DNA of 64,000 nt from Bacillota bacterium (lineage in GTDB: Bacteria > Bacillota > Ch66 > Ch109), in NCBI GenBank assembly GCA_050952625.1, contig JBMNLH010000001.1, positions 1,536,001 through 1,600,000 of the forward strand, written 5' to 3'. How positions within the stretch are numbered: position 1 is the stretch's first letter; each line of letters begins with the position of its first letter. Under the pieces are notes generated by a model that worked only from the letters and a program-made list of their open reading frames with translations, had not been told where the DNA came from and searched no databases. Positions 1-64,000 of the stretch are shown in pieces. A program made the translations under genes and the position numbers.

Positions 1-138
1 GTTGGTTGTTACGAAACGGCATCGTTCTTCTAGTTAATAACAAATTAAAATAGCAAAAACAGGGCTTCCTTGACAGGTATAGCCCTGAATTTTCTTCCGT
101 TTATTCCTACAGGTAAAATAAGTTTTAAACTGCTCAAT

Positions 139-495
139 CTAAGCAGATGCTTTTTCCGTTTTAGACTCTGAATTGACTTTAATTGATTCTCTAGGACCAC
201 TAGCATTCTGATTTTCAGAAGAGGCCGCCGGACTCTCCACTGGTTTTTCTTCCACCTTTTCATAGGCATCACTAAAATCTGGCGTCGCTTCTCGGCCAGG
301 AAGAGGTTTACCAGTATATTCCGCATGATCCTTACAATAAAAACCGCTTCCCTTGAAAAGAATTCCGACATTTCTGGAGATAATTCTTTTAATCGGCCCA
401 TGGCAATTAGGGCAATTTTCCAAGGCCGGCTCAGTTATTTTTTGCGTAAACTGCATTTTGCCACATTGGTCACATCGGTAATCATAGGTCGGCAA
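139..495 (-). CDS. FmdB-family zinc-ribbon regulatory protein
   Basis: MPTYDYRCDQCG...CPNCHG...ILFKGSGFY is the FmdB signature; TTG start after AGGGAG RBS. Confidence 0.88.
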   Translation of the reverse strand: MPTYDYRCDQCGKMQFTQKITEPALENCPNCHGPIKRIISRNVGILFKGSGFYCKDHAEYTGKPLPGREATPDFSDAYEKVEEKPVESPAASSENQNASGPRESIKVNSESKTEKASA

Positions 496-545
496 CTATT
501 CTCCCTCCCTCTAGCCTTTTATTTAAAATAAAACTTACAGTATCT

Positions 546-575
546 GTTATAAACCATATTAAACCGGTTTGTCAA
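546..575 (-). promoter_or_regulatory. sigmaA-type promoter of the FmdB gene
   Basis: Minus strand TTGACA-N18-TATAAC. Confidence 0.55.
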
Positions 576-683
576 TATTTTAGGACTATTGGTGGATCGA
601 GTTATTAAGAAAATAACACGTTCCTTATCGTTTGGGTTATTTTCATCTGTGGTTGTGCTTAACGGGCATGGGTGGTTAATAAT

Positions 684-714
684 AAAATTAGGAGGACCGG
701 ATTTTCGGCCCTCC
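684..714 (-). terminator. Intrinsic terminator downstream of the biotin-carrier gene
   Basis: GGAGGGCCG-AAAATC-CGGTCCTCC hairpin followed by TAATTTTATT. Confidence 0.6.
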
Positions 715-883
715 CAATTTTACCCAAAACCTATATACCCGAAAACAGGAATACATGTACACGGGATACTCCAACTATGTACTTAGTTCTCTGCATCCGG
801 GAAACAACTTGGTTATTGGACCTCTCCACATATCGCACAACTAACACGGCCGTCTTCCGTCATGCTCGAAGATAATAGGGCGA

Positions 884-1096
884 CTATTCGATTACAGCCA
901 GTACATCCCCCTGGTTTACTACGTCGCCAATTTTGCAGTTGATTTCTTTAACAGTGCCACTTTCCGGAGCAAAAATGGGGTTTTCCATCTTCATGGATTC
1001 CAGAACGATTACTTCATCGTCTTCTTCAACAGATGCGCCAACTTCGACATTGATCGCAATAATTTTTCCTACCATCGGGGCCTCAACGTTTGCCAC
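884..1096 (-). CDS. Stand-alone biotin carboxyl carrier (biotinyl-domain) protein
   Basis: APMVGKI...LESMKMENPIFAPESGTV with the biotinylated MKM lysine; GGAGG RBS. Confidence 0.9.
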   Translation of the reverse strand: MANVEAPMVGKIIAINVEVGASVEEDDEVIVLESMKMENPIFAPESGTVKEINCKIGDVVNQGDVLAVIE

Positions 1097-1308
1097 TTAA
1101 CATCCCTCCTGAAAATTATAGCCTAACCTCACTGGGGTCAGCTTTATCCTTGAAGTTTAACTGATCGGATTCGCGGGTTAACCATAAAATCTTCTCGGTT
1201 AGCGGCCGTGGTTGTGTGATATGTGGACAAATCTACGAAATCCCAGAAATAGTGTTTCCCAAATTCCACATGCTACTCCTCTGAGAAACCTTTCTCTAAC
1301 TCTACCAT

Positions 1309-1336
1309 ATTCGACACGTTGTTCTATAAATCCTTC
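1309..1336 (-). promoter_or_regulatory. sigmaH-type promoter (a second copy lies at 1401-1427)
   Basis: GAAGGATTT-N12-GTCGAAT and GCAGGAGAT-N11-GTTGAAT match the B. subtilis sigmaH consensus RNAGGAWWW-N11/12-RNNGAAT. Confidence 0.65.
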
Positions 1337-1474
1337 ATATTCCCAGAAATATAGATAAAATTCTATCCTGGAAATTGTCTGTATCAGACACCTCTTTCTT
1401 ATTCAACACGGGCTACAAATCTCCTGCTAATTGCTGAAATTAAATCCACTAGTTTCTGCTTTTTCTCACTGCTG

Positions 1475-2122
1475 TTATAATTTCCATTCCTTCCCGTATC
1501 GCATTGGTCGTTTCAGGATGAATTTCTGCTCTCGGGGGTAGGCCCGGCACCAATCCGGTTCGAAGCTCCAATCAGCTTTAAAAATTACCTCTAGCTGCTT
1601 AAAATATTCAACCGGATTTGATTTCATATCCAAACCTCGGGCTTTGAGTTCCTTGCTAAGAGCCTGATTAACTTCCATTTCATATGCCTCCAGCCGGTCA
1701 AAAAATTCTTTCCAAATACCTACTCCCTCTTCCTCCCAAATACTACAGCCCGGACAGACATAGAAACGACAAACAGATTCCCTTAGTTCGGGGGCCCAAC
1801 GGCACCCTCCTTCCAGGGAATGAAACTGGCAACGAAAATCGCCATCTTTATCTTCGAGGCGATCGACTGACATATATTCTTCTAGAATAGTGATCCGCGG
1901 CATGGAAAAAATAACCTTGATTGCCTCCGGGTCATTCGCCAGCAAATAGGCAAAATCAGTGGGGTAGTAGGTCGGGTTATAGTAGCAGCAACCCTTGGCA
2001 TCTTCCCGAGGACAGTCCCAGCATAAAGAACATTCGATCCAGCTGCGTAACCCCAGGTTGTGGAAAACAATCTCAAAAGATCGTTCCCGCCAATTGTCAG
2101 GTCCGGTTGACTCCTTAACCAA
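1475..2122 (-). CDS. Cysteine-cluster protein (YkgJ/CxxCxxCC-like, putative Zn or Fe-S binding)
   Basis: CSLCWDC...GCC...CQFH...GC...R..CRFYVC cysteine pattern. Confidence 0.6.
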   Translation of the reverse strand: MVKESTGPDNWRERSFEIVFHNLGLRSWIECSLCWDCPREDAKGCCYYNPTYYPTDFAYLLANDPEAIKVIFSMPRITILEEYMSVDRLEDKDGDFRCQFHSLEGGCRWAPELRESVCRFYVCPGCSIWEEEGVGIWKEFFDRLEAYEMEVNQALSKELKARGLDMKSNPVEYFKQLEVIFKADWSFEPDWCRAYPREQKFILKRPMRYGKEWKL

Positions 2123-2265
2123 CAGACGCTCTCCCTCCCTTCGGATTTACGGTTATTATAACACGAGGTTAGAGGCTGTGGACTTTTTTCCGGAAAAAAG
2201 TCAGCCTCATTCTTTACCTGATTATCATACCAAACAGGATCAGCTAAGCTGTAACCCGCAATTTC

Positions 2266-3447
2266 TTAGGGACGGCAAGACGGACAAGGTCGAAATCCCC
2301 CCTCAACGGCTTCCTCCCGAGTATTATAAAGCACTCGATTTTTTGCACTAGGTAAGTTGGAGCAGGTCGACCGGTGAAAAACCCGACTGTTTTTATTGCC
2401 GATAAACTGTTCGGTATTCCCAGAAGCGTTATTAGCCATAGGTTTTGAAGCAGCCGAATCAATATTCACAAAATCCGATTGTAGAGGACCGGCTAATTTT
2501 TCAATGCTTATCTTTTCACCATCGGAGGCAAAAATAAGTGTTCCTTCCTGGTCGGTCCGGTAAACCTCTATCCCAGCCCTGTTTAATCCGGTAAGGGTTT
2601 CCGAGTGAGGGTGGCCATAGTCATTGTCCACTCCCACTGAAATCACGGCGTGTTTAGGGCGGACCGCATTTAAGAACGGCAGTGTTGTCGAACTCCGGCT
2701 GCCGTGATGGCCGACCTTAAGAACGTCTGACTTAAGTAAGGGCGTTACCCAACTTGAAGTAAGCATTTCTCTTTCTGATTGCGCCTCTGCATCTCCGGTA
2801 AACAAAAAGGAGGTCGCGCCATACTGAATCCGGGTTACCACTGACCAGTCGTTTAAACTCTCATAAGCCGTGCCGCAAGGGGCTAAAATGATCGCGTTTA
2901 AATTCTCTTGATCAATAATGGATACGCCCGCTTTGGCAGTAGTTACAGTCAAAGATTTAGCGTTAATCGCCTGTAGAACATCCTCAAAGGTCTTAGTATT
3001 ATTAGTTATTCGAGGGAGATAAACTTGGCCAATTTCCAAATCCTTGATTACATTATCCAAACCGCCAATGTGGTCTTCATGCGGATGGGTCCCGATCAGG
3101 TAGTCAATCTTTCTTATGCCTTGCTGCTGGAGATAGGATACAACGGCTGGTCCGTCCGCATTGTTGCCGGCATCGATCAGCATCGTTTGTCTATTCGGCA
3201 ACTGGATCAGGATAGAATCTGCCTGCCCGACATTTAGAAAGTGGACTTTAAGCTGGTCGGTCAACAATTGATCAGTATCCGGCGGATGCTCCTGGCCGGT
3301 TTCCGAGGGAGGGACAGTCGTATACTCCGGGCTTCTACTCTGGAACAGGCCGCAGCCGGGACCGGTTAAAAGGAAGATCAATGATAGGATAAACAGGATC
3401 AATAGGACAACAAATCTTGACCTCTGTTGCGTCTTCTGTTTCATCAT
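2266..3447 (-). CDS. Secreted ComEC/Rec2-like MBL-fold hydrolase with C-terminal Ada-type metal-binding domain
   Basis: Hydrophobic N-terminus; VHFLNVGQADS, THPHEDHIGG, LKVGHHGS; C-terminal GNKNSRVFHRSTC...RPCPSC. Confidence 0.9.
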   Translation of the reverse strand: MMKQKTQQRSRFVVLLILFILSLIFLLTGPGCGLFQSRSPEYTTVPPSETGQEHPPDTDQLLTDQLKVHFLNVGQADSILIQLPNRQTMLIDAGNNADGPAVVSYLQQQGIRKIDYLIGTHPHEDHIGGLDNVIKDLEIGQVYLPRITNNTKTFEDVLQAINAKSLTVTTAKAGVSIIDQENLNAIILAPCGTAYESLNDWSVVTRIQYGATSFLFTGDAEAQSEREMLTSSWVTPLLKSDVLKVGHHGSRSSTTLPFLNAVRPKHAVISVGVDNDYGHPHSETLTGLNRAGIEVYRTDQEGTLIFASDGEKISIEKLAGPLQSDFVNIDSAASKPMANNASGNTEQFIGNKNSRVFHRSTCSNLPSAKNRVLYNTREEAVEGGFRPCPSCRP

Positions 3448-3460
3448 GAAGCCTCTTCTC

Positions 3461-3670
3461 TCAGTCCTTAAAAAGTTCGTTAGTCAGCTGCTTAAGATAC
3501 TGCTTCCGGCTTACCGTGGTGGTCTGGTTAATGGTTATTTTAATATCCAGCACATCACCCTCCTTGGCCTCCGCTGGAATTAATGCCCGGGGCAGATTAA
3601 AGGTTTTCTGAGCCAACTGCTGGGCTTCAATAACTGCCCACTCTTCCTCAAACCGATCAATAATAAACAA
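3461..3670 (-). CDS. DUF3006 family protein
   Basis: IIDRFEEEWAVIE...LIPAEAKEGDVL; this family is commonly adjacent to ComEC-like MBL genes. Confidence 0.85.
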   Translation of the reverse strand: MFIIDRFEEEWAVIEAQQLAQKTFNLPRALIPAEAKEGDVLDIKITINQTTTVSRKQYLKQLTNELFKD

Positions 3671-3681
3671 AACCTACCCCC

Positions 3682-3963
3682 CTATAAAAGTTCTTCCATG
3701 AATTTTTCCACATACTTAACACCAGAATCCGTAACTTCTACCGCTTCCAAAATACAGATTGACGGACTATTTTGTCCCTGCTCAATAAACTCAACTCCAT
3801 TTATTAAGCCTTCTTCCTGCATCTCGGCAATTAGGTCGATAAATTCACGATAAGTTAGCCCATCTTCACTTACATAATCCATAATATCGGGATTGTTGCC
3901 AATAAGCAAATCGCTAAGTATGCCGCACTTAAATATCTCTTTTTCTCTTGACTCAGCAACCAC
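3682..3963 (-). CDS. Small hypothetical protein, YjcQ-like winged helix
   Basis: MQEEGLINGV...VTDSGVKYVE pattern; co-directional with downstream genes. Confidence 0.5.
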   Translation of the reverse strand: MVAESREKEIFKCGILSDLLIGNNPDIMDYVSEDGLTYREFIDLIAEMQEEGLINGVEFIEQGQNSPSICILEAVEVTDSGVKYVEKFMEELL

Positions 3964-4040
3964 TTGTTAACCCCTTTCTTATTATCCAATCTGCATGAAA
4001 GCTTGGGCATTAACTCGGTCAGCAGATTTTATTGTTCTGA

Positions 4041-4123
4041 TGGGGGTTACCTTGTTCAAAACTTCAGGTGGAGTAGATTCTCCACCTGAAACCCCGATGT
4101 TCAGCGAAGCTGAACGAGTTCAC
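4041..4123. repeat. Dispersed palindromic intergenic repeat, family B, copy 1
   Basis: Near-identical to 33710-33791; hairpins TTCAGGTGGAG...CTCCACCTGAA and GTTCAGCGAAGCTGAAC. Confidence 0.9.
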
Positions 4124-4186
4124 TTTCATCACTGACAAATCTCCGGGAATTGCCAACCAGCCGGAATGACTTGAACTAACCCTTAT

Positions 4187-5473
4187 TTAGACCCAGCCTC
4201 GCATTTTCACGGCCTGGGCAACGCGGTTAATTGAGATAACATAAGCAGCATCACGCATATACAGATTCCGTTGCTGCGCCAGTTCCCAAACGGCTTTAAA
4301 GGCAGCCGTCATCTTAAGGTCAAGTTTCTCTAACACTTCATCCTTTTCCCAATAAAAATTCGAATTCGACTGAACCTGTTCAAAATAACTGCAGGTAACG
4401 CCACCGGCATTTGCCAGAAAATCAGGAATCACAAAGATGTTCCGCTCTTTAATTATCTCATCCACGTCTGGGGTTGTCGGCCCATTGGCTCCCTCTGCAA
4501 TCACCTTAACCTGACTGCTGATTTTATTCACATTAGCTTGAGTAATCTGATTCTCTAGGGCAGCCGGAATCAGGATGTCGACCTCCTGGGCAATCCAGTC
4601 TTCTCCCGACAGTATCTCACACCCAAGGTCCCGCGCTTTATCCTTATCCAGACTACCAAAAGAATCGACAATCCCCTGTAGGGCTACTACATCTAACCCA
4701 TCCTTCTTGCGGAAGGTATAGGATTGCTTATCGGCAAAATCCCAACACGAAACTGCGATTACCCGGCCGCCCAACTGTTGATACAACAACGCAGCGTATT
4801 GCGCCACATTACCAAAACCCTGAATACTAGCCGTGGTATCCTCAGGTTTAATGTTTAGGGCTTTCAGGGCTTCCCGCAGAGTATAGATAACGCCAAAACC
4901 AGTCGCTTCGGTCCGGCCCAAAGAACCACCCATGCCGACTGGTTTTCCCGTAATAAACCCCGGATATCTCCCGCCGTGAATAGTCTCGAACTCATCAAGC
5001 ATCCAAAGCATATGTTTGGCATTGGTCATCACGTCTGGTGCCGGCACGTCCAGACAAGGTCCCATGTCTTTAGCTATTTTTCTAACATAGCCCCGACACA
5101 GTCTTTCCTGTTCCTTCTCCGTTAAACTGCGTGGATCACAAATAATTCCGCCTTTACCACCGCCCAGCGGAATATCCACCACCGCACACTTCCAGGTCAT
5201 CCACATTGACAGGGCACGTATTGTATCAATTGTTTCTTGCGGATGAAAACGGATGCCCCCCTTGGCTGGTCCCCGGGCATCATTGTGTTGGATGCGATAA
5301 CCGTTAAAAATCTTGGCACTCCCATCCTCCATCTGTACCGGAATGGTAAAATGATACTCTCGCATCGGTTGACGCAGGAGTTCCCGGGTTGCTTCATCAA
5401 GCCCAATAATACTAGCCACTTTATCAAATTGAGCCTGGGCGTTCTTGTAGGGATTATAGGCACTTTCACTCAT
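4187..5473 (-). CDS. gdhA: Glutamate dehydrogenase (Glu/Leu/Phe/Val family)
   Basis: RGPAKGGIRFHP, GGGKGG, DVPAPD, IQGFGNV, AEGANGP, PDFLANAGGV. Confidence 0.93.
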   Translation of the reverse strand: MSESAYNPYKNAQAQFDKVASIIGLDEATRELLRQPMREYHFTIPVQMEDGSAKIFNGYRIQHNDARGPAKGGIRFHPQETIDTIRALSMWMTWKCAVVDIPLGGGKGGIICDPRSLTEKEQERLCRGYVRKIAKDMGPCLDVPAPDVMTNAKHMLWMLDEFETIHGGRYPGFITGKPVGMGGSLGRTEATGFGVIYTLREALKALNIKPEDTTASIQGFGNVAQYAALLYQQLGGRVIAVSCWDFADKQSYTFRKKDGLDVVALQGIVDSFGSLDKDKARDLGCEILSGEDWIAQEVDILIPAALENQITQANVNKISSQVKVIAEGANGPTTPDVDEIIKERNIFVIPDFLANAGGVTCSYFEQVQSNSNFYWEKDEVLEKLDLKMTAAFKAVWELAQQRNLYMRDAAYVISINRVAQAVKMRGWV

Positions 5474-5597
5474 TGATTGTTATACCCTCCCATTTTTTAG
5501 ATATTAGATTTCTAAGTTGCATTATATAGCGATTTTCGACCTATTTCAAGGATCTTCAACAATGTATACCTGGATAATAATCCCGTCCGATCAGATT

Positions 5598-5618
5598 AAA
5601 AAGAGCCCGAAGGCTCTT
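5598..5618 (-). terminator. Intrinsic terminator of the lipoprotein gene
   Basis: AAGAGCC-TTCG-GGCTCTT followed by a T-run on the minus strand. Confidence 0.8.
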
Positions 5619-5647
5619 AGCAGTAATCCTTATATTAAAGTTAAAGG

Positions 5648-6376
5648 CTATTGTTGGGGGATCTGGTTTAGCATATTGGTCATATCCATCACTTGAACAC
5701 CGGCCGGTAATTGGAATTTTTCCGCTGGCTGCGGCCCTATTTGTAGGTTCTTGAACTCCATAACGGCTTTTCCTTCTTGAGAATCTACTTCAATTCTGAT
5801 CGGAATGCCGTAATCTTCCCGGACCCACATTTTACACTCTTCCTTACCGTCAGCCGTGGTAATTACCACTACTTTACAAGTTACCCCATCGTAAACTGTT
5901 GAATCGACAATCTTATATTTGTCTGGCTTAGTGTCAATATCCTCCGTATAATCAAGCGGCGTCTCTTTGAGGTTGCTTTGATCCGGCGTTATCTTAATGG
6001 CCATGTCCTCCTCGGCCATATAATTATACATGGTTACCCCATCATAAATAGTAACAACCGTTTGCCCCTCAACCGTAGTCTCCATCCTGGTCTTATGGCC
6101 TTGCACCCAAAATTTTCCATTAATAGTGTTGCTTTTATCTTTATAAGTATAGTCATAGGACATTCCTTCGATTTGTTTTGCTTTAGCCAACAAACTGATT
6201 GGCGAATCGTCATTGGCTGGCGGGGCGTTTTGTTGAGTATCAGGTTGACTGCTATTCGGAGGCTGACTGTTCGTGTTTTGACTTCCGCCGCCACACCCAA
6301 TTAGCGCGATGCTTAATAAGCCAATAAGTAACCAGAGAAACAAGTTTTTTAGACACAAGTATTTTGTTTTTTTCAT
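5648..6376 (-). CDS. Lipoprotein with LolA/DUF4412-like beta fold
   Basis: Lipobox LIGC, Q/N/P/S-rich linker, KMWVREDYGIPIRIE, C-terminal FQLPAG. Confidence 0.75.
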   Translation of the reverse strand: MKKTKYLCLKNLFLWLLIGLLSIALIGCGGGSQNTNSQPPNSSQPDTQQNAPPANDDSPISLLAKAKQIEGMSYDYTYKDKSNTINGKFWVQGHKTRMETTVEGQTVVTIYDGVTMYNYMAEEDMAIKITPDQSNLKETPLDYTEDIDTKPDKYKIVDSTVYDGVTCKVVVITTADGKEECKMWVREDYGIPIRIEVDSQEGKAVMEFKNLQIGPQPAEKFQLPAGVQVMDMTNMLNQIPQQ

Positions 6377-6540
6377 TTTAGACTTCCTCCCGTTTTTGTC
6401 TTCATCTAATCAAGAGCCCCTCTAAAAACGGCTGCAAACCTCCTTTCTAATAAAAAGGTATATATATTTTCAACGGTCAGGTTATGTATTCCTGCCAGAC
6501 TAAAATATTCTATATAAAAAATAAAAAATGGCTCGACTCA

Positions 6541-6575
6541 AGAAAAATCCCGCAAAGGCTTGCGGAATTTTTCTT
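6541..6575. terminator. Bidirectional terminator; related hairpins at 10046-10073 and 12753-12776
   Basis: CCCGYAA...TTRCGG stem flanked by A/T runs at all three sites. Confidence 0.75.
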
Positions 6576-6628
6576 TCTGGGGTTCAATGGCATCGGGTTA
6601 TTAATAATTTAGGTTGTAAGCGAGTCTC

Positions 6629-8068
6629 TTAACTTGCAGTAGATTCACTAATGACTTCTACTACGATCCCGTCGCTGATCTCTAATTCAACAGTACTGCC
6701 GGTTTGCAGTTCGGTAAAAGCCACGGTTTCTCCATCTTGTTTAATGACCGCATTCTTGTCAACCTCATAAGTGTACAGGGTTGCACCGACTTTAACCTCA
6801 ATCTGTTTTTTCCCGGTGCTTCCATTGAGCATAACCGTCGTTAGCTCGCCGGTCACAGTAGTAATATAACTGTCCACCTCTAGCGCAACTACTTTGTCAT
6901 TTACTACCGTAGCTTCAATCTCCTGACCGGGTTTAAGATGTTCGATTGTCGCTGATTTACCATTTAATCTAATAGTAACATCCTCAGTCAGGTCATAGGT
7001 TATATTTATCCCGTCTACCTTTAAAGTGATACTGGTTACATTATTAACCGTAACAATCGATTCTAAGGTGCCTTCAATTTTTTCATCTTCCTCAACCGGT
7101 TGGGTATCGGTTGCTTTATCGGAGCGAATAAAGAGGACCACTCCGTTTGGATCAATGATGACTTCTACGTTGCTATTGACTTTCAATTGTTTAAGCTCAG
7201 CTCTTTTCTTATTTACAAAAATAATTGATTCTTTAGTTACGTCTACAGTAATTGATTTGCCATTTTCTTTTTTAATTGTTAACGTTCCGGTATTTTTATC
7301 TTCCACCCTTATTTTGGTCAGGACCCCCTCGATATCTTGATTTTCCTCATCATCCGTCGCTTTGTTCTTGCCTGGGAAAAGTTTTTCCATTTTGTCCAAC
7401 AAAACGGACATTTCCGCTCTGGTTATTGGTTTATTGGGTTGGAAGCTTCGATCCGGGTTACCAATCATTAACTTCAAGATAAACATTTGTTGAACATAGG
7501 CTTTAGCCCAAGCTGGGATCTCATCAGCATCTATGAAGTTGAGATCAGTTATTTGTTCCTCAAGTTCACTGTTATCAAAAGCCCGCAAGGCCAGGACCGC
7601 GATCTCATAACGCTTGGCTGGTTTATTAGGCTGGAAATTAGCTAAATCTTTCTCCGTCAAAATCCCTCTCTCATACGCAACGGCAACATATCCTCGGGCC
7701 CAATCCGGTATTTTCTTGCTGTTCTTTAACTTATTTGTCGAAGCCTGTTCGGCCTCATCTTCCAAGCCCAGGAGCCGAACCAGCATGACAATCGCTTCAG
7801 CATGGGTAATCGGCTTGTTAGGCTGGAAAGTTGAATCTTCGTAGCCATTGATAACCCGTCTCATATTCATTTTGGTCATGGCCTCTTCTGCCCAATGGCC
7901 AGGAATGTCAATTAGCAAGCACACTTTTTGGGCTTTGGCTTTTTTCGCTTGACCTGGGGGGACTTTTTTCCAAGGGGTAGCCCAGGCTACCGACGCCATA
8001 AGATTAAACAAAAGGGTAAAAACTAATAAATAACTGATTTTTCGTTTTAATCCACCCATTTTCAGCAT
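6629..8068 (-). CDS. S-layer homology (SLH) domain surface protein
   Basis: Signal peptide, PPGQAKK motif, three SLH repeats (FQPNKPITHAE / FQPNKPAKRYE / FQPNKPITRAE), repeated C-terminal beta modules. Confidence 0.92.
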   Translation of the reverse strand: MLKMGGLKRKISYLLVFTLLFNLMASVAWATPWKKVPPGQAKKAKAQKVCLLIDIPGHWAEEAMTKMNMRRVINGYEDSTFQPNKPITHAEAIVMLVRLLGLEDEAEQASTNKLKNSKKIPDWARGYVAVAYERGILTEKDLANFQPNKPAKRYEIAVLALRAFDNSELEEQITDLNFIDADEIPAWAKAYVQQMFILKLMIGNPDRSFQPNKPITRAEMSVLLDKMEKLFPGKNKATDDEENQDIEGVLTKIRVEDKNTGTLTIKKENGKSITVDVTKESIIFVNKKRAELKQLKVNSNVEVIIDPNGVVLFIRSDKATDTQPVEEDEKIEGTLESIVTVNNVTSITLKVDGINITYDLTEDVTIRLNGKSATIEHLKPGQEIEATVVNDKVVALEVDSYITTVTGELTTVMLNGSTGKKQIEVKVGATLYTYEVDKNAVIKQDGETVAFTELQTGSTVELEISDGIVVEVISESTAS

Positions 8069-8114
8069 CTCCTTTTCTTTATTTAACTAGTCGCGCCTCT
8101 ATATTCACCTTCAC

Positions 8115-9229
8115 CTATTTTGTATCGTTATTATCCTTCTTCTTTTTGTCCCGATCATCTTTGTCTCTATCACCTTTGATTTTATCGTCTTTATCCCTAT
8201 CGCCTTTATCCCTGTCGTGTTTATCCCTATCGTTTTTGTCCTTTTTATTTTTATCTCTATTATCTCTGTCCCTATCGTCTTTTTTGTTCTTTTCGTTGGC
8301 CGTTTTCGCTTGACCAGGATTAGACTTAATATCTTTTTCTTTGTTTGGCTCGTTGGACCGCTTCTTACCTGCTCCGTTATTTGCCCCAGTCTTGTCTTTG
8401 TCAAACTCATTCTTATTTTTGCTTGACCCATTTTTTAAATTAATATTGCGATTGCCTTTGATCTGGCTGCGATATTTGTCAGACCATTGTTTGATTTTTA
8501 GATCCCTCAAACTCCTGGTTTTTAGATCAGTGTCCTTAAGGTTTGGTTCATCCTTTAGGGCATCTTGGTAGAGTAAAAATCGCCCGGTAGAAACCCCAGT
8601 TTGCTTGGCTTGCTGCTGCAATTTCGGCTCAGCCTTGGTGATCAGCACCTCGACCGGGATATTGACAGTTTCTACGGAACTAACAATAGCCTGAAAAACC
8701 AGTTCCTCTTCTACTACCGGCCTCGCGCTAACCGCTACGGCCGGATCGGCTTGAACAATTGTCGTAAAGACCACATTCTCTTTGTTCGGGTCTAAATAAT
8801 GCTGTTGGATCGCGACAGCAATTAAATCAGCGATCGCGGTATAGACATTTTTGCCGATTACCGGCACACTCACCAACAGAAGTTTACCTTCATCGTTATA
8901 CCCTATCCCGTCAATAACGCAGCTGTTTTGATCAACACTCAATTCTAAACTAGGATTAATATCCAAAGAAACATGAGCCACGGCCACCGGCATAGCCGCT
9001 CGATAGAAATACCAACCGACCAGCATGATGATCATGCCGCCGCGGCGATTGAACTCCATCTAATCCATTTTGACCGGGAACTAAGTGGCAGTTGAGTCTT
9101 GATTTCCTCTCCGACCATTACCTTCTCGGCTGGCCGGGGCACTTCATGAAATTCACCCTCCCGAGTCATGATAATACAAGATCTGGGGCTTATTTCCATT
9201 ACGATACCTTGAACTTCTTTACCCATCAT
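8115..9229 (-). CDS. rsgI: Anti-sigmaI factor RsgI, split by a 1-nt deletion near 9035
   Basis: RsgI N-domain (GIVMEI...IMTREGEFHEV) in 9032-9229; VSLDINPSLEL domain and charged tail in 8115-9059; restoring one A (GCA ATG) joins the frames through the TM helix. Confidence 0.88.
8150..8282 (-). repeat. 15-nt coding repeat (DRDKx pentapeptides) in the RsgI tail
   Basis: DRDKN KKDKN DRDKH DRDKG DRDKD DKIKG DRDKD DRDKK. Confidence 0.85.
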
Positions 9230-9954
9230 GACTCCCCCTCGCTGGCTAGCTGAATATAATTTCTGAGGTAGGTGAATTCATCCGCATAATATAAAATCAA
9301 GGTGACGGCAATAATGTACCGACGACCGCGCTCAACTGTCTTGGCGCTAACTCCCATTTGTTCCACCAGTTGTTTAATTGGCAGCTTCTTTTTGGTCAGT
9401 AAGAATTCTAATAGGAGTGTGTTTTTAACCAAAAAGGCAGCTATTCGCAACAAGGTCTTCCGGTAATCAGCATGCTGCGGCGAAGATTTAACCAAATCCT
9501 GAAAGGAAATTTTAAATTTTTTTAGTAATTGATTAAACTGTTGAATTTCTTCTCCCCGTTCCCGGGCGATTTCTTGATCCCAGTAATTATCCCAGGCCGG
9601 CTGAATCTCTAAGCTAGCTGCTACCTGGTTTTGCTCACTGGTACCAACCAGAGGGACGATTTTTTGATAATACCGGTTTTCTTTTCGCCAATAATCATTC
9701 AATCGACTCCGGATGACAATCCGGGCAAAGGCTAAAAACGGTGCCCCCTTATCCGGCTGATAAATCTCAATTGCCTGGTTTAACGCAATCAAGGCAATAC
9801 TTAATTCATCATCCACCCCCCACTCCAGCTTTTTCCCCGCTAGAGCGCAGGCGGTTTGACTAACAAAGGGTCGGCACATCGCTATCAGCTTTTCTCGGGC
9901 CGCACTGTCACCAGCCATGGTCTGATGCAGCAAGGTGTTTAGATCATGATCCAT
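9226..9954 (-). CDS. sigI: RNA polymerase sigma factor SigI
   Basis: DDELSIALIALNQAI, FLAFARIVIRSRLNDY, KTVERGRRYIIA; stop overlaps the rsgI start. Confidence 0.93.
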   Translation of the reverse strand: MDHDLNTLLHQTMAGDSAAREKLIAMCRPFVSQTACALAGKKLEWGVDDELSIALIALNQAIEIYQPDKGAPFLAFARIVIRSRLNDYWRKENRYYQKIVPLVGTSEQNQVAASLEIQPAWDNYWDQEIARERGEEIQQFNQLLKKFKISFQDLVKSSPQHADYRKTLLRIAAFLVKNTLLLEFLLTKKKLPIKQLVEQMGVSAKTVERGRRYIIAVTLILYYADEFTYLRNYIQLASEGES

Positions 9955-9998
9955 TTAGCTTACCTCAGATCAGCCGCGTTTCCAGCCTTAGTAATTAA

Positions 9999-10030
9999 TA
10001 CGAATCAGGGATGGGTTTTGTTGGGGGGGT
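9999..10030 (-). promoter_or_regulatory. Autoregulatory sigmaI promoter
   Basis: Minus strand ACCCCCCCAACAAAA-N13-CGTA matches the sigmaI C-tract/A-tract and CGWA consensus. Confidence 0.75.
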
Positions 10031-10218
10031 ACTTGGAAATAAAGCAAAAAAATCCCGTAAAGCCTTACGGGATAAAAGCAGAAAATAAATGAATCCACTT
10101 AAGATGCTAGAATAAACATTTCGTCATAACTTATCTAAATCCTGCTTGTTTTGTATTTAAACATGTGGAAAATATATCCACTCCGAGGTTGTTTATCCTA
10201 TTAGCGTTCCCTGGGTGC

Positions 10219-12565
10219 TCAAGAGTTAGTTAAATCGTTAACAATCCTGACAATTAACTCTTTAGGCTCTGAACTACAGCTGTTAATTCGCTCTGTAGAA
10301 ACTATTTCCGCGAATACCTTGACAATATCCGGATCAAACTGGGTTCCGGCATTCCTTTTTAGCTCTTCGATCGCCGCTTCCCGACTTAAAGCCGAACGAT
10401 AGGGTCTGGCACTGGTCATGGCATCGTAGGCATCGGCTACGGCTATAATCCTGGCTGCCAGAGGAATTTCCTTCCCTACTAGGCCATACGGATAACCTTT
10501 GCCATCCCATCTTTCATGATGAGCCAGGACATATTTGGCCAATGATGAAAATTTATTAACGGAATTCATAATGCGGTAGCCGGTTTCCGAATGACGCCTT
10601 ATTTTATCCATTTCTAAATCGTTAAGACTGCCCGGCTTTTCCAAGATCCGGTCATCAACTATGATTTTCCCTATATCATGCATTAATCCCGCTATCCGCA
10701 GCTCATGAAGATCATCGTTGCTTAAAGCTAAAGCGGTCCCGAACGCTTCACATAGCTGACTAACCCGGATGGAATGCTGTCGTTCTCGAAGGTTTTTTTC
10801 AAATAAAGCCTTCACGATCACTTCAAGGGTCCTATGTCTTACGCTGGAACTTTCAACCAGTTTCTGTCGGTACATGTTGTCTTCGGCTTTTTTAATTACA
10901 GATGTTATATCAGTCTGGATATCCCACTTTGTTTCCCAGCCAAAAGCGATTGATAAAATGATAGAATTCACATTTTCGCGAGAAATTTTACTATTTATTC
11001 GCCTGACAATCTTGGCGGCTTGCTCTGAATTAGTTTTAGGTAAGAGAATTACAAATTCATCCCCGCCAATGCGGGCAATAATATCATCTGCCCGACATTC
11101 TTTTTTTATAATCTCGACCGCTCGTTTTAAGAGTTTATCGCCAATTGACACTGACAGACAATAAGGTAGTTTTGAATCGTTCCTTTTCCTCATATAATAG
11201 CTTTTCGATCTTCTTGCGTTCAGTTACGTCCAGGATAATAGTCGCACACTGCCGTGGGCGTGGGGAATAGGCAATCACTTCGTAATACTGGTCAGTTTCT
11301 GGATAATAGCACTCATACTGCCAAGTCTCGCCATTCATTGCAACCTGACCATATCGTTCAATCATGCAACGTTTCGTTTTCGGTAAAACTTCAAGCATAG
11401 TTCGACCAATGATCTTTTCCCGTTTTAACTCGGTTAGCCGCTCATAGCTTTCGTTAACGTCAAGAAACCGACAATCAACAACCGTTCCGGCTTCATCGCA
11501 GATCACTTCATGAACAGCAACCCCTTGCTTCATCTGAGTAACCAGCAGTCGATATTTTTCTTCACTCTGCCGAAGCGTCTCTTCCGTCTTTTTACGCAGC
11601 AAGGTCACCCCGATGCCATCCGCCACGATCTGTAATAGACTAACATCTTCCTTCTGCCATTGCCGGGGAACGAGACAATCGTCAAAACCAATGTACCCCC
11701 AAAACTCGTTCCCACAGTAAATTGGGAGGATTAGAATTGAGATAATCCCCTGTGGTACTAAATATTTTTGCTCCGATTGGTCCATTTCGGCAACGATCCT
11801 CATATAGGGGCGACGTGCTTGCAGCACCTTGAGCAGGTACGGTGAGGCATTGCGATAAGGCAGACGCTGCAAACAACAGGCATCAATTTGAGGGGTGATC
11901 CCAGCCGCAGTTGCCTCATGTATTTGTGTCATACATAAGCCCACTTCAGGATCATTTTCATTTTGAAAGATATAAACTCGACTCACTTGCGAAACTTCCC
12001 GCAAAATATGTAAAACACGGTTCAATTGCTTATCGATATCATTAGGTTCCATAAGAACCTTCATGCAACTTGCTGCGGCTGCCTCATAATCAAGACGCCG
12101 CCGCAGTTCCTTTTCGGCCCGTTTTTGCTCAGTGATATCTCTGATTGCTCCTTGATAGCCAATAAACCTGCCGGTGCTGTCCTTTCTAATCACCGCGTTG
12201 ATCAGGACAGAAATAATGGTGCCATCTTTCTTGCGCAAGCTGGCTGGATAGTCTTTAGCTGCTCCCTGTTCCAGGATAACCCTGAGAAATCGGGCCCGTT
12301 CCGCTGGATCTGCATACAGCTCACTAACGTTAACCGTCTTTAGCTCTTCCCGGCTATCGTAGCCTAAAGTTTTGATTAAGGCATCATTAAAATCAAGAAA
12401 AGAGCCATCTGCAGACGTAATAAAGACACTATCGCGAGAAGTAACGAAAAATGCCCGGTATGTGTCTTCGCTTTCTTTACAAATCATTTCCATTAGTTGG
12501 TGCTTGATCGACTCTTCCGCAATATAGATATCTTTTATTTCACTCTCCTGATTATTGCTCATCAT
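10219..12565 (-). pseudogene. PAS-GAF-PAS/(half-GGDEF)/HD-GYP c-di-GMP enzyme with internal deletion and frameshift near 11145
   Basis: ORF 11135-12565 has PAS, GAF and PAS, ending ERFKTTLLSV; ORF 10219-11193 begins mid-GGDEF (IGDKLLK...RIGGDEF), then an intact HD-GYP (HDIGK, HHERWDGKGYP). Confidence 0.8.
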
Positions 12566-12790
12566 TGAACCTCCACAGTAAGATAATTGTCCTTATCCGT
12601 GGCAGCATTCGATATTACAATAACAAACACGTATAAACTCACTTATCTTATTTCAAATATTGTATATTAATGACGGCTTTTATTGTTTCTACTCTGTTTC
12701 CAAATAATCCTGCTTTTGTATACTATGTTTTGCAGCTTTTGCAAAAATAAATAAAAAACCCGCAAAATCTTGCGGGATAAGGGTTTCAAC

Positions 12791-12866
12791 TGGTGCGCCA
12801 TCAGGGATTCGAACCCCGGACCCTCCGATTAAGAGTCGGATGCTCTACCAGCTAAGCTAATGGCGC
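12791..12866 (-). tRNA. tRNA-Lys(CTT)
   Basis: 76-nt cloverleaf GCGCCAT...ATGGCGC-ACCA, anticodon arm TCCGA-CTCTTAA-TCGGA, GTTCGAATC T-loop, encoded CCA. Confidence 0.97.
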
Positions 12867-12954
12867 GCAATATGACAAAATATAATCAAAATATAATCTA
12901 TAATCCTATTAGACTTGGGACCGCGATTTAATCGCTGTACTTGAAGCACTACAT

Positions 12955-12983
12955 ATTTTAGCACCGGGTTCTGGGGGTGTCAA
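12955..12983 (-). promoter_or_regulatory. sigmaA promoter of tRNA-Lys
   Basis: TTGACA-N17-TAAAAT with an extended TG. Confidence 0.8.
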
Positions 12984-13060
12984 CCCGAACTTGAAAAGTT
13001 GATTTGATAAATAGCCCTGTCCATTTTCGAGTTAACAGTTAGTTTGCCATTATATTAGCT

Positions 13061-13480
13061 TCACAACCTCCTATACTCCGGCAGAATATGATCCAGCCAA
13101 TCATGAAAGCGTTCAAAGATTAAGCCCACCACAAACCAGGCTGGGGCGTAATCCAGCCGGATTAAACCATCCAGGGTATACCGCGTATAACCGCGGTAAT
13201 CCCAAGGACAGGACCCTAAGACTGACTGTAGCGTCCAGCCAGCCGCATACTCGATCATCAGGATCACAGCGGCCCAAACCATGCCCCGGGCCAGCCAAGG
13301 CATGGTGCGGATCTGATCATGGAGTGATTCTAAAAACACGGCTGAGCCGTAGATCGGGAGCATCCAGAGATAGGTAAAGCCGCTCAAATTTAGATCCCCC
13401 CGTAATAAAGAGCCCAAGCCGGTCCAAAATATTTCAATAACCCAACCCATTATCCCGTAGATGAAAAAACGAACTATCAT
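13061..13480 (-). CDS. Membrane protein, putative ABC-permease/DUF1113-like family
   Basis: FFIYGIMGWVIE, PIYG, EYAAG, CPWDY, GLIRLDYAPAW. Confidence 0.75.
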   Translation of the reverse strand: MIVRFFIYGIMGWVIEIFWTGLGSLLRGDLNLSGFTYLWMLPIYGSAVFLESLHDQIRTMPWLARGMVWAAVILMIEYAAGWTLQSVLGSCPWDYRGYTRYTLDGLIRLDYAPAWFVVGLIFERFHDWLDHILPEYRRL

Positions 13481-13532
13481 GAATTTAGTTTTACACCCAT
13501 CAAACCGAGTATGCTACCGAGTTATTGGTATG

Positions 13533-14828
13533 TTATGGGTACATCCGGTAAAGCATCCGGGGAAAAGGAATCGCTTCGCGCACGTGATCCAACCCGCAGA
13601 TCCAAGCGACAGTGCGTTCGATTCCGAGTCCAAAACCGGCATGGGGTACTGAGCCATAACGGCGCAGATCGAGATACCACTCAAACGCCTCGCGAGGCAA
13701 GTCATGCTCATCCAACCGCTGTTCTAAGAGGGTTAGATCGTCGATCCGCTGACCACCGCCAATAATCTCGCCATAACCTTCCGGAGCCAGCAGATCCGCA
13801 CCCAGCACGACTTCTGGCTGATTTGGGTCCGGCTTCATATAAAAAGCCTTTAAGGCCGTTGGATAACGATGGACAAAAACCGGGGACTTGAAGTTTTCCG
13901 AAATCAAGGTCTCCTCTGGAGCCCCAAAATCATCTCCCCACTCGAACTCTACCCCTTTCTGCCGCAAAATCTCGACGGCCTCCGTGTAGCTTAGCCGGGG
14001 AAAAGGCACAGAGATTGATGCCAAACGGTCCGTGTCGCGGTCTAGGGTCTTTAAATCTTCCCGGCACCGGTGGAGGACTCGGTCAATCACGAACATGATC
14101 ATCTCTTCCTGGAGGCGCATATTATCGTCTAGGTCGTAAAAAGCCATCTCCGCTTCCAACATCCAAAACTCCATCAGGTGGCGCCGGGTCTTAGATTTTT
14201 CCGCCCGAAAGGTTGGTCCAAAACAGTAAACCTTCCCCAACGCTAAGGCCGTTGCCTCGCTGTATAATTGACCGCTTTGGGATAGAAAGGCTGGATCCCC
14301 ATGATAGTCAATCTCAAACAGGGTCGTTGTGCCTTCGCAGGCCGCTGGCGTAATAATCGGGGCATCGGCCAAGATAAATTCTCGCTGATAAAAGAATTCT
14401 CGCAAGGCATGTTCAATCTCTGACCGAATCCGCAAAATAGCACTCTGCCTCGGTGTTCGCATCCACAGATGGCGTCGGTCAGCCAAAAAGTCAACCCCAT
14501 GTTCTTTATGGGTAATCGGGTATTCAGCCGCCAGACTAATTACCTCTAATCGGGTGACCTGTAGTTCGTAACCGCCCACAGCCCGAGGCTCTTCCCGCAC
14601 GGTTCCCCAAACGCGCAAGGAGGACTCCTGCGTTAATGAATTAGCCTTGGCCCAAGTCTCCTGATCCACCTCTTTTTTCACCAGGACCCCTTGGACCAGG
14701 CCACTGCCATCCCGCAGGATGAGAAACTGGATTTTGCCCGAGGATCTCTTGTTATAAAGCCAGCCCTGCAGCATAACTTCTTCACCCAGGTGTTGGTTGA
14801 GGTGTTTAATCGAAACCCCTTGAAGCAT
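13533..14828 (-). CDS. asnS: Asparagine--tRNA ligase
   Basis: [58 protein letters not shown]; ATG at 14828 gives 431 aa. Confidence 0.95.
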
Positions 14829-14932
14829 ACAACCTTGCCGCCCCCCGTTTCGGCACGTCGCGCTGAGTAATCCTCCTTCGTTCCGGCGCTCGGCGTTCTG
14901 AAGACGCTGCGCTACGGCTATTCTGAAAACCG

Positions 14933-15735
14933 CTACCCAATTTCTATAAAACTCCGGCCGCCGGTCATTAAAGAGGTGGTTGTGGATATTAAGCGTTTTT
15001 TCTAAAGCCCTGGCCGGATCTACCTCAGTTACGGCTACTTTCTCTTCCTGCTCATCTAAACGGAATTTAAGCTCGCCTCTTACATCAACCACCTGGCTTC
15101 CCCCGGTAAACCGAAGGTCTTCATTGTCCCGTTGCTCACTACCCACCCGGTTTGCCGTCACGGTAATAACCGAGTTTTCTAGAGACCGGGTCAGCATCGC
15201 CTGCTGGCAATAGGGCAGCACTAAATTAGTCGGATGACAGATGATCTGAGCCCCCTGCAGGGCTAAAGAACGGGCTGCCTCGGGAAAGAACCAGTCAAAG
15301 CAAATCATCACACCTATCCGAAGACCCGGGGCGATATCAAAAACGGTTAATCCCTAGATCGCCGGGACCGAACCAAACTTTTTCTTTGTAGAATAAATGG
15401 GTTTTCCGATACTTGCCGATATAGCCGGTCGGTCCCACAATAACCGCGGAGTTAAAAAATTTGTCCTGGCTTGAGTCGTACTCCGGCAACCCAGCGACAA
15501 TGACCATATTTCGTTCAGCCGCCAGCCGCATCAACCGCTGGGTCGTATTTCCCTGCGGAATTTCTTCCGAAAGGGACCTTACTTCTGCTTTGGATTCAAA
15601 CAAATACCCGGAATTAAAAAGTTCCGGCAGGACCATCAAATCTGCCTCCACTTCAGCCAAAGCAGCCTCCACCCGGGCAATATTTGCGTCAACTTGGCCA
15701 AACTCCGGGGCAAACTGAAAAACACCCACTCGCAT
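14933..15735 (-). CDS. Carbon-nitrogen hydrolase (nitrilase family), two apparent +1 G insertions
   Basis: E-K-C triad ([21 protein letters not shown]); removing one G near 15353 joins the halves (GDLGLTVFD); removing one G near 14937 restores a TAG after [10 protein letters not shown]. Confidence 0.85.
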
Positions 15736-16199
15736 AACTGCTCTTTCCCTCCACTTTAATTAATACCTAATATTCTTTCCTAATTTCATGAAAACCATTG
15801 TCCTTTAAACTTCACCTAATCAGGCGGCTTATAATCCCCTCTGAGCCCTGTTCCAGGCTTAATTATTTAGATTATTCGCCGCGACTGTATCTATTCCTTC
15901 CCGCAAGATAAGCCTGAGTATTTACCGGGCACTAAACTATAACAAAATTCTAATAATTCGACATTCTTTCCAATGGAAATATGTGCAGATTTGTCTAAAA
16001 TAGATACTAAGACCTTAAGAAACGATATATACTGCAGTTTAATATTAGTATTTGTTATATTTTCTCCAATTAAATCAATAAAGGCAGGGATAATCCAGGG
16101 TGAGATCTAATAAAAAATGCGATTGCGTCCTTCTAAGAAAAAAAACGCGAACAAACACCCCTGTTTTTTGTTTCGAAGACTATCGAAGCAACCAGGAAG

Positions 16200-17699
16200 A
16201 TGGTGAATAGAACAATGAATCACCTTAATATTATGTCAACAAAGCGGCGGAAAATCGAGGAGGCGTTAAATAATTTTAAACAGTGCCAATCAGACATCAT
16301 CAATTTTTTGCCTGACGCCACTTTTGTTATTGACCGCGAAGGAAAGGTTATCGCTTGGAATCAAGCTATTGAAGAAATGACCGGCATTATGGCTCAAGAC
16401 ATCCTGGGTAAGGGCAATTATGAATATGCCATTCCGTTTCACGGTAATAGAAAACCCATTTTAATTGATCTGATCTTTACACCGAATAAAGAAGTAGAAA
16501 AAGACTATTTGTTCATCAAAAATGATCGAGAAGCCTTGGTGGCGGAAACTCCTCTGCTCAATATTAATGGAAAAAAAGCTATTCTCTGGACCAAAGCGAC
16601 CCCCTTATACGACAGTCATGGCCAGATAATCGGGGCAATTGAATCTATCCGAGATATCACTGAGCTCAGGAAAGCCGAGCAAGCCCTGGAAGCAGAAAGA
16701 CAGCGACTATATGCTGTATTAAATGAACTGCCGGCAATGCTCTTTCTCCTGGCAAGAGATTACTCTTTTCGTTTTGTGAACCGGTTTTTTCAGGAACGAT
16801 ATGGTAACCCTGAAAGAAAAACCTGCTACGAATTAATGTATCATCGCCTAACCCCGTGTGAAAACTGTCCTACCAGTAAGGTTTTTCAAACCCAAAAACC
16901 CCAGGAGTGGATATGGAATTCCCCGGATGAGCGGACCTATACCATCTATGACTATCCCTTTATCGATGTTGACGGGACCTTGTTAGTCTTGGAAATGGGG
17001 ATTGATATCACAGAACGCAAAAAACTAGAACAAGAAATCCTGCGGTTGGACCGGCTAAATCTAATAGGTGAAATGGCTGCCGGACTGGCGCATGAGATCC
17101 GGAACCCGATGACTACGGTCAGGGGCTTTCTGCAAATACTGAGCAATAAAAAGAGTCAAACTGAATACCGGACATATTATAACTTAATGATTGAGGAATT
17201 GGATCAAGCTAATATGATAATAACTGAGTTCCTCTCCCTGGCCAAGAATAAGGTCGTTCATTTACAGGCCCAAAATCTCAATGAAATAGTCATGAGTCTA
17301 TATCCTTTAATCAAGGCCGACGCTTTACTGACTGATAAATACGTTCAATTAGATCTAGGCGAGATACCGGTTTTAAAACTGGATCTAAAAGAGATTCGTC
17401 AACTTATTCTCAATCTAGCCCGCAATGGGTTAGAAGCCATGTCCCCGGGCGGCGTTTTAACTATCTCAACTTTTATCGACAACGAGGCCGTGGTTCTTTC
17501 GGTCAAGGATCAAGGAAAGGGAATCGAACCTGAATTGTTGGAAAAACTAGGCACACCTTTTTTAACGACGAAAGATACTGGTACCGGTCTCGGATTACCA
17601 ATTTGCTACAGCATTGCTGCCCGTCATCACGCAAAGATTAAAGTGGACACAGATTCAACCGGCACCTGCTTTTATGTTCGGTTCAAACAAATAGTTTAA
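16200..17699 (+). CDS. PAS-domain sensor histidine kinase (sporulation-kinase-like, orphan)
   Basis: Two PAS domains; AHEIRNPMT H-box; QLILNLARNG, DQGKGI, PFLTTK, GTGLGL. Confidence 0.92.
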   Translation: MVNRTMNHLNIMSTKRRKIEEALNNFKQCQSDIINFLPDATFVIDREGKVIAWNQAIEEMTGIMAQDILGKGNYEYAIPFHGNRKPILIDLIFTPNKEVEKDYLFIKNDREALVAETPLLNINGKKAILWTKATPLYDSHGQIIGAIESIRDITELRKAEQALEAERQRLYAVLNELPAMLFLLARDYSFRFVNRFFQERYGNPERKTCYELMYHRLTPCENCPTSKVFQTQKPQEWIWNSPDERTYTIYDYPFIDVDGTLLVLEMGIDITERKKLEQEILRLDRLNLIGEMAAGLAHEIRNPMTTVRGFLQILSNKKSQTEYRTYYNLMIEELDQANMIITEFLSLAKNKVVHLQAQNLNEIVMSLYPLIKADALLTDKYVQLDLGEIPVLKLDLKEIRQLILNLARNGLEAMSPGGVLTISTFIDNEAVVLSVKDQGKGIEPELLEKLGTPFLTTKDTGTGLGLPICYSIAARHHAKIKVDTDSTGTCFYVRFKQIV

Positions 17700-17769
17700 A
17701 TCAATTCGTTATTTATTGCTAACCGCCCATATCCGTTAGGCACAACCACCTATGAAAATATCGGACATA

Positions 17770-17797
17770 TGTCATCCTGAGCGTGAGCGAAGGATCT
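17770..17797 (+). repeat. Single REP-like palindromic unit
   Basis: TGTCATCCTGAGCGTGAGCGAAGGATCT resembles a widespread REP-like motif I recall; only one copy in this window. Confidence 0.45.
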
Positions 17798-17976
17798 AGC
17801 TTAAGTCTATTAACATTTACCGCATATATCTATTTCGCTCTAAGGAATATATAAAAAAGGATGCAGGTATACCTTACCGGTTTACAACAGATGCTTAATT
17901 TGTTAAAATGCACTTGTCATTGTCTCTGCTTATCCGTCTTGAGCTTACTCAAAATTATCGGTATAGGAGAGTGGAT

Positions 17977-19623
17977 ATGAGGAACTACAACCAGAACCTT
18001 CCCCACGTAGCCTATTTTTGTATGGAGTATGGCCTGCATGAAGAGTTTCAAATTTATGCTGGTGGTCTGGGGATTTTAGCTGGAGACCACATGAAATCCG
18101 CCGGTGACCTGAAAGTGCCACTGGTCGGTATTGGTTTGCTCTGGCGCCACGGTTACACGACCCAGTACATCGGCGAAGATGGACGACCGTATGATGTTTA
18201 TCCCAATAATGAATATGATTTTCTTCAAGACACAGGAGTATCGGTGCCAGTTGTAATTCGGGGAAGACAGGTGATCTGTAAGGTTTGGAAGGTCGATAAG
18301 TACGGCAATGCCCCATTATACCTTCTAGACACAGATATTCCAGAAAACGAAGACCGTTGGATTACTGGAAAACTATACGGAGGATATAGCGAGACCCGGA
18401 TCGCCCAGGAAATGGTCCTGGGGATTGGTGGAATCCGCGCCCTCCGAGCCTTAGGAATAAGAATAGATGTCTACCATTTTAACGAAGGTCATGCGATCTT
18501 CGCCGGTATTGAGCTTATTCGAGAAAAAATGCAGCAAGGTTATAGTTTCGAAGCAGCCTGGGATATGGTCCGCAATCAAACCGTTTTTACAACCCATACG
18601 CCAGTGCCGGCCGGCAATGAATCGCACAACCTGGATGTTCTGGAACATATGGGTGCTTTTAATGGCCTGAACCGTGAACAAATGTATCGCTTGGGTGGCG
18701 ACCCATTCGGGATGACCATTGCCGCCTTGCGTTTATCACGTATGGCCAATGCCGTCGCCCAATTACACGGCGAAACCGCCCGGCGGATGTGGAAAGATGT
18801 TAGCGGCTCGTCTCCCATCATGGCCATTACCAATGGGGTGCATACCCGAACCTGGTGGGACCCGAGAATTCGTGAAGCTTATAAAAAAGGACTTGACCTG
18901 TGGGAACCCCATATGTTGGCCAAACACGACCTGATCAAAGAAGTTGAGGCACGAAACGGAGTGAAGCTTAACCCGGAAGCCTTGTTAATTGGCTTTGCCC
19001 GGCGAGCTGCTCCCTACAAGCGGAGTGACTTTATCTTCCGGCAGCCAGAAATTATAGAGCCTCTGCTGCGGGAAGGAAAGATCCAGTTAATTTTTGCGGG
19101 TAAAGCTCATCCCAACGATGACATGGGTAAGAGTATTATCTCAAATCTCTATCACGCTTCCCAACGCTACCCCAATAGTGTCGTATTTCTCCAGAACTAC
19201 GATATGAAGATTGGTCGTCTGTTAACCAGCGGTTCGGATGTTTGGCTCAATAACCCGCGCCGGCCTCAAGAAGCCAGCGGCACTTCCGGGATGAAGGCGG
19301 CCATGAACGGGGTACTCAATATGAGCACTCTGGATGGCTGGTGGCCGGAAGGCTGTGAACACGGGGTTACCGGTTGGCAGATTGGCGATGGTTACGAAGG
19401 TCACGATCAGGACCACCACGACCTGCAGTCTCTGTATCAAGTGCTGCTTAACGAAGTGGTACCCACCTTCTATGATAACCGGACCCGGTGGATTCAGATG
19501 ATGCAAGCCAGCATTGATATGTCGCACCACAAGTTTTCTGCGGAACGAATGGTTCAGGAATACTACGGTCGATTGTATACCATGGCCGGAGAAGCCTGGA
19601 AACAAGCTGCCGCCGGAAAATAG
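17977..19623 (+). CDS. glgP: Alpha-glucan (glycogen) phosphorylase
   Basis: YAGGLGILAGD, HFNEGH, FTTHTPVPAG, EASGTSGMKAAMNG PLP site; RBS AGGAGA favours ATG 17977. Confidence 0.95.
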   Translation: MRNYNQNLPHVAYFCMEYGLHEEFQIYAGGLGILAGDHMKSAGDLKVPLVGIGLLWRHGYTTQYIGEDGRPYDVYPNNEYDFLQDTGVSVPVVIRGRQVICKVWKVDKYGNAPLYLLDTDIPENEDRWITGKLYGGYSETRIAQEMVLGIGGIRALRALGIRIDVYHFNEGHAIFAGIELIREKMQQGYSFEAAWDMVRNQTVFTTHTPVPAGNESHNLDVLEHMGAFNGLNREQMYRLGGDPFGMTIAALRLSRMANAVAQLHGETARRMWKDVSGSSPIMAITNGVHTRTWWDPRIREAYKKGLDLWEPHMLAKHDLIKEVEARNGVKLNPEALLIGFARRAAPYKRSDFIFRQPEIIEPLLREGKIQLIFAGKAHPNDDMGKSIISNLYHASQRYPNSVVFLQNYDMKIGRLLTSGSDVWLNNPRRPQEASGTSGMKAAMNGVLNMSTLDGWWPEGCEHGVTGWQIGDGYEGHDQDHHDLQSLYQVLLNEVVPTFYDNRTRWIQMMQASIDMSHHKFSAERMVQEYYGRLYTMAGEAWKQAAAGK

Positions 19624-19655
19624 TATCCCGGCGATTGTATCAGAACCGATAATTT

Positions 19656-19691
19656 AACCCTGGGGAGTTTAACTGCTCCCTAGGGTTTTTT
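19656..19691 (+). terminator. glgP terminator
   Basis: AACCCTGGGGAG...CTCCCTAGGGTT followed by TTTT. Confidence 0.8.
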
Positions 19692-19733
19692 CATCGGCCT
19701 TGCGGCCTCACCATAATGCCATGAAAAATCAAT

Positions 19734-19828
19734 CGCGCTGTGTTTTAACGAAGGTCAGCGTTTGGCGATTTACATCATTTTATTTCGTTCCCAGTCTAGC
19801 CTGCTGACCGAGCTAAAACACAAGCGCG
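19734..19828 (+). repeat. MITE-like repeat family A, internally deleted copy
   Basis: Shares both arms with the 23085 and 23281 copies (GTGTTTTAACGAAGGTCAGCG ... GCTGACCGAG.TAAAACAC) but lacks the inner module. Confidence 0.85.
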
Positions 19829-19904
19829 GTTATTTTCAGAGTTAGGATAAACTTTAAATTCAAGGGCAATATTAAAATAGTCTAGATGAATCAAGCTTAG
19901 GAGG

Positions 19905-21122
19905 TTGAATGAGATCAACACTCATTTATCATCTAAATCATCAACAATTAATTATAGATTAGATCCAAAACCATTCCTGGCGCAAGTAGACAAACGAATA
20001 CACGATTTATGCCTCCAAGGAAACGAACCAGTTCACGAGGTAATCAATCATCTATTAAAGGCTGGTGGCAAGAGGATTCGGCCCACCTTAGCCTTTATTT
20101 CTGCTTCTTTTAAATCAGCTGACTGGGAACCAACTAATTGGGAAAACCTGGTAGATGCTGCTTCCGCCATTGAAATGATCCATATGGCTTCACTAGTTCA
20201 TGATGATATTATTGACCAAGCAACGACTCGAAGAGGGACAGAAACAATTAATCAAAAATGGGGGAACCTTACCGCGGTCCTGGCTGGTGACTACCTCTTC
20301 TCCTCCGCCTTCAATCTGCTGACAGCCCGACAGAACTACCCGGTTCTCCTATCTGTAACCAACGCTATCCGACTAATGTGTGAAGGTGAAATTAATCAGG
20401 CAGCCCAGACCTATAACTACAGGCAAACAGAAGAGAACTACCTGGACAATATCTATAAGAAAACCGCCTGTCTCTTTGCCGCCAGTTGTCAAGCGGGAGC
20501 AATTACTGCCCTGCTGCCGGCGGAACATGTCCGGTTAATCAACCATTTTGGCCTTTACCTGGGTTATGCCTACCAAATTTTAGATGATATCCTTGATCTG
20601 ATCGGTGATCCAAATGAACTTGGCAAACCGGTCGGGAGTGATTTAGCCCGCGGTATCTTAACCCTGCCTATACTTCGACTCCTCCAGGATGAGCAACAAG
20701 GAGCCTGGCTGAAACCTATTCTTGACCGCCAACAGATCTCGGCTGAAGAAATTGCGCTGACGGTCACCCGTTTAGCTGATGGTGATGCCTTTCTCTATAG
20801 TCTGGATAGGGTTTTCCAGATGTTCGATGCTGCTTATCAATCAATCTATGGCCTGCCCCAGGTACCGGCACGTTTAGCGATGTGGGAAATAGCTGGCCAG
20901 TTGCTGGAAAAACCCCTGTTAATGGTGGAGAAAAGCCTGACTTCTTTAGGGCTGACAATGCCCTTGCGTCGGGAAACGAGCAACCCAATCTATCCTCAGC
21001 AAGAGCAGCTCAATAATCAAACTTTCGCCGCTGACTACCCTGATGACTACCCTTTAGACAATTATGTTTCTGCCTGGCAGTCAAAGTTTGTCTTCAGCTT
21101 TTCTGGCCAGACAATCGGATAA
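19905..21122 (+). CDS. Polyprenyl diphosphate synthase (HepT/IspB-like) with C-terminal extension
   Basis: GGKRIRP, LVHDDIID...RRG, KKTA, QILDDILD, GKPVGSDL. Confidence 0.92.
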   Translation: MNEINTHLSSKSSTINYRLDPKPFLAQVDKRIHDLCLQGNEPVHEVINHLLKAGGKRIRPTLAFISASFKSADWEPTNWENLVDAASAIEMIHMASLVHDDIIDQATTRRGTETINQKWGNLTAVLAGDYLFSSAFNLLTARQNYPVLLSVTNAIRLMCEGEINQAAQTYNYRQTEENYLDNIYKKTACLFAASCQAGAITALLPAEHVRLINHFGLYLGYAYQILDDILDLIGDPNELGKPVGSDLARGILTLPILRLLQDEQQGAWLKPILDRQQISAEEIALTVTRLADGDAFLYSLDRVFQMFDAAYQSIYGLPQVPARLAMWEIAGQLLEKPLLMVEKSLTSLGLTMPLRRETSNPIYPQQEQLNNQTFAADYPDDYPLDNYVSAWQSKFVFSFSGQTIG

Positions 21123-21123
21123 A

Positions 21124-22167
21124 ATGAAAAGATTAAATATAGCCCGCTTTATTATACATACCCTCCCTCATGTGGAACGAGAGCTCAAATACTGGCAAAA
21201 TTTCGCCCACCAATCGCCAGACCTGAATCTACAGGAACAGGCTTTAAAAAGCATAAAACTAAAGCGGTTCCATGCCCAAGGGGGAAGTGTATATGCCTGC
21301 TGGCACCCCCATTGGGATACTGTTTTGACCCCCCTGATTGTGGCGGTGCAAACGATCAGCGATTATTTAGATAATCTCTGCGATAGGATGCAGTTAACTG
21401 ATCCGGACGCCTTCCGGGTCCTGCACTTAGCCTTCTTAGACGCCCTTAATCCAGACGCGGCACTCAAAGATTACTATCAGCTATATCCGAACAAAAACGA
21501 TGGGGGTTATTTAGCCCAGCTAGTTGTCCGCTCCCAGCGGCTGGTCCGGCTTTTGCCTGGTTTCCCGGTTATTCAGGATTTCCTTGGCTATCTGGCCTCA
21601 CTCTACTGTGATCTCCAGGTTTATAAACACATGGATCTGGCTAACCGAGAGTCAACTTTAAAGGCCTGGGCTGAAAAAAACGGCACCAAATTCCCAACTA
21701 TCGCCTGGTGGGAATTTTCCGCCGCTACCGGCTCTACCCTGGCGGTATTTGCTTTACTTGCAGCCGCTACCCAACCTCAACTGAATAGCCGGGAAGCTGA
21801 CCAAATTTTTAAATCATATTTTCCCTGGATTTGTGGGTTACATATTCTACTTGATTATTATATTGATCAACACGAGGACCGGCTGGGCGGTGACCTAAAC
21901 TTTGTTTTCTACTATCCTGATCCGGCCTCAGTCCCGCAAAGACTAGGCTATTTTGTGCGTCAAGCAATTGAGCAGGCTCAAAACTTACCGGATCCGGAAT
22001 TTCATACGACAATCGTCAAAGGGCTGCCCGCTCTTTACCTCTCTGACCCCAAGGTGAAACAACAGGGACTAGACTCTGCTGCTCGTTACCTAATAACCCA
22101 AGCCGGCTCAGGAACCCATAAGCTCTATCGATTGTGCCGTGCTTTGCGCTGTTTGCGGGCAGTTTAG
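21124..22167 (+). CDS. Tetraprenyl-beta-curcumene synthase family (YtpB/DUF2600) terpene synthase
   Basis: KRFHAQGG, QTISDYLDNLCD, YCDLQVYKH, WWEFSAATGSTL, YFPWICGLHILLDYYIDQHED..GGDLNF. Confidence 0.9.
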   Translation: MKRLNIARFIIHTLPHVERELKYWQNFAHQSPDLNLQEQALKSIKLKRFHAQGGSVYACWHPHWDTVLTPLIVAVQTISDYLDNLCDRMQLTDPDAFRVLHLAFLDALNPDAALKDYYQLYPNKNDGGYLAQLVVRSQRLVRLLPGFPVIQDFLGYLASLYCDLQVYKHMDLANRESTLKAWAEKNGTKFPTIAWWEFSAATGSTLAVFALLAAATQPQLNSREADQIFKSYFPWICGLHILLDYYIDQHEDRLGGDLNFVFYYPDPASVPQRLGYFVRQAIEQAQNLPDPEFHTTIVKGLPALYLSDPKVKQQGLDSAARYLITQAGSGTHKLYRLCRALRCLRAV

Positions 22168-22253
22168 TTATGGTGAAAGAACCTATCTGAAAGGACTTGT
22201 CGTTATTATCGCGAAATAATAAACAAGGAATTAATTTTAGCGAGGCAACTAAC

Positions 22254-23084
22254 ATGACTACCTTAAAATTAGCGATTATCCAATTTCCCCGCCGCCTTGA
22301 TGATCTTAAGAGCAACACTGAACTCATGGCCGGCTATGTAGCCAGATTAGCCGCAGATACGACGGATACAGATGTAGTCTTATTGCCCGAAGGATGGTTG
22401 GGGCCAAAACTGATCCCACTCGCTCAATACGAAGGGATCATGGATCAGGTTTTCTCCCGGTTAAAACCGCTCAATTGCCTGCTGGTTTCAGGGGCTCAAT
22501 ATGTCATAGTTGACGACCAGGTTTTTTGTCGAGGCCTGGTCTTGAGTCAGCACTTACCTAAGCCCATTCCTTTCGATAAACTGTTCCCCTCCCAGGCAGT
22601 TGGCGAAAGAAGCTTTGTTGCTCCGGGTACTGAATTGCCCGTCTTTAAGCATAAAGGTGTTTCGCTGGGTGTCGCCCTGTGCGTCGATTTATTTTACCCC
22701 GAGGTCGTCCGAAATCTGGCTTTGCGCGGAGTCAGCCTTGTTTTAAACCCGGCCAACATTCCCCGTAGCCGGATGGCCCTCTGGCAGGGCCTTGGAGTCG
22801 CCCGGGCTTGCGAAAACACCGTTTTCGTTGCCATGGCCAATAACACCGAAACGAGTTACGCTGATGGCCGAAAAATTATGGGGGAGAGCTTTGTGGCTTA
22901 CCCGGATGGACAAAAACTGGTCAATTTCGGGAGAGAAGCCGGGATATTTTACCTTACGCTAGACCTGCAATTAATTAATCGGGTAAGGGAAAGGTGGCCT
23001 TACCTGGAGGACGTTCGAACAAGAACCCTGACTCTTGACGGCAGATGTGCTTTCCGTAGCTTGGCTAATCAAATCAAGAACTGA
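22254..23084 (+). CDS. Carbon-nitrogen hydrolase family protein
   Basis: VLLPEG, FDKLFP, LCVDLFYPE triad; ARACEN. Confidence 0.85.
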   Translation: MTTLKLAIIQFPRRLDDLKSNTELMAGYVARLAADTTDTDVVLLPEGWLGPKLIPLAQYEGIMDQVFSRLKPLNCLLVSGAQYVIVDDQVFCRGLVLSQHLPKPIPFDKLFPSQAVGERSFVAPGTELPVFKHKGVSLGVALCVDLFYPEVVRNLALRGVSLVLNPANIPRSRMALWQGLGVARACENTVFVAMANNTETSYADGRKIMGESFVAYPDGQKLVNFGREAGIFYLTLDLQLINRVRERWPYLEDVRTRTLTLDGRCAFRSLANQIKN

Positions 23085-23447
23085 TCGCTGAGTGTTTTTA
23101 ACGAAGGTCAGCGATTGGGATCTACATCAAAAAACGAACATAGCTGGGGATCAGCAGGCATCACTGTCTGAGCCTGAAAGGCGAGTTTGATGCCTGCCCG
23201 AAGCCGACGAGGTTCGTTCCCAGTTTAGCCTGCTGACCGAGTAAAAACACAAGCGACTTAATAACACATGAAATCCGACGCGCCGTGTTTTTACGTAGGT
23301 CAGCGATTGGCGATTTACATCAGAGAACGGAGGCGGCTGAGGATCAGCAGGCATCACTGTCTGAGCCTGAAAGGCGAGTTTGATGCCTGCCCGAAGCCGA
23401 CGAGGTTCGTTCCCAGTCTAGCCTGCTGACCGAGTAAAAACACAAGC
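23085..23447 (+). repeat. Two tandem ~170-bp MITE-like repeats, family A (23085-23256 and 23281-23447)
   Basis: Identical core GGATCAGCAGGCATCACTGTCTGAGCCTGAAAGGCGAG..TGATGCCTGCCCGAAGCCGACGAGGTTCGTTCCCAGT; terminal inverted arms. Confidence 0.92.
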
Positions 23448-23462
23448 AACTATTATTCTCCG

Positions 23463-24818
23463 TTACTTAACCGGGACAACGAACCTGTCCCCCTGTCCTA
23501 CAAGTCGGTTGCAGTTCTCTATGACTTCCCTTTCATTAATCGTGAGCAATTCCCGATTAAACATGACTACCCGGCCGTCGATAATTGTCGTCTCCACGTC
23601 CGAAGCGCGGGCAGCATAAACCAGACGAGATACGGGATCTACTTCGGTCTCGGGTAAACTGTGAACTTGATTCAGGTTCACGATGATTAAATCAGCCCGT
23701 TTCCCCACCTCCAGGCTCCCGATCTCTTCCTCCAGGCCCATGGCGCGTGCCCCGCTCAGGGTAGCCATTTCCAGCACTCGGGCTGCCGGCATGGCGGTTG
23801 GCCCGTAACGCACCTTATGAATCAAAGCAGCTAAGCGCATTTCTTGGAACATATCCAAATTATTCGCACAAGGGGCCCCATCTGCCCCTAGGGCCACTGT
23901 AATCCCTTTTTCCAGATACTCGGGTACCGGGGCTAGGCCGGAAGCCAGTTTGAGGTTGGAACTCGGACAGTGCACGACGCTCGTCCCGGTCTGGCGCAGA
24001 ATCTCGATTTCCGAATCATCCAGCCAGATACAATGCGCCAGCAGCAGATTCGGCCCGGTTAAGCCAAGCTCATGCAGGTAGATAATATTCCGGGCACCTC
24101 TTTCCCGCTGAATTAACCCTACCTCGCTCCGGTTCTCAGAGGCATGCGTATGGATCATGACCCCATAGTAATCCGCCAACCGGGCTACTTCCCGCAGCAA
24201 ATCGTCCGTACAGGAAACAGCAAACCGGGGCTGAAACGCAAAACGAATCCGGCCGTCATCCCGGCCGTGCCACTTCTCGAGGAGGCGAACGCTTTCCTGA
24301 ATCGAATCAGTTGCCTTTTCCCGCAGCCCAGCCGGTACTCCCTCCCCACAGTCCATCATTACTTTGCCGCTAACTGCGCGCAACCCATTTTCCAAAATAG
24401 CCTGGAAAGCGGCGTCGGTATGGTGGACCGTCTCCATATCCATGATGCAGGTCGTTCCGCCGCGAAACAATTCGGCACAGCCGAGCATCGCGGAATAATA
24501 GAGAGACTCCTCATTATGCGCGGCTTCTAACGGCCAGATTCGCTGCCGCAGCCAATCCAAGAGCTCCAGGTCATCCGCCTGGCCTCGAAACAAGGTCTGG
24601 CTGAGGTGAATGTGTGCCTGAATCAAACCCGGCATAACTATTTTCCCCGTAGCCTCAATAACCAGGTCAAAATCCGCTGGGTCTATAGGTGGCTGCGGTT
24701 TCGGGATAATTGAGGCGATTCTTTTTCCTTCAATAATTATATCCGCCTGATAAATGTCTCTTTGCGAATTCATCGTAATCAGTTGTCCATTTCGGATCAG
24801 AATCCTTTGTATAGTCAT
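23463..24818 (-). CDS. Amidohydrolase, 5'-deoxyadenosine/MTA-SAH deaminase family
   Basis: PGLIQAHIH, HTHASE, AHCIWL, HCPSSNLKLASG, LGADG. Confidence 0.88.
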   Translation of the reverse strand: MTIQRILIRNGQLITMNSQRDIYQADIIIEGKRIASIIPKPQPPIDPADFDLVIEATGKIVMPGLIQAHIHLSQTLFRGQADDLELLDWLRQRIWPLEAAHNEESLYYSAMLGCAELFRGGTTCIMDMETVHHTDAAFQAILENGLRAVSGKVMMDCGEGVPAGLREKATDSIQESVRLLEKWHGRDDGRIRFAFQPRFAVSCTDDLLREVARLADYYGVMIHTHASENRSEVGLIQRERGARNIIYLHELGLTGPNLLLAHCIWLDDSEIEILRQTGTSVVHCPSSNLKLASGLAPVPEYLEKGITVALGADGAPCANNLDMFQEMRLAALIHKVRYGPTAMPAARVLEMATLSGARAMGLEEEIGSLEVGKRADLIIVNLNQVHSLPETEVDPVSRLVYAARASDVETTIIDGRVVMFNRELLTINEREVIENCNRLVGQGDRFVVPVK

Positions 24819-25035
24819 AGCCCTCAAACCTTTCTCAACCAGTTCCATCTCCATTAACCAGACCCATATTTGTCCAAGGCACCCTTAAGTCGAATATCTT
24901 TCTTAAATTTTTAGATCACCCAACTCATCATCATTATTATAAATTATTATAACCGTTTTCCTTTTTTCTGTTTTCTTGTGCTTTTATAGCGAAGGTGTTA
25001 TCCTAAATACAAAATAAAGATGGAGGGAAATTCCG

Positions 25036-25473
25036 ATGTTTATGCAAGCCTATACTCCGGAACAAGCTGCCACTGGCAAGATGGAAAATGGACGAGATGT
25101 TATTATCCTATATGTTAAAGAATTTAGTCGGCAGTGCCAGGAAGTTAATCAAAGCGGCCTTAACCATTATCGTTATAATTGGTACCACAACGCCGAAAAA
25201 AATGCCTATGTCCTTCATGTCTCCTGGGAAGATAAGGTAAGCTTAGCGGTTCGTTTTGATCAGCAGCATTTTGCTCTCCTGGCCGCCATGGTGGAGCCCA
25301 AAGATGTCATTCTGACAACTATCCCGATAACCGAACTGGTAGCCAAAGCAAAAGAAAGTGGCAACAGCGTCCTTGATTTTACCGGGCCAGTCGTAACTTT
25401 CAGCCAACTAATTTTTGATGATCCGAAACAATATCTAGAACCGTCTGAATTAACCAACGCCCAACTCAATTAA
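25036..25473 (+). CDS. Hypothetical protein
   Basis: GGAGGG RBS, 145-aa ORF filling the gap between flanking genes; no family recognised. Confidence 0.7.
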   Translation: MFMQAYTPEQAATGKMENGRDVIILYVKEFSRQCQEVNQSGLNHYRYNWYHNAEKNAYVLHVSWEDKVSLAVRFDQQHFALLAAMVEPKDVILTTIPITELVAKAKESGNSVLDFTGPVVTFSQLIFDDPKQYLEPSELTNAQLN

Positions 25474-25482
25474 CATTGGGTG

Positions 25483-26286
25483 CTACCAGTCCATCTTTAA
25501 AATCATCCCATCAGAGGCAGCGATGACCGGTATTCCAACTTCGCTTGACATTTGTTTAGCTGATATGGCCGGATCACTCTTGACCAGGGTCATACCAAAA
25601 TGCGTGAGGATCCCAAGTTTAACCTTAGGGCTTGCCTCAGTTAAAATCCTTCGGGCGTCATCCAAACAAAGATGGACTAATCCTCCCGGGCCAGTTGGTG
25701 AAAAGCGAACTGTATTCATGATGATGATGTCCGCGCTGTATAATTTCGGTAGTTCCGGAAAAAAAGCGGTATCAGCGATAAACGCGACCGAAATTGTACC
25801 CAACTGCAGTTTTAGACCATAAGTTTCCACGCCATGCCGATGCCGAACCGTTGTTTCAAATTTGATCCCTCCTACTTGATATTGCCCCCAGGCTTGCAGG
25901 GGCACGATCTCCTCCACGTAGTTTCGAACGTATTGAAAGACTACCGGTTCCTCTTCCAAGGCATCCGGTGGGGCAAATACTTTTCCCCGCCGGATGGATC
26001 CACCTTGGGTCATGGCTTCAATCATGACATTTGCATCACAGGAGTGATCCACGTGCCGGTGGGATAGAATGATGGCATCTAGTTTTAAAGGGTCAAGCTT
26101 GGGCTTGCCTTGATAGACTTTAACTAGCGTGCCTGGTCCAGGGTCAATCAACAAATGCGTTCCTTCATAAGCTAGCCAAATCCCGGCTGAAGATCGAAGC
26201 TGTTGCGATACGACATACCTTGCTCCAGCCGTACCCATAAACTTTATAAAATTTCCAAGTTGTCTAGGCAACGTTTTACACCTCAT
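25483..26286 (-). CDS. MBL-fold metallo-hydrolase (RNase Z/phosphodiesterase-like clade); exact start uncertain
   Basis: FMGTAGAR, LIDPGPG, SHRHVDH (HxHxDH), ADT, THFG. Confidence 0.85.
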   Translation of the reverse strand: MRCKTLPRQLGNFIKFMGTAGARYVVSQQLRSSAGIWLAYEGTHLLIDPGPGTLVKVYQGKPKLDPLKLDAIILSHRHVDHSCDANVMIEAMTQGGSIRRGKVFAPPDALEEEPVVFQYVRNYVEEIVPLQAWGQYQVGGIKFETTVRHRHGVETYGLKLQLGTISVAFIADTAFFPELPKLYSADIIIMNTVRFSPTGPGGLVHLCLDDARRILTEASPKVKLGILTHFGMTLVKSDPAISAKQMSSEVGIPVIAASDGMILKMDW

Positions 26287-26314
26287 ACTGCTACAATACT
26301 AACTTAAACTAGTC

Positions 26315-27310
26315 TTAGACTAAGATTTCATTTTCCCACCAGGGCTTTAAGATAACTTTGGCAATCCGCTCATACTCCTGACTTTTTTTAATTTCCTCCA
26401 AGAAACGGGCTCCCTCCGGCCGGAAGAAAATTTCGACTATCTTTTTTCTGGTCTCCTCAAGTTCAATCACACTTAAGATGCGGGCCTCCTTTTGGGAAAA
26501 CCAAAACAGCGCATTCATCGTGTTTATCCACACCGGAACTAAATGTTCCTGTATTTGCTTGGTTGGACCAACGGTCCCCAGATCCAGACAACCGCTAATC
26601 AACTGACACAATGTAACTGGATCCTGTTGATATTTGCGGTGCATACTTTTGATATAACTGTTTAACATTTCGATGTAGTGAATGCATACCTCTGGATTAA
26701 CCGTCGCGTAATAATCAATTAGCCGGACCAAAAACTGATAATTATCCTCATCCTCCTTCTTAGAATCAGTATAGTCGAACCAGGAAATCTCATAGGCTGC
26801 GATCTGGTCAATAATTGGAGCACCGAGGGCAAAACTTTTTAGATCAATGGGTTCGTTCGCGTCAACCACAAAAAAAAGCCGCATCCCTTTGCCAATCGAC
26901 TCACCCCGATATGCCCGACTTAGTGCCTTGCTGACCACAAAGTTTCGCATGAAACGTTCTCTATCTTTGCGGTCTCGTTCAACATAGATTCCTCCCGGGG
27001 CCAACGCTCCCCGCACAAAAAAAGGACGTCGAACACTCCGTTCCGAGAAATCCTCCTGGATATCTTCTTTTATTCTGCGAAAAATCGCGCCGTATAACTC
27101 CCGGCAGGCTAAAATGGCTGTTTCCAGATCGATAAAACGGGTGATAAATGAATCACTAAACAGTATACAATCTAAAAAAATCTGTTTTCTGGCTTCTGTG
27201 TAGTCAAAAAGAAAATCATAATAGTAACGCAACTTATCCCGGGCATCAGCCTCATCAAAATCCTCAATAAAGGAGGAAAACCCAAGGATGTCAATAAAAG
27301 CTGTAATCAT
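26315..27310 (-). CDS. Nucleotidyl-cyclase-like domain protein with helical C-terminal half
   Basis: AFIDILGF...FSDS...VRGALAPG...ALSRAYRGES resembles class III cyclase-like folds with both metal-binding Asp residues. Confidence 0.6.
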   Translation of the reverse strand: MITAFIDILGFSSFIEDFDEADARDKLRYYYDFLFDYTEARKQIFLDCILFSDSFITRFIDLETAILACRELYGAIFRRIKEDIQEDFSERSVRRPFFVRGALAPGGIYVERDRKDRERFMRNFVVSKALSRAYRGESIGKGMRLFFVVDANEPIDLKSFALGAPIIDQIAAYEISWFDYTDSKKEDEDNYQFLVRLIDYYATVNPEVCIHYIEMLNSYIKSMHRKYQQDPVTLCQLISGCLDLGTVGPTKQIQEHLVPVWINTMNALFWFSQKEARILSVIELEETRKKIVEIFFRPEGARFLEEIKKSQEYERIAKVILKPWWENEILV

Positions 27311-27401
27311 CTGATGCTATTCCTTTCGTTACACTTAAGGCCTAAAAACACTCATAAAACTATCTCCTAATTCCAACCCGCCTTACTTCTCAGACTTATA
27401 T

Positions 27402-27429
27402 TTTCGACCTATTATTCTGCTAATCCTGC
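27402..27429 (-). promoter_or_regulatory. sigmaH-type promoter upstream of the cyclase-like/MBL pair
   Basis: GCAGGATTA-N12-GTCGAAA. Confidence 0.6.
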
Positions 27430-27690
27430 CCAAACATCATCATTAGGTTAAGATTGAAATAAAATTCTGAACAACAAATTTGGTTAATTTGTTTTATGAA
27501 TCAACAATTATCCAGCATTTATTCGGTTCAACCGGCCAATAATATATTTTGAAAAGGAGGCTGATTAGTTTTCTTTAAAAAAATTGTGATGCTGTTGACC
27601 TTGGGAGCGCTGCTTTGATGCAGCCCGCAAGCTTTATCAGCAGTCCCGGATAGGTCTATCCGGCATCTAGAAAGCACCAGTTTAGTTGGA

Positions 27691-27987
27691 GTGGCAGAGG
27701 TTATCGAAGTGCAGGCGACTGCTTATTGCCCATGTCACAAATGCTGCGGTAAAACAGATAAAATCACTTATACGGGCAAAGTGGCCAAGCGCGACCACAC
27801 CATCGCAGTTGACCCGAAGCTAATCCCGCTGGGAAGCCGGGTATATATTGAAGGTTTGGGCATTAGGTATGCGGAAGACATCGGGGGAGCGATAAAAAAT
27901 AAGCATATCGATATCTATATGGATAGTCACGAAGCTGCCTTGGCCTTTGGAGTTCAAACGTTAAAAGTATACGTCATGAAGCAGTAG
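27691..27987 (+). CDS. 3D-domain cell-wall protein; N-terminal signal peptide probably frameshifted from ~27570
   Basis: ATAY, IAVDPKLIPLGS, AEDIGGAIK, IDIY; upstream AAGGAGG RBS and an out-of-frame hydrophobic stretch KKIVMLLTLGALL. Confidence 0.85.
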   Translation: MAEVIEVQATAYCPCHKCCGKTDKITYTGKVAKRDHTIAVDPKLIPLGSRVYIEGLGIRYAEDIGGAIKNKHIDIYMDSHEAALAFGVQTLKVYVMKQ

Positions 27988-28184
27988 GTCATTCCTACTG
28001 CTTTCTTTAATACCAACCAAACAATTTCCCATACCTCCTGAAACAGCTTTAGTCTTGGTCAGACCGGATTAAATGCATAACTATCAACAAAACCGAAAAG
28101 AATAAACATGAAAGAACACATAATGGAAGAGCACATAATCAACAACATAATCAACAACATAATCAAATGAAAGGAATGACGGAG

Positions 28185-28370
28185 ATGACTCAATTAAACC
28201 AACAAGAATTGCAAAACTTAAGACACTTGATCGGTTCTCACGAAACGGCGAGTCAAAAACTGCGGACATACGCTCAACAAACGAATGACACTCAAATCAG
28301 ACAAATGTTTGAAAAATCGGCGCAGGAAGCCCAAAACACCAAGCACAAATTAATGTCATTCTTAAGTTAA
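28185..28370 (+). CDS. Small spore-coat-associated protein
   Basis: LNQQELQNLRHLIG...KL..YAQQ..D.QI.QMFEKSA; paired with a CotF-like gene; start 28167 or 28185. Confidence 0.7.
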   Translation: MTQLNQQELQNLRHLIGSHETASQKLRTYAQQTNDTQIRQMFEKSAQEAQNTKHKLMSFLS

Positions 28371-28383
28371 GGAGGTAAAAAAC

Positions 28384-28626
28384 ATGCAAGATAAAGATAT
28401 GGTTAATGATGTTTTGTCCATGATCAACAGCAGTCTGACCGGTTATGCCAACGTTATAGCTCAAACAGCTAATCCCCAACTACGGCAGACTATCCAGCAA
28501 ATAAGGGATAATGACGAAAGATTTCAGTACGATCTCTTTAAACTAGCCGAACAAAAAGGGTATTACCAACCGGCTCAATCCGCCAGCCAAAATGATATCC
28601 AGCAGGTTCGGTCACAGTTAAGTTAA
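28384..28626 (+). CDS. Spore coat protein (Coat F domain)
   Basis: DKDMVNDVL...ANPQLRQTI...KGYY; AAGGAGG RBS. Confidence 0.85.
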   Translation: MQDKDMVNDVLSMINSSLTGYANVIAQTANPQLRQTIQQIRDNDERFQYDLFKLAEQKGYYQPAQSASQNDIQQVRSQLS

Positions 28627-28761
28627 ATTAGTTGGGTTAGAATTGGTTAGGTTAGGTTTGGTTAGAATTAGCTAGGTTTAGTATTACTTCCATTGTGGGT
28701 TGTACTTAGCAGGCATAAGTGGTTAGTTGAGAAATAAAAAGTTAGGGATTAAGCTTAATCC

Positions 28762-29625
28762 TTAACTTTTTATTTTTTCCCACATATTATCAACTTCTGT
28801 TTGAATCCGCGCCATTTCCTCCGGCGTCATCAAAGAAAACCGATCCTGCCGGTTCAAGTAATCGGCGACCGGTTTGCGTTTGCTTGGCTTGAAGGTTACG
28901 CGATAATCTCCCTGCTGATACTCGGCTAATACCCATAACCCGGTTTGGACCGCTAACCGGCCTATGTCGATGGTATCTTCTGAATTATATCCCCAGCCAA
29001 CCGGACAGGGAGATAAAACCTGGAGATAAGCCGGGCCAGGTGCCTCCATCGCCTTGGCAACCTTCTCCATTAGATCTTTCGGGTAGGAAACACAGGCAGA
29101 AGCGACATAGGGAATATTATGAGCATCGGCAATTCGCAGCATATCTTTCTTGTTTCTCTCTTTGCCGCGCGGGGTAGTTGAAGAAAAAGCACCAAATGGG
29201 GTGGCCCCGCTGCGCTGGTTGCCGGTATTCATGTAGGCTTCATTGTCATAGCACAAAAAGATAAATTTTTCGCCTCTTTCCATTGCCCCGGACAGAGCCT
29301 GCAAACCGATATCGAAGGTGCCGCCATCTCCGGCTAGCCCTAATACGGTCGCCTTCTCTTTCCCTTTTCGTCTTAACCCGGCGACTAAACCAGAAACCAT
29401 GGCCCCGGTTCCCGGCATAACTGAATTGACAACCGGGATATCAAAAGCCATTTGCGGATAAAAAGTGGTTACCCCCATCAAACAACACGGCGGTGTCACA
29501 ATTACGGTTTCTTTGCCCAGGACCTTTAAAGCCAGGCGCACGGCTAAAGTACCCCCGCAACCGGCACAGGTAAAACTGCCATACAACAATTCTTCGGTCG
29601 GCAGATCTTTAAAGCTGGCCATCAC
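28762..29625 (-). CDS. porB: 2-oxoacid:ferredoxin oxidoreductase beta subunit (TPP-binding)
   Basis: CAGCG, AGDGG, YDNEAYMNTG, SPCPVGW; substrate specificity unknown. Confidence 0.88.
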   Translation of the reverse strand: MMASFKDLPTEELLYGSFTCAGCGGTLAVRLALKVLGKETVIVTPPCCLMGVTTFYPQMAFDIPVVNSVMPGTGAMVSGLVAGLRRKGKEKATVLGLAGDGGTFDIGLQALSGAMERGEKFIFLCYDNEAYMNTGNQRSGATPFGAFSSTTPRGKERNKKDMLRIADAHNIPYVASACVSYPKDLMEKVAKAMEAPGPAYLQVLSPCPVGWGYNSEDTIDIGRLAVQTGLWVLAEYQQGDYRVTFKPSKRKPVADYLNRQDRFSLMTPEEMARIQTEVDNMWEKIKS

Positions 29626-29626
29626 T

Positions 29627-30808
29627 TCACCTCAATCCTATAAAGTTAACTGCTTTGACAGTGCCCGGCTCCCTTGCCGCTTGTTCAAGTTTGGTGAACA
29701 TCGCCTCAAACTCGTCCAATCGGATATCTCGCCCACCTAGTCCTCCAATGAAATTAAGGCCAGGTGGTCGGACCGCATGGTCATAAAGAGAAGCTTTAAT
29801 CTCGGTAAACAAGGCCCCTTCGTTACCGTAGGAATAGTTGCGGTCTAACACGCCAAAGGCTTTGGTTTTAGCCAGGACCCTAGCCACTTCCTGCGCTGGA
29901 AATGGCCGGAAGGAACGGACCTTAAGGACACCGACCTTCTTCCCCATGGCTCGTAGCTTTTGGGCGGCCACGCGGGCAGTGCCAGTAAAAGACCCCATCG
30001 TTACCAGGATATACTCCGCGTCATCACAGGAGTATTCTTTAATTAAACCGCCATGGTTGCGGCCGAATAGTTGCTCAAACTCAACCGCCAGATCCGTGAT
30101 TCTTTGCCGAGCAGCCTCCATCGCTGCCTGTTGGTGATACTTATACTCGGCAAAAACCTCAGGGGTAGCCCCAAAGCAAAAAGTAGTCGGGTTACTAAAA
30201 TCCACCGCATACTTGGCCTGGTAAGGCGGTAAATACGCCTGAACCTCTTCCGGCGCCGGCAGATCAACCAATTCTTCCGTATGAGAAAGAACAAAGCCAT
30301 CCAGGTTGACCATCACCGGAGTAAGCACAGCCGGGTCCTCAGCCAAGCGGTAGGCCTGCAAACAGGTATCAAAGGCCTCCTGGGCATTTTCCACAAAAAG
30401 TTGGATCCAGCCGGTATCGCGTTGGGAAATCGCATCCTGCTGGTCACCCCAAATAGTCCAGGGAGCTGCCATGCTGCGGTTGACCACTGGCATAACCATC
30501 GGAAATCGACTGCCGCTGACATAAGGGAGCATTTCGGCCATATACGCCAACCCCTGCGAGGAAGTAGCCGTGAAAACCCGGCACCCGGCGCAAGCCGCTC
30601 CGTAACAGGCGGATAGGGCCGCGTGTTCCGATTCGACACGAATGAAATCCGCATCCACTTCTCGATTGGCCACAAATTGAGAGATTTTTTCCACTATTGA
30701 AGATTGAGGGGTAATGGGGTAGGCGGCAATAACTTCCGGTTGAATATACTTGACAGCGTAAGCCACAGCGTGGTTACCACTTAAAAATTTGCGTTCGCGC
30801 ATTTTCAC
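29627..30808 (-). CDS. porA: 2-oxoacid:ferredoxin oxidoreductase alpha subunit
   Basis: AAYPITPQ, VESEH, TATSSQGL, GLGGRD. Confidence 0.9.
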   Translation of the reverse strand: MKMRERKFLSGNHAVAYAVKYIQPEVIAAYPITPQSSIVEKISQFVANREVDADFIRVESEHAALSACYGAACAGCRVFTATSSQGLAYMAEMLPYVSGSRFPMVMPVVNRSMAAPWTIWGDQQDAISQRDTGWIQLFVENAQEAFDTCLQAYRLAEDPAVLTPVMVNLDGFVLSHTEELVDLPAPEEVQAYLPPYQAKYAVDFSNPTTFCFGATPEVFAEYKYHQQAAMEAARQRITDLAVEFEQLFGRNHGGLIKEYSCDDAEYILVTMGSFTGTARVAAQKLRAMGKKVGVLKVRSFRPFPAQEVARVLAKTKAFGVLDRNYSYGNEGALFTEIKASLYDHAVRPPGLNFIGGLGGRDIRLDEFEAMFTKLEQAAREPGTVKAVNFIGLR

Positions 30809-31062
30809 CCCTCCTCTACCATATCGATCGCATCTTTACGACATTCCTTGGCACAAATCCCGCATCCCTTGCAAAACTCCAAATCAATCATGACTGCTTC
30901 TTCGCCCCTTTGCATCGCCCCATCGGGACAATACACCCAACAAAGCAGACAAAGATTGCACTTTTCATGGTCGACGACTGGTCGGAAAGTTCTCCAGGAG
31001 CCGGTGGTTATCGGTCGATTGGGATTGAGCAGATGGGGAGCGGATGGTAAGGCTTCAGTCAA
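30805..31062 (-). CDS. porD: 2-oxoacid:ferredoxin oxidoreductase delta subunit (2x[4Fe-4S])
   Basis: TGSWRTFRP, CNLCLLCWVYCP, CKGCGICAKEC. Confidence 0.9.
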   Translation of the reverse strand: MTEALPSAPHLLNPNRPITTGSWRTFRPVVDHEKCNLCLLCWVYCPDGAMQRGEEAVMIDLEFCKGCGICAKECRKDAIDMVEEG

Positions 31063-31634
31063 TGAAGATCCCCTCCTTGACGATAAATATGGGCTTCCTC
31101 ATAGGCCCGCCGGGCGGTAAGTTGGTTAATCTCTTCCTGGTTGCCGGGGAATAGCTCAGTAATCGCTTTGGCCAGGGATTCTAGGGTGACTAAGCCCGAA
31201 GCCCGACAAGCCGCCCCGACCATGGCGGTGTTGACAATAGGTTTGTGTAGGATTTCTAAAGCAATTCGGGTCGCATTGACGAGAATTACTTCGAAGTTGT
31301 CCGTAATCGCCTTGGTTTTAAATTCGGCCGGCATTTCACTGGCGTTAACCACAATCTTGCCGCCTGGCTTCAGTCCTTCGGTCACGTTAGTCAACTTGAT
31401 CAAGCTTTTATCCAGGATTACGACCATATTGGGTTCATAAATCTGACTCCGGTCCAGAATTGGGACCGAATCTACCTTAGTAAAGGATAATACGGGTGCT
31501 CCTCGGCGTTCCGCCCCAAAAGATGGAAATGACTGGGCAAAACTGTCCCCATACACGGAAGCGGCCAAGCCAAAGATTCTGGCCGCTGTCACCGCACCCT
31601 GACCACCTCGACCATGCCACCTGATCTGATACAA
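31059..31634 (-). CDS. porC: 2-oxoacid:ferredoxin oxidoreductase gamma subunit
   Basis: HGRGGQGAVTA, FGAERRGAPV. Confidence 0.9.
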   Translation of the reverse strand: MYQIRWHGRGGQGAVTAARIFGLAASVYGDSFAQSFPSFGAERRGAPVLSFTKVDSVPILDRSQIYEPNMVVILDKSLIKLTNVTEGLKPGGKIVVNASEMPAEFKTKAITDNFEVILVNATRIALEILHKPIVNTAMVGAACRASGLVTLESLAKAITELFPGNQEEINQLTARRAYEEAHIYRQGGDLH

Positions 31635-31669
31635 GTTGCCTCACCCCCTATTATTTATTGTGGGTCACG

Positions 31670-31688
31670 GGGACAGGTTAACTGTCCC
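31670..31688. repeat. REP-like palindrome GGGACAG-N6-TGTCCC (other copies at 23473-23491 and 61249-61267; variant near 36042-36067)
   Basis: The same palindrome recurs at gene ends; two copies share the flank CCCGGTTAA. Confidence 0.7.
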
Positions 31689-31703
31689 GGTTAACCAAAA
31701 ATT

Positions 31704-32354
31704 TTAAAAACCCAGGTCCTCATTGACGACTAAGACTCGGAAATCGCTGAGCCGGGGCTTTCGTTCCAGGATCACCGTGATGGCACAAATTCGGCCTGGA
31801 GACTTACAGTCAATGCAAAAACCGGTTTTCGCACAGGGTGTATCAATATTAAGTCTCTTGGCGGCTAATGGAGCGGCTAAAGCCTTAATTCTTTTTAGCC
31901 CTTCATCAACGTCGCCGACCAACTTATTCCGACCGACTACCAGAATTACCTTTTTGGGACCAAAAATCATCGAGGCAACCCGATTACCATTGCCATCAAT
32001 ACTGATGATGTTGCCGGTTAAGGTTACCGCGTTGGCACTGGCCAAAAATAAATCGGAGGTGAGTTGTCGCCGCATGACCGCCATTTTTTCTTCTGGGTTT
32101 AAGCCGGGCTGATTATGATCAAGCAATTCCTTGCCCATTGCGGCTAACTGCTCGTGAATTCCCAGGTCAACGACGGTTCGCGAACCACCAAAACCGATAG
32201 TGGCAGCTTCCGCCGCCTCTTGAAGAATGTAATTAACTGCTGCTTCTTTATTGGGGCAATAGACACTGGTAAATCTGTTTTTCTCCAGTGCTTTTACCGC
32301 TGCCTGGCATCTTTGTTCCTGACCCCAATCGCGTAATTCCTCAGTAAAACCCAA
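31704..32354 (-). CDS. LUD-domain (lactate utilization LutB/LutC-like) protein
   Basis: GFGGS, DLFLASANA, IDGNGNRVA, PCAKTGFCIDC...IC. Confidence 0.85.
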   Translation of the reverse strand: MGFTEELRDWGQEQRCQAAVKALEKNRFTSVYCPNKEAAVNYILQEAAEAATIGFGGSRTVVDLGIHEQLAAMGKELLDHNQPGLNPEEKMAVMRRQLTSDLFLASANAVTLTGNIISIDGNGNRVASMIFGPKKVILVVGRNKLVGDVDEGLKRIKALAAPLAAKRLNIDTPCAKTGFCIDCKSPGRICAITVILERKPRLSDFRVLVVNEDLGF

Positions 32355-32855
32355 CTGTTTTACCTCCTAAGCTTAGGGTTTATTTAAAATAATATCATAA
32401 AATCCCAAAAATAAGCTCGATTATTGTCGATTATGTTGCAAATTATCCAAACGTTTTAAAAACTACTTATTTTTTAAGCTATACCGTGGACGAGACTGTT
32501 GGTTAGACTGAAAAACTGGTACAATATGGGCAGACGAATAGGTTGCTACCTTAAATCAGCCCTTGAGACAGAGAGGACAGGGTTAAAGTGTCTCCTTCCA
32601 GTTAAGGTAAAGAAAACTTGGCTTACGCCAAGCCTTTGGCGCGGGCGGAAGCCTTAGTTGCCCTTACTGATAATCAGAAAGTCGCTTATACTTTCTGATT
32701 ATGGAATAGAACACAGGTTTGCTGTCTAGTCTATAAGCGGCGAGTGTTGAACTGTTTTCCACAGTCAAGTAAGGCCTTAAAAAAGACAAAGGATAGTAGA
32801 AATCTGGAAACTAGAGCGGTCAAATAAATGTTTTAGTTATGGGAGGTTATGGACT

Positions 32856-33641
32856 ATGCTAGACAGAGATATGTCCCATCAATTGGCCAACCGTCTATTG
32901 ACAGCAGAGCGGGCACGTGAACCGATTGCACCGATAACGGAAGAGATTGAGGATTTTAACACGGAGGATGCCTACCAAGTCCAATCGCACATCATTAACA
33001 CCAAAATAACCCGCAACAACTGCATTGCCGGCAAGAAGATCGGGCTGACCAGCCTCGCCGCGCAAAACCAGTTCGGGGTGTATGAACCAATTTACGGCAG
33101 CTTACTCAGTAATATGGAAGTCGCTGACGGCGGAATTATCCGGTTGGAGGAACTATTGCTACCCAAGGTAGAACCGGAAATCGCATTTATTCTGGGTAAA
33201 GACTTAACTGGTCCGGGAGTATCTGTGTGCGATGTGCTGCGGGCGACAGAGGCAGTGGTCCCGGCTCTGGAAATTGCGGACAGCCGCATCAAAGATTGGC
33301 GGATCAAGGTGCCAGACGCAGTAGCCGATAACTCTTCCAGTGCTCGGTTTATCCTGGGCGGGCAACTTACTCACGCAGCAGATCTTGATCTGAGGCTGAC
33401 CGGTTTGGTTTTTAAGAAGAACGGGGAGATTTTGGGAACCGCAGCCGGGGCCGCGGTGTTGGGTCATCCGGCTGCCGCTGTAGCCTGGTTGGTAAATAAA
33501 TTGGCCGAGCTCGAGCTCAGCCTGAAAGCAGGAGAAGTGGTCTTAGCCGGTGCCTTGACCGCCTCAGTTGCACCTAAAGCGGGAGATTACTTTGAGGCCT
33601 GTTTTGACCGATTAGATTCCGCCAGCGTCCGCTTTGCTTAG
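32856..33641 (+). CDS. 2-keto-4-pentenoate hydratase-like (FAH superfamily)
   Basis: GKKIGLTS, PKVEPEIAF, ALEIADSR, ADNSS, VLGHPA. Confidence 0.88.
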   Translation: MLDRDMSHQLANRLLTAERAREPIAPITEEIEDFNTEDAYQVQSHIINTKITRNNCIAGKKIGLTSLAAQNQFGVYEPIYGSLLSNMEVADGGIIRLEELLLPKVEPEIAFILGKDLTGPGVSVCDVLRATEAVVPALEIADSRIKDWRIKVPDAVADNSSSARFILGGQLTHAADLDLRLTGLVFKKNGEILGTAAGAAVLGHPAAAVAWLVNKLAELELSLKAGEVVLAGALTASVAPKAGDYFEACFDRLDSASVRFA

Positions 33642-33709
33642 GGGCAGGGGCAGAGGGACAGTAGGGGCGGATCTTTATCTGAAATCAAAAGACTCCCACT
33701 TCTATGAAG

Positions 33710-33791
33710 TGGGGGTTACCTTGTTTAAACTTCAGGTGGAGTAGAGTCTCCACCTGAAGCCTTGATGTTCAGCGAAGCTGAACGAGTTCAC
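33710..33791. repeat. Dispersed palindromic intergenic repeat, family B, copy 2
   Basis: Near-identical to 4041-4123; preceded by the hairpin CTCCCACTTC-TAT-GAAGTGGGGG. Confidence 0.9.
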
Positions 33792-33827
33792 CCCACAAAG
33801 AACCTTTTTCTGGAATAACAGCAGGGC

Positions 33828-35555
33828 TCATCCGTGATTATTCAGTTCATTTCTGCGCCGGATAAGTTCATGATATTCCCGATCAAGAGCCTGATAATCG
33901 GGCGCATCCGGTTTAATAAGACTTAATTCACTAAGCACCCGGGAAATCCTGGTTTCCAGCAGTAACTTTTCCTCATCGCTGCGCGCTTTTTCCCAATCTG
34001 GACCAGCTTCGAGATCGCGCTGCCTGTCCCGGTAACCTTCTAGATTACCCTCGATCCGCTTAATTTTACACTGATCAAAGACGAGCATCTGGCGGCAAAC
34101 CCGTTCCAGGAGATAACGGTCATGGGATATGAGAAGAATGGTTCCCGGAAATTGAACCAGGCTTTCCTCCAGGGCCTCGCGGCTGAAAATATCTAGGTGA
34201 TTGGTGGGCTCATCCAGAATGAGCAGATCATATTCGCCCATTATCGCCAGCCCGATCGCGATCTTCATTCTTTCTCCCCGGCTAAGCTCCCCGAGAGCAA
34301 CATGAAGCCGATCATAGGTTAGGCCTAGATTAATGAAAAGCTGAATCGTCCGCTTTTGCGTCTCAAGAGGCCATTGTCCTATTTTTTCTTTGAGACTCCC
34401 TTTTTCGCCTTGCGGCAGTTCCTGGCTTACGTAGGCTATTTTTGCTGCTTGACTCAAAAATACCTGCCCGGTATCCAGCCTTTCCTGACCCAGAATGTTC
34501 CTTACCAACGTCGTCTTGCCGCAGCCGTTTGGCCCAATGATGCCGACCTTTTCTCCCCGGTTTACATAAAACGAACTGTCCTTAAACAGCAGCAGCTCGC
34601 CGTAGCTCTTGCTGATATCTTCTGCTTGCAACAGACGTCGGCCACCCTTTTCCCAAGCCTGCAGGTTAAAGCTAACCGACACCTCTTTAGCCGGTCGCTC
34701 TATTCCCTTTTGACGCATCTTTTCCAGACGCTTAATCTGGGATTTTATCGCCTGGTCGCGTTTTTTCGCCTTCTTGCGGTAGTATTCCTTGCCCCCCTGC
34801 ATCCCTTGAGCTTTTTGGCGGGATTCGCGATGGGCTTTATCCGACCAGGTTTTTAATTGAGAAATGGCTGCTTCAATCTGCTTTTGTTGTTTCTGCTGGG
34901 CTTCATAGGTATGCTGCTGATTTTCACGTTCCTTCTGCTTGGCTGCCCGGTACGCGGTGTAATTGCCCGGATAGAGCCGAATCAGCCCCTTTTCAATTTC
35001 TGCTATCTGGGATACCGTCTGATCCAGGAAATAGCGATCGTGGGAAATGATAATTGCTGCTCCGCGGTAGCCGGCCAGTTCTGATACCAGGTAGTCTATT
35101 CCCTGATAATCCAGGTGGTTCGTTGGTTCGTCCAGGATAAGCAACTGCGGCTGGGAAGCCAAAACAGCCGCCAGGGCCAGCTTGGTTTTCTCACCGCCGC
35201 TTAAGGTTTGCAGTCGCTCCTCTGACCATTCCTTGACCGATCTAATTCCCAGGTGACTGGTCAAGCGCTGAAATTCCCCATTCACCCTGGATTCGTTGTT
35301 TAGTTCGTTAAGCAAAGGCTCCAATTGAGTTTCGCCCTGACGCAAGTAGCCGATATTGATTGTCTGACAGCTAGTAATAAGACTGCCCGCATCATGGTCG
35401 AGATAACCAGTTAAAATGTTGGCCAGAGTTGTTTTGCCGGTCCCATTGCGACCGACCAAGCCGATCCGATCCCCTAGGCCTATATCCAAAGCAACGCCAT
35501 TTAAAACGAGGCGATCGCCGAAACTTTTTTTAATATCCCGACAGCTTAAAAGCAT
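33828..35555 (-). CDS. vmlR: Ribosomal protection ABC-F protein, VmlR/CplR-like
   Basis: Two ABC domains and no TM segments; linker WSDKAHRES...KEYYRKKAKKRDQAIKSQIKRLEK and C-terminal EEKLLLETR resemble B. subtilis VmlR; GGAGG RBS at ATG 35555. Confidence 0.8.
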   Translation of the reverse strand: MLLSCRDIKKSFGDRLVLNGVALDIGLGDRIGLVGRNGTGKTTLANILTGYLDHDAGSLITSCQTINIGYLRQGETQLEPLLNELNNESRVNGEFQRLTSHLGIRSVKEWSEERLQTLSGGEKTKLALAAVLASQPQLLILDEPTNHLDYQGIDYLVSELAGYRGAAIIISHDRYFLDQTVSQIAEIEKGLIRLYPGNYTAYRAAKQKERENQQHTYEAQQKQQKQIEAAISQLKTWSDKAHRESRQKAQGMQGGKEYYRKKAKKRDQAIKSQIKRLEKMRQKGIERPAKEVSVSFNLQAWEKGGRRLLQAEDISKSYGELLLFKDSSFYVNRGEKVGIIGPNGCGKTTLVRNILGQERLDTGQVFLSQAAKIAYVSQELPQGEKGSLKEKIGQWPLETQKRTIQLFINLGLTYDRLHVALGELSRGERMKIAIGLAIMGEYDLLILDEPTNHLDIFSREALEESLVQFPGTILLISHDRYLLERVCRQMLVFDQCKIKRIEGNLEGYRDRQRDLEAGPDWEKARSDEEKLLLETRISRVLSELSLIKPDAPDYQALDREYHELIRRRNELNNHG

Positions 35556-35575
35556 TAAACCGACCTCCAATAAGC

Positions 35576-35755
35576 AAAAAGGACTGCAAGCAACACTCGT
35601 CACTCACAGCCCCTTCAAGCCAAATAAATTATTTAGCCACCCATACCCTATTCCAGTTTGGCGACTAAAGATTATTCCGATTTTCCGCACTTAGCGACTT
35701 TTGTAACAAGCGTTCTGGTCATACTTGGCTGAATGGCAGAATCATTAATTCTCCC
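35576..35755 (-). promoter_or_regulatory. Ribosome-dependent attenuator: uORF MILPFSQV (35719-35745) plus leader terminator (35576-35615)
   Basis: AGGGGAG RBS before ATG ATT CTG CCA TTC AGC CAA GTA TGA; long G:U-rich hairpin plus TTTTT just ahead of the ABC-F RBS. Confidence 0.75.
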
Positions 35756-36035
35756 CTTGACTCGCTCTCGATTCTCCCATAGCCCCGGATGTAGTTTAGT
35801 TAGGCCAGAATCCGCTTGCGCATTTCCTTTCTCCAATCTCGTTAGTAGTAATTTAAATTTAAATTATCTTAACATAAATTTAACATAAACTAAATGGGCT
35901 GGCAAACTTATTTGTTGCCAATTTAGCCCCGTGCCTGGATTCTTAAAAGGTGAAGCCCAGCAAAGGCAAACTAATTTGTTACCAGTTTAGCCTGCTAACC
36001 GAGTGAAAACACGAACGTAATTATTTTTTGAGTAC

Positions 36036-36824
36036 TTAACTTGTCCCACAACCGGAAGAACCGTCCCTCCGGCTGGTGTAGATCAATATGGCATCTCTGA
36101 GAAACTCAGCGGCCCCTGGTTGGACGGCATCATAATAGGCAGTAAATCTCTCATCATCAACATACATCTGGGCCAGACCAGCGTGGGCCTCTTTGGAATA
36201 GGTGGGCCAAAAATAACACAGCCATTGCCGATGCAGGTCCGCTGTTTGCTGGGCTAACGGTCCGGCCGGGTCACCGGTGGCCATTGCCGCCTTAAGCGTA
36301 TCCAGTACACTGGTGCTGAGTTTTTCCATCTCAACATACTGCTCCTCGGTCATACCATGTAATTTTTTATTTGATTGATCAACAACCTTGTCCCCATATT
36401 TAGCTCTGATTTCTTGGCCATATTTACGCTCATTCTCATCAATCAATTTTCGCTTGAAACCGGCAAATTTTTCTTGATCAGTCATCGTAATTCTCCCTTC
36501 TGTTAAGGCGATCGTCTTATCCACGTTGGCAATTAGTAGATCTAGTTGTTTTTTCTTGGCCAACAGTTTGGCGCGATGGTCTCGGAGGGCTTTAAGACTG
36601 TCAAAAGATGGATCCATGATGATCTCCTTGATCTGCTCCAAACCCACACCAAGTTCCCGGTAAAAAAGGATTTGCTGTAGCTGATCCACCTCGGCTTGAC
36701 CATATATCCGATACCCTGACGAGTTAATTCGGGCTGGCTTAAGCAGCCCAATTTCGTCGTAATACCGGAGGGTTCTGGTGCTGATGCCGGCTAGTTGGCC
36801 CAATTTTCGCACCGTATACTCCAC
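36036..36824 (-). CDS. MerR-family regulator with TipAS antibiotic-recognition domain (TipA/Mta-like)
   Basis: TLRYYDEIGLL...GYRIY, LQQILFYRELG; C-terminal LAQMYVDDERFTAYY. Confidence 0.92.
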   Translation of the reverse strand: MEYTVRKLGQLAGISTRTLRYYDEIGLLKPARINSSGYRIYGQAEVDQLQQILFYRELGVGLEQIKEIIMDPSFDSLKALRDHRAKLLAKKKQLDLLIANVDKTIALTEGRITMTDQEKFAGFKRKLIDENERKYGQEIRAKYGDKVVDQSNKKLHGMTEEQYVEMEKLSTSVLDTLKAAMATGDPAGPLAQQTADLHRQWLCYFWPTYSKEAHAGLAQMYVDDERFTAYYDAVQPGAAEFLRDAILIYTSRRDGSSGCGTS

Positions 36825-36846
36825 GCCATCACCCCCTGCTCAAACT

Positions 36847-36877
36847 AATATACACCTTAACGCAACGTTAAGGTCAA
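36847..36877 (-). promoter_or_regulatory. MerR-type promoter/operator
   Basis: TTGACC-N19-TATATT with the palindrome ACCTTAACG-N3-CGTTAAGGT in the long spacer. Confidence 0.88.
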
Positions 36878-37156
36878 TGGGATATTTTCTTAATAATCAC
36901 CCAGGCCCGTTAGGGATAATTGCTCCATATAGTTGATTTAATGGTTTAATTAGCATATTATGCATAAGGAGAGATTGTTATATAATTTGATTGGTATCGA
37001 ATTAGAAATTAGTTGTTGAAAAGCTAAAGGATGGTGATAAAATTTGTTATAATATATAATTAATTGTTTGAATATGTTGTGATATGTCAAAATAACATTT
37101 TACAAACTGGTGAAGCTGTTACATATTTTAAGCCAAATTTTTTTAGGGGTGATAAT

Positions 37157-38278
37157 ATGGCTAAATCTGTCATCGTTGCTTGTGATACCGGAAACGATAC
37201 TATTAAAGTAAAGGTAAATGATAAAATATACTATATTCCCAGTATTATGAAAATAAATCCCCGCCCAAGGTTAATTTTTGGCCAGGGCGATGAGGGACAC
37301 CCCATAGATTATTTAGATGTCACTGTTGAAAATGACAATGTATCCGGGAATTATCATATAGGAAATTTAGCCATGTTTGGAGTTAACCAGGAAAGCCTGG
37401 GAGGATTAAAATCAAATAACAAATTGCTTATGGTGTGTAGGATGACAGCTATCGCATATGCTCTGGCTATGGAATATCCGTTAGAAACTGACTTCGACTT
37501 ATACCTGGGTGTTGGATTACCAGTCAGAGAATTCTTCTGGCAGAATGAAAAAGGCGAATATGATTTTTCCAAAGTTGAAAAATATAAACACAGCATTGCC
37601 GGAATTCACAAAGTAAAGTTCAATACTAGCCTTATGAACTACAAAACAATAAACATTGCAATAGCACCGGATAATCTATCGGTTACCCCTGAGGGTTATT
37701 CTGCTTTAACCTCCATTTTAATGCATGAAAATATAGACCCAGAATTTGTCAGGTACTCAAGAAAAAATGCTATTTCCTTTTGCCTGGATATTGGATCTAT
37801 AAGCTGTGATGTATCGGCGATGATCAATGGAAAATATTTCGCCCCAGGGATGTTTGGGTTTGATATTGGCATGAGTACCGCTATAGATGAATTATGCGCT
37901 GGACTCCGTAATAGGACAGGTATTAAAGATATAACTAGATATGAGTTAAATACCTGTTTATTTGATAGAGATTTAATGGGAATATATAAGATTAGTAAAT
38001 ACAATTTTAATCTTAATAGAGAGAAGCTCCCTTATTACACAGCACTGGTGGATACGATAACCCATCGTTTTAAGGAAAAACTTAGGGAAAACGGAGTTGA
38101 TATTCGCCGGATTGATGTACTGTTCCTTGTCGGAGGCGGTAGTACTGAAGTAGGAGACATGATAATCGATGAATTAAAAGAAGATATACCTGAATTTGTA
38201 AACTTTCAGCCTGAAGAGGCAATAATCAAAAACCTGCTTGGTTATGAAATGGCTGCTAGAAAATTGGTAACAGAATAA
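37157..38278 (+). CDS. ParM/StbA-family actin-like ATPase
   Basis: Phosphate-1 CDTGNDTIK, VGLP, connect-1 TPEG, phosphate-2 LDIGSISCD, adenosine LVGGGS; AGGGG RBS. Confidence 0.88.
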   Translation: MAKSVIVACDTGNDTIKVKVNDKIYYIPSIMKINPRPRLIFGQGDEGHPIDYLDVTVENDNVSGNYHIGNLAMFGVNQESLGGLKSNNKLLMVCRMTAIAYALAMEYPLETDFDLYLGVGLPVREFFWQNEKGEYDFSKVEKYKHSIAGIHKVKFNTSLMNYKTINIAIAPDNLSVTPEGYSALTSILMHENIDPEFVRYSRKNAISFCLDIGSISCDVSAMINGKYFAPGMFGFDIGMSTAIDELCAGLRNRTGIKDITRYELNTCLFDRDLMGIYKISKYNFNLNREKLPYYTALVDTITHRFKEKLRENGVDIRRIDVLFLVGGGSTEVGDMIIDELKEDIPEFVNFQPEEAIIKNLLGYEMAARKLVTE

Positions 38279-38410
38279 CATTTCATTATATAAAGTAACC
38301 TGCTAAGCAAATGAAAATCAAGGATTAGCAGTTTATTAAGCTATTTAATATGGCTACACCCCTCTAGCTTATGACGAAAGAATTCCTGATTTTTAAGTGG
38401 GGATGATATC

Positions 38411-39703
38411 GTGTTTTTATTCTCAAAAAATAAAAATATAAAATTTCACGCTAAACCCAATACTTACATGGAAGGCAGCATCAATGGGCAAGGTGACGTA
38501 AGGATCGAAGGGAGTATTTTGGGTAATATCCATGTCAATGGTGTTGTAATTATTGAGAAAAACGGAAATGTAAAAGGGAATGTGATTGCCGACAATGTTA
38601 AGATTCACGGTCAGGTAGAAGGTAATATAATAACCAGTGACTGTCTAATGCTTTTTGCGACTGGACGGTTTTATGGTGATGCTAGGGTCAAAGACTTTAA
38701 GTCGGACCCAGGAGCTGTGTTCGTAGGAAACTGCATCATTGTAGAGGATAATTCTGCCGGAGAGTATGATTTCGTTTCAACTACAATAAGTATGCCCGAA
38801 GTAACTTGTGAAGAAATAGATGAAAAACCGATAAATGAACTGATAAATGAAAAACCGATGGATGAACCTATAGATGAAAATAACGCAGTTGTTATCAGTC
38901 TTGAAGAACAGGATATTTACGATAAGAAGGATGATCAGGATAGTACAACTGGGGAGCTAGAAGTTCTTAAGGTTTTAGAATCAGATAAGATCAGTTCTAT
39001 TACCACGGAGGCGTCTGCCGCCGATTTGATCTGCGCGATTAAAGAGGAAACGCTAGAAAACGAAAACGATATTCTCTTCGACAATCATGTCAAAGAATAT
39101 ATTGCTGAGGATAATAATAATCCTAAAAACCCAGAGGTTCTCAAGGTTATAGAATATGATAAGGCTGATTATATTGCCACAGAGTCGGCTGCCCCAGACT
39201 TAGTCCGCGAGATTAAAGAAGAAATGCCTGTAAGAGAAGAAATACCGGTGCCTGTAAGCGAAAACGACATTATCCTGGACAATCTTACCGAGGAAGATGT
39301 TACTGAGAAAGATATTGCCGAGAACGATGTTACCGAGGAAGATGTTGCCGAGGAGAATGATAATCTTAAAAGTGTTGAGGTTGTCGAAGCAGAAATGCCT
39401 GAGGTAAGTCAAGATACGGCTGACAAGCTGGTTCTTCCTCTGAACGGTGAAACATTAGATGAAACAATAGGAGAAACAGTTGATGAAACATTAAAGTTCA
39501 ATCACGAAGAAGATCTCATGGATAAAATAGTAAATACTCAGGTCGATTCGATCAAGCCTGAGGAAAAGATTATCGATATACCTGAAGATAAGTCTATCGA
39601 TATACCTGAGGATAAAACTATCAATATAAATAATATTGCTATCGATGATCATGTATCAACAGTCAAGGAGCAAAAAAAATTTACCATCAAAAGATTTGTT
39701 TAA
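38411..39703 (+). CDS. Bactofilin (polymer-forming cytoskeletal) domain with long acidic tail
   Basis: EGSI...VRIEGSILGNI...NGNVKGNVIADNVKIHGQVEGNI...GAVFVGNC beta-helix; MFLFSK N-terminus; ~320-aa D/E-rich tail. Confidence 0.88.
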   Translation: MFLFSKNKNIKFHAKPNTYMEGSINGQGDVRIEGSILGNIHVNGVVIIEKNGNVKGNVIADNVKIHGQVEGNIITSDCLMLFATGRFYGDARVKDFKSDPGAVFVGNCIIVEDNSAGEYDFVSTTISMPEVTCEEIDEKPINELINEKPMDEPIDENNAVVISLEEQDIYDKKDDQDSTTGELEVLKVLESDKISSITTEASAADLICAIKEETLENENDILFDNHVKEYIAEDNNNPKNPEVLKVIEYDKADYIATESAAPDLVREIKEEMPVREEIPVPVSENDIILDNLTEEDVTEKDIAENDVTEEDVAEENDNLKSVEVVEAEMPEVSQDTADKLVLPLNGETLDETIGETVDETLKFNHEEDLMDKIVNTQVDSIKPEEKIIDIPEDKSIDIPEDKTININNIAIDDHVSTVKEQKKFTIKRFV

Positions 39704-39779
39704 ACACTTGCCGACCGCGACAATTTGGGTATTTGATCCTTAGTTTTCAAGATTATAACCCAATCCTTGCCAGGTTATT

Positions 39780-40030
39780 TCAGTGTTTCAAAATTTGAAG
39801 ATGATCTAGCGGCCAATAAATGCAAAAGGCTTTTCCAATAAGATGGTCACGAGTCAACCAGGCTTCCCAAGGATGACTGTCATAACTATTATTGCGATTA
39901 TCACCCATAACAAAATAGCTATTAGGCGGAACCACGACAGGACCGAATTGATAATTCATGCTTGCACTCAGATAAGGTTCTTGCTGAACCTGATCATTTA
40001 TATACAGTTGGCGATTTTTAATTACCGGGT
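39780..40030 (-). pseudogene. Signal peptidase I C-terminal fragment
   Basis: LYIND..QEPY, YFVMGDNRNNSYDS, IGKAF..YWP; the catalytic Ser/Lys region is absent. Confidence 0.8.
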
Positions 40031-40509
40031 CTATGATCACATTTCTCATGGGAATTTGAAAACCAAACATATCCGGTTCTTGGTCCTTGATGAGGCCGAT
40101 CGGATGTTGGACATGGGCTTTTTGGGTCAAGTAGTGCGAATTATCAAAACCCTCCCCAGAAACAGGGTGACCCTGCTTTTCAGCCACCATCCCCCCCGAA
40201 GTCCGTAAAATCTGCCGGGATTATATGAAAAATCCGGTAACCATTGAGATTGAATCGCCGACCAAGACCGTGGATACCACGCAACAGGTATACTATCGGG
40301 TAAATAAAAACGAAAAGATCACCCAATTGAACCGACTGCTGCTGGTTGAACAGCCGGAAAGCTGTGTGATCTTCTGTAACCAACGTAATACCGTTGATAA
40401 GGTGCAGAGTTTCTTGAATCGCAAGGGGTATGCTTCTCAGACAATGCACGGTGATATCCCCCAGGTTAAACGGATGAAGACGATCCAGCAGACCGGAAAC
40501 ACCGGTTAG
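40025..40509 (+). pseudogene. Internal fragment of a DEAD-box RNA helicase (DbpA-like), frameshifted
   Basis: RVYDHI, LVLDEADRMLDMGF, TLLFS then a frameshift, VIFCN, HGDIPQ; both termini missing. Confidence 0.85.
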
Positions 40510-40510
40510 A

Positions 40511-40756
40511 CTACCGCTCATGAATGTCCATCCTCTCCCAAGAAATCACACCCTGGGTTCCCAAATCCAGGGACTCCTCTAATACCGCTAAATGACGGGT
40601 GCGGGCTTTTTGATAAGCTTCCTCCTTTTGGAGCAAATCCTCTAAAACTTTAGCTAAAACGGCAGAAACAGAAGTGTTTTGCTCTATAGCTACGTGTTTC
40701 ACTCGGCGAAGAGTAGTATCCTTGGGCAAAGAAAGGGTAATGTTTTGGTATTCCAC
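40511..40756 (-). CDS. Ribbon-helix-helix antitoxin-like protein (orphan)
   Basis: QNITLSLP...NTSVS...C-terminal W.R..IHER is typical of antitoxins that precede PIN toxins. Confidence 0.7.
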   Translation of the reverse strand: MEYQNITLSLPKDTTLRRVKHVAIEQNTSVSAVLAKVLEDLLQKEEAYQKARTRHLAVLEESLDLGTQGVISWERMDIHER

Positions 40757-40887
40757 CTAAATCACCTCCACCAATTCAATGTAGCACGTATTTCGGTGAA
40801 GGGCCAGTTGGAAACCAGCCTTTGACCTCATTGCTTGGCGGCGTTATAATATTCCTAGATATTATTATTTGTAAAGGAAGATTAACG

Positions 40888-41133
40888 ATGAAATCTACCG
40901 TTACTATTTCCAGTAAGAGGCAAATAACAATACCCGCTGATTTATTCAGATTGTTAAAACTACAACAAGGACAAAAACTAATTGTTGAAGTAAATGAAGG
41001 CCGATTGATTATTTCACCTCGGCCAGAAAGCTTGACAAAAGAATTACGCGGCCTTACCAGAGGCTTATATGGAAAAAACGCTAGCGAAATTGACGATTAC
41101 GTTAAAAAGGAACGAGATGAATGGCACAATTAG
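40888..41133 (+). CDS. AbrB/MazE-type antitoxin
   Basis: TISSKRQITIP, YVKKERDEW; overlaps the PIN gene. Confidence 0.85.
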   Translation: MKSTVTISSKRQITIPADLFRLLKLQQGQKLIVEVNEGRLIISPRPESLTKELRGLTRGLYGKNASEIDDYVKKERDEWHN

Positions 41134-41594
41134 AATCATTGATGAAACAAATCACCCAGTACAAAAATCTATTTCTGGATACTAATGCCATCATCTATTT
41201 TTTAGACGATGTGCCCGGTTATGCAGATTTGATGGAACTAATTCTAAACTTGGCCGAACAAGGCCAAATGAGCATTAATCTATCCGTGATCTCCGAAGCC
41301 GAACTCCTGGTTAAACCTTATCGCGAAGGTCTTCTGGAAACCGTCAAGGCCATAAAGTTCTGGATTGAAGAATTTCCGAATCTACAAGTTATTCCGGTCT
41401 CTCGAGAAATTGCGCACAAAGCAGCGGATCTGCGTGGCAAACTGAGATTAAGGCCACCAGATGCATTAGTATTGGCTACGGCAATTAATAGCAATAGTGA
41501 GGTTATTGTCGGTAACGATTTCGAAATGCTACGAAAAGCCGCTGCATACCTGCCAGGGATTATTTTACAGAATTACGTTCCTAATGCCCAATAA
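41121..41594 (+). CDS. PIN-domain (VapC-like) toxin
   Basis: FLDTNAIIY, SEAELL, PDALVLATA, GND. Confidence 0.88.
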   Translation: MAQLESLMKQITQYKNLFLDTNAIIYFLDDVPGYADLMELILNLAEQGQMSINLSVISEAELLVKPYREGLLETVKAIKFWIEEFPNLQVIPVSREIAHKAADLRGKLRLRPPDALVLATAINSNSEVIVGNDFEMLRKAAAYLPGIILQNYVPNAQ

Positions 41595-41695
41595 AACAAA
41601 GACTTCACTTTTATTGGAATAATTATTATACAATGCCACCGGTAACTACAGGCTTTTATGGTGGTATCAAGTAAGACCTCTGGAGGGTTTATCTT

Positions 41696-42208
41696 ATGGA
41701 TCAACCGGTACCGGATTATTTGCGCCAAGATTTAAAGATCGTCTTTGTTGGTTATAATCCCAGTCTAATTTCCGGTGAAACCGGACATCACTTCGCCAAC
41801 GCCACCAACCGATTTTGGAAAGTGCTTTTTCTGGCTGGTCTTACGCCCCGAGTGTATCAACCTCATGAAGATGGCTGCCTGTTGGAACTTGGTTATGGCC
41901 TGACGAATATTGTTGCCCGTCCTACCCGGTCGGCGGCTGAAATCACCTGTCAAGAATACCGCGAGGGACAAATACAGCTTCAAAATAAGCTAAGCTATTA
42001 TCGACCCAGAATTGTTTGCTTCGTCGGCAAAGGTGTTTACCTGGAGTACAGCGGGTTGCGGAAGGCAGAATGGGGAATCCAAGACAAACAAATAGTCGAA
42101 GGAGTAACAGATTTTGTAGCTCCTTCGACCAGCGGCCTGGTCCGCATGAGGCTGGAAGAATTGGTTGAAATATATGGATTGTTGGCAGAGATATCCCGAA
42201 AAGATTAA
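41696..42208 (+). CDS. mug: Mismatch-specific DNA glycosylase (Mug/TDG family)
   Basis: FVGYNPS, HHFAN..NRFW, GLTNIVARPT, PSTSG. Confidence 0.88.
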   Translation: MDQPVPDYLRQDLKIVFVGYNPSLISGETGHHFANATNRFWKVLFLAGLTPRVYQPHEDGCLLELGYGLTNIVARPTRSAAEITCQEYREGQIQLQNKLSYYRPRIVCFVGKGVYLEYSGLRKAEWGIQDKQIVEGVTDFVAPSTSGLVRMRLEELVEIYGLLAEISRKD

Positions 42209-42239
42209 TTGGCCGGGGGACGGACAGAGGTGTGAACAC

Positions 42240-42465
42240 TTCCTGTCACGTCACTGGTTATAATCACGACCTTTTCGCCGGGTTTGACAATTACCCGCAG
42301 CCGGGGCGTGCCGATAGGATGTTCCACTGCGTAAACCACTTCTGCCACTTCCGCCACTTCCGGCCGTCCGGGCAGCATCGGATTTACGCTTAATACTTTG
42401 AGCAAATTATTATCGTTTATCGCAAACTCCTAGCAATCACGCCCATAGCCGAACTTCACCTGCAT
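42240..42465 (-). pseudogene. LarA (nickel lactate racemase family) N-terminal remnant
   Basis: MQVKFGYG then an in-frame TAG; HPIGTPRL..IVKPGEKVVIITSDVT; truncated. Confidence 0.7.
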
Positions 42466-42482
42466 GGTAAATGCCTTGGTGT

Positions 42483-42647
42483 TCACTTGCCCTTTTTTTT
42501 ATAAGCCACAGTGCAGATTAAGGCCATGAGCATTAGGATAACCGTCGGCCCAGGGTTGCCTCCGGTAGTAACGCCACGAGCAGCGAACCCGAGTGAGGCA
42601 GCAGCAAAGATCAGTGCTAGTATTCTCAGGACATTTCTATTAAACAT
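42483..42647 (-). CDS. Small two-TM membrane protein
   Basis: AGGGGG RBS; two hydrophobic helices and a KKKGK tail. Confidence 0.55.
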   Translation of the reverse strand: MFNRNVLRILALIFAAASLGFAARGVTTGGNPGPTVILMLMALICTVAYKKKGK

Positions 42648-42786
42648 TTTGAAACCCCCTCTGAACCTCCCCATGGCTAAAGTTATCTATACTCTTAACG
42701 AGAGAGCCTGTTAAAATAAGGCTCTCTCATTCTTTATATATTCACAACGTATATTTTGTTTCCTTATAAGAGGCAACAACTCAATC

Positions 42787-43176
42787 TTACTCCAGCGATT
42801 CGTAAAGTTTTCCCCGCAGTATTTTCAGTTCCTCTTTCAACCGCTTGTTTTCGGCCTCCAGTTCCTTGATTCGCTTGTTTTTCGCGGCAATAATGATGTC
42901 CTTGCTGGCATCGGTCATTTCCCGTTTTATCTGCTTCGGAGAAGGAGCGGCCGCCTGCTGCTTACGGAGGTTCTCGATGCGCTCCTTGAGCTCCTGGTGG
43001 GTGTAAAGATAGGACTTGCTCACCCCAGCCTTCAGAGAAACACTGTTGAAGTTGATTTTCTCCCCGGCTTTAATCAGCTTTTGGATTGCCTCGTCAACCT
43101 TTTTTACGGTTTCCTCGCTCTTACGCCTGGCGTGTTTTTTTATTCCTTCCGTGTTACGCTGGTGTTTGACGGACAT
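42787..43176 (-). CDS. TnpC-like (DUF6262) protein
   Basis: INFNSVS..AGVSKSYLY HTH plus C-terminal coiled coil. Confidence 0.85.
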   Translation of the reverse strand: MSVKHQRNTEGIKKHARRKSEETVKKVDEAIQKLIKAGEKINFNSVSLKAGVSKSYLYTHQELKERIENLRKQQAAAPSPKQIKREMTDASKDIIIAAKNKRIKELEAENKRLKEELKILRGKLYESLE

Positions 43177-45121
43177 TTAAACGTTCCTCCCCCACGTACT
43201 CCCGTCCCTTCTTGCCTGCCAGGTGACGGGTATGGCCATCTTTTAGAACGGCCAGAATCGCTTCGTAACGTTCCAGAAGGGCCTCGTTTTTCTCTACCCA
43301 GATGGTCCGGCCCTGGGCTTTGCCGCGCTCGATGACAGCCTTTACCTCCCTGATTTCCGCCTCAAACTGCGGGATAAAATCAGGGGTGGTGCACAAATTG
43401 CGGCAGGTCAGGCAGGGGTTCAACTGGTGCTTGCACTCCACTTTATTGGGCTTGAGGCAATAACCCAAAGGCGTCCTCACGGCGTCCAGGTTATAGCGGA
43501 TATACTCCCATTCAATTAGGTTTTCGTTCTCGATTTCGGAAGGGGCAATCTTCACAGGCTTACCCGTGGGGTCAATCCGGAAAAGGCCGTTCTTAGTAGC
43601 TTCCTTCCAAGACTTCCGCATGGTGGTATCGAGAATCTTGGCGTAGCGCAGGGTCATTTCCGGGGAAGCGTGAGCCATCCACTTTTGGACATGAAGAATA
43701 TTCATCCCGTTGTTAATTAATTCAACGCCTTTGGTGTGGCGAAAAGCGTGGTTGCGAAAATGGAATAACCGACCCTGATCGTCTACGATGTTGCATTTCT
43801 TGGCCAAGCGGTTGAGAGCTTCTCTAATTACCGCCCCTTCTGGTGGCCGGCCCTTGCGTTTTCCATTCAGACGGACAAACAGTAATTTATTAGGGTTGTT
43901 TTCCGGCGTGCTTTTTTCTTTCACATCATCAACTACGGCTTGAACTACCGCAGCCACCTCATCGGTAATAGGGACACGGTGATTTAATACTTGGGTTTTA
44001 AGAATATCGCCACAGAGCCACCAACCCTGAGCAGTACGATCCAGACATTTATCATAACGTAGATTCAGGATGTCAGATATGCGCCAACCTGTAGCACGGA
44101 GCAAAATAACGACGGGGATATACTCCGGTGGTGCCAACTGTTCTAAATTATCTTCTAATTGTTTCAGGACCCCTTCAGAAATAAATTTAATATCTTCTTC
44201 TGACCGCTTGGCTAACTTTGGAAAATCTTCCTTGAACAACAGTGAAGAGTGTGGTTTTTCTGGCGCCTCAGGATACTCGGCCCGCTGGATATGATCAAAA
44301 AAAACCCGCAGGCTAATTAGGCATTCACGATGTTGTTTTTGCCAGTCTTTTGTGTATGACCGGTACCACACTAAGTAATTCTCTATATCCTTTCGGGATA
44401 AACTCTTTAGATCTTGCCAATGAGGATATTGCTCATGAATAAAACGCAGGAACAAACGTATGGCCATTAAATCTGTTGCACATTGGGCATATGACCGGAC
44501 ACCTACACGCGCCTTTAGGTACCTTTTAGCCAGAGTTCGGAAGGGAATGGGAATGTTTTCGAAAGAAAGAAGGTAATCGGCCCTATTTTGAGTATATTTC
44601 GCTCCCGATATTTTTCGCATATCCCAAACGTCTTTTACAAATTCTTCCCGGTCGTCGTAGAAGTTGACTATAAACTCATATACCTGTCGTACTAAAGTTT
44701 CATAAGTATGACTGGACAAACGGCTTTTATTAACTGAAAATCCTTGGTCAATCAGATAAGAACGCCACCTAATCATAGCCTTTTCTCTTTCTAGCTCTGC
44801 AAAACTTCTGATCCCGGGGTAAGCTTGTACTAGAAAAGTGGCTAGGCGGTTAAGATGACTTCCATAGCTAGTAGCTGTTTGTAGCTGTAGGGTATGTTCT
44901 TGAAGGCGGCGAACTAAAAAAAACTTAATTTCCTCCTTGATACCTGGTTGTAAACGGGAAAAGTCAATAGTTTTACTGGTTGATGTCGATTTTTTAGTCC
45001 GAAACTCATCAAAAATGTGGTCGGTAATATCCCATTGATCATTTTCCCAGTAACCTTTTAGGGTTTCCTTAATCTCCTGCCATTTTGCCGGTGTCGGGAC
45101 CGTTCTGTAAACTGTGATCAC
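43154..45121 (-). CDS. Tyrosine recombinase, Tn554 TnpB-like
   Basis: TGWRISD, HAFRHT, MAHASPEMTLRY; C-terminal GYC...C...CLTCRNLC. Confidence 0.92.
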   Translation of the reverse strand: MITVYRTVPTPAKWQEIKETLKGYWENDQWDITDHIFDEFRTKKSTSTSKTIDFSRLQPGIKEEIKFFLVRRLQEHTLQLQTATSYGSHLNRLATFLVQAYPGIRSFAELEREKAMIRWRSYLIDQGFSVNKSRLSSHTYETLVRQVYEFIVNFYDDREEFVKDVWDMRKISGAKYTQNRADYLLSFENIPIPFRTLAKRYLKARVGVRSYAQCATDLMAIRLFLRFIHEQYPHWQDLKSLSRKDIENYLVWYRSYTKDWQKQHRECLISLRVFFDHIQRAEYPEAPEKPHSSLLFKEDFPKLAKRSEEDIKFISEGVLKQLEDNLEQLAPPEYIPVVILLRATGWRISDILNLRYDKCLDRTAQGWWLCGDILKTQVLNHRVPITDEVAAVVQAVVDDVKEKSTPENNPNKLLFVRLNGKRKGRPPEGAVIREALNRLAKKCNIVDDQGRLFHFRNHAFRHTKGVELINNGMNILHVQKWMAHASPEMTLRYAKILDTTMRKSWKEATKNGLFRIDPTGKPVKIAPSEIENENLIEWEYIRYNLDAVRTPLGYCLKPNKVECKHQLNPCLTCRNLCTTPDFIPQFEAEIREVKAVIERGKAQGRTIWVEKNEALLERYEAILAVLKDGHTRHLAGKKGREYVGEERLNVRQTPA

Positions 45122-46248
45122 TGTTCAGAGCCCTCCTTTTGCTGCCGTTTAAAGCGCATTTTTTCCTCTGCCTTCTCCCAGTCCTGGCGCAGGTCTTCGT
45201 CACTCGGGTGCAGGTAAATTTGCATGGTGGTCTGAACATGGGCATGTCCAGCACGTTTTTGCAAGTGTTCCGTTTTCCAACCGGCCCGGCGCAGTTCGGT
45301 TAAGGAACTATGTCGGAGTACATGGGGGCTGACGTTTATCCCTGTTTTGGCCTTTAGCCTGCGGAAAAGAGAAGCAACATCCTGGTATTCCATGGGCCAG
45401 TGCTTGTTTTCCCCAGACAGCTTGATAAAAACATGGTTTGTATCCACTTCATCTGTGTGGTATTCGGCCACGTAATCGAAAAACAGGTTGATTAAATCCG
45501 GGGAAACGTCCACCGTCCGGGGGCTACAGATGGTCTTGATCTCAGCAAGATTAGGGAGTTCGCCCCTGTCTCGGATATGTATTTTTCGGGCATCGGGCTC
45601 AAAGTCTTCCAGCCACAGGGCCAGGGCCTCACCAATGCGCATGGAGCTTTCCCACAAAAGCTGGATTAAAAATTTATCCCGTAAGTTTGAGCAGGCGTCA
45701 ATTAATTTGCCCACCTGCTCTTTGGAAATGGTCTTGGGCCGGGAACGGCGAACCTTAATTTTTAAAATCTTGCCCGGGTACTCCTTGTCCTTGTTGATGT
45801 GGTAGAGGAAGTCCTTAAAGCCTCGTCTGTTCCCAGGGATGGTCTTTTTTAGCCTCTCAGAAAGCTGTACGCTGTAGTCTTCGTGCCGCATGAGGTAGTC
45901 GTAGAAATTGAGGACCGTGGAAATTACGGTGTTCACGGTGGCCGGCCCGCGGGGAGACGTTACGGGTGTCGCCGGGATTACTTTCAGGTTCCCGTAGGGA
46001 TTTTGGAGCCAGCGCATGAAGGCGGCCATTTCGTCGATGCTGATTTTACGGTAATCCAGCCCCTCCTGCTCAAGGAATTCGAAAAAGAGTTTCAAATGCT
46101 GGCAATAGGCGCGGAGGCTGTTCCGGGCAGCCCCACTGTTATCCTTAAACTTGACGAACTGCACAACAGGAAGGACGGGTTCACTATTTGAGTCAACTAA
46201 CATATATCGAGTTTTTCCTTCGGAAGTTGTGATCGTTTCCACCCTCAT
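45118..46248 (-). CDS. Tyrosine recombinase, Tn554 TnpA-like
   Basis: SMRIGE, PHVLRHS, GHAHVQTTMQIY. Confidence 0.92.
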   Translation of the reverse strand: MRVETITTSEGKTRYMLVDSNSEPVLPVVQFVKFKDNSGAARNSLRAYCQHLKLFFEFLEQEGLDYRKISIDEMAAFMRWLQNPYGNLKVIPATPVTSPRGPATVNTVISTVLNFYDYLMRHEDYSVQLSERLKKTIPGNRRGFKDFLYHINKDKEYPGKILKIKVRRSRPKTISKEQVGKLIDACSNLRDKFLIQLLWESSMRIGEALALWLEDFEPDARKIHIRDRGELPNLAEIKTICSPRTVDVSPDLINLFFDYVAEYHTDEVDTNHVFIKLSGENKHWPMEYQDVASLFRRLKAKTGINVSPHVLRHSSLTELRRAGWKTEHLQKRAGHAHVQTTMQIYLHPSDEDLRQDWEKAEEKMRFKRQQKEGSEQ

Positions 46249-46674
46249 TGGGGAATACCACCATCCAAAGCAATGTTTTCTATATTATACTACCAGTACT
46301 ATATTAACAAAATATATTTAAATAGTTTTTTAGGAAGAAAAATAGGGATAAACCCTTTCGTAGAATACCATAAGGTCTATCCCTTGCCTTAGTGCATTTA
46401 ACTAAAGCCAGGGGGTTCTAAGACCCCGTGTTGGCTACCATGAGTATTTCCATGTCTGCGTTCCTCTCTCAGCCGGCGAACCTGGGCTGAGCCTTAGAAT
46501 CTCGCTTCATCCAGAAAACTTCTTGCGAACGACCAGCTCTGTCCTTACCTTTTGGTCGAAGGAGCCCTCCAGGTTTCCCTTTCGGTTCTCGCTGGTTCGG
46601 CATCGGGCCACCCGCGTTCGCCAGGACGGTTCCGCCCTGCCCGGTTTGGGTCGGTATAGCCCAGGGTTTGAGCT

Positions 46675-48123
46675 TTATATCCCCATGCTGGTGGGTTTAT
46701 AGTAGTTGGCCGCTTTAAGGTTTTTGATCGTTTGCGTTAACATCGGTTCGTATTTCGGCCAGTCGGTTTGGGCTTTTTTCAAATCAACCTGCCATTTCCC
46801 GGTTTTATCTTGATCCACATACCGGGCTAGATAGGCGGAATAAAGGTCTCTTTGCGCTTTAACGCCACATTCACATTGGTGCCATCGTTTAGCCAGGGTT
46901 TTCTTTTCTTTTTTCCCGCATTGACAGGTTTGGGATAGGCTGGTTGGGCCAGCGGGGAATTCTATTACTTCTCCAGTCCGTTCAGTCTTTTGCTTTAACC
47001 GGGCGACGAATGTCCCCGGCCCTCGAAAGTTAACTGTTTTGCCAAAGTTTTTCTGGAATGACTTGTATGATAGAGCTTCCAGATAAATTCGGTTACCAGT
47101 TCGCAAGATTTCGTTAATCATCTTTCCATGCAGGGATTTTCGATATTCGGCTTGTTTGCGGTGAATTTCCGCGTGCTGGTTTTGAGTTTTTAAGTAGCGT
47201 TTGGATTTACGCCATTTCAGGTGGCCTTTTTTGATTGTCCCGTCTGGGTTATAGTTGTCCGGGTTATTCGCCCTTCTTTGCCGGTCCAGTTTGCGTTGCA
47301 GTTGTTTGATTTCTTTTTGCTGGCTTTCCAGCTCTGGGCAGAAGGGGCTTAAATTGGCTTCTGTTTCGCTTATCCTGGCAATAGTGGAAGGTCCGATGTC
47401 TAACCCCACAATCCCTTCTCGAATCTGATTTTGGGGTTTCTGATAAGGGGTGCCTTCACAGATTAGTTGGACGAAAAACCGAATTTTGCCGCCGATGATT
47501 CGTTTAACTATTCGAACGTATTTTACTCGACTATCTAGACCATGTTTTATTACCGGGTCATTAGAGTTAATTAGCGGCTTAAGCTCTAATCCATTCCATA
47601 TCACCCGATTATTTCGCCAGCGGATACCGGTTGAATTTGATTTGCCTTCAATACTGTTCAATTCTCCGTAGCGTTTAAATCTAACTCGCTCCGCTTCACC
47701 AGTTAGAGTTTTTTCGACTGCTTGATAAGCTCGGGAGGCTATCTTTTGAGCAGCTTGCGAATCCAGGTGTTCACCAATCCAGGAATTCCGAATTCGAGTG
47801 GCGTATCCGTGAAGGGCGTATTCAGAAAATCTGTATTTTTTTCTGGCTTCTTTAAAAACAGCTGACCGGGCGGCTTTTTCTGATTCGGTGTTACCAGGCA
47901 TAGTTTTGGCCTGACGATATAGTCTGGATCTAATCATCTGTTCTTTTCTTTTTAAGGCTTCCCCTAAACAGGCATTGTATAGTTGTCGGCCAGCTTCCAT
48001 TCGGGATAATATTGTCTTTTTCTGATGGGTATTTACTACTAAAGGCATTTCAATAATGAATGAAGGAGTTTTTGACTTGCCTGTTTTTTGTTTGCGTTTC
48101 TTGGCAATCAGGATCACCTCCAA
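46675..48123 (-). CDS. tnpB: RNA-guided endonuclease TnpB
   Basis: RuvC-I VGLDIG, RuvC-II YLEAL, zinc finger SQTCQCG...CECG, RuvC-III QRDLYSA. Confidence 0.9.
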   Translation of the reverse strand: MEVILIAKKRKQKTGKSKTPSFIIEMPLVVNTHQKKTILSRMEAGRQLYNACLGEALKRKEQMIRSRLYRQAKTMPGNTESEKAARSAVFKEARKKYRFSEYALHGYATRIRNSWIGEHLDSQAAQKIASRAYQAVEKTLTGEAERVRFKRYGELNSIEGKSNSTGIRWRNNRVIWNGLELKPLINSNDPVIKHGLDSRVKYVRIVKRIIGGKIRFFVQLICEGTPYQKPQNQIREGIVGLDIGPSTIARISETEANLSPFCPELESQQKEIKQLQRKLDRQRRANNPDNYNPDGTIKKGHLKWRKSKRYLKTQNQHAEIHRKQAEYRKSLHGKMINEILRTGNRIYLEALSYKSFQKNFGKTVNFRGPGTFVARLKQKTERTGEVIEFPAGPTSLSQTCQCGKKEKKTLAKRWHQCECGVKAQRDLYSAYLARYVDQDKTGKWQVDLKKAQTDWPKYEPMLTQTIKNLKAANYYKPTSMGI

Positions 48124-48128
48124 ACTGA

Positions 48129-48520
48129 TTAAACGTGTTTCTGGTTTTCAATGTATTGCTTAATAATCTCCAGGGGTGCTCCGCCTACGGTGGCGACGAA
48201 ATAACTATTAGTCCAAAGAGTCGGCATTCTTGTTTTTAGGTGCGGAAATTCGGTCCGCAAAATCCTTGAGGTTCGGCCTTTTATCTGCTTAATTAGGCGA
48301 TGAATGTCAAATTGAGGATCAATCCCGACCAGCAGGTGAACATGATCCGGCATAACCTCTAACTCAATTATTTCTGCCTGATACTCCTTGGCGGTTTGAT
48401 AGATTAATTCTTTTAACCGAACATCTACGTATAAACCAATACCTTACGTCGATATTTCGGGCACCAGACAACATGATATTTGCAGGAATATACGACATTA
48501 TGATTTGATTTAAAGCTCAT
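48129..48520 (-). CDS. tnpA: IS200-type Y1 transposase, 1-nt deletion near 48430
   Basis: YSCKYHVVWCPKYRR, PDHVHL (HUH), LWTNSYF, QYIENQK. Confidence 0.9.
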
Positions 48521-48636
48521 AAACTAATTATACAGCATATTTCCAAGATAATTATATATACCAAAAAATTGCGGCCTAATGGCCGCCGTGCCTTATATCC
48601 CCATGCCTAAAGGCAGGGGCTTTACGGCACGTTTCG

Positions 48637-48738
48637 GTAAACACATCTTCCCCGTTACTGGCGATAGCCCTCGTTCCTTAAATAAATAGTGATCGCCTCT
48701 AATATTTCCTTGTCGTCATCACAAATAAGGATATTCAA
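48637..48738 (-). pseudogene. Response-regulator receiver N-terminal remnant, interrupted by the IS
   Basis: MNILICDDDKEILEAITIYLRNEGY then out-of-frame ASNGEDV; GGGGG RBS. Confidence 0.75.
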
Positions 48739-49020
48739 AGCCCATCCCCCTATTCAAAATCCGTACCCGCGACATTTTGCTTTGCCCAAATCATATCACA
48801 CCCCTCTGCTTTTTACTGTAGGGTAATGGTAGCAGACAAATCTTAAGAACCGCCGGGGTAATTCTTAAGATCTTCTTAAGATAAAAGAAAATCTTAAGAC
48901 GAAAAGAGAAGGATTAAACTCAACGGGTCACCGGCCATTTTTTCATGCATATCGCCCTAGAAAACTTGTTTCAAATCGCCCCAGAAAAGCGGAAAAGCCT
49001 GCTAATTGCAGGCTTATTCT

Positions 49021-49189
49021 ATTTGTACTAAGTTTTCCGTTGTACTAGTTTTTCGCTTTGCATTATTTCTCCGTTTGTACTAAGTCTCCATTTGATTAAG
49101 TTTTCTAACTAAATTTTCTATTTATATTTGTTTTCCACTTGTATCAAAACAAAACTTTCCATTTATACTAAGTTTTATACTAAGTTGTT
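49021..49189. repeat. Degenerate ~17-bp tandem array, consensus RTTTGTACTAAGTTTTCC
   Basis: About ten units read by eye, e.g. atttgtactaagttttcc, gtttgtactaagtctcc, atttatactaagtttt. Confidence 0.7.
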
Positions 49190-49416
49190 ATTTGATCGGC
49201 TATTCTAAGACAAAAGGATACTTAAAAAAAGTTGCAAAATGCACAACCCCCGGTCAATCTTCCAACGATTACCGTGTGGGGTTGTGCATTTTTATCAAGG
49301 GGGGGATCACCGGGAGAGTCTTGAAAATCCTCTGTATTCCCTCTATAGTCCCCGGTATTGCCAATTTGTCTTGACCGGCAGCTTGACCACTTTTTCAATG
49401 ATTACCTCGTTATCGG

Positions 49417-49656
49417 CTATGACCCGTTGCAGAACGTGCCAAAAACTTTTCCGCCCTGTTTCTGGTGTTCAATCAACTCTGCCGGGCGCACTCCATGAAT
49501 TTCAGACACAACGAAATCATAGAAGCCCATACCTTCGGGCCGGTTTGGCTGGGAAAGGAATATCCCCTCAAAAGCTTCCGGCAGAACCTCGCATAAAAGA
49601 TCATGTTTTTCTAAGTCCATCCCCAGATCGGTCCACATCTGACGGTAATCAGCCAC
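49417..49656 (-). pseudogene. Truncated 2-hydroxyacyl-CoA dehydratase / double-cubane reductase (N-terminal ~76 aa)
   Basis: MW.DLGMDLEKHD...NRPEGM.FYDFVVSEIHG.R..EL....GGKVFGTFC then an abrupt end. Confidence 0.8.
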
Positions 49657-49681
49657 TATAAATCCCCCTTTTTGTTATTAT

Positions 49682-50443
49682 CTAAGCCTGGCTTGCCAAC
49701 AGAGCTGCTCCCAGAGCCCCGGTAAACTGGCATGAATCGGATACGAGAAGAATACAGCCCAATTCCTTTTCCAGGGCTCTTTTCACTCCCTGATTCATCG
49801 CCACTCCGCCGGTAAAGGCCACTTTTTCCTGCACCCCCATCCGCAAAGCCATAGAGGCCACCCTTTTGCCTACAGCTTCATGCAGGCCGGCGATTATACT
49901 TCCTTTGGGATTGCCGCGGGCCAGCAGTCCGATTATTTCTGATTCAGCAAAAACAGTACACATACTGCTGATCGGAATGATCCGTTCTGGATCTTCGGCT
50001 TCTCCCAGTTCACTTACATCCAGGCCTAAAGCGGTTGCCATCACTTGCAAAAAGCGGCCGGTTCCGGCAGCGCATTTATCATTCATGGCAAAATTCAAAA
50101 CCTTTCCGCCTTCCCCGATCCGGATCACTTTGCTGTCCTGACCTCCTATATCGATGATTGTTCGAACTTCGGGGTGCATCTCCGCTACTCCCCGGGCATG
50201 GCATTTGATTTCAGTGACGGTCTTGTCGGCTTGTTCAAATGCTACCCGACCGTAACCGGTAACGAATATCCGTCCGATCTGGTCACGCTCGATCCTGCTC
50301 CGCTCCAACAGATTCTCGATCACACTTTGCCCGGCATCCCGCGGACTCCATCCGGTTGGAACCATTGTCTTCCAGCGCGAATCTCCGCTCACCATAACCC
50401 CTTTAGTGGCCACCGAACCAATATCAATGCCTACTGTTATCAT
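49682..50443 (-). CDS. Acyl-CoA dehydratase activase (HgdC/BadF-type ATPase)
   Basis: GIDIGS, TGYGR, IDIGGQDSK, MNDKCAAGTGRF, SMCTVFAESE, TGGVA. Confidence 0.92.
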   Translation of the reverse strand: MITVGIDIGSVATKGVMVSGDSRWKTMVPTGWSPRDAGQSVIENLLERSRIERDQIGRIFVTGYGRVAFEQADKTVTEIKCHARGVAEMHPEVRTIIDIGGQDSKVIRIGEGGKVLNFAMNDKCAAGTGRFLQVMATALGLDVSELGEAEDPERIIPISSMCTVFAESEIIGLLARGNPKGSIIAGLHEAVGKRVASMALRMGVQEKVAFTGGVAMNQGVKRALEKELGCILLVSDSCQFTGALGAALLASQA

Positions 50444-51026
50444 TTAGCCTCCGTCTACAGCCATTACTTTCTACATAATAAATTCTATTATCTTTTATCC
50501 TCACTTAAATATTTTAACATATAAACGTTATAGCAAAGATAACATTTGGTTATAGATAAGGCTTCCTATCCGGGCAAACGCTTATAGGACGCTTATAGGA
50601 AATTAAAAACGAGGCTATGCTTTCCAGCAGAAATGGAACTGGTTTCTAAAACGGATCAGGTAGGCGAAAAGGAGCAGACGAAAAAACGGTCACCGAAATG
50701 ACCGCTGTAAGCGAGTGTGTTGATAGTGGGCTTCGTCTGTAAAGCGATAGTCTATTAAGGGCAAAATGGCACAACCGCAGGTGTACAAAGATTCGCTGCC
50801 TTTTTACGGTTTGCGATTTACGGTTTACGGGTTGTATACCTTAAGAAATACTGTCAAAATAGCGGGCTATAATATAATATAAAGGTGACTCTAACCTGCA
50901 CTCATTTCTGTCCATACTTTTTAGTTGTATAATCCAAAATACTTACTGAACCTTAGATTAATAACCCCTGATTACAAACCCCGGTTTATCACTCACCCAA
51001 AATAAATCAAAATGGAGGGACACGAT

Positions 51027-52356
51027 ATGGAACTGAAAAATAACCGCTATAAGTTGCTTCTGTTATGCCTTGTTTTTACGTTTATAAGCCGGGCGGCTTT
51101 TGCCGACACCGGATTCGACGACGTTGCGGAAAAGGACTGGTTCTATAAAGGAGTGTTATACGCCAGTTCCAATAAGCTATTGGAGGACACGGGCGAAACT
51201 GCTTTTAAGCCTGCCTCCGCAATCGATCGCACCGAATTTATCGTGGCACTGTACAAATACTCAAAAATAAAAGGTTATGATGTATCCGCCGGATTAGATA
51301 CGAATATCTTGTCCTACGACGACGCATTTAACATTCGGGAAGGTGCTTACGAGGCATTCCAATGGGCCCTGCGGGTCTGGATTGATCCCAGATGCTGGTG
51401 CATCCTCGCTTGAGCCTGACCGCACTGTTTCCAGGGAGCAGATGATAAAGCTAATGTATGACTACGCGTTGCTTTACGGCATCAGCCCCACAACCGGCGA
51501 GGATACGAATATTCTGTCCTATACCGATGTGTCCGATATAAAGCATAACGAGGCCTACCGGGCATTTCAATGGGCATGCGGGACCGGAATTATTAATGGC
51601 ACTTCTGCTTCAACGCTCAGTCCGTCAAACAGCGTAACCAGGGCACAACTGTCAACAGTGCTGTTACGTCTTTCGGAAATGGGATCTGCCCAGACTGAAC
51701 CGGCAAGCGGTCCGGTTAAAGTCGTGACCTTTCAAGAATACACTGTAAAAGGGGACCGGTTTGAGGCAGATATTAAAGTGCCTCAAATACAGGGTCTAGC
51801 GAACAAGGACCTGGAAAGCAGTTTAAATGAAAAATACCGTGCAGAGGGCAAACAACTGTATGATCAGTTCCTTGACGAAATGGAAAACCTGAAAAATGGA
51901 GAAGGTTATTTTTCCGTTAACAGCGGGTATATGACCAAGACCGAAACTGACAGACTCCTGTCAATCGGGCGTTACACCTTAACGGTCATGGCTTCAGGAG
52001 CCGAAAAACTCAGATATGACACCATAGATAAAGAAAAACAAATTTTGATAACCTTGCCGGGTTTGTTCCAGGATAAGAGTTATGTAGACATTATCAGCAA
52101 CTGTATTAAATCTCAGATGAAAGAACAAATGCAAGCCGATGCGGGAATTATTTACTGGGTGGACAGCAGAGAAGGGTTTACCAATGATTTTGACAAAATA
52201 TCGGAAAACCAAAATTTCTACATTACTGAAGATGGGAAACTGGTCATTTCCTTCGATGAGTATGAAGTTGCACCAGGGAATATGGGGACCGTGGAATTTA
52301 CCATTCCAACCGAAATGATACTTCCCGTTTTGGTTAGCGACGAATACATAAAATAA
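51027..52356 (+). CDS. SLH-domain protein with C-terminal DUF4163/DUF3298 (RsiV/PdaC-like) region; +1 C near 51367
   Basis: Signal peptide, SLH repeats; removing one C gives FQWACGSG, matching the second repeat FQWACGTG; C-terminal NFYI...LVISFDEYEVAPG.MG. Confidence 0.82.
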
Positions 52357-52517
52357 AGCCAGGGAAACCTTCAGTATATATCGGCCAATCAACGGATAAT
52401 TCCAGTACACGGGTCAAGCAAAAAGAAACAGGGCGGCCGGTTGGAACCGGCTGCCCTATCCTATTTAGCCCCCAATAGATTTGGAGGAACTCCTGGCTGC
52501 TGCTGCCCCCCGCGCCC

Positions 52518-52625
52518 TTATTCATACCGTAAAGCCTCCACCTGGCTCATCTTGGCGGCTTTTCGCGCGGGATAAAGGCCAAAGATAATCCCGATTGCGG
52601 TGGAAAACCAGAAGGCAATAACCAA
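52518..52625 (-). pseudogene. C-terminal remnant of a MacB/FtsX ABC permease
   Basis: [33 protein letters not shown]. Confidence 0.75.
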
Positions 52626-52875
52626 TAGTTAAAAGCCCGAACCGGATAAGAAACAGGCAGCCAGTTAGGGCCGGTTGGGGCTTGCTGGGGCTGGTTGGCC
52701 GGCTGTGGGTGGGCGGACAGTTAGCCGGCTGCCGAGGCGTTAAATCTGGTTTTGGGTGGGGTATGGTCGGGGCAATAAGATGGATGTATGTTGTGTGGTG
52801 AATGTTATAATGAACTTGGATGTCTTTCTCAGTAACTCAACTTTCGCAGCAATTTGCTAAATCAAAAGGTCGATA

Positions 52876-53592
52876 CTACAATAGAAAAGCGAACACAACC
52901 GCAAATATGATAGTCGGAAGCATATTCGCTACTTTAAACGTTTTATCCCAAATCAGATTTACTCCTACACAGAAAATCAAAATTGAACCGGTTAAAGAAA
53001 GATTTGAAATAGCCTGAACCGTCATCAATGGTTCAATAAATACGGCCAGCACCGTTATGCTCCCTTGAAACAGCGCAACTGGAATGGCCGCAAAAATAGC
53101 TCCCTTACCCATTGAAGCGGCCAGGATCATTACAATAATAAAGTCAAGAATCGACTTAGCCATAAGCAAAGAGTAATCGCCCATCAAGCCGTCTTGGATT
53201 GCGCCTACAACCGCCATTGCGCCGATACACACGATCAAAGATGTGGTCACGAAACTGTCGAGAAATTGCGAATCATCATCATTCTTGCTCTTACTTTTCA
53301 GCCACGTCCCAAACTGCTCTATGCCCCTTTCGATATCAGCCATTTCTCCGATAAGGGAGCCAAGAACAAAGCTTAGAATTATCATCATGCTGCCCTGGCT
53401 TATCAGCTTTCCGTTTTCCAAGAAGAGCATTTCCTGCAGCGCGCCGCCTATTCCGATAAACAACACGCATACTCCGGTAGCTTTTATAAGCGTATTCTGT
53501 ATTTTTTCAGGAAAAGCATTCTTTAATAAAACTCCCAATATGCCGCCAGCTATTATGGCTCCAGTATTTATTACGGTTCCGGTTCCTATCAT
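52876..53592 (-). CDS. DUF554 family membrane protein
   Basis: GTVIN, CIGAMAVVGAIQDG, KSILD, KVANMLP. Confidence 0.9.
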   Translation of the reverse strand: MIGTGTVINTGAIIAGGILGVLLKNAFPEKIQNTLIKATGVCVLFIGIGGALQEMLFLENGKLISQGSMMIILSFVLGSLIGEMADIERGIEQFGTWLKSKSKNDDDSQFLDSFVTTSLIVCIGAMAVVGAIQDGLMGDYSLLMAKSILDFIIVMILAASMGKGAIFAAIPVALFQGSITVLAVFIEPLMTVQAISNLSLTGSILIFCVGVNLIWDKTFKVANMLPTIIFAVVFAFLL

Positions 53593-53749
53593 CCTTTTTT
53601 CCTTTCAGGAAGCTAGAGGGAGGCAAAAAGGAACGTCTTATTGCTTCCCTGCTTCCACATTCTGCCGTTTCCTTGCATCTTCCTGCTTCCGCTTGATAAA
53701 ACACTGGCGATTACCACAGTCCGCTTCTCACCGCCTGAAAATAATCTAA

Positions 53750-54050
53750 TTATCGCTGCACATTTTTCCTTATGTCCTTCAGGTAGTATTCGCCGTTATA
53801 GGTGTAGCCGTTCGCTTCCAGCACTTTGCGTGAAGCTGCGTTCTCCTTATCCGGCTGAATCACCACCCGCGTCGCGCCGAGACCGGCGAGCATTTCCCCC
53901 AGCAGCCGCACCTTTTCCTGGCCATAACCCTTCCGCAGGTATTTAGGCTCGCCAATCAGGTAGTCAATACTGAACAGCACCCCCGGATTATCGGCCGTAT
54001 ACCAATCCTCGTGCTGCTGGCCGAAATAACAGTCATTTATACAAGCAAAG
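53750..54050 (-). pseudogene. GNAT acetyltransferase C-terminal fragment
   Basis: SIDYLIGEP.YLRKGYG...QPDKENAASRKVL; N-terminus missing. Confidence 0.7.
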
Positions 54051-54053
54051 GCC

Positions 54054-54404
54054 TTAAAATATCCACGGCAAAATTGCCTTTGTTTGCTGTCTATAAGTTA
54101 TATACTCCAGGCCAAACCGATCAATGAGCTTTTTTTCTTCAAGGGGGATCCGGCAGAGGATACCGGCCAGCACAATTATTGTCCCTAGCCATGACCACTG
54201 GCTTCCAAAATACGTATTTGTTCCGGCTAAAATGAGTAATCCCGACGAATATAAAGGATGTCTCACCACCCCGTAGATACCCGAAGTGATTAGTCTTTGC
54301 GTTGGCGATTTTTCAATAATCGGCGACCAATTTTCAGCAATCTCTCTATTTGCAAGATAGCCGCAAAGCGCTCCGAAAATAATCATCATTAATCCGGTGA
54401 TCAT
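54054..54404 (-). CDS. Isoprenylcysteine/phospholipid methyltransferase-family protein, probably N-truncated
   Basis: LITSGIYGVVRHPLY, EEKKL..RFG.EY..Y. Confidence 0.75.
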   Translation of the reverse strand: MITGLMMIIFGALCGYLANREIAENWSPIIEKSPTQRLITSGIYGVVRHPLYSSGLLILAGTNTYFGSQWSWLGTIIVLAGILCRIPLEEKKLIDRFGLEYITYRQQTKAILPWIF

Positions 54405-54975
54405 TGATACGCTGAATGAGACAACAACGCGTGGAAATTGTTGTAGAGATCCGCATTCCGGGGAATGCTTCGTTCAAAGTGCGCCTTGACCGCAGCGTAA
54501 TCTTTGCCCGCTCCAATTGAGTATCTGTCGCAAAGCCGGGCGGTGTAAGCATCCCCCACGAAGGCCGGAAAGCCGAAAGCGTATAGCAGTATCGAGTCGG
54601 CAGTTTCCGGTCCCACACCCTTTGTGGAAAGCAGTTCGGCCCGCACCTTGTCCAGCGGCTCGCACTGGATGGCCGGCACATCGAATCCGTATTTACCGAA
54701 CCACTCCGTCACGCTTTCAAGTACGCCGCCTTCTGGTTAAAAAAGCCGGCTGGCCGAATCGTCTCCGTCAGTTCGGCCAAGTCGGTGTTCAGCACGGCTT
54801 CGGGCGAGAGGCCGCTGCCGAAGTTGGCGATGACCTTCTCGACGTTGCTCCAGGCCGTGTTCTGGGTCAGCACAGCACCGACTATAACCTCGTAGGGCGT
54901 TTTGGCAGGCCACCAGTGAAGCTCGCCATAATAGGCGATGAGCGTTTCGTATATGGATAACAGTTTGCTGCCCAT
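54401..54975 (-). CDS. Endonuclease III-like HhH-GPD glycosylase, 1-nt deletion near 54711, C-terminus clipped
   Basis: EVIVGAVLTQNTAW, IRPAGFFNQKA, LLSTKGVGPETADSILLY, DAY. Confidence 0.8.
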
Positions 54976-55105
54976 CCGTGACCTCCTGTTTTATATCACC
55001 TTATATCACCTAAATATTACGGTTTACAGATACCGCAGGGGGAATATCCCCGATCAATAAGCTCTTTGCGGTCCCCAGCATAGATTGCTTGTTGGATTTT
55101 TATCT

Positions 55106-56839
55106 TTATAACAGCTCATGGATTAGCCACTCAAAATTCTCCCGCCAGCGGGCTCTCATCCCAGTTTTATTTTTCCAGATCGCTTCTGGACCTGTTGTTC
55201 GGTTCAGATCAATCCTAAAATGCCCGTTCTCTGGTTTCAAAACCTGTGCGGTACGGTTTTTGCCGCTTTGGTAACACTCGTTTATATTCTCTGATTCTAA
55301 GATCACCGCGCAGTAATTTTCCATAGCACGGACCTTCAGTACTACGGATAGCTTGTTGCGAAAAAACTCATCCTCTATGTACTTGTGTTTATTGACAAGG
55401 ATATATCGCTTATTGCCGATATGCCTAAGTTCTTCAGTATATAACCGCGGCAGGACTTTTTCCGGTTTTAAGATATCATTTCCCTCAACCAAACCGAATA
55501 CAACATTTTGATCCTTCACTTTACAGACATATATCCCCTCGGCCACTTTTTTCGACTTGCTCAAGATTTTATCAACGCCGCCCGCCGGTATTTCTAGGTG
55601 ATGGAATTTGTTCAACGTTTTCGGTTGATTAAGGCTGGTATCTGGAGACGCATGGCCATCATCCGTTGAGGTATCGTATACGTAGATGCCTCCCGGTGAA
55701 TTCAATTCATCGGTTTTCCGCATTAGGTTATACGGTTTAAGCTCCTTGCCATTAGGGTTGAATCCATATACATACGCATGGGGATTCCTGACTGTACCGT
55801 CCCCGCCCATGGTAACAAAATTATAACAGCTGTTTTCTATGGCTCTAACCTTGTTGTATTTATACCATTTGTCGTAAACTACATCGCCCCCGGTGCTGTT
55901 GATGAGAACCTCGACTCCATTCATCCCATATAGCCGGCTAAATATTGCGTGATTGCAGTCATAACAGATGGTTATTCCTATTTTATAGCCTTTGTACACA
56001 ATGGGTTGAAAGAAGGACTCCGCTACTTCACGATAATTGTCAAAATCAAAGGCGGAAAAGTCCGTCATGGTATGTTTGATATAAAAAGCGGTTTCGGTTT
56101 CCGTATCATCAGCGAATGCGTTGGCAAAAACGCTGAAAATCGTATTTTCCTTATCTGCGCTGCAGACAACCACTGCCTTCCCGATTTCTTCGCTAAAATC
56201 GAGACAGGCGGCAAAAATCCTCTCTTTATCCTCCTCATTACCCAAGTCTGACTCTTCAAATAAATCTACAAAAGGAAAATAGGCAAACTCCGGCAGAACA
56301 AAAATATCAAAATCCGCCTTTTTTACCACCTCAATCGCCTTGTCAAAACAACGCTGGTTTTTTAATTCCTCTGTCTGCAGATACAACCCGACCTTCAAGC
56401 CGCCTTTTTTAGGCCGGATGGCAGCCTCGGCGGCTTTTGCCGATGCCGATTGCAGATCCGATATGCCTTTATGCTTCTTAGCTGGCGGTTTTGGCGGTAC
56501 AGTCGCTTCTTTCTTTTTCATCCCTGGTTCCGATTGTTTTTGCTGAACCCCGCTTCTTGTCTGAATATTTTTGGTTTTGCCGGTGTAATACATTTCAAAA
56601 CCAAGACGTTCAAAAAACTTCACCGTCTCCATGCCGCCGCCGAAATCACTCTTGCTGATTTCCTTGCCAAATGCTACCTTATAGGCCATTCCGCGAATAT
56701 GCTTTGCGGGCAACTTCTTGCCTTCATATAAAAGGAAAGTAGATCTCGGACTCGGATATTCTGGATTTTCCGCATAGAAAATCTCAATCGTTTTTATTAC
56801 ATCTTCTCTTGTGATACTCAACCAATTGATTTTCGGCAT
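55106..56839 (-). CDS. Fusion of a restriction-enzyme-type N-terminal head domain and a nitrilase-family hydrolase
   Basis: N-terminal ITREDVIKTI...FLLYEGKKLPAKHI...DFGGG.ET..FFERLGF; basic linker; E-K-C triad FVLPEF, YIKH, TICYD; VRAIEN echoed by VRAMEN. Confidence 0.75.
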   Translation of the reverse strand: MPKINWLSITREDVIKTIEIFYAENPEYPSPRSTFLLYEGKKLPAKHIRGMAYKVAFGKEISKSDFGGGMETVKFFERLGFEMYYTGKTKNIQTRSGVQQKQSEPGMKKKEATVPPKPPAKKHKGISDLQSASAKAAEAAIRPKKGGLKVGLYLQTEELKNQRCFDKAIEVVKKADFDIFVLPEFAYFPFVDLFEESDLGNEEDKERIFAACLDFSEEIGKAVVVCSADKENTIFSVFANAFADDTETETAFYIKHTMTDFSAFDFDNYREVAESFFQPIVYKGYKIGITICYDCNHAIFSRLYGMNGVEVLINSTGGDVVYDKWYKYNKVRAIENSCYNFVTMGGDGTVRNPHAYVYGFNPNGKELKPYNLMRKTDELNSPGGIYVYDTSTDDGHASPDTSLNQPKTLNKFHHLEIPAGGVDKILSKSKKVAEGIYVCKVKDQNVVFGLVEGNDILKPEKVLPRLYTEELRHIGNKRYILVNKHKYIEDEFFRNKLSVVLKVRAMENYCAVILESENINECYQSGKNRTAQVLKPENGHFRIDLNRTTGPEAIWKNKTGMRARWRENFEWLIHELL

Positions 56840-56881
56840 TTTATATCACCATTGCTTTCTTAACGCCTCGACTAATCTTTT

Positions 56882-57277
56882 TTAAGTTGAAGTATATCTT
56901 AATCCATACTTTTGAATTATTGAGTTTATTGAATTTGTAGAAATATTGATCTCGCAATCATCTTCGCTATACATAGGGATCGCTTTTACCGACATATTAC
57001 AGACATCACCGAGCTGGTAATCCGCATCAGGAAACGTAACATACGGTGCCCAACAGCTTTGCTGCATCGTAAGATATCTCTTTATCCAACATCCCTCTAA
57101 TTTTAGGATGCTTTGATAGTCATTCTGCTGATAAGCGCATAGCATTCGATAGTATAATGAAATTGTATCATTCATTGGGATAAGCAGTGAAGCCAACTCG
57201 AAAAGGCTTCTCACTACCGAACCTATTTGGTCCATCTTGAACCGGAAGAACACACTTATGATTTTGTGGTAGTTCAC
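56882..57277 (-). CDS. Hypothetical protein, possibly degenerate
   Basis: GAGGA before a GTG start; no family recognised. Confidence 0.35.
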   Translation of the reverse strand: MNYHKIISVFFRFKMDQIGSVVRSLFELASLLIPMNDTISLYYRMLCAYQQNDYQSILKLEGCWIKRYLTMQQSCWAPYVTFPDADYQLGDVCNMSVKAIPMYSEDDCEINISTNSINSIIQKYGLRYTST

Positions 57278-57761
57278 TCCTCTTCCCTGGAAGTACAGAA
57301 AGAAAAAACCTTACAAAAACGGATTGGATATCTTGGAGAGTTATATTCGACATAAATTTAGGCGGTCCCTGCCAGATACAGGACATATATTAAATGGATT
57401 CTGCCATTTAGCTGCCAATTTTGCCATCTTCTTCGCCTTCCTTCTCATTTTCATTCAAATCTTTTCGGGCTAAATTATCTCTGAGCGCAACGAAAAGTTT
57501 ATCCTTCATGGCATGCTTGACCAGAGCTGGTATGGTTGCGTAGCGGTTATCATAATCCGTTTCCGCTTGCCCTCTGCGTGTAAATACTCCATTATCTTAT
57601 TTGCTTTCCTCTTTCCGCTTATTACTTCCCGTAGTCAGCGCACGCGGTTTGTCAGAAGTTAACATAAAGCCTAAATGATGCATATGGTATAGATAGAAAT
57701 AACCTTAGAAAAATGTCCTTTAGAAATATCCTTTAATACCCAAGCTGGAGGAAACGAGATT

Positions 57762-58250
57762 ATGGAATTTGGATATTTTCAGGGTCGGCTTACCCGAATC
57801 CGGGATTTGCCGGCCGAATACCCCGGCACGGCCGGCTGTTATAAAATGATGACGGTGGTCAATAGCGAAGGCAGCATCGTTGATTTCGTCGTTACCCCGG
57901 ACACTTACTTTGTCGATCATGAAACACTGAGAGTCGGGTACCAGGTAATCGGCTTTTACGATGCCAATGCCCCGGTGCCACTGATTTATCCGCCCCAGTA
58001 TGAGGCACTGGTGATGGCCCGGGTTACCCGCGGGCGAAACGTTGAAGTGGCCTTCTTTGATTCCCGATTAGTCAGCAGCGACGGATGGCTGAAGCTGAAT
58101 ATCGGCCCGTCTACCCGGATTCTTTTGGAAAATGACCAGGCTTTTAACCGGAACCCGGCCAACCGCAACCTGGTTGTCACCTTTGGCCCTACGACCCGGA
58201 GCATCCCGGCACAGACCACCCCGTACGAGATTATCGTTTTGTGTCTCTAG
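57762..58250 (+). CDS. Conserved Firmicutes hypothetical protein
   Basis: GGAGG RBS; FYDANAPVPLIYPPQY and TTRSIPAQT motifs. Confidence 0.75.
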   Translation: MEFGYFQGRLTRIRDLPAEYPGTAGCYKMMTVVNSEGSIVDFVVTPDTYFVDHETLRVGYQVIGFYDANAPVPLIYPPQYEALVMARVTRGRNVEVAFFDSRLVSSDGWLKLNIGPSTRILLENDQAFNRNPANRNLVVTFGPTTRSIPAQTTPYEIIVLCL

Positions 58251-58493
58251 GGAAGCTTACGCCCCGTTTATAACGTCAGTTGATAAGTTTAAAAGCTTCT
58301 CTCCTTTAACCCGCTCAATTGCTGAATTTAAGCATTAAGACCTAGCTTCTTTTAATGCCTCTACCGGGTTTAAAATAAAACCCGACCCGGAATAAAACCT
58401 TCCGGTCGGGTATCGCTTTAATCCGCGATGTTTTATCCGAGAGTCAAGTCACCATAAAATCTTTTACAGCAAGTCTTCTGGTGTCAAAACTTC

Positions 58494-59302
58494 TCACATC
58501 AGCAACTGCAGGCTTACCGCCATAATAATCATCCCGGCAATCAGACCGTAAATCGTTAGGTGATGCTCCCCGTATTCCCTGGCCGTTGGGAGCAATTCAT
58601 CGAAAGAGATATAAACCATGATTCCCGCTATTACCGCATACAATATCCCAAAAAGAGCATCGCTTAAGATAGGCATTATAATCAAATAAGCAATAACCGC
58701 ACCCAAAGGTTCTCCCAGCCCGGATATAATGCTCCAGCCTAACGCCTTCATTCTGCTTCCGGTGGCGCAATATACCGGAACTGCTACAGAAATGCCTTCC
58801 GGGATGTTATGGATGGCTACCGCGATTGCAACCGCAATTCCCAGCGAGGGGTCCTGAATGGCGGAGATAAAGGTTGCCATACCTTCTGGAAAGTTGTGGA
58901 TTGCAATGATTAATGCAGTAAAAACACCCACCCGGAAAAGTTTTCGGTCTCCTTTTAGTCCGCTGTAATCTAAGCTTTCACCTCCGCTGAATTCATGGGG
59001 ATTTTCTTGGACGGGGATAAGCTTATCGATAATAGCGATGAGAAAAATCCCCCCGAAAAATGCGGCCAGGCTGAGCCAGCTGCCCGTACTGGTCCCATAG
59101 TCGGCGACCAACTGTTTGTTTGATTCGGAAAGCAGCTCGACAAACGAAATATAAACCATCACCCCGGCCGAAAGTCCCAGGGAAACTGACAGGGCTTTTG
59201 GATTCGGTTTCTTAAAAACAGTACAATCAGTCCGCCAATCCCGGTTGATAATCCCGCAAAAATGGTCAGACCAAGCGCAATTAAAATACCCGTTGCACTC
59301 AA
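58494..59302 (-). CDS. zupT: ZIP-family zinc transporter ZupT, 1-nt deletion in a T-run near 59215
   Basis: LTIFAGLSTGIGG (other frame), SAGVMVYISFVE, IHNFPEG, IHNIPEG, SFDELLP. Confidence 0.88.
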
Positions 59303-59459
59303 TTTGTCCACCTTTTCTTTTTGCAATTCCACAAAATACAACTATAAGATGCCTGGATAAATGGTCTGTTATTTTTATCAAGACCGATTTCGGCTTCCAT
59401 GCACGATCCGTTTCATATATTAATCTTGTATTTAGTTTCAATATTAATCTATATTTAAA

Positions 59460-60137
59460 TTACCCAACTTTTGTAATGCCCCGAATGACAATAGGAATAA
59501 CCGCAACGACTAGTTTATAATGATTACCTCTAAATTCAGAACCTAGCCCAATCGTTAGATAAAAACTCCCCTTAAAAAGATAATCGCCAAATTCCCATAA
59601 TTCGGACCGTGGATCATTAAACTGTTCCTCCCACTCCGTATCCAGTCACAGCGAAATTGTAATTATTGCCATTATAAAAGAATTTTGCTCTTATTTGCCT
59701 GTAATTTCTCCACGTTTTCTGAAAAACTATGTCATCCTGCTGAATCAACACAATGGAATTAGCAATAGGATTTCTTTGGAGAGAAGCGACAGTTAAGCGA
59801 TCAGAATTATTCATAAATATTCTAGGATTGTTAGTACAGTAATTACCAAGTAATGTATTAGGTACTTCTCCTACCTTAATCCAGTACTCCTCGTCATCAA
59901 TTACCCAGTTTTCAGGTTGATAATACAATGGCTGTGCATGTAAAACGGGAACATCAATGATATCTAATAATTTTGGTTGTTCTTCATTTTTGAAAAGCAA
60001 TATCCTTTATAGTTAATTCCGCGCCTCCCATCTTTCACGAATCTCACCCATGTATTGTTTGCCCAATCAATACCTGCAACACACCGCTGACCATGTTTTC
60101 TTGAGTTAGCCAGACAAATGATTCTCTTGGTAGGCAA
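59460..60137 (-). CDS. Dual-OB-domain protein (DUF488-associated), three apparent +1 indels
   Basis: Reconstructed KRIICLANSRKHGQRCVAG...PKLLDIIDVP...YQPENW...YNFAVTD...LTIGLG..F.G.HYKLV (about 224 aa). Confidence 0.72.
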
Positions 60138-60194
60138 ACCAACCCCCCCTTATAACTCCCTTCTTTTAAATTAAGCTTCGAGTTAAGTCTTATG

Positions 60195-60629
60195 TTACAA
60201 ATGTTTAATTTCAAGATTATCTACCCGCTCAAGAAAGTATTCGGCTACCAATCGACGATGACATTGTTTTGGTTTATCTTCTGAGCATAGTAAACAAATC
60301 GAACTGGGTTTGTTGTCATCATAAATATTTTTCAGGGGCTCTCTCTGGGTTAAAAGATTCTTAAATTGTTTCTCGTAATCATTCCAGGTTATTTTTTTTT
60401 GTTTATATCCCTTCAAAATATCCTCAGTTGGCGCGAGATCAGGGCGGTGTTCATATGCGATGCCCACTAAATCCAAGATATACTCAAGATCTTGCTTTTT
60501 AGCATATCCGGCCAATTGTGAGGTGTTATTAAGACGTACATCTACTATCTTAGAAACCCCTGCTTTTTTTAACCTGGTTATGAATTCTCGGAGATTTTTC
60601 TTTGAAAAACCAATCGTATAAAGAGTCAC
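60195..60629 (-). CDS. DUF488 family protein
   Basis: LYTIGFS, VDVRLNNTSQLAGYAK, LAPT, CLLCSE...CHRRLVAE. Confidence 0.9.
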   Translation of the reverse strand: MTLYTIGFSKKNLREFITRLKKAGVSKIVDVRLNNTSQLAGYAKKQDLEYILDLVGIAYEHRPDLAPTEDILKGYKQKKITWNDYEKQFKNLLTQREPLKNIYDDNKPSSICLLCSEDKPKQCHRRLVAEYFLERVDNLEIKHL

Positions 60630-60640
60630 TAGTATTCCTC

Positions 60641-61096
60641 CTAAAAGAGTGTTAATTGTTCAACCTCTATATAGTCCCCAACTTTTCTAGCATTCACTTT
60701 AATGTATTCCTCGGTTACAATATCATGCTGTTTTAAAAAATCACCTACTAAACTTCGGTGACAGTATTTTCTTTCTTTGCAAAAACAGACCAGCGCGATG
60801 GTCTCTCCCCGTTCGACCCTGCTTTTGAGTCTACTAACGACTTTAAGTTTTTCCCTAGATCTTAACTCCCGGTTAAATATTTCCGCGTAGTAAGGCCACC
60901 ATTCTTCAGGCGGTTTATCCTTCCAATGATAAAGATACTGATGAAACAGGACAGGGCTCGGAGACAATTCTGGCACCCATATACTTCCAGGAATAGTATT
61001 GCTAGATCTGGTGATTTGCCAAACCTCATCACAGTTAATATATTTTAAAGAAGAAATAGACGCCGTAATCACCTGTCCTTTATAAATTGTATTCAT
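60641..61096 (-). CDS. DUF488-like protein (second subfamily)
   Basis: PELSPS..LF, ALVCFCKERKYCHRSLV. Confidence 0.78.
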   Translation of the reverse strand: MNTIYKGQVITASISSLKYINCDEVWQITRSSNTIPGSIWVPELSPSPVLFHQYLYHWKDKPPEEWWPYYAEIFNRELRSREKLKVVSRLKSRVERGETIALVCFCKERKYCHRSLVGDFLKQHDIVTEEYIKVNARKVGDYIEVEQLTLF

Positions 61097-61180
61097 AAAT
61101 ACATCTCCTCCTCTAAAACATATTTTACCAATAAATCAACTATTTTAATATAAAATACATGGATTTTGCATATTTCCACT

Positions 61181-61241
61181 AAAAGACCACACAATTTAAC
61201 CGACTGCTGCTGGTTGAGCAGCCGGAAAGCTGTGTGATCTT
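61181..61241 (+). repeat. 61-bp direct repeat of dbpA-fragment sequence 40313-40373
   Basis: 57 of 61 identical by manual alignment. Confidence 0.92.
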
Positions 61242-61273
61242 TTGGAGAGGGACAGATTTAATGTCCCCGGTCT

Positions 61274-62509
61274 CTATTGAGCAATACGTGCTCCTTCTTT
61301 GAGTCCAGCCAACCGGGTATTGCGGATGACCAGGTCTCCTTCGGTCAGTCCCGAGACTACCGCCACTTCATCATCTGTTTCTAGGCCTTTTTCCACCGGC
61401 TGAATCTCCGCTTTTCCCTGGCGGGCGACCCAGACCGCACTTTGGCCATCATAGTTGAACAAAGCTGTTTTCGGGACTACCAGTCTTCCCTCTTCCCGTT
61501 GCGTGATAAAAGTCACATCCATGGCGTAGCCGGGTCGCAGGCGGCTCACCTCGCCAGTCAAACCAACGGTTACTTTTACCCTTTGTTCCACCAACCCCAG
61601 GGTAGATATGCGTTCTTCCGCCGCCGCCGCAATTCTTTTGACGGTGCCGCTGAATTCCTCGTCACGACTCGAGCCTTTATAAGTCACTCGCACCTCCTGG
61701 CCAAGTTCGACATAAACGAGATCTTCCGGCAGCACAAAGACCTCCACCTCGTATTCACCGGGACGGAAAAGCGACAGCAGAGGCGTTCCAGGCATTACTA
61801 CCGCTCCTTCTTTCACGTGGACCGTGCCAACAGTGGCCTCGTCCGGTGCGGTGAGTTCGGCGTTTTCCTTTTGATATTCGAGCAAGTCAATCTGGGCGCG
61901 AATTGAAGCCTGAAGACCGGCAAACTGCTCTTTGGTGCCTTCCGGAGGGTCTTCAAGCAAAAGCTTTAACCCCTCCTCCTGTTGAGCCAGCAATAACTCC
62001 AGCTGCTTGACAGCCCTGGCCGCCTCATCCAGGGTAGCCTGACTGACCACCCCGGCCTCATAAAGGACTTCGGTCCGCTGATAGTCCTCTTGGGCGGCCT
62101 TTAACTGTTCCTGAGCCAATTCCAGGGCTAACTGCTGCTGGGCAACTTGGGTTTCCTTGGGTCCGCTGAAAGCCTGCTTCTCCTGACCCTGAATGCTGGC
62201 TAATTGGCCTTGAAACTGAGCGATTTGGTAGTCGATATCCCGCGTATCCAAGGCTAATAAAGGATCACCGGCAGCTACCGTGTCCCCTTCTTGTACATCG
62301 ATGGTTAATACTTTGCCACTGGTGATACTAAAAAAGTCTTTCTGCCAGCTAGCGGTTATGATCCCGGACTCAGTAAACTTTTTTTCGATGGTCCGCGGCT
62401 TTACCTCCAGCAGATCTGCCTGAATCGGCCGGGTAGCGGAGTAGACCGAAACCCCAACCAGGGCCACCACCACGACCCCCCAGAGCAGCCACTTGATCCG
62501 TTTCTTCAT
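61274..62509 (-). CDS. Efflux RND/ABC periplasmic adaptor subunit
   Basis: N-terminal TM, lipoyl-like VQEGDTVAAGDPL, coiled coil, LRPG, SGLTEGD; GGAGGG RBS. Confidence 0.9.
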   Translation of the reverse strand: MKKRIKWLLWGVVVVALVGVSVYSATRPIQADLLEVKPRTIEKKFTESGIITASWQKDFFSITSGKVLTIDVQEGDTVAAGDPLLALDTRDIDYQIAQFQGQLASIQGQEKQAFSGPKETQVAQQQLALELAQEQLKAAQEDYQRTEVLYEAGVVSQATLDEAARAVKQLELLLAQQEEGLKLLLEDPPEGTKEQFAGLQASIRAQIDLLEYQKENAELTAPDEATVGTVHVKEGAVVMPGTPLLSLFRPGEYEVEVFVLPEDLVYVELGQEVRVTYKGSSRDEEFSGTVKRIAAAAEERISTLGLVEQRVKVTVGLTGEVSRLRPGYAMDVTFITQREEGRLVVPKTALFNYDGQSAVWVARQGKAEIQPVEKGLETDDEVAVVSGLTEGDLVIRNTRLAGLKEGARIAQ

Positions 62510-62526
62510 TGCCAACACCCCTCCCT

Positions 62527-64000
62527 TTAATCTCTCTCCTTCAGTACTTCTACCATCGAAAGCTGCCGAATTTTCCGGGCAATAACCCAGTGCGTCAGCC
62601 AAATCGAAGCCACGGTCCCAACAGTCCCCATAATAAATGACTGTAGTTCAAAGACAACCGGAAAGCTGAAAAGGTCGCTGTCCGCCATGCCCGCCATGCC
62701 TTTGATAAAGAGCATCGTCATCGGTATCCCGGCCAACATCCCAAAGATACTGACAAACCATTGCTCAAAAGCCAACACCTGCAGGACTTCACCCGGGGTC
62801 ATGCCCATCACCCGCAAAGACGCCAGTTCTCGCTTTCTTTCGGACAGGGACACGATGCCCGAGTTATAGATCACCGCAAAACCGGTTAACATGCCAAACA
62901 AGGCCAATACCCACATGGTATAACCGTAAGAATCCATCATTTCATTAAATTTCTGCAGGGCCGCGCCCTTTTCCTCTACAGAAAACACCCCGGCTGCCTC
63001 CCGATAGTGCTCCTTCAGTTCGGGGAAGGCTCCCTCTTCCACCGCCAACAAGGCGGCGGTGCTGATGTTTCCCTGCTCAAGCAGGCGGCCCAAGGCACTG
63101 ATTTCCATATAGGCGTTAACCCCCAAGTACTGGGGGACAATGTCGACTACTTCGGTATAAACCGGTGAATCTTTAGCATACGGGCTCTCGATTTCTAGCC
63201 GTGAGCCCACCTTAGCCTGGAGATTTTCCGCTAGGGTCTGGGAAAGGATAATCCCTTCTGCAGGCAGAGGCACTTTTACCCCATCTTTAGTCAGGATATT
63301 GTACATTTCCGTATCCGGTTCCAGGCCCAGGATGACAGTCGATTTTTCGTGCCAGGTGTGATTGAGGGTCGCTGGTACTTCCAAATAAGCCTCAAACCGA
63401 GTCACCCCCGGCCAGTGCGCCAACTCGTGCCGGGCCTCTGGCCCACTAGTCGGGTTAGTGTAAACAACTTTCACATCATGGGTCTGCACCTTGGTAAACT
63501 GGTCAACCATCAGCACATCAATTATTGATAGAAAATAGCCGGTGGTTGAAATAAGGCTAAAAGCAAACATGACCCCGATCAAGGTAAACAAACTGCGGCT
63601 TAAATTACGAAACAGGTTGCGGGTCGCCATTTTACCCTGAACGGTTAGATTATTCCAGAATAAGCGCCAACCCTCGATCAAGGTTTGTTTGGCCTGGGGT
63701 GGGGCCGGTGGCCGCATCGCTTCAGCCGGCTGCAGCTTCAATACCCCTTTGCTGCCAAAATAGCCCGCCAGAGCCCCAAAACCAGTGGAAAACAAGGTCC
63801 CTAAAACAAGATAATAAATTGAAACCTGACCAGTTAGCCCCGGCAGGTTAAAAAATGTTTGATAAACCCCATCAAGGGATAAGACAGCCAGAATCCAAGC
63901 AGACTTCCGAGTATTCCGCCAACGGCTCCAATGATTAAGGCGTAGGAAAGATAGTGGAATAAGATGGTCCGGCTTGAATAGCCCAGGGCTTTGAGGACAC
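62527..64000 (-). CDS. FtsX-like ABC transporter permease (5' end outside window; 1-nt deletion near 63868)
   Basis: VLKALGYS, LQPAEAMRP, RNLFRN, ERKRELASLRVMG. Confidence 0.88.
   Translation of the reverse strand, partial: CPQSPGLFKPDHLIPLSFLRLNHWSRWRNTRKSAWILAVLSLDGVYQTFFNLPGLTGQVSIYYLVLGTLFSTGFGALAGYFGSKGVLKLQPAEAMRPPAPPQAKQTLIEGWRLFWNNLTVQGKMATRNLFRNLSRSLFTLIGVMFAFSLISTTGYFLSIIDVLMVDQFTKVQTHDVKVVYTNPTSGPEARHELAHWPGVTRFEAYLEVPATLNHTWHEKSTVILGLEPDTEMYNILTKDGVKVPLPAEGIILSQTLAENLQAKVGSRLEIESPYAKDSPVYTEVVDIVPQYLGVNAYMEISALGRLLEQGNISTAALLAVEEGAFPELKEHYREAAGVFSVEEKGAALQKFNEMMDSYGYTMWVLALFGMLTGFAVIYNSGIVSLSERKRELASLRVMGMTPGEVLQVLAFEQWFVSIFGMLAGIPMTMLFIKGMAGMADSDLFSFPVVFELQSFIMGTVGTVASIWLTHWVIARKIRQLSMVEVLKERD

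Follow-up and report, generated by a model that had tools for sequence, protein, structure and literature searches.

A chromosomal ParM-type actin gene followed by a long-tailed bactofilin gene: a candidate two-gene cytoskeletal module

ParM-type actins have traditionally been viewed as plasmid segregation motors. In their available portions, two papers from 2025 (PMC12270681; bioRxiv 10.1101/2025.06.27.661541) describe the repurposing of ParM by altering the anchor target of its adaptor. In the preprint on Anabaena sp. PCC 7120, CorM is presented as a chromosomal ParM-type actin that plays no part in segregating DNA (Springstein et al.; structure 9rmi), and CorR as the protein that brings CorM to the membrane by means of an amphipathic helix at the N-terminus of CorR and a peptide at its C-terminus (bioRxiv 10.1101/2025.06.27.661541). 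Dh-cParM1 and Cb-cParM are described, in the accessible part of the other paper, as chromosomal ParMs possibly acting outside plasmid segregation (Ali et al., J Biol Chem 2025, PMC12270681). Among bactofilins, according to PMC12448750, a KKKVVVKK motif in the long tail of Myxococcus xanthus BacP has been implicated in PadC binding; in this system, BacP (BacNOP)-PadC-ParABS, PadC in turn holds ParA, a Walker-type ATPase. The word “bactofilin” has 0 occurrences in PMC12270681, and bioRxiv 10.1101/2025.06.27.661541 does not mention it either. The literature searched yielded no case of a bactofilin linked directly and in a dedicated manner to an actin homologue, and further chromosomal ParM loci may be listed in the supplements of the two 2025 papers. 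Binding of a Chlamydia bactofilin to MreB was dropped as a precedent, since a preprint says that there is no MreB binding.

This study is concerned with two adjacent genes in the window, meaning the whole 64,000-nucleotide stretch of DNA that was analysed. The first gene (37157..38278, + strand) encodes a ParM/Alp-family actin-like ATPase of 373 aa, and the second (38411..39703, + strand) encodes a bactofilin of 430 aa. The preliminary description placed the bactofilin gene in the slot of ParR, directly after the actin gene, and read the pair as an actin-bactofilin system. Both ORFs were located as described, and the recurrence of the pair, together with a predicted contact, supports the system reading. 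On balance, we consider it somewhat probable that the role of ParR is taken by the bactofilin, which would serve the actin filament as a polymeric adaptor anchored to the membrane.

The cassette is chromosomal and maps to position 1.57 Mb of a contig that is 1.73 Mb long; the whole genome measures 2.9 Mb. It occupies a low-GC islet of about 36.8-40.05 kb, in which the genes have 36-39% GC (36.5% for the actin gene, about 38% for the bactofilin gene) compared with 45.5% for the genome. The AT-rich block reported earlier is evident in 1-kb intervals, which have 34-39% GC at 37-40 kb and 45-52% at 33-37 kb. Upstream of the actin gene is an AT-rich non-coding leader (36825..37156, + strand; 30% GC), which contains the best promoter-like site (37016-37043: TTGAAA, 16 nt, then a TG-extended TAAAAT). 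The islet ends in gene debris, which consists of a 3' fragment of an S26 signal-peptidase gene (39780..40055, - strand; profile positions 87-168 of 168; 39% GC) and a broken DEAD-box helicase gene. The signal-peptidase fragment was probably brought in with the islet and marks its right edge. Toxin-antitoxin genes, tyrosine recombinases and a TnpB-like gene are found 1-8 kb downstream. An empty-site comparison for the islet borders failed, as the MerR/TipAS flank was unmatched at E<=1e-30 in 6 other genomes of the order, which indicates that the wider neighbourhood is itself variable. PADLOC gave no match for the actin or the bactofilin, and a defence system was rejected.

The actin matched Pfam ALP_N (E 2.3e-9; 38 bits, cut-off 26.3) and the phage “partition protein” family phrog_691 (E 1.2e-20), and it scored slightly below the family cut-off for MreB-like_C (26.9 bits, cut-off 27.8). 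Its score for the NCBIfam ParM equivalog (18.6 bits) was far below the cut-off of 417, which indicates that the protein is not an R1-type ParM orthologue. The phosphate-1 (D10-x-G12-N13), phosphate-2 (D211-I-G213...D218) and adenosine (G326-G327-G328) motifs are invariant in a six-row alignment; with the ALP_N match, this bears out the earlier identification of an actin-fold ATPase with all phosphate and adenosine motifs. The third adenosine-motif glycine (G328) is variable in the wider actin clade. The longest open frame begins at TTG 37064. Judged from the sequence, the real start is most likely ATG 37157, because it is preceded by the ribosome-binding site AGGGGTGA and homologues begin there. 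The AlphaFold2 model (pLDDT 87.3, pTM 0.88) had its best structural matches in Ta0583, BtParM, pCBH ParM, Dh-cParM1, pSK41 ParM, CorM (rank 16) and Alp7A, with Foldseek E values of 1e-19 to 1e-21 and query-normalised TM-scores of 0.55-0.75 for the first four. Dh-cParM1 (8x1i) was the top sequence match among solved structures (E 1.1e-10). The actin is single-copy in the genome, and identity drops to 24-27% in its closest homologues from plasmids or phages. It presumably forms nucleotide-dependent filaments.

The bactofilin matched PF04519 over residues 16-108 (E 1.8e-22; 79.9 bits, cut-off 27.9). It starts at GTG 38411, preceded by the ribosome-binding site GGGGATGA at the 3' end of the spacer between the genes, and the start context is the same at a second locus carrying the pair (L005, described below). 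The MFLFSK N-terminus and the KKFTIKRFV end peptide are both present, as had been stated from the outset. The N-terminal peptide MFLFSKNKNIKF (38411..38446, + strand) resembles the bactofilin membrane-targeting consensus MFSKKKK given in the available text of PMC12448750, with two additional hydrophobic residues, and the L005 counterpart MLWWSANRNISL has a single basic residue. Given this resemblance, the bactofilin may bind the membrane through its N-terminal peptide. The beta-helix polymerisation domain comprises residues of about 8-114 (38432..38752, + strand), as assigned from PF04519 and the model, in which the core is all-beta with a pLDDT of 82-96. The protein has no match to any ribbon-helix-helix family, and its ordered part is the beta-helix.

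Residues 115-421 (38753..39673, + strand) form a disordered tail with a pLDDT <50 throughout and 90 D/E against 24 K/R residues (net -66). The acidic tail proposed in the preliminary description is therefore present, with a length of 307 aa and not ~320. It contains internal repeat families (D1-D5 and D8), and the number of DETxGET-type units differs between two near-identical bactofilin copies, P0007 and P0008. The tail is followed by the C-terminal peptide KKFTIKRFV (residues 422-430; 39674..39703 with the stop codon, + strand), which has a net charge of +4 and hydrophobic residues at four of nine positions. K422, K423, F424 and I426 are invariant in all five bactofilins, which end in KKFTIKRFV, KKFTIIRFS or KKFIIKKYN. 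The tails, of about 170 to 340 aa, differ in sequence and are otherwise unalignable. The only close relatives of the long-tailed bactofilin are homologues that bear the same end peptide, and the cassette bactofilin is the only open frame of at least 60 aa in its genome that ends in the motif. No other client with the end peptide was found in the same genome; a 71-aa open frame that fits a looser pattern was judged a chance match. Both host genomes also have a separate short bactofilin, which in G000 adjoins an M23-peptidase-like gene.

The same pair was found in a Clostridiaceae MAG (L005), in which the actin is 71% and the bactofilin core 57% identical to those of the cassette. Other fetched bactofilins reached at most 36% identity to the cassette core (39% over one 62-residue stretch). 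The L005 tail differs from that of the cassette, yet it ends in KKFIIKKYN. The L005 pair is flanked by asnS, an Asp23-like gene, a tRNA and an MFS transporter on one side and by aroA, aroC and aroK on the other; these genes are unrelated to those flanking the cassette, and mobile genes are absent from the 10.8 kb read. Neither pair is thus carried by a plasmid or prophage-plasmid, one being chromosomal in the source genome and the other lying between housekeeping genes. The preliminary description had made its reading depend on adjacency beyond this genome, and L005 provides the same pair in another chromosomal context. Order, orientation and adjacency are kept in both close-clade loci with readable context, a count of two that leaves out the other close homologues, P0002/P0054, P0004, P0008 and P0009. 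No common ends or non-coding motifs, such as would mark a mobile cassette, were found between the window and L005.

More distant relatives lack the pairing: an adjacent bactofilin was found at 0 of 10 actin loci (9 genomes), and an actin at 0 of 5 metagenomic bactofilin loci, with 1.3-12 kb examined around each. The gene after the distant ParM was read at three loci and on one plasmid, and in three of these it encodes a small protein: 189 aa with an acidic tail in G351, 174 aa with a repetitive tail in G478, and 107 aa, annotated only as hypothetical, on the Thermoanaerobacterium plasmid pMU3262. By our reading, the G351 and G478 proteins have an adaptor-like build, which upholds the slot argument of the preliminary description. 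G351 was rejected as an instance of the pairing, as its bactofilin-like 260-aa ORF is ~6.4 kb from the distant ParM with five unrelated genes between. The module is very rare, with 2 occurrences in roughly 1,100 genomes searched, which indicates that it is dispensable. Both genes are intact, with a dN of 0.18 for the actin and 0.27 for the bactofilin core; synonymous sites are saturated and give no dN/dS ratio. A search of JGI metagenome contigs and viral contigs with the actin alignment confirmed no close relatives, and a metagenome scan with the bactofilin alignment identified 5 distant bactofilins (32-36% identical). In addition, a word-indexed search of 5.8 billion proteins returned 6 actin and 3 bactofilin relatives, missing the L005 bactofilin, and an exhaustive search of 1.84 billion representatives returned 45 actin matches at E<=0.001.

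The absence of a ParR adaptor, also claimed at the outset, held when the ORFs of the leader and the L005 spacer and the Pfam domains of the islet were checked. No plausible small ORF for a ParR-like protein was present in the leader or the L005 spacer, none was found at the cassette, and no DNA-binding Pfam domain occurs inside the islet. The position of the adjacent DNA-binding adaptor in ParMRC is taken by the bactofilin gene. An 81-aa ORF (40511-40756, - strand), which is ribbon-helix-helix-like by eye, was rejected as ParR because it has no Pfam match and no L005 counterpart; it sits outside the islet, past the helicase remnant. No iterated, parC-like repeats were detected in 36825-37156 or the spacer, a result that short degenerate sites could escape. 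The cassette and L005 share no detected non-coding motif.

The predicted contact between the two proteins was obtained by controlled complex prediction, which gave 0.82/0.82/0.83 for the actin with the bactofilin, while the highest-scoring of 3 controls stayed at 0.00. In the benchmark of the prediction tool, 58 of 80 solved complexes attain this mark, as do 2 of 110 mismatched pairs; these counts apply only roughly here, since the alignments were our own. Agreement between runs is 100% at the level of contacts. The entire predicted interface on the bactofilin side is its last nine residues, 422-430, which face actin residues 194, 196, 337, 341-342, 344-351 and 353-354. The terminal peptide highlighted in the preliminary description is thus the predicted site of actin contact, and the physical interaction on which that reading also depended is predicted and not excluded. 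According to the complex contacts, the predicted docking strand comprises actin residues 344-351 (IPEFVNFQ), which are encoded at 38186..38209 (+ strand). The predicted residue pairs (actin-bactofilin 348-425, 347-427, 346-428 and 345-429) fit antiparallel strand pairing, and actin residues 347-349 are a strand in the single-protein model. I344, E346, F347, V348 and F350 are invariant in four close-clade actins and different in four wider-clade actins. Similarly, E346, D194 and E196 are acidic in the close clade and are replaced by K/N, S/N/T/E and A/K, respectively, in the bactofilin-less wider clade. These acidic residues complement the +4 charge of the end peptide. Shallow alignments (8 and 4 rows) underlie the predicted complex, in which the bactofilin pLDDT is only 42-49. 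Conservation at the predicted interface is no higher than in the rest of the actin, with 7 of 15 positions invariant in the close clade compared with 194 of 373 overall. As a separate observation, the strand-type docking predicted here departs from the helical C-terminal peptide of CorR.

The spacer between the genes (38279..38410, + strand) is 132 nt with 33% GC, and contains no terminator-like site and no Rfam family that reached its gathering score. Since the spacer is 487 nt in L005, the actin and bactofilin genes may be transcribed separately. One RNA-library contig covers 38145-38357, which extends 79 nt beyond the actin stop codon, and none of the metatranscriptome contigs bridges the spacer to the bactofilin start. 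Pieces of both genes were found in metatranscriptome contigs from 4 runs and 4 studies, where RNA libraries can contain DNA. The regions without RNA-contig cover, 36500-37134 on the MerR side and 40056-40300, are no sign of silence, and contig depths cannot rank the genes. DNA of the cassette was present in 16 digester or bioreactor runs (at least half of sampled words).

The favoured reading, in which the bactofilin is the adaptor, treats the two genes as a cytoskeletal module gained by horizontal transfer. Nucleotide-dependent filaments would be formed by the product of the first gene, the ParM/Alp-type actin-like ATPase. The second gene occupies the position usual for a DNA-binding adaptor (ParR, Alp7R or CorR), and its product would have an adaptor's layout, in which a part for anchoring or assembly at the N-terminus is joined through an extended disordered linker to a short, conserved peptide at the C-terminus that binds the actin. 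The anchoring part would be a bactofilin polymerisation domain with a membrane-targeting-like peptide instead of a ribbon-helix-helix DNA binder. The bactofilin would thus form a nucleotide-independent scaffold on the membrane, displaying many flexible acidic tails of about 300 residues, each presenting a basic and hydrophobic nine-residue tip. In the actin fold, the docking site of this tip would be an edge strand at the C-terminal end, to which the tip would add a further beta-strand. Actin filaments would in this way be recruited to the scaffold, tethered to it or nucleated on it, so that the cargo would be the scaffold or a membrane site instead of a centromere. We infer that each protein polymerises and that the two bind each other, and by analogy with CorMR the cellular role may be filament positioning or cell-shape control. 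We put forward more tentatively, as a possibility, the fuller picture of a static membrane-bound bactofilin polymer with hundreds of tails whose tips capture or nucleate dynamic actin-like filaments. Two unrelated cytoskeletons would thereby be linked physically in a self-contained module, transferable horizontally, that would act on membrane-anchored scaffolds and not on DNA, positioning or pushing them and with them poles, septa or envelope sites.

Other explanations of the pair were weighed. The genes could cooperate without docking of the tip on the actin, in which case the bactofilin would use its C-terminal peptide as a further motif for membrane binding or for self-association, and any coupling to the actin would be indirect or through the bactofilin core. 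MinD and FtsA, for example, have basic amphipathic C-termini. The composition of the end peptide, both basic and hydrophobic, would suit such a motif, as would the low bactofilin pLDDT in the complex and an interface conserved no more than average; the available text of PMC12448750 also reports that a client of Caulobacter BacA binds the bactofilin core and not the tail. However, every prediction run placed the contact on the same nine residues at 0.82 against 0.00 for controls, only the bactofilin-bearing clade has this docking strand with its acidic neighbours, and the bactofilin already has a membrane-targeting-like peptide at its N-terminus. We consider this explanation unlikely.

The locus could also be what is left of the partition system of a mobile element, in which ParM lost ParR and parC in the course of integration and decay and the bactofilin is a passenger; if still acting, the system would serve the element and not the cell. 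The foreign GC of an islet that ends in gene fragments, the mobile genes downstream and the match to the phage partition family are consistent with this origin. In addition, the nearest wider-clade relative of the actin (P0010, 42% identical) directly follows an integrase inserted beside a tmRNA, in an element that carries an FtsK-like translocase. It is nevertheless quite improbable as an account of the pair, as both genes are intact and constrained despite divergence to 71% and 57% identity, the L005 pair is between housekeeping genes without mobile genes, a working pair is favoured by the conservation of the end peptide and by the way it is predicted to fit the actin, and pieces of both genes occur in RNA libraries. 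That the two genes are unrelated neighbours transferred together by chance, for which the two verifiable loci and the long L005 spacer leave some room, appears very improbable. Their adjacency, order and orientation are kept in two unrelated contexts whose surrounding non-coding DNA shares nothing, the only close relatives of the bactofilin bear its end peptide, each host has another bactofilin located elsewhere, and the contact prediction passes its controls.

If the adaptor reading is true, the cassette would be a more radical repurposing of ParM, in which the DNA-binding domain of the adaptor is exchanged for a second, nucleotide-independent polymer. It would offer a compact two-gene system for studying how a static scaffold organises a dynamic filament, and would extend the idea, hitherto mainly from Myxococcus BacP, that long bactofilin tails are client-recruiting short-motif tethers. 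Two genes and a predicted nine-residue motif make a directly testable module, though its hosts are uncultured digester bacteria.

Compared with type II ParMRC systems (R1) and with Alp7AR, pSK41, BtParM and pCBH ParM, the cassette shares the actin family and fold. As in type II ParMRC, the actin gene precedes that of the adaptor, which combines an anchoring domain with a C-terminal actin-binding peptide, in the cassette a predicted one. Unlike those systems, it is chromosomal, lacks a DNA-binding adaptor and has no centromere repeats that could be found. Dh-cParM1 and Cb-cParM are likewise chromosomal, and Dh-cParM1 is the nearest solved-structure sequence to the cassette actin, but ribbon-helix-helix cParR genes are downstream of those ParMs in the available text (PMC12270681). 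BacP, as described in the sections available, also has an exceptionally long disordered C-terminal bactofilin tail with a short basic and hydrophobic motif that is implicated in the recruitment of a soluble partition-system partner. The cassette differs in that its predicted partner is the neighbouring actin-type filament-forming ATPase and its motif is at the extreme C-terminus. The closest analogue is cyanobacterial CorMR, in which the partner is also encoded beside a chromosomal actin and, in the portions of the preprint available, binds the membrane by its N-terminus and the actin by a C-terminal peptide. The cassette host is from a different phylum, without a known MinC link, and the CorR peptide is an alpha-helix in a pocket, whereas that of the cassette is a predicted beta-strand addition. 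The adaptor of CorMR-type systems is a ParR homologue with an (RHH)2 domain, which the cassette lacks; where CorR, as the same text describes it, retains the ParR ribbon-helix-helix dimer, the cassette has a self-polymerising bactofilin domain and a linker of ~300 residues.

The window encodes, on the plus strand, an actin-like protein of 373 aa (37157-38278) followed by a bactofilin (GTG start at 38411), and the cassette as observed in the preliminary description was confirmed. The actin matches Pfam ALP_N at 38 bits (cut-off 26.3), MreB-like_C at 26.9 bits, which is slightly below the cut-off of 27.8, and the phage "partition protein" family phrog_691 (E 1.2e-20). The longest open reading frame opens at a TTG at 37064; the gene was taken as 37157-38278 because the ATG at 37157 follows AGGGGTGA and all homologues begin there. 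The AlphaFold2 model is confident (pLDDT 87.3, pTM 0.88). The solved structures that match it best are Ta0583, Bacillus thuringiensis ParM, C. botulinum pCBH ParM, the chromosomal Dh-cParM1, pSK41 ParM, CorM, Alp7A, Alp12 and R1 ParM; by sequence, Dh-cParM1 is the closest solved relative (E 1.1e-10). The genome carries one copy of this actin. Even the nearest homologues on plasmids and phages share just 24-27% identity; the family is descended from mobile-element partition actins, yet no sequenced plasmid or phage carries a close member.

The bactofilin start codon is preceded by GGGGATGA, a context conserved in L005, a second actin-bactofilin locus found in a Clostridiaceae MAG. The Bactofilin domain is matched at 79.9 bits (cut-off 27.9) over residues 16-108, and the structural model contains a confident beta-helix at residues ~8-114 (pLDDT 82-96); pLDDT stays below 50 from residue 115 onwards. 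The N-terminus MFLFSK and the terminal peptide KKFTIKRFV, both reported earlier, are present in the translation, the latter as the last nine residues. The long tail between them is acidic as described (90 D/E vs 24 K/R), at a measured 307 residues instead of the ~320 first given. It is composed of internal repeats, including tandem units of 12 nt (GETxDET-type, or DETxGET-type) and 24 nt (PEDKxIDI-type) at 39446-39633. The number of units varies between copies from other assemblies that are otherwise 85-100% identical (P0007 and P0008, for example), and thus tail length varies within the population. The tails of the homologues cannot be aligned except at their C-terminal ends, which read KKFTIKRFV in the window, KKFTIIRFS in P0008 and a further homologue, P0009, and KKFIIKKYN in L005. 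In both genomes where the pair could be read there is, in addition, one separate short bactofilin. In the window's genome this is a 133-aa ORF of canonical short form (contig C4, 164735-168025), adjoining a gene with an M23 (LytM)-type peptidase motif recognized by eye, and a 209-aa protein of unknown family lies beside them.

Conserved adjacency of parM and bactofilin genes had been proposed as a check, and the same pair does recur. Among 1.84 billion representative proteins there were 45 hits to the actin at E<=0.001 and six at E<=1e-30. Besides the window protein, the close clade comprises P0002 (73% identical), P0003 (71%) and P0004 (60%). The gene for P0003 (3710-4840) lies on the 22-kb contig of L005, and the gene for a 292-aa bactofilin comes next (5328-6206). 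None of the flanking genes of L005 (asnS, an Asp23-like gene, a tRNA and an MFS transporter on one side; aroA, aroC and aroK on the other) occurs in the window. The bactofilin cores of the two loci are 57% identical, and all other bactofilins compared are at most 36% identical to the window core (39% over one 62-residue stretch).

Loci lacking a bactofilin neighbour set the limits of the pairing. The actin was not found in the six other genomes of the order (one of the same genus, four more of the family and one more of the order). A phylum sample of 400 further genomes contained seven with a relative at E<=1e-20, all distant. No further close-clade member was found in the order of the MAG carrying L005 (matches in two of 149 genomes, one being the MAG itself) or in its class sample (one of 399 scored genomes, again the MAG, with two not scored). 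An adjacent bactofilin was found at none of ten distant actin loci in nine genomes (G026, G113, G152, G296, G322, G351, G358, G474 and G478, the last with two loci). Five of the nine have no bactofilin match at all, and in G358, G474 and G478 the matches are on contigs other than that of the actin. G351 was rejected as an instance of the pairing; its bactofilin-like ORF lies 6.4 kb from the ParM gene with five unrelated genes between. In G474, the wider-clade actin P0010 (42% identical) is the first gene after an integrase beside tmRNA, on an element with an FtsK-like translocase. At this locus (G474:C65:111000-127000, 5330-12445) the integrase is inserted directly beside tmRNA (5330-5712) and smpB, and P0010 is followed by ~1.3 kb without a convincing ORF, a second recombinase-like ORF and the 565-aa translocase. 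In appearance this is an integrative conjugative element, with no obvious adaptor for its ParM.

The preliminary description stated that ParR is missing and that the bactofilin fills its slot, and both statements agree with the search for an adaptor. No plausible small ORF was found in the 332-nt leader of the window or in the 487-nt spacer of L005. No iterated repeats were detected upstream of the actin gene or between the two genes, no non-coding motifs were common to the window and L005, and no Rfam families were present at the locus. An 81-aa ORF on the other strand (40511-40756) appears ribbon-helix-helix-like by eye and has no Pfam hit; it is located beyond a broken helicase gene, outside the low-GC islet (~36.8-40.05 kb), and is without a counterpart in L005. 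Small proteins are encoded downstream of distant relatives of the actin, and thus the bactofilin occupies the adaptor's place. For example, the chromosomal ParM (399 aa) of G351 (G351:C12:753500-767000, 8754-10535) is followed by a 189-aa protein whose translation is basic in its N-terminal part, turns acidic in the tail and closes with a short hydrophobic peptide, ...GGFLSKMNK. Judged from its sequence, this protein would have a ParR/Alp7R-like adaptor layout, mirroring that of the window bactofilin. The translation from G478 includes a 174-aa protein with a repetitive tail downstream of its distant relative, and on Thermoanaerobacterium plasmid pMU3262 the ParM gene is followed, after 22 nt, by the gene for a 107-aa hypothetical protein. 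In a published study of genome-encoded ParMs, ribbon-helix-helix cParRs are encoded downstream of cParM1 (PMC12270681). The bactofilin repeats the adaptor layout, in which a disordered linker joins an anchoring domain to a conserved C-terminal peptide.

Contact with the actin through the bactofilin C-terminus, also suggested earlier, was predicted using the actin (8-row alignment) and the last 40 bactofilin residues (four rows used). Three runs scored 0.82, 0.82 and 0.83, with 100% contact agreement, and the best of three controls scored 0.00. According to the predictor, 58 of 80 solved complexes attain this mark, as do 2 of 110 mismatched pairs; the counts are only approximate for our own alignments. 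The pLDDT of the partner was 42-49. On the bactofilin side the predicted interface is residues 422-430, exactly the conserved end peptide, and on the actin side it comprises 194, 196, 337, 341-342, 344-351 and 353-354. The closest predicted pairs (348-425, 347-427, 346-428 and 345-429, actin-bactofilin) run antiparallel, and the peptide is read as an additional strand alongside short strand 347-349 of the actin model. From the order of secondary-structure elements, we infer that this docking strand sits at the exit of the C-terminal helix from the second domain, close to where the two halves of the fold meet, which we take to be the same general region in which the ParR peptide binds R1 ParM. 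Positions I344, E346, F347, V348 and F350 are invariant in all four close-clade actins and replaced in the wider-clade actins P0010-P0013, which have no bactofilin partner (E346 by K or N; F350 by a gap, A or V). D194 and E196, both acidic, are also specific to the close clade, and these clade-specific residues fit the net charge of +4 of the peptide. The complex prediction supports binding; it does not show it.

An AT-rich block had been noted around the two genes, and this is borne out by a GC content of 34-39% in 1-kb windows at 37-40 kb, compared with 45-52% at 33-37 kb and 45.5% for the whole genome (actin gene 36.5%, bactofilin gene ~38%). The actin and bactofilin genes are the only intact genes of the islet, both on the plus strand, and the locus is chromosomal, 1.57 Mb along a 1.73-Mb contig of a 2.9-Mb genome. 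The upstream, divergent MerR/TipAS gene (36036-36824) has a host-like GC content of 48% and is part of the flank, outside the islet. It has no match at E<=1e-30 in the six other genomes of the order, so the neighbourhood outside the islet is accessory too. The right edge is gene debris (39780-40509), consisting of a minus-strand 3' fragment of an S26 signal peptidase (39780-40055; 39% GC; profile positions 87-168 of 168) and, abutting it, a plus-strand DEAD-box helicase remnant. The remnant is without its first motifs: it opens with the DEAD-box motif (motif II), carries a frameshift near 40208-40225 and ends within Helicase_C. A cluster of mobile-element-type genes spans 40822-48123 downstream. 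It opens with a MazE-like antitoxin and PIN toxin (40822-41594) and a UDG-family glycosylase (41696-42208), continues with DUF6262 and two tyrosine recombinases (42787-46248), and closes with a TnpB/Cas12f-like protein (46675-48123). The foreign GC content, the debris and these downstream genes speak for horizontal acquisition, into a stretch that is variable and rich in elements.

At least half of the sampled words of the 2.9-kb stretch were found in 16 DNA runs, which are labelled as metagenomes of bioreactors, anaerobic digesters or biogas; the assembly itself may derive from one of these runs. Metatranscriptome contigs (four runs from four studies) match the actin gene at 37169-37342, 37333-37509, 37483-37734 and 38145-38357, and contigs also match the bactofilin gene at 38769-38926, 38936-39109, 39120-39320, 39154-39438 and 39524-39679, with no differing letters in either gene, and RNA libraries can contain DNA. 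One RNA-library contig extends 79 nt beyond the actin stop codon; none reaches the bactofilin start at 38411. The most promoter-like site lies at 37016-37043, and the spacer between the genes gave no terminator-like site. Co-transcription is plausible; the 487-nt spacer of L005 leaves room for a separate promoter.

The reading we favour, held with somewhat more belief than doubt, is a mobile two-gene module in which the bactofilin scaffold would be anchored at the membrane and its terminal peptide would link it, as adaptor, to the ParM-type filament. The interpretation in the preliminary description is thereby supported as far as in-silico evidence reaches. That the two genes are functionally linked with no direct docking of the tip to the actin is a clearly less probable account; conservation at the predicted interface is not above that of the protein (7 of 15 positions invariant vs 194 of 373 overall), and the prediction itself falls exactly on the conserved peptide. 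That the pair is what is left of a mobile element's partition locus in decay, as the debris at the islet edge might suggest, is improbable. Both genes are intact and constrained, with dN of 0.18 (actin) and 0.27 (bactofilin core) between the window and L005 and synonymous sites saturated. Least credible is that the genes are chance neighbours, a very unlikely explanation given their recurrence between unrelated flanks.

The locus is not a member of ParMRC, because the adaptor and the plasmid location of such systems are lacking here. A literature search by title and abstract start, with subscription journals and supplementary files outside its scope, found nothing on a bactofilin-ParM pairing among the papers listed, and narrower searches gave nothing relevant. 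The word "bactofilin" is absent from the study of genome-encoded ParMs (PMC12270681) and from the CorMR preprint (bioRxiv 10.1101/2025.06.27.661541). For the Chlamydia bactofilin, no interaction with MreB is reported. PMC12448750 gives the bactofilin N-terminal consensus MFSKKKK as a demonstrated membrane-targeting sequence, and describes Myxococcus BacP as having a long tail with a KKKVVVKK motif implicated in PadC binding. The two genes and the nine-residue motif are directly testable, and thus of clear interest for the bacterial cytoskeleton field. Among working systems, Anabaena CorMR is the closest analogue: a chromosomal ParM forms cortical filaments for cell-shape control, and CorR brings these filaments to the membrane by an N-terminal amphipathic helix and binds CorM by a C-terminal helix (bioRxiv 10.1101/2025.06.27.661541). 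The module would work most like CorMR, and the bactofilin is not a CorR homologue. Three features in combination set the module apart: a presumably polymeric bactofilin stands in for the ribbon-helix-helix domain of the adaptor, the linker is ~300 residues, and the predicted docking is strand-like, not helical.
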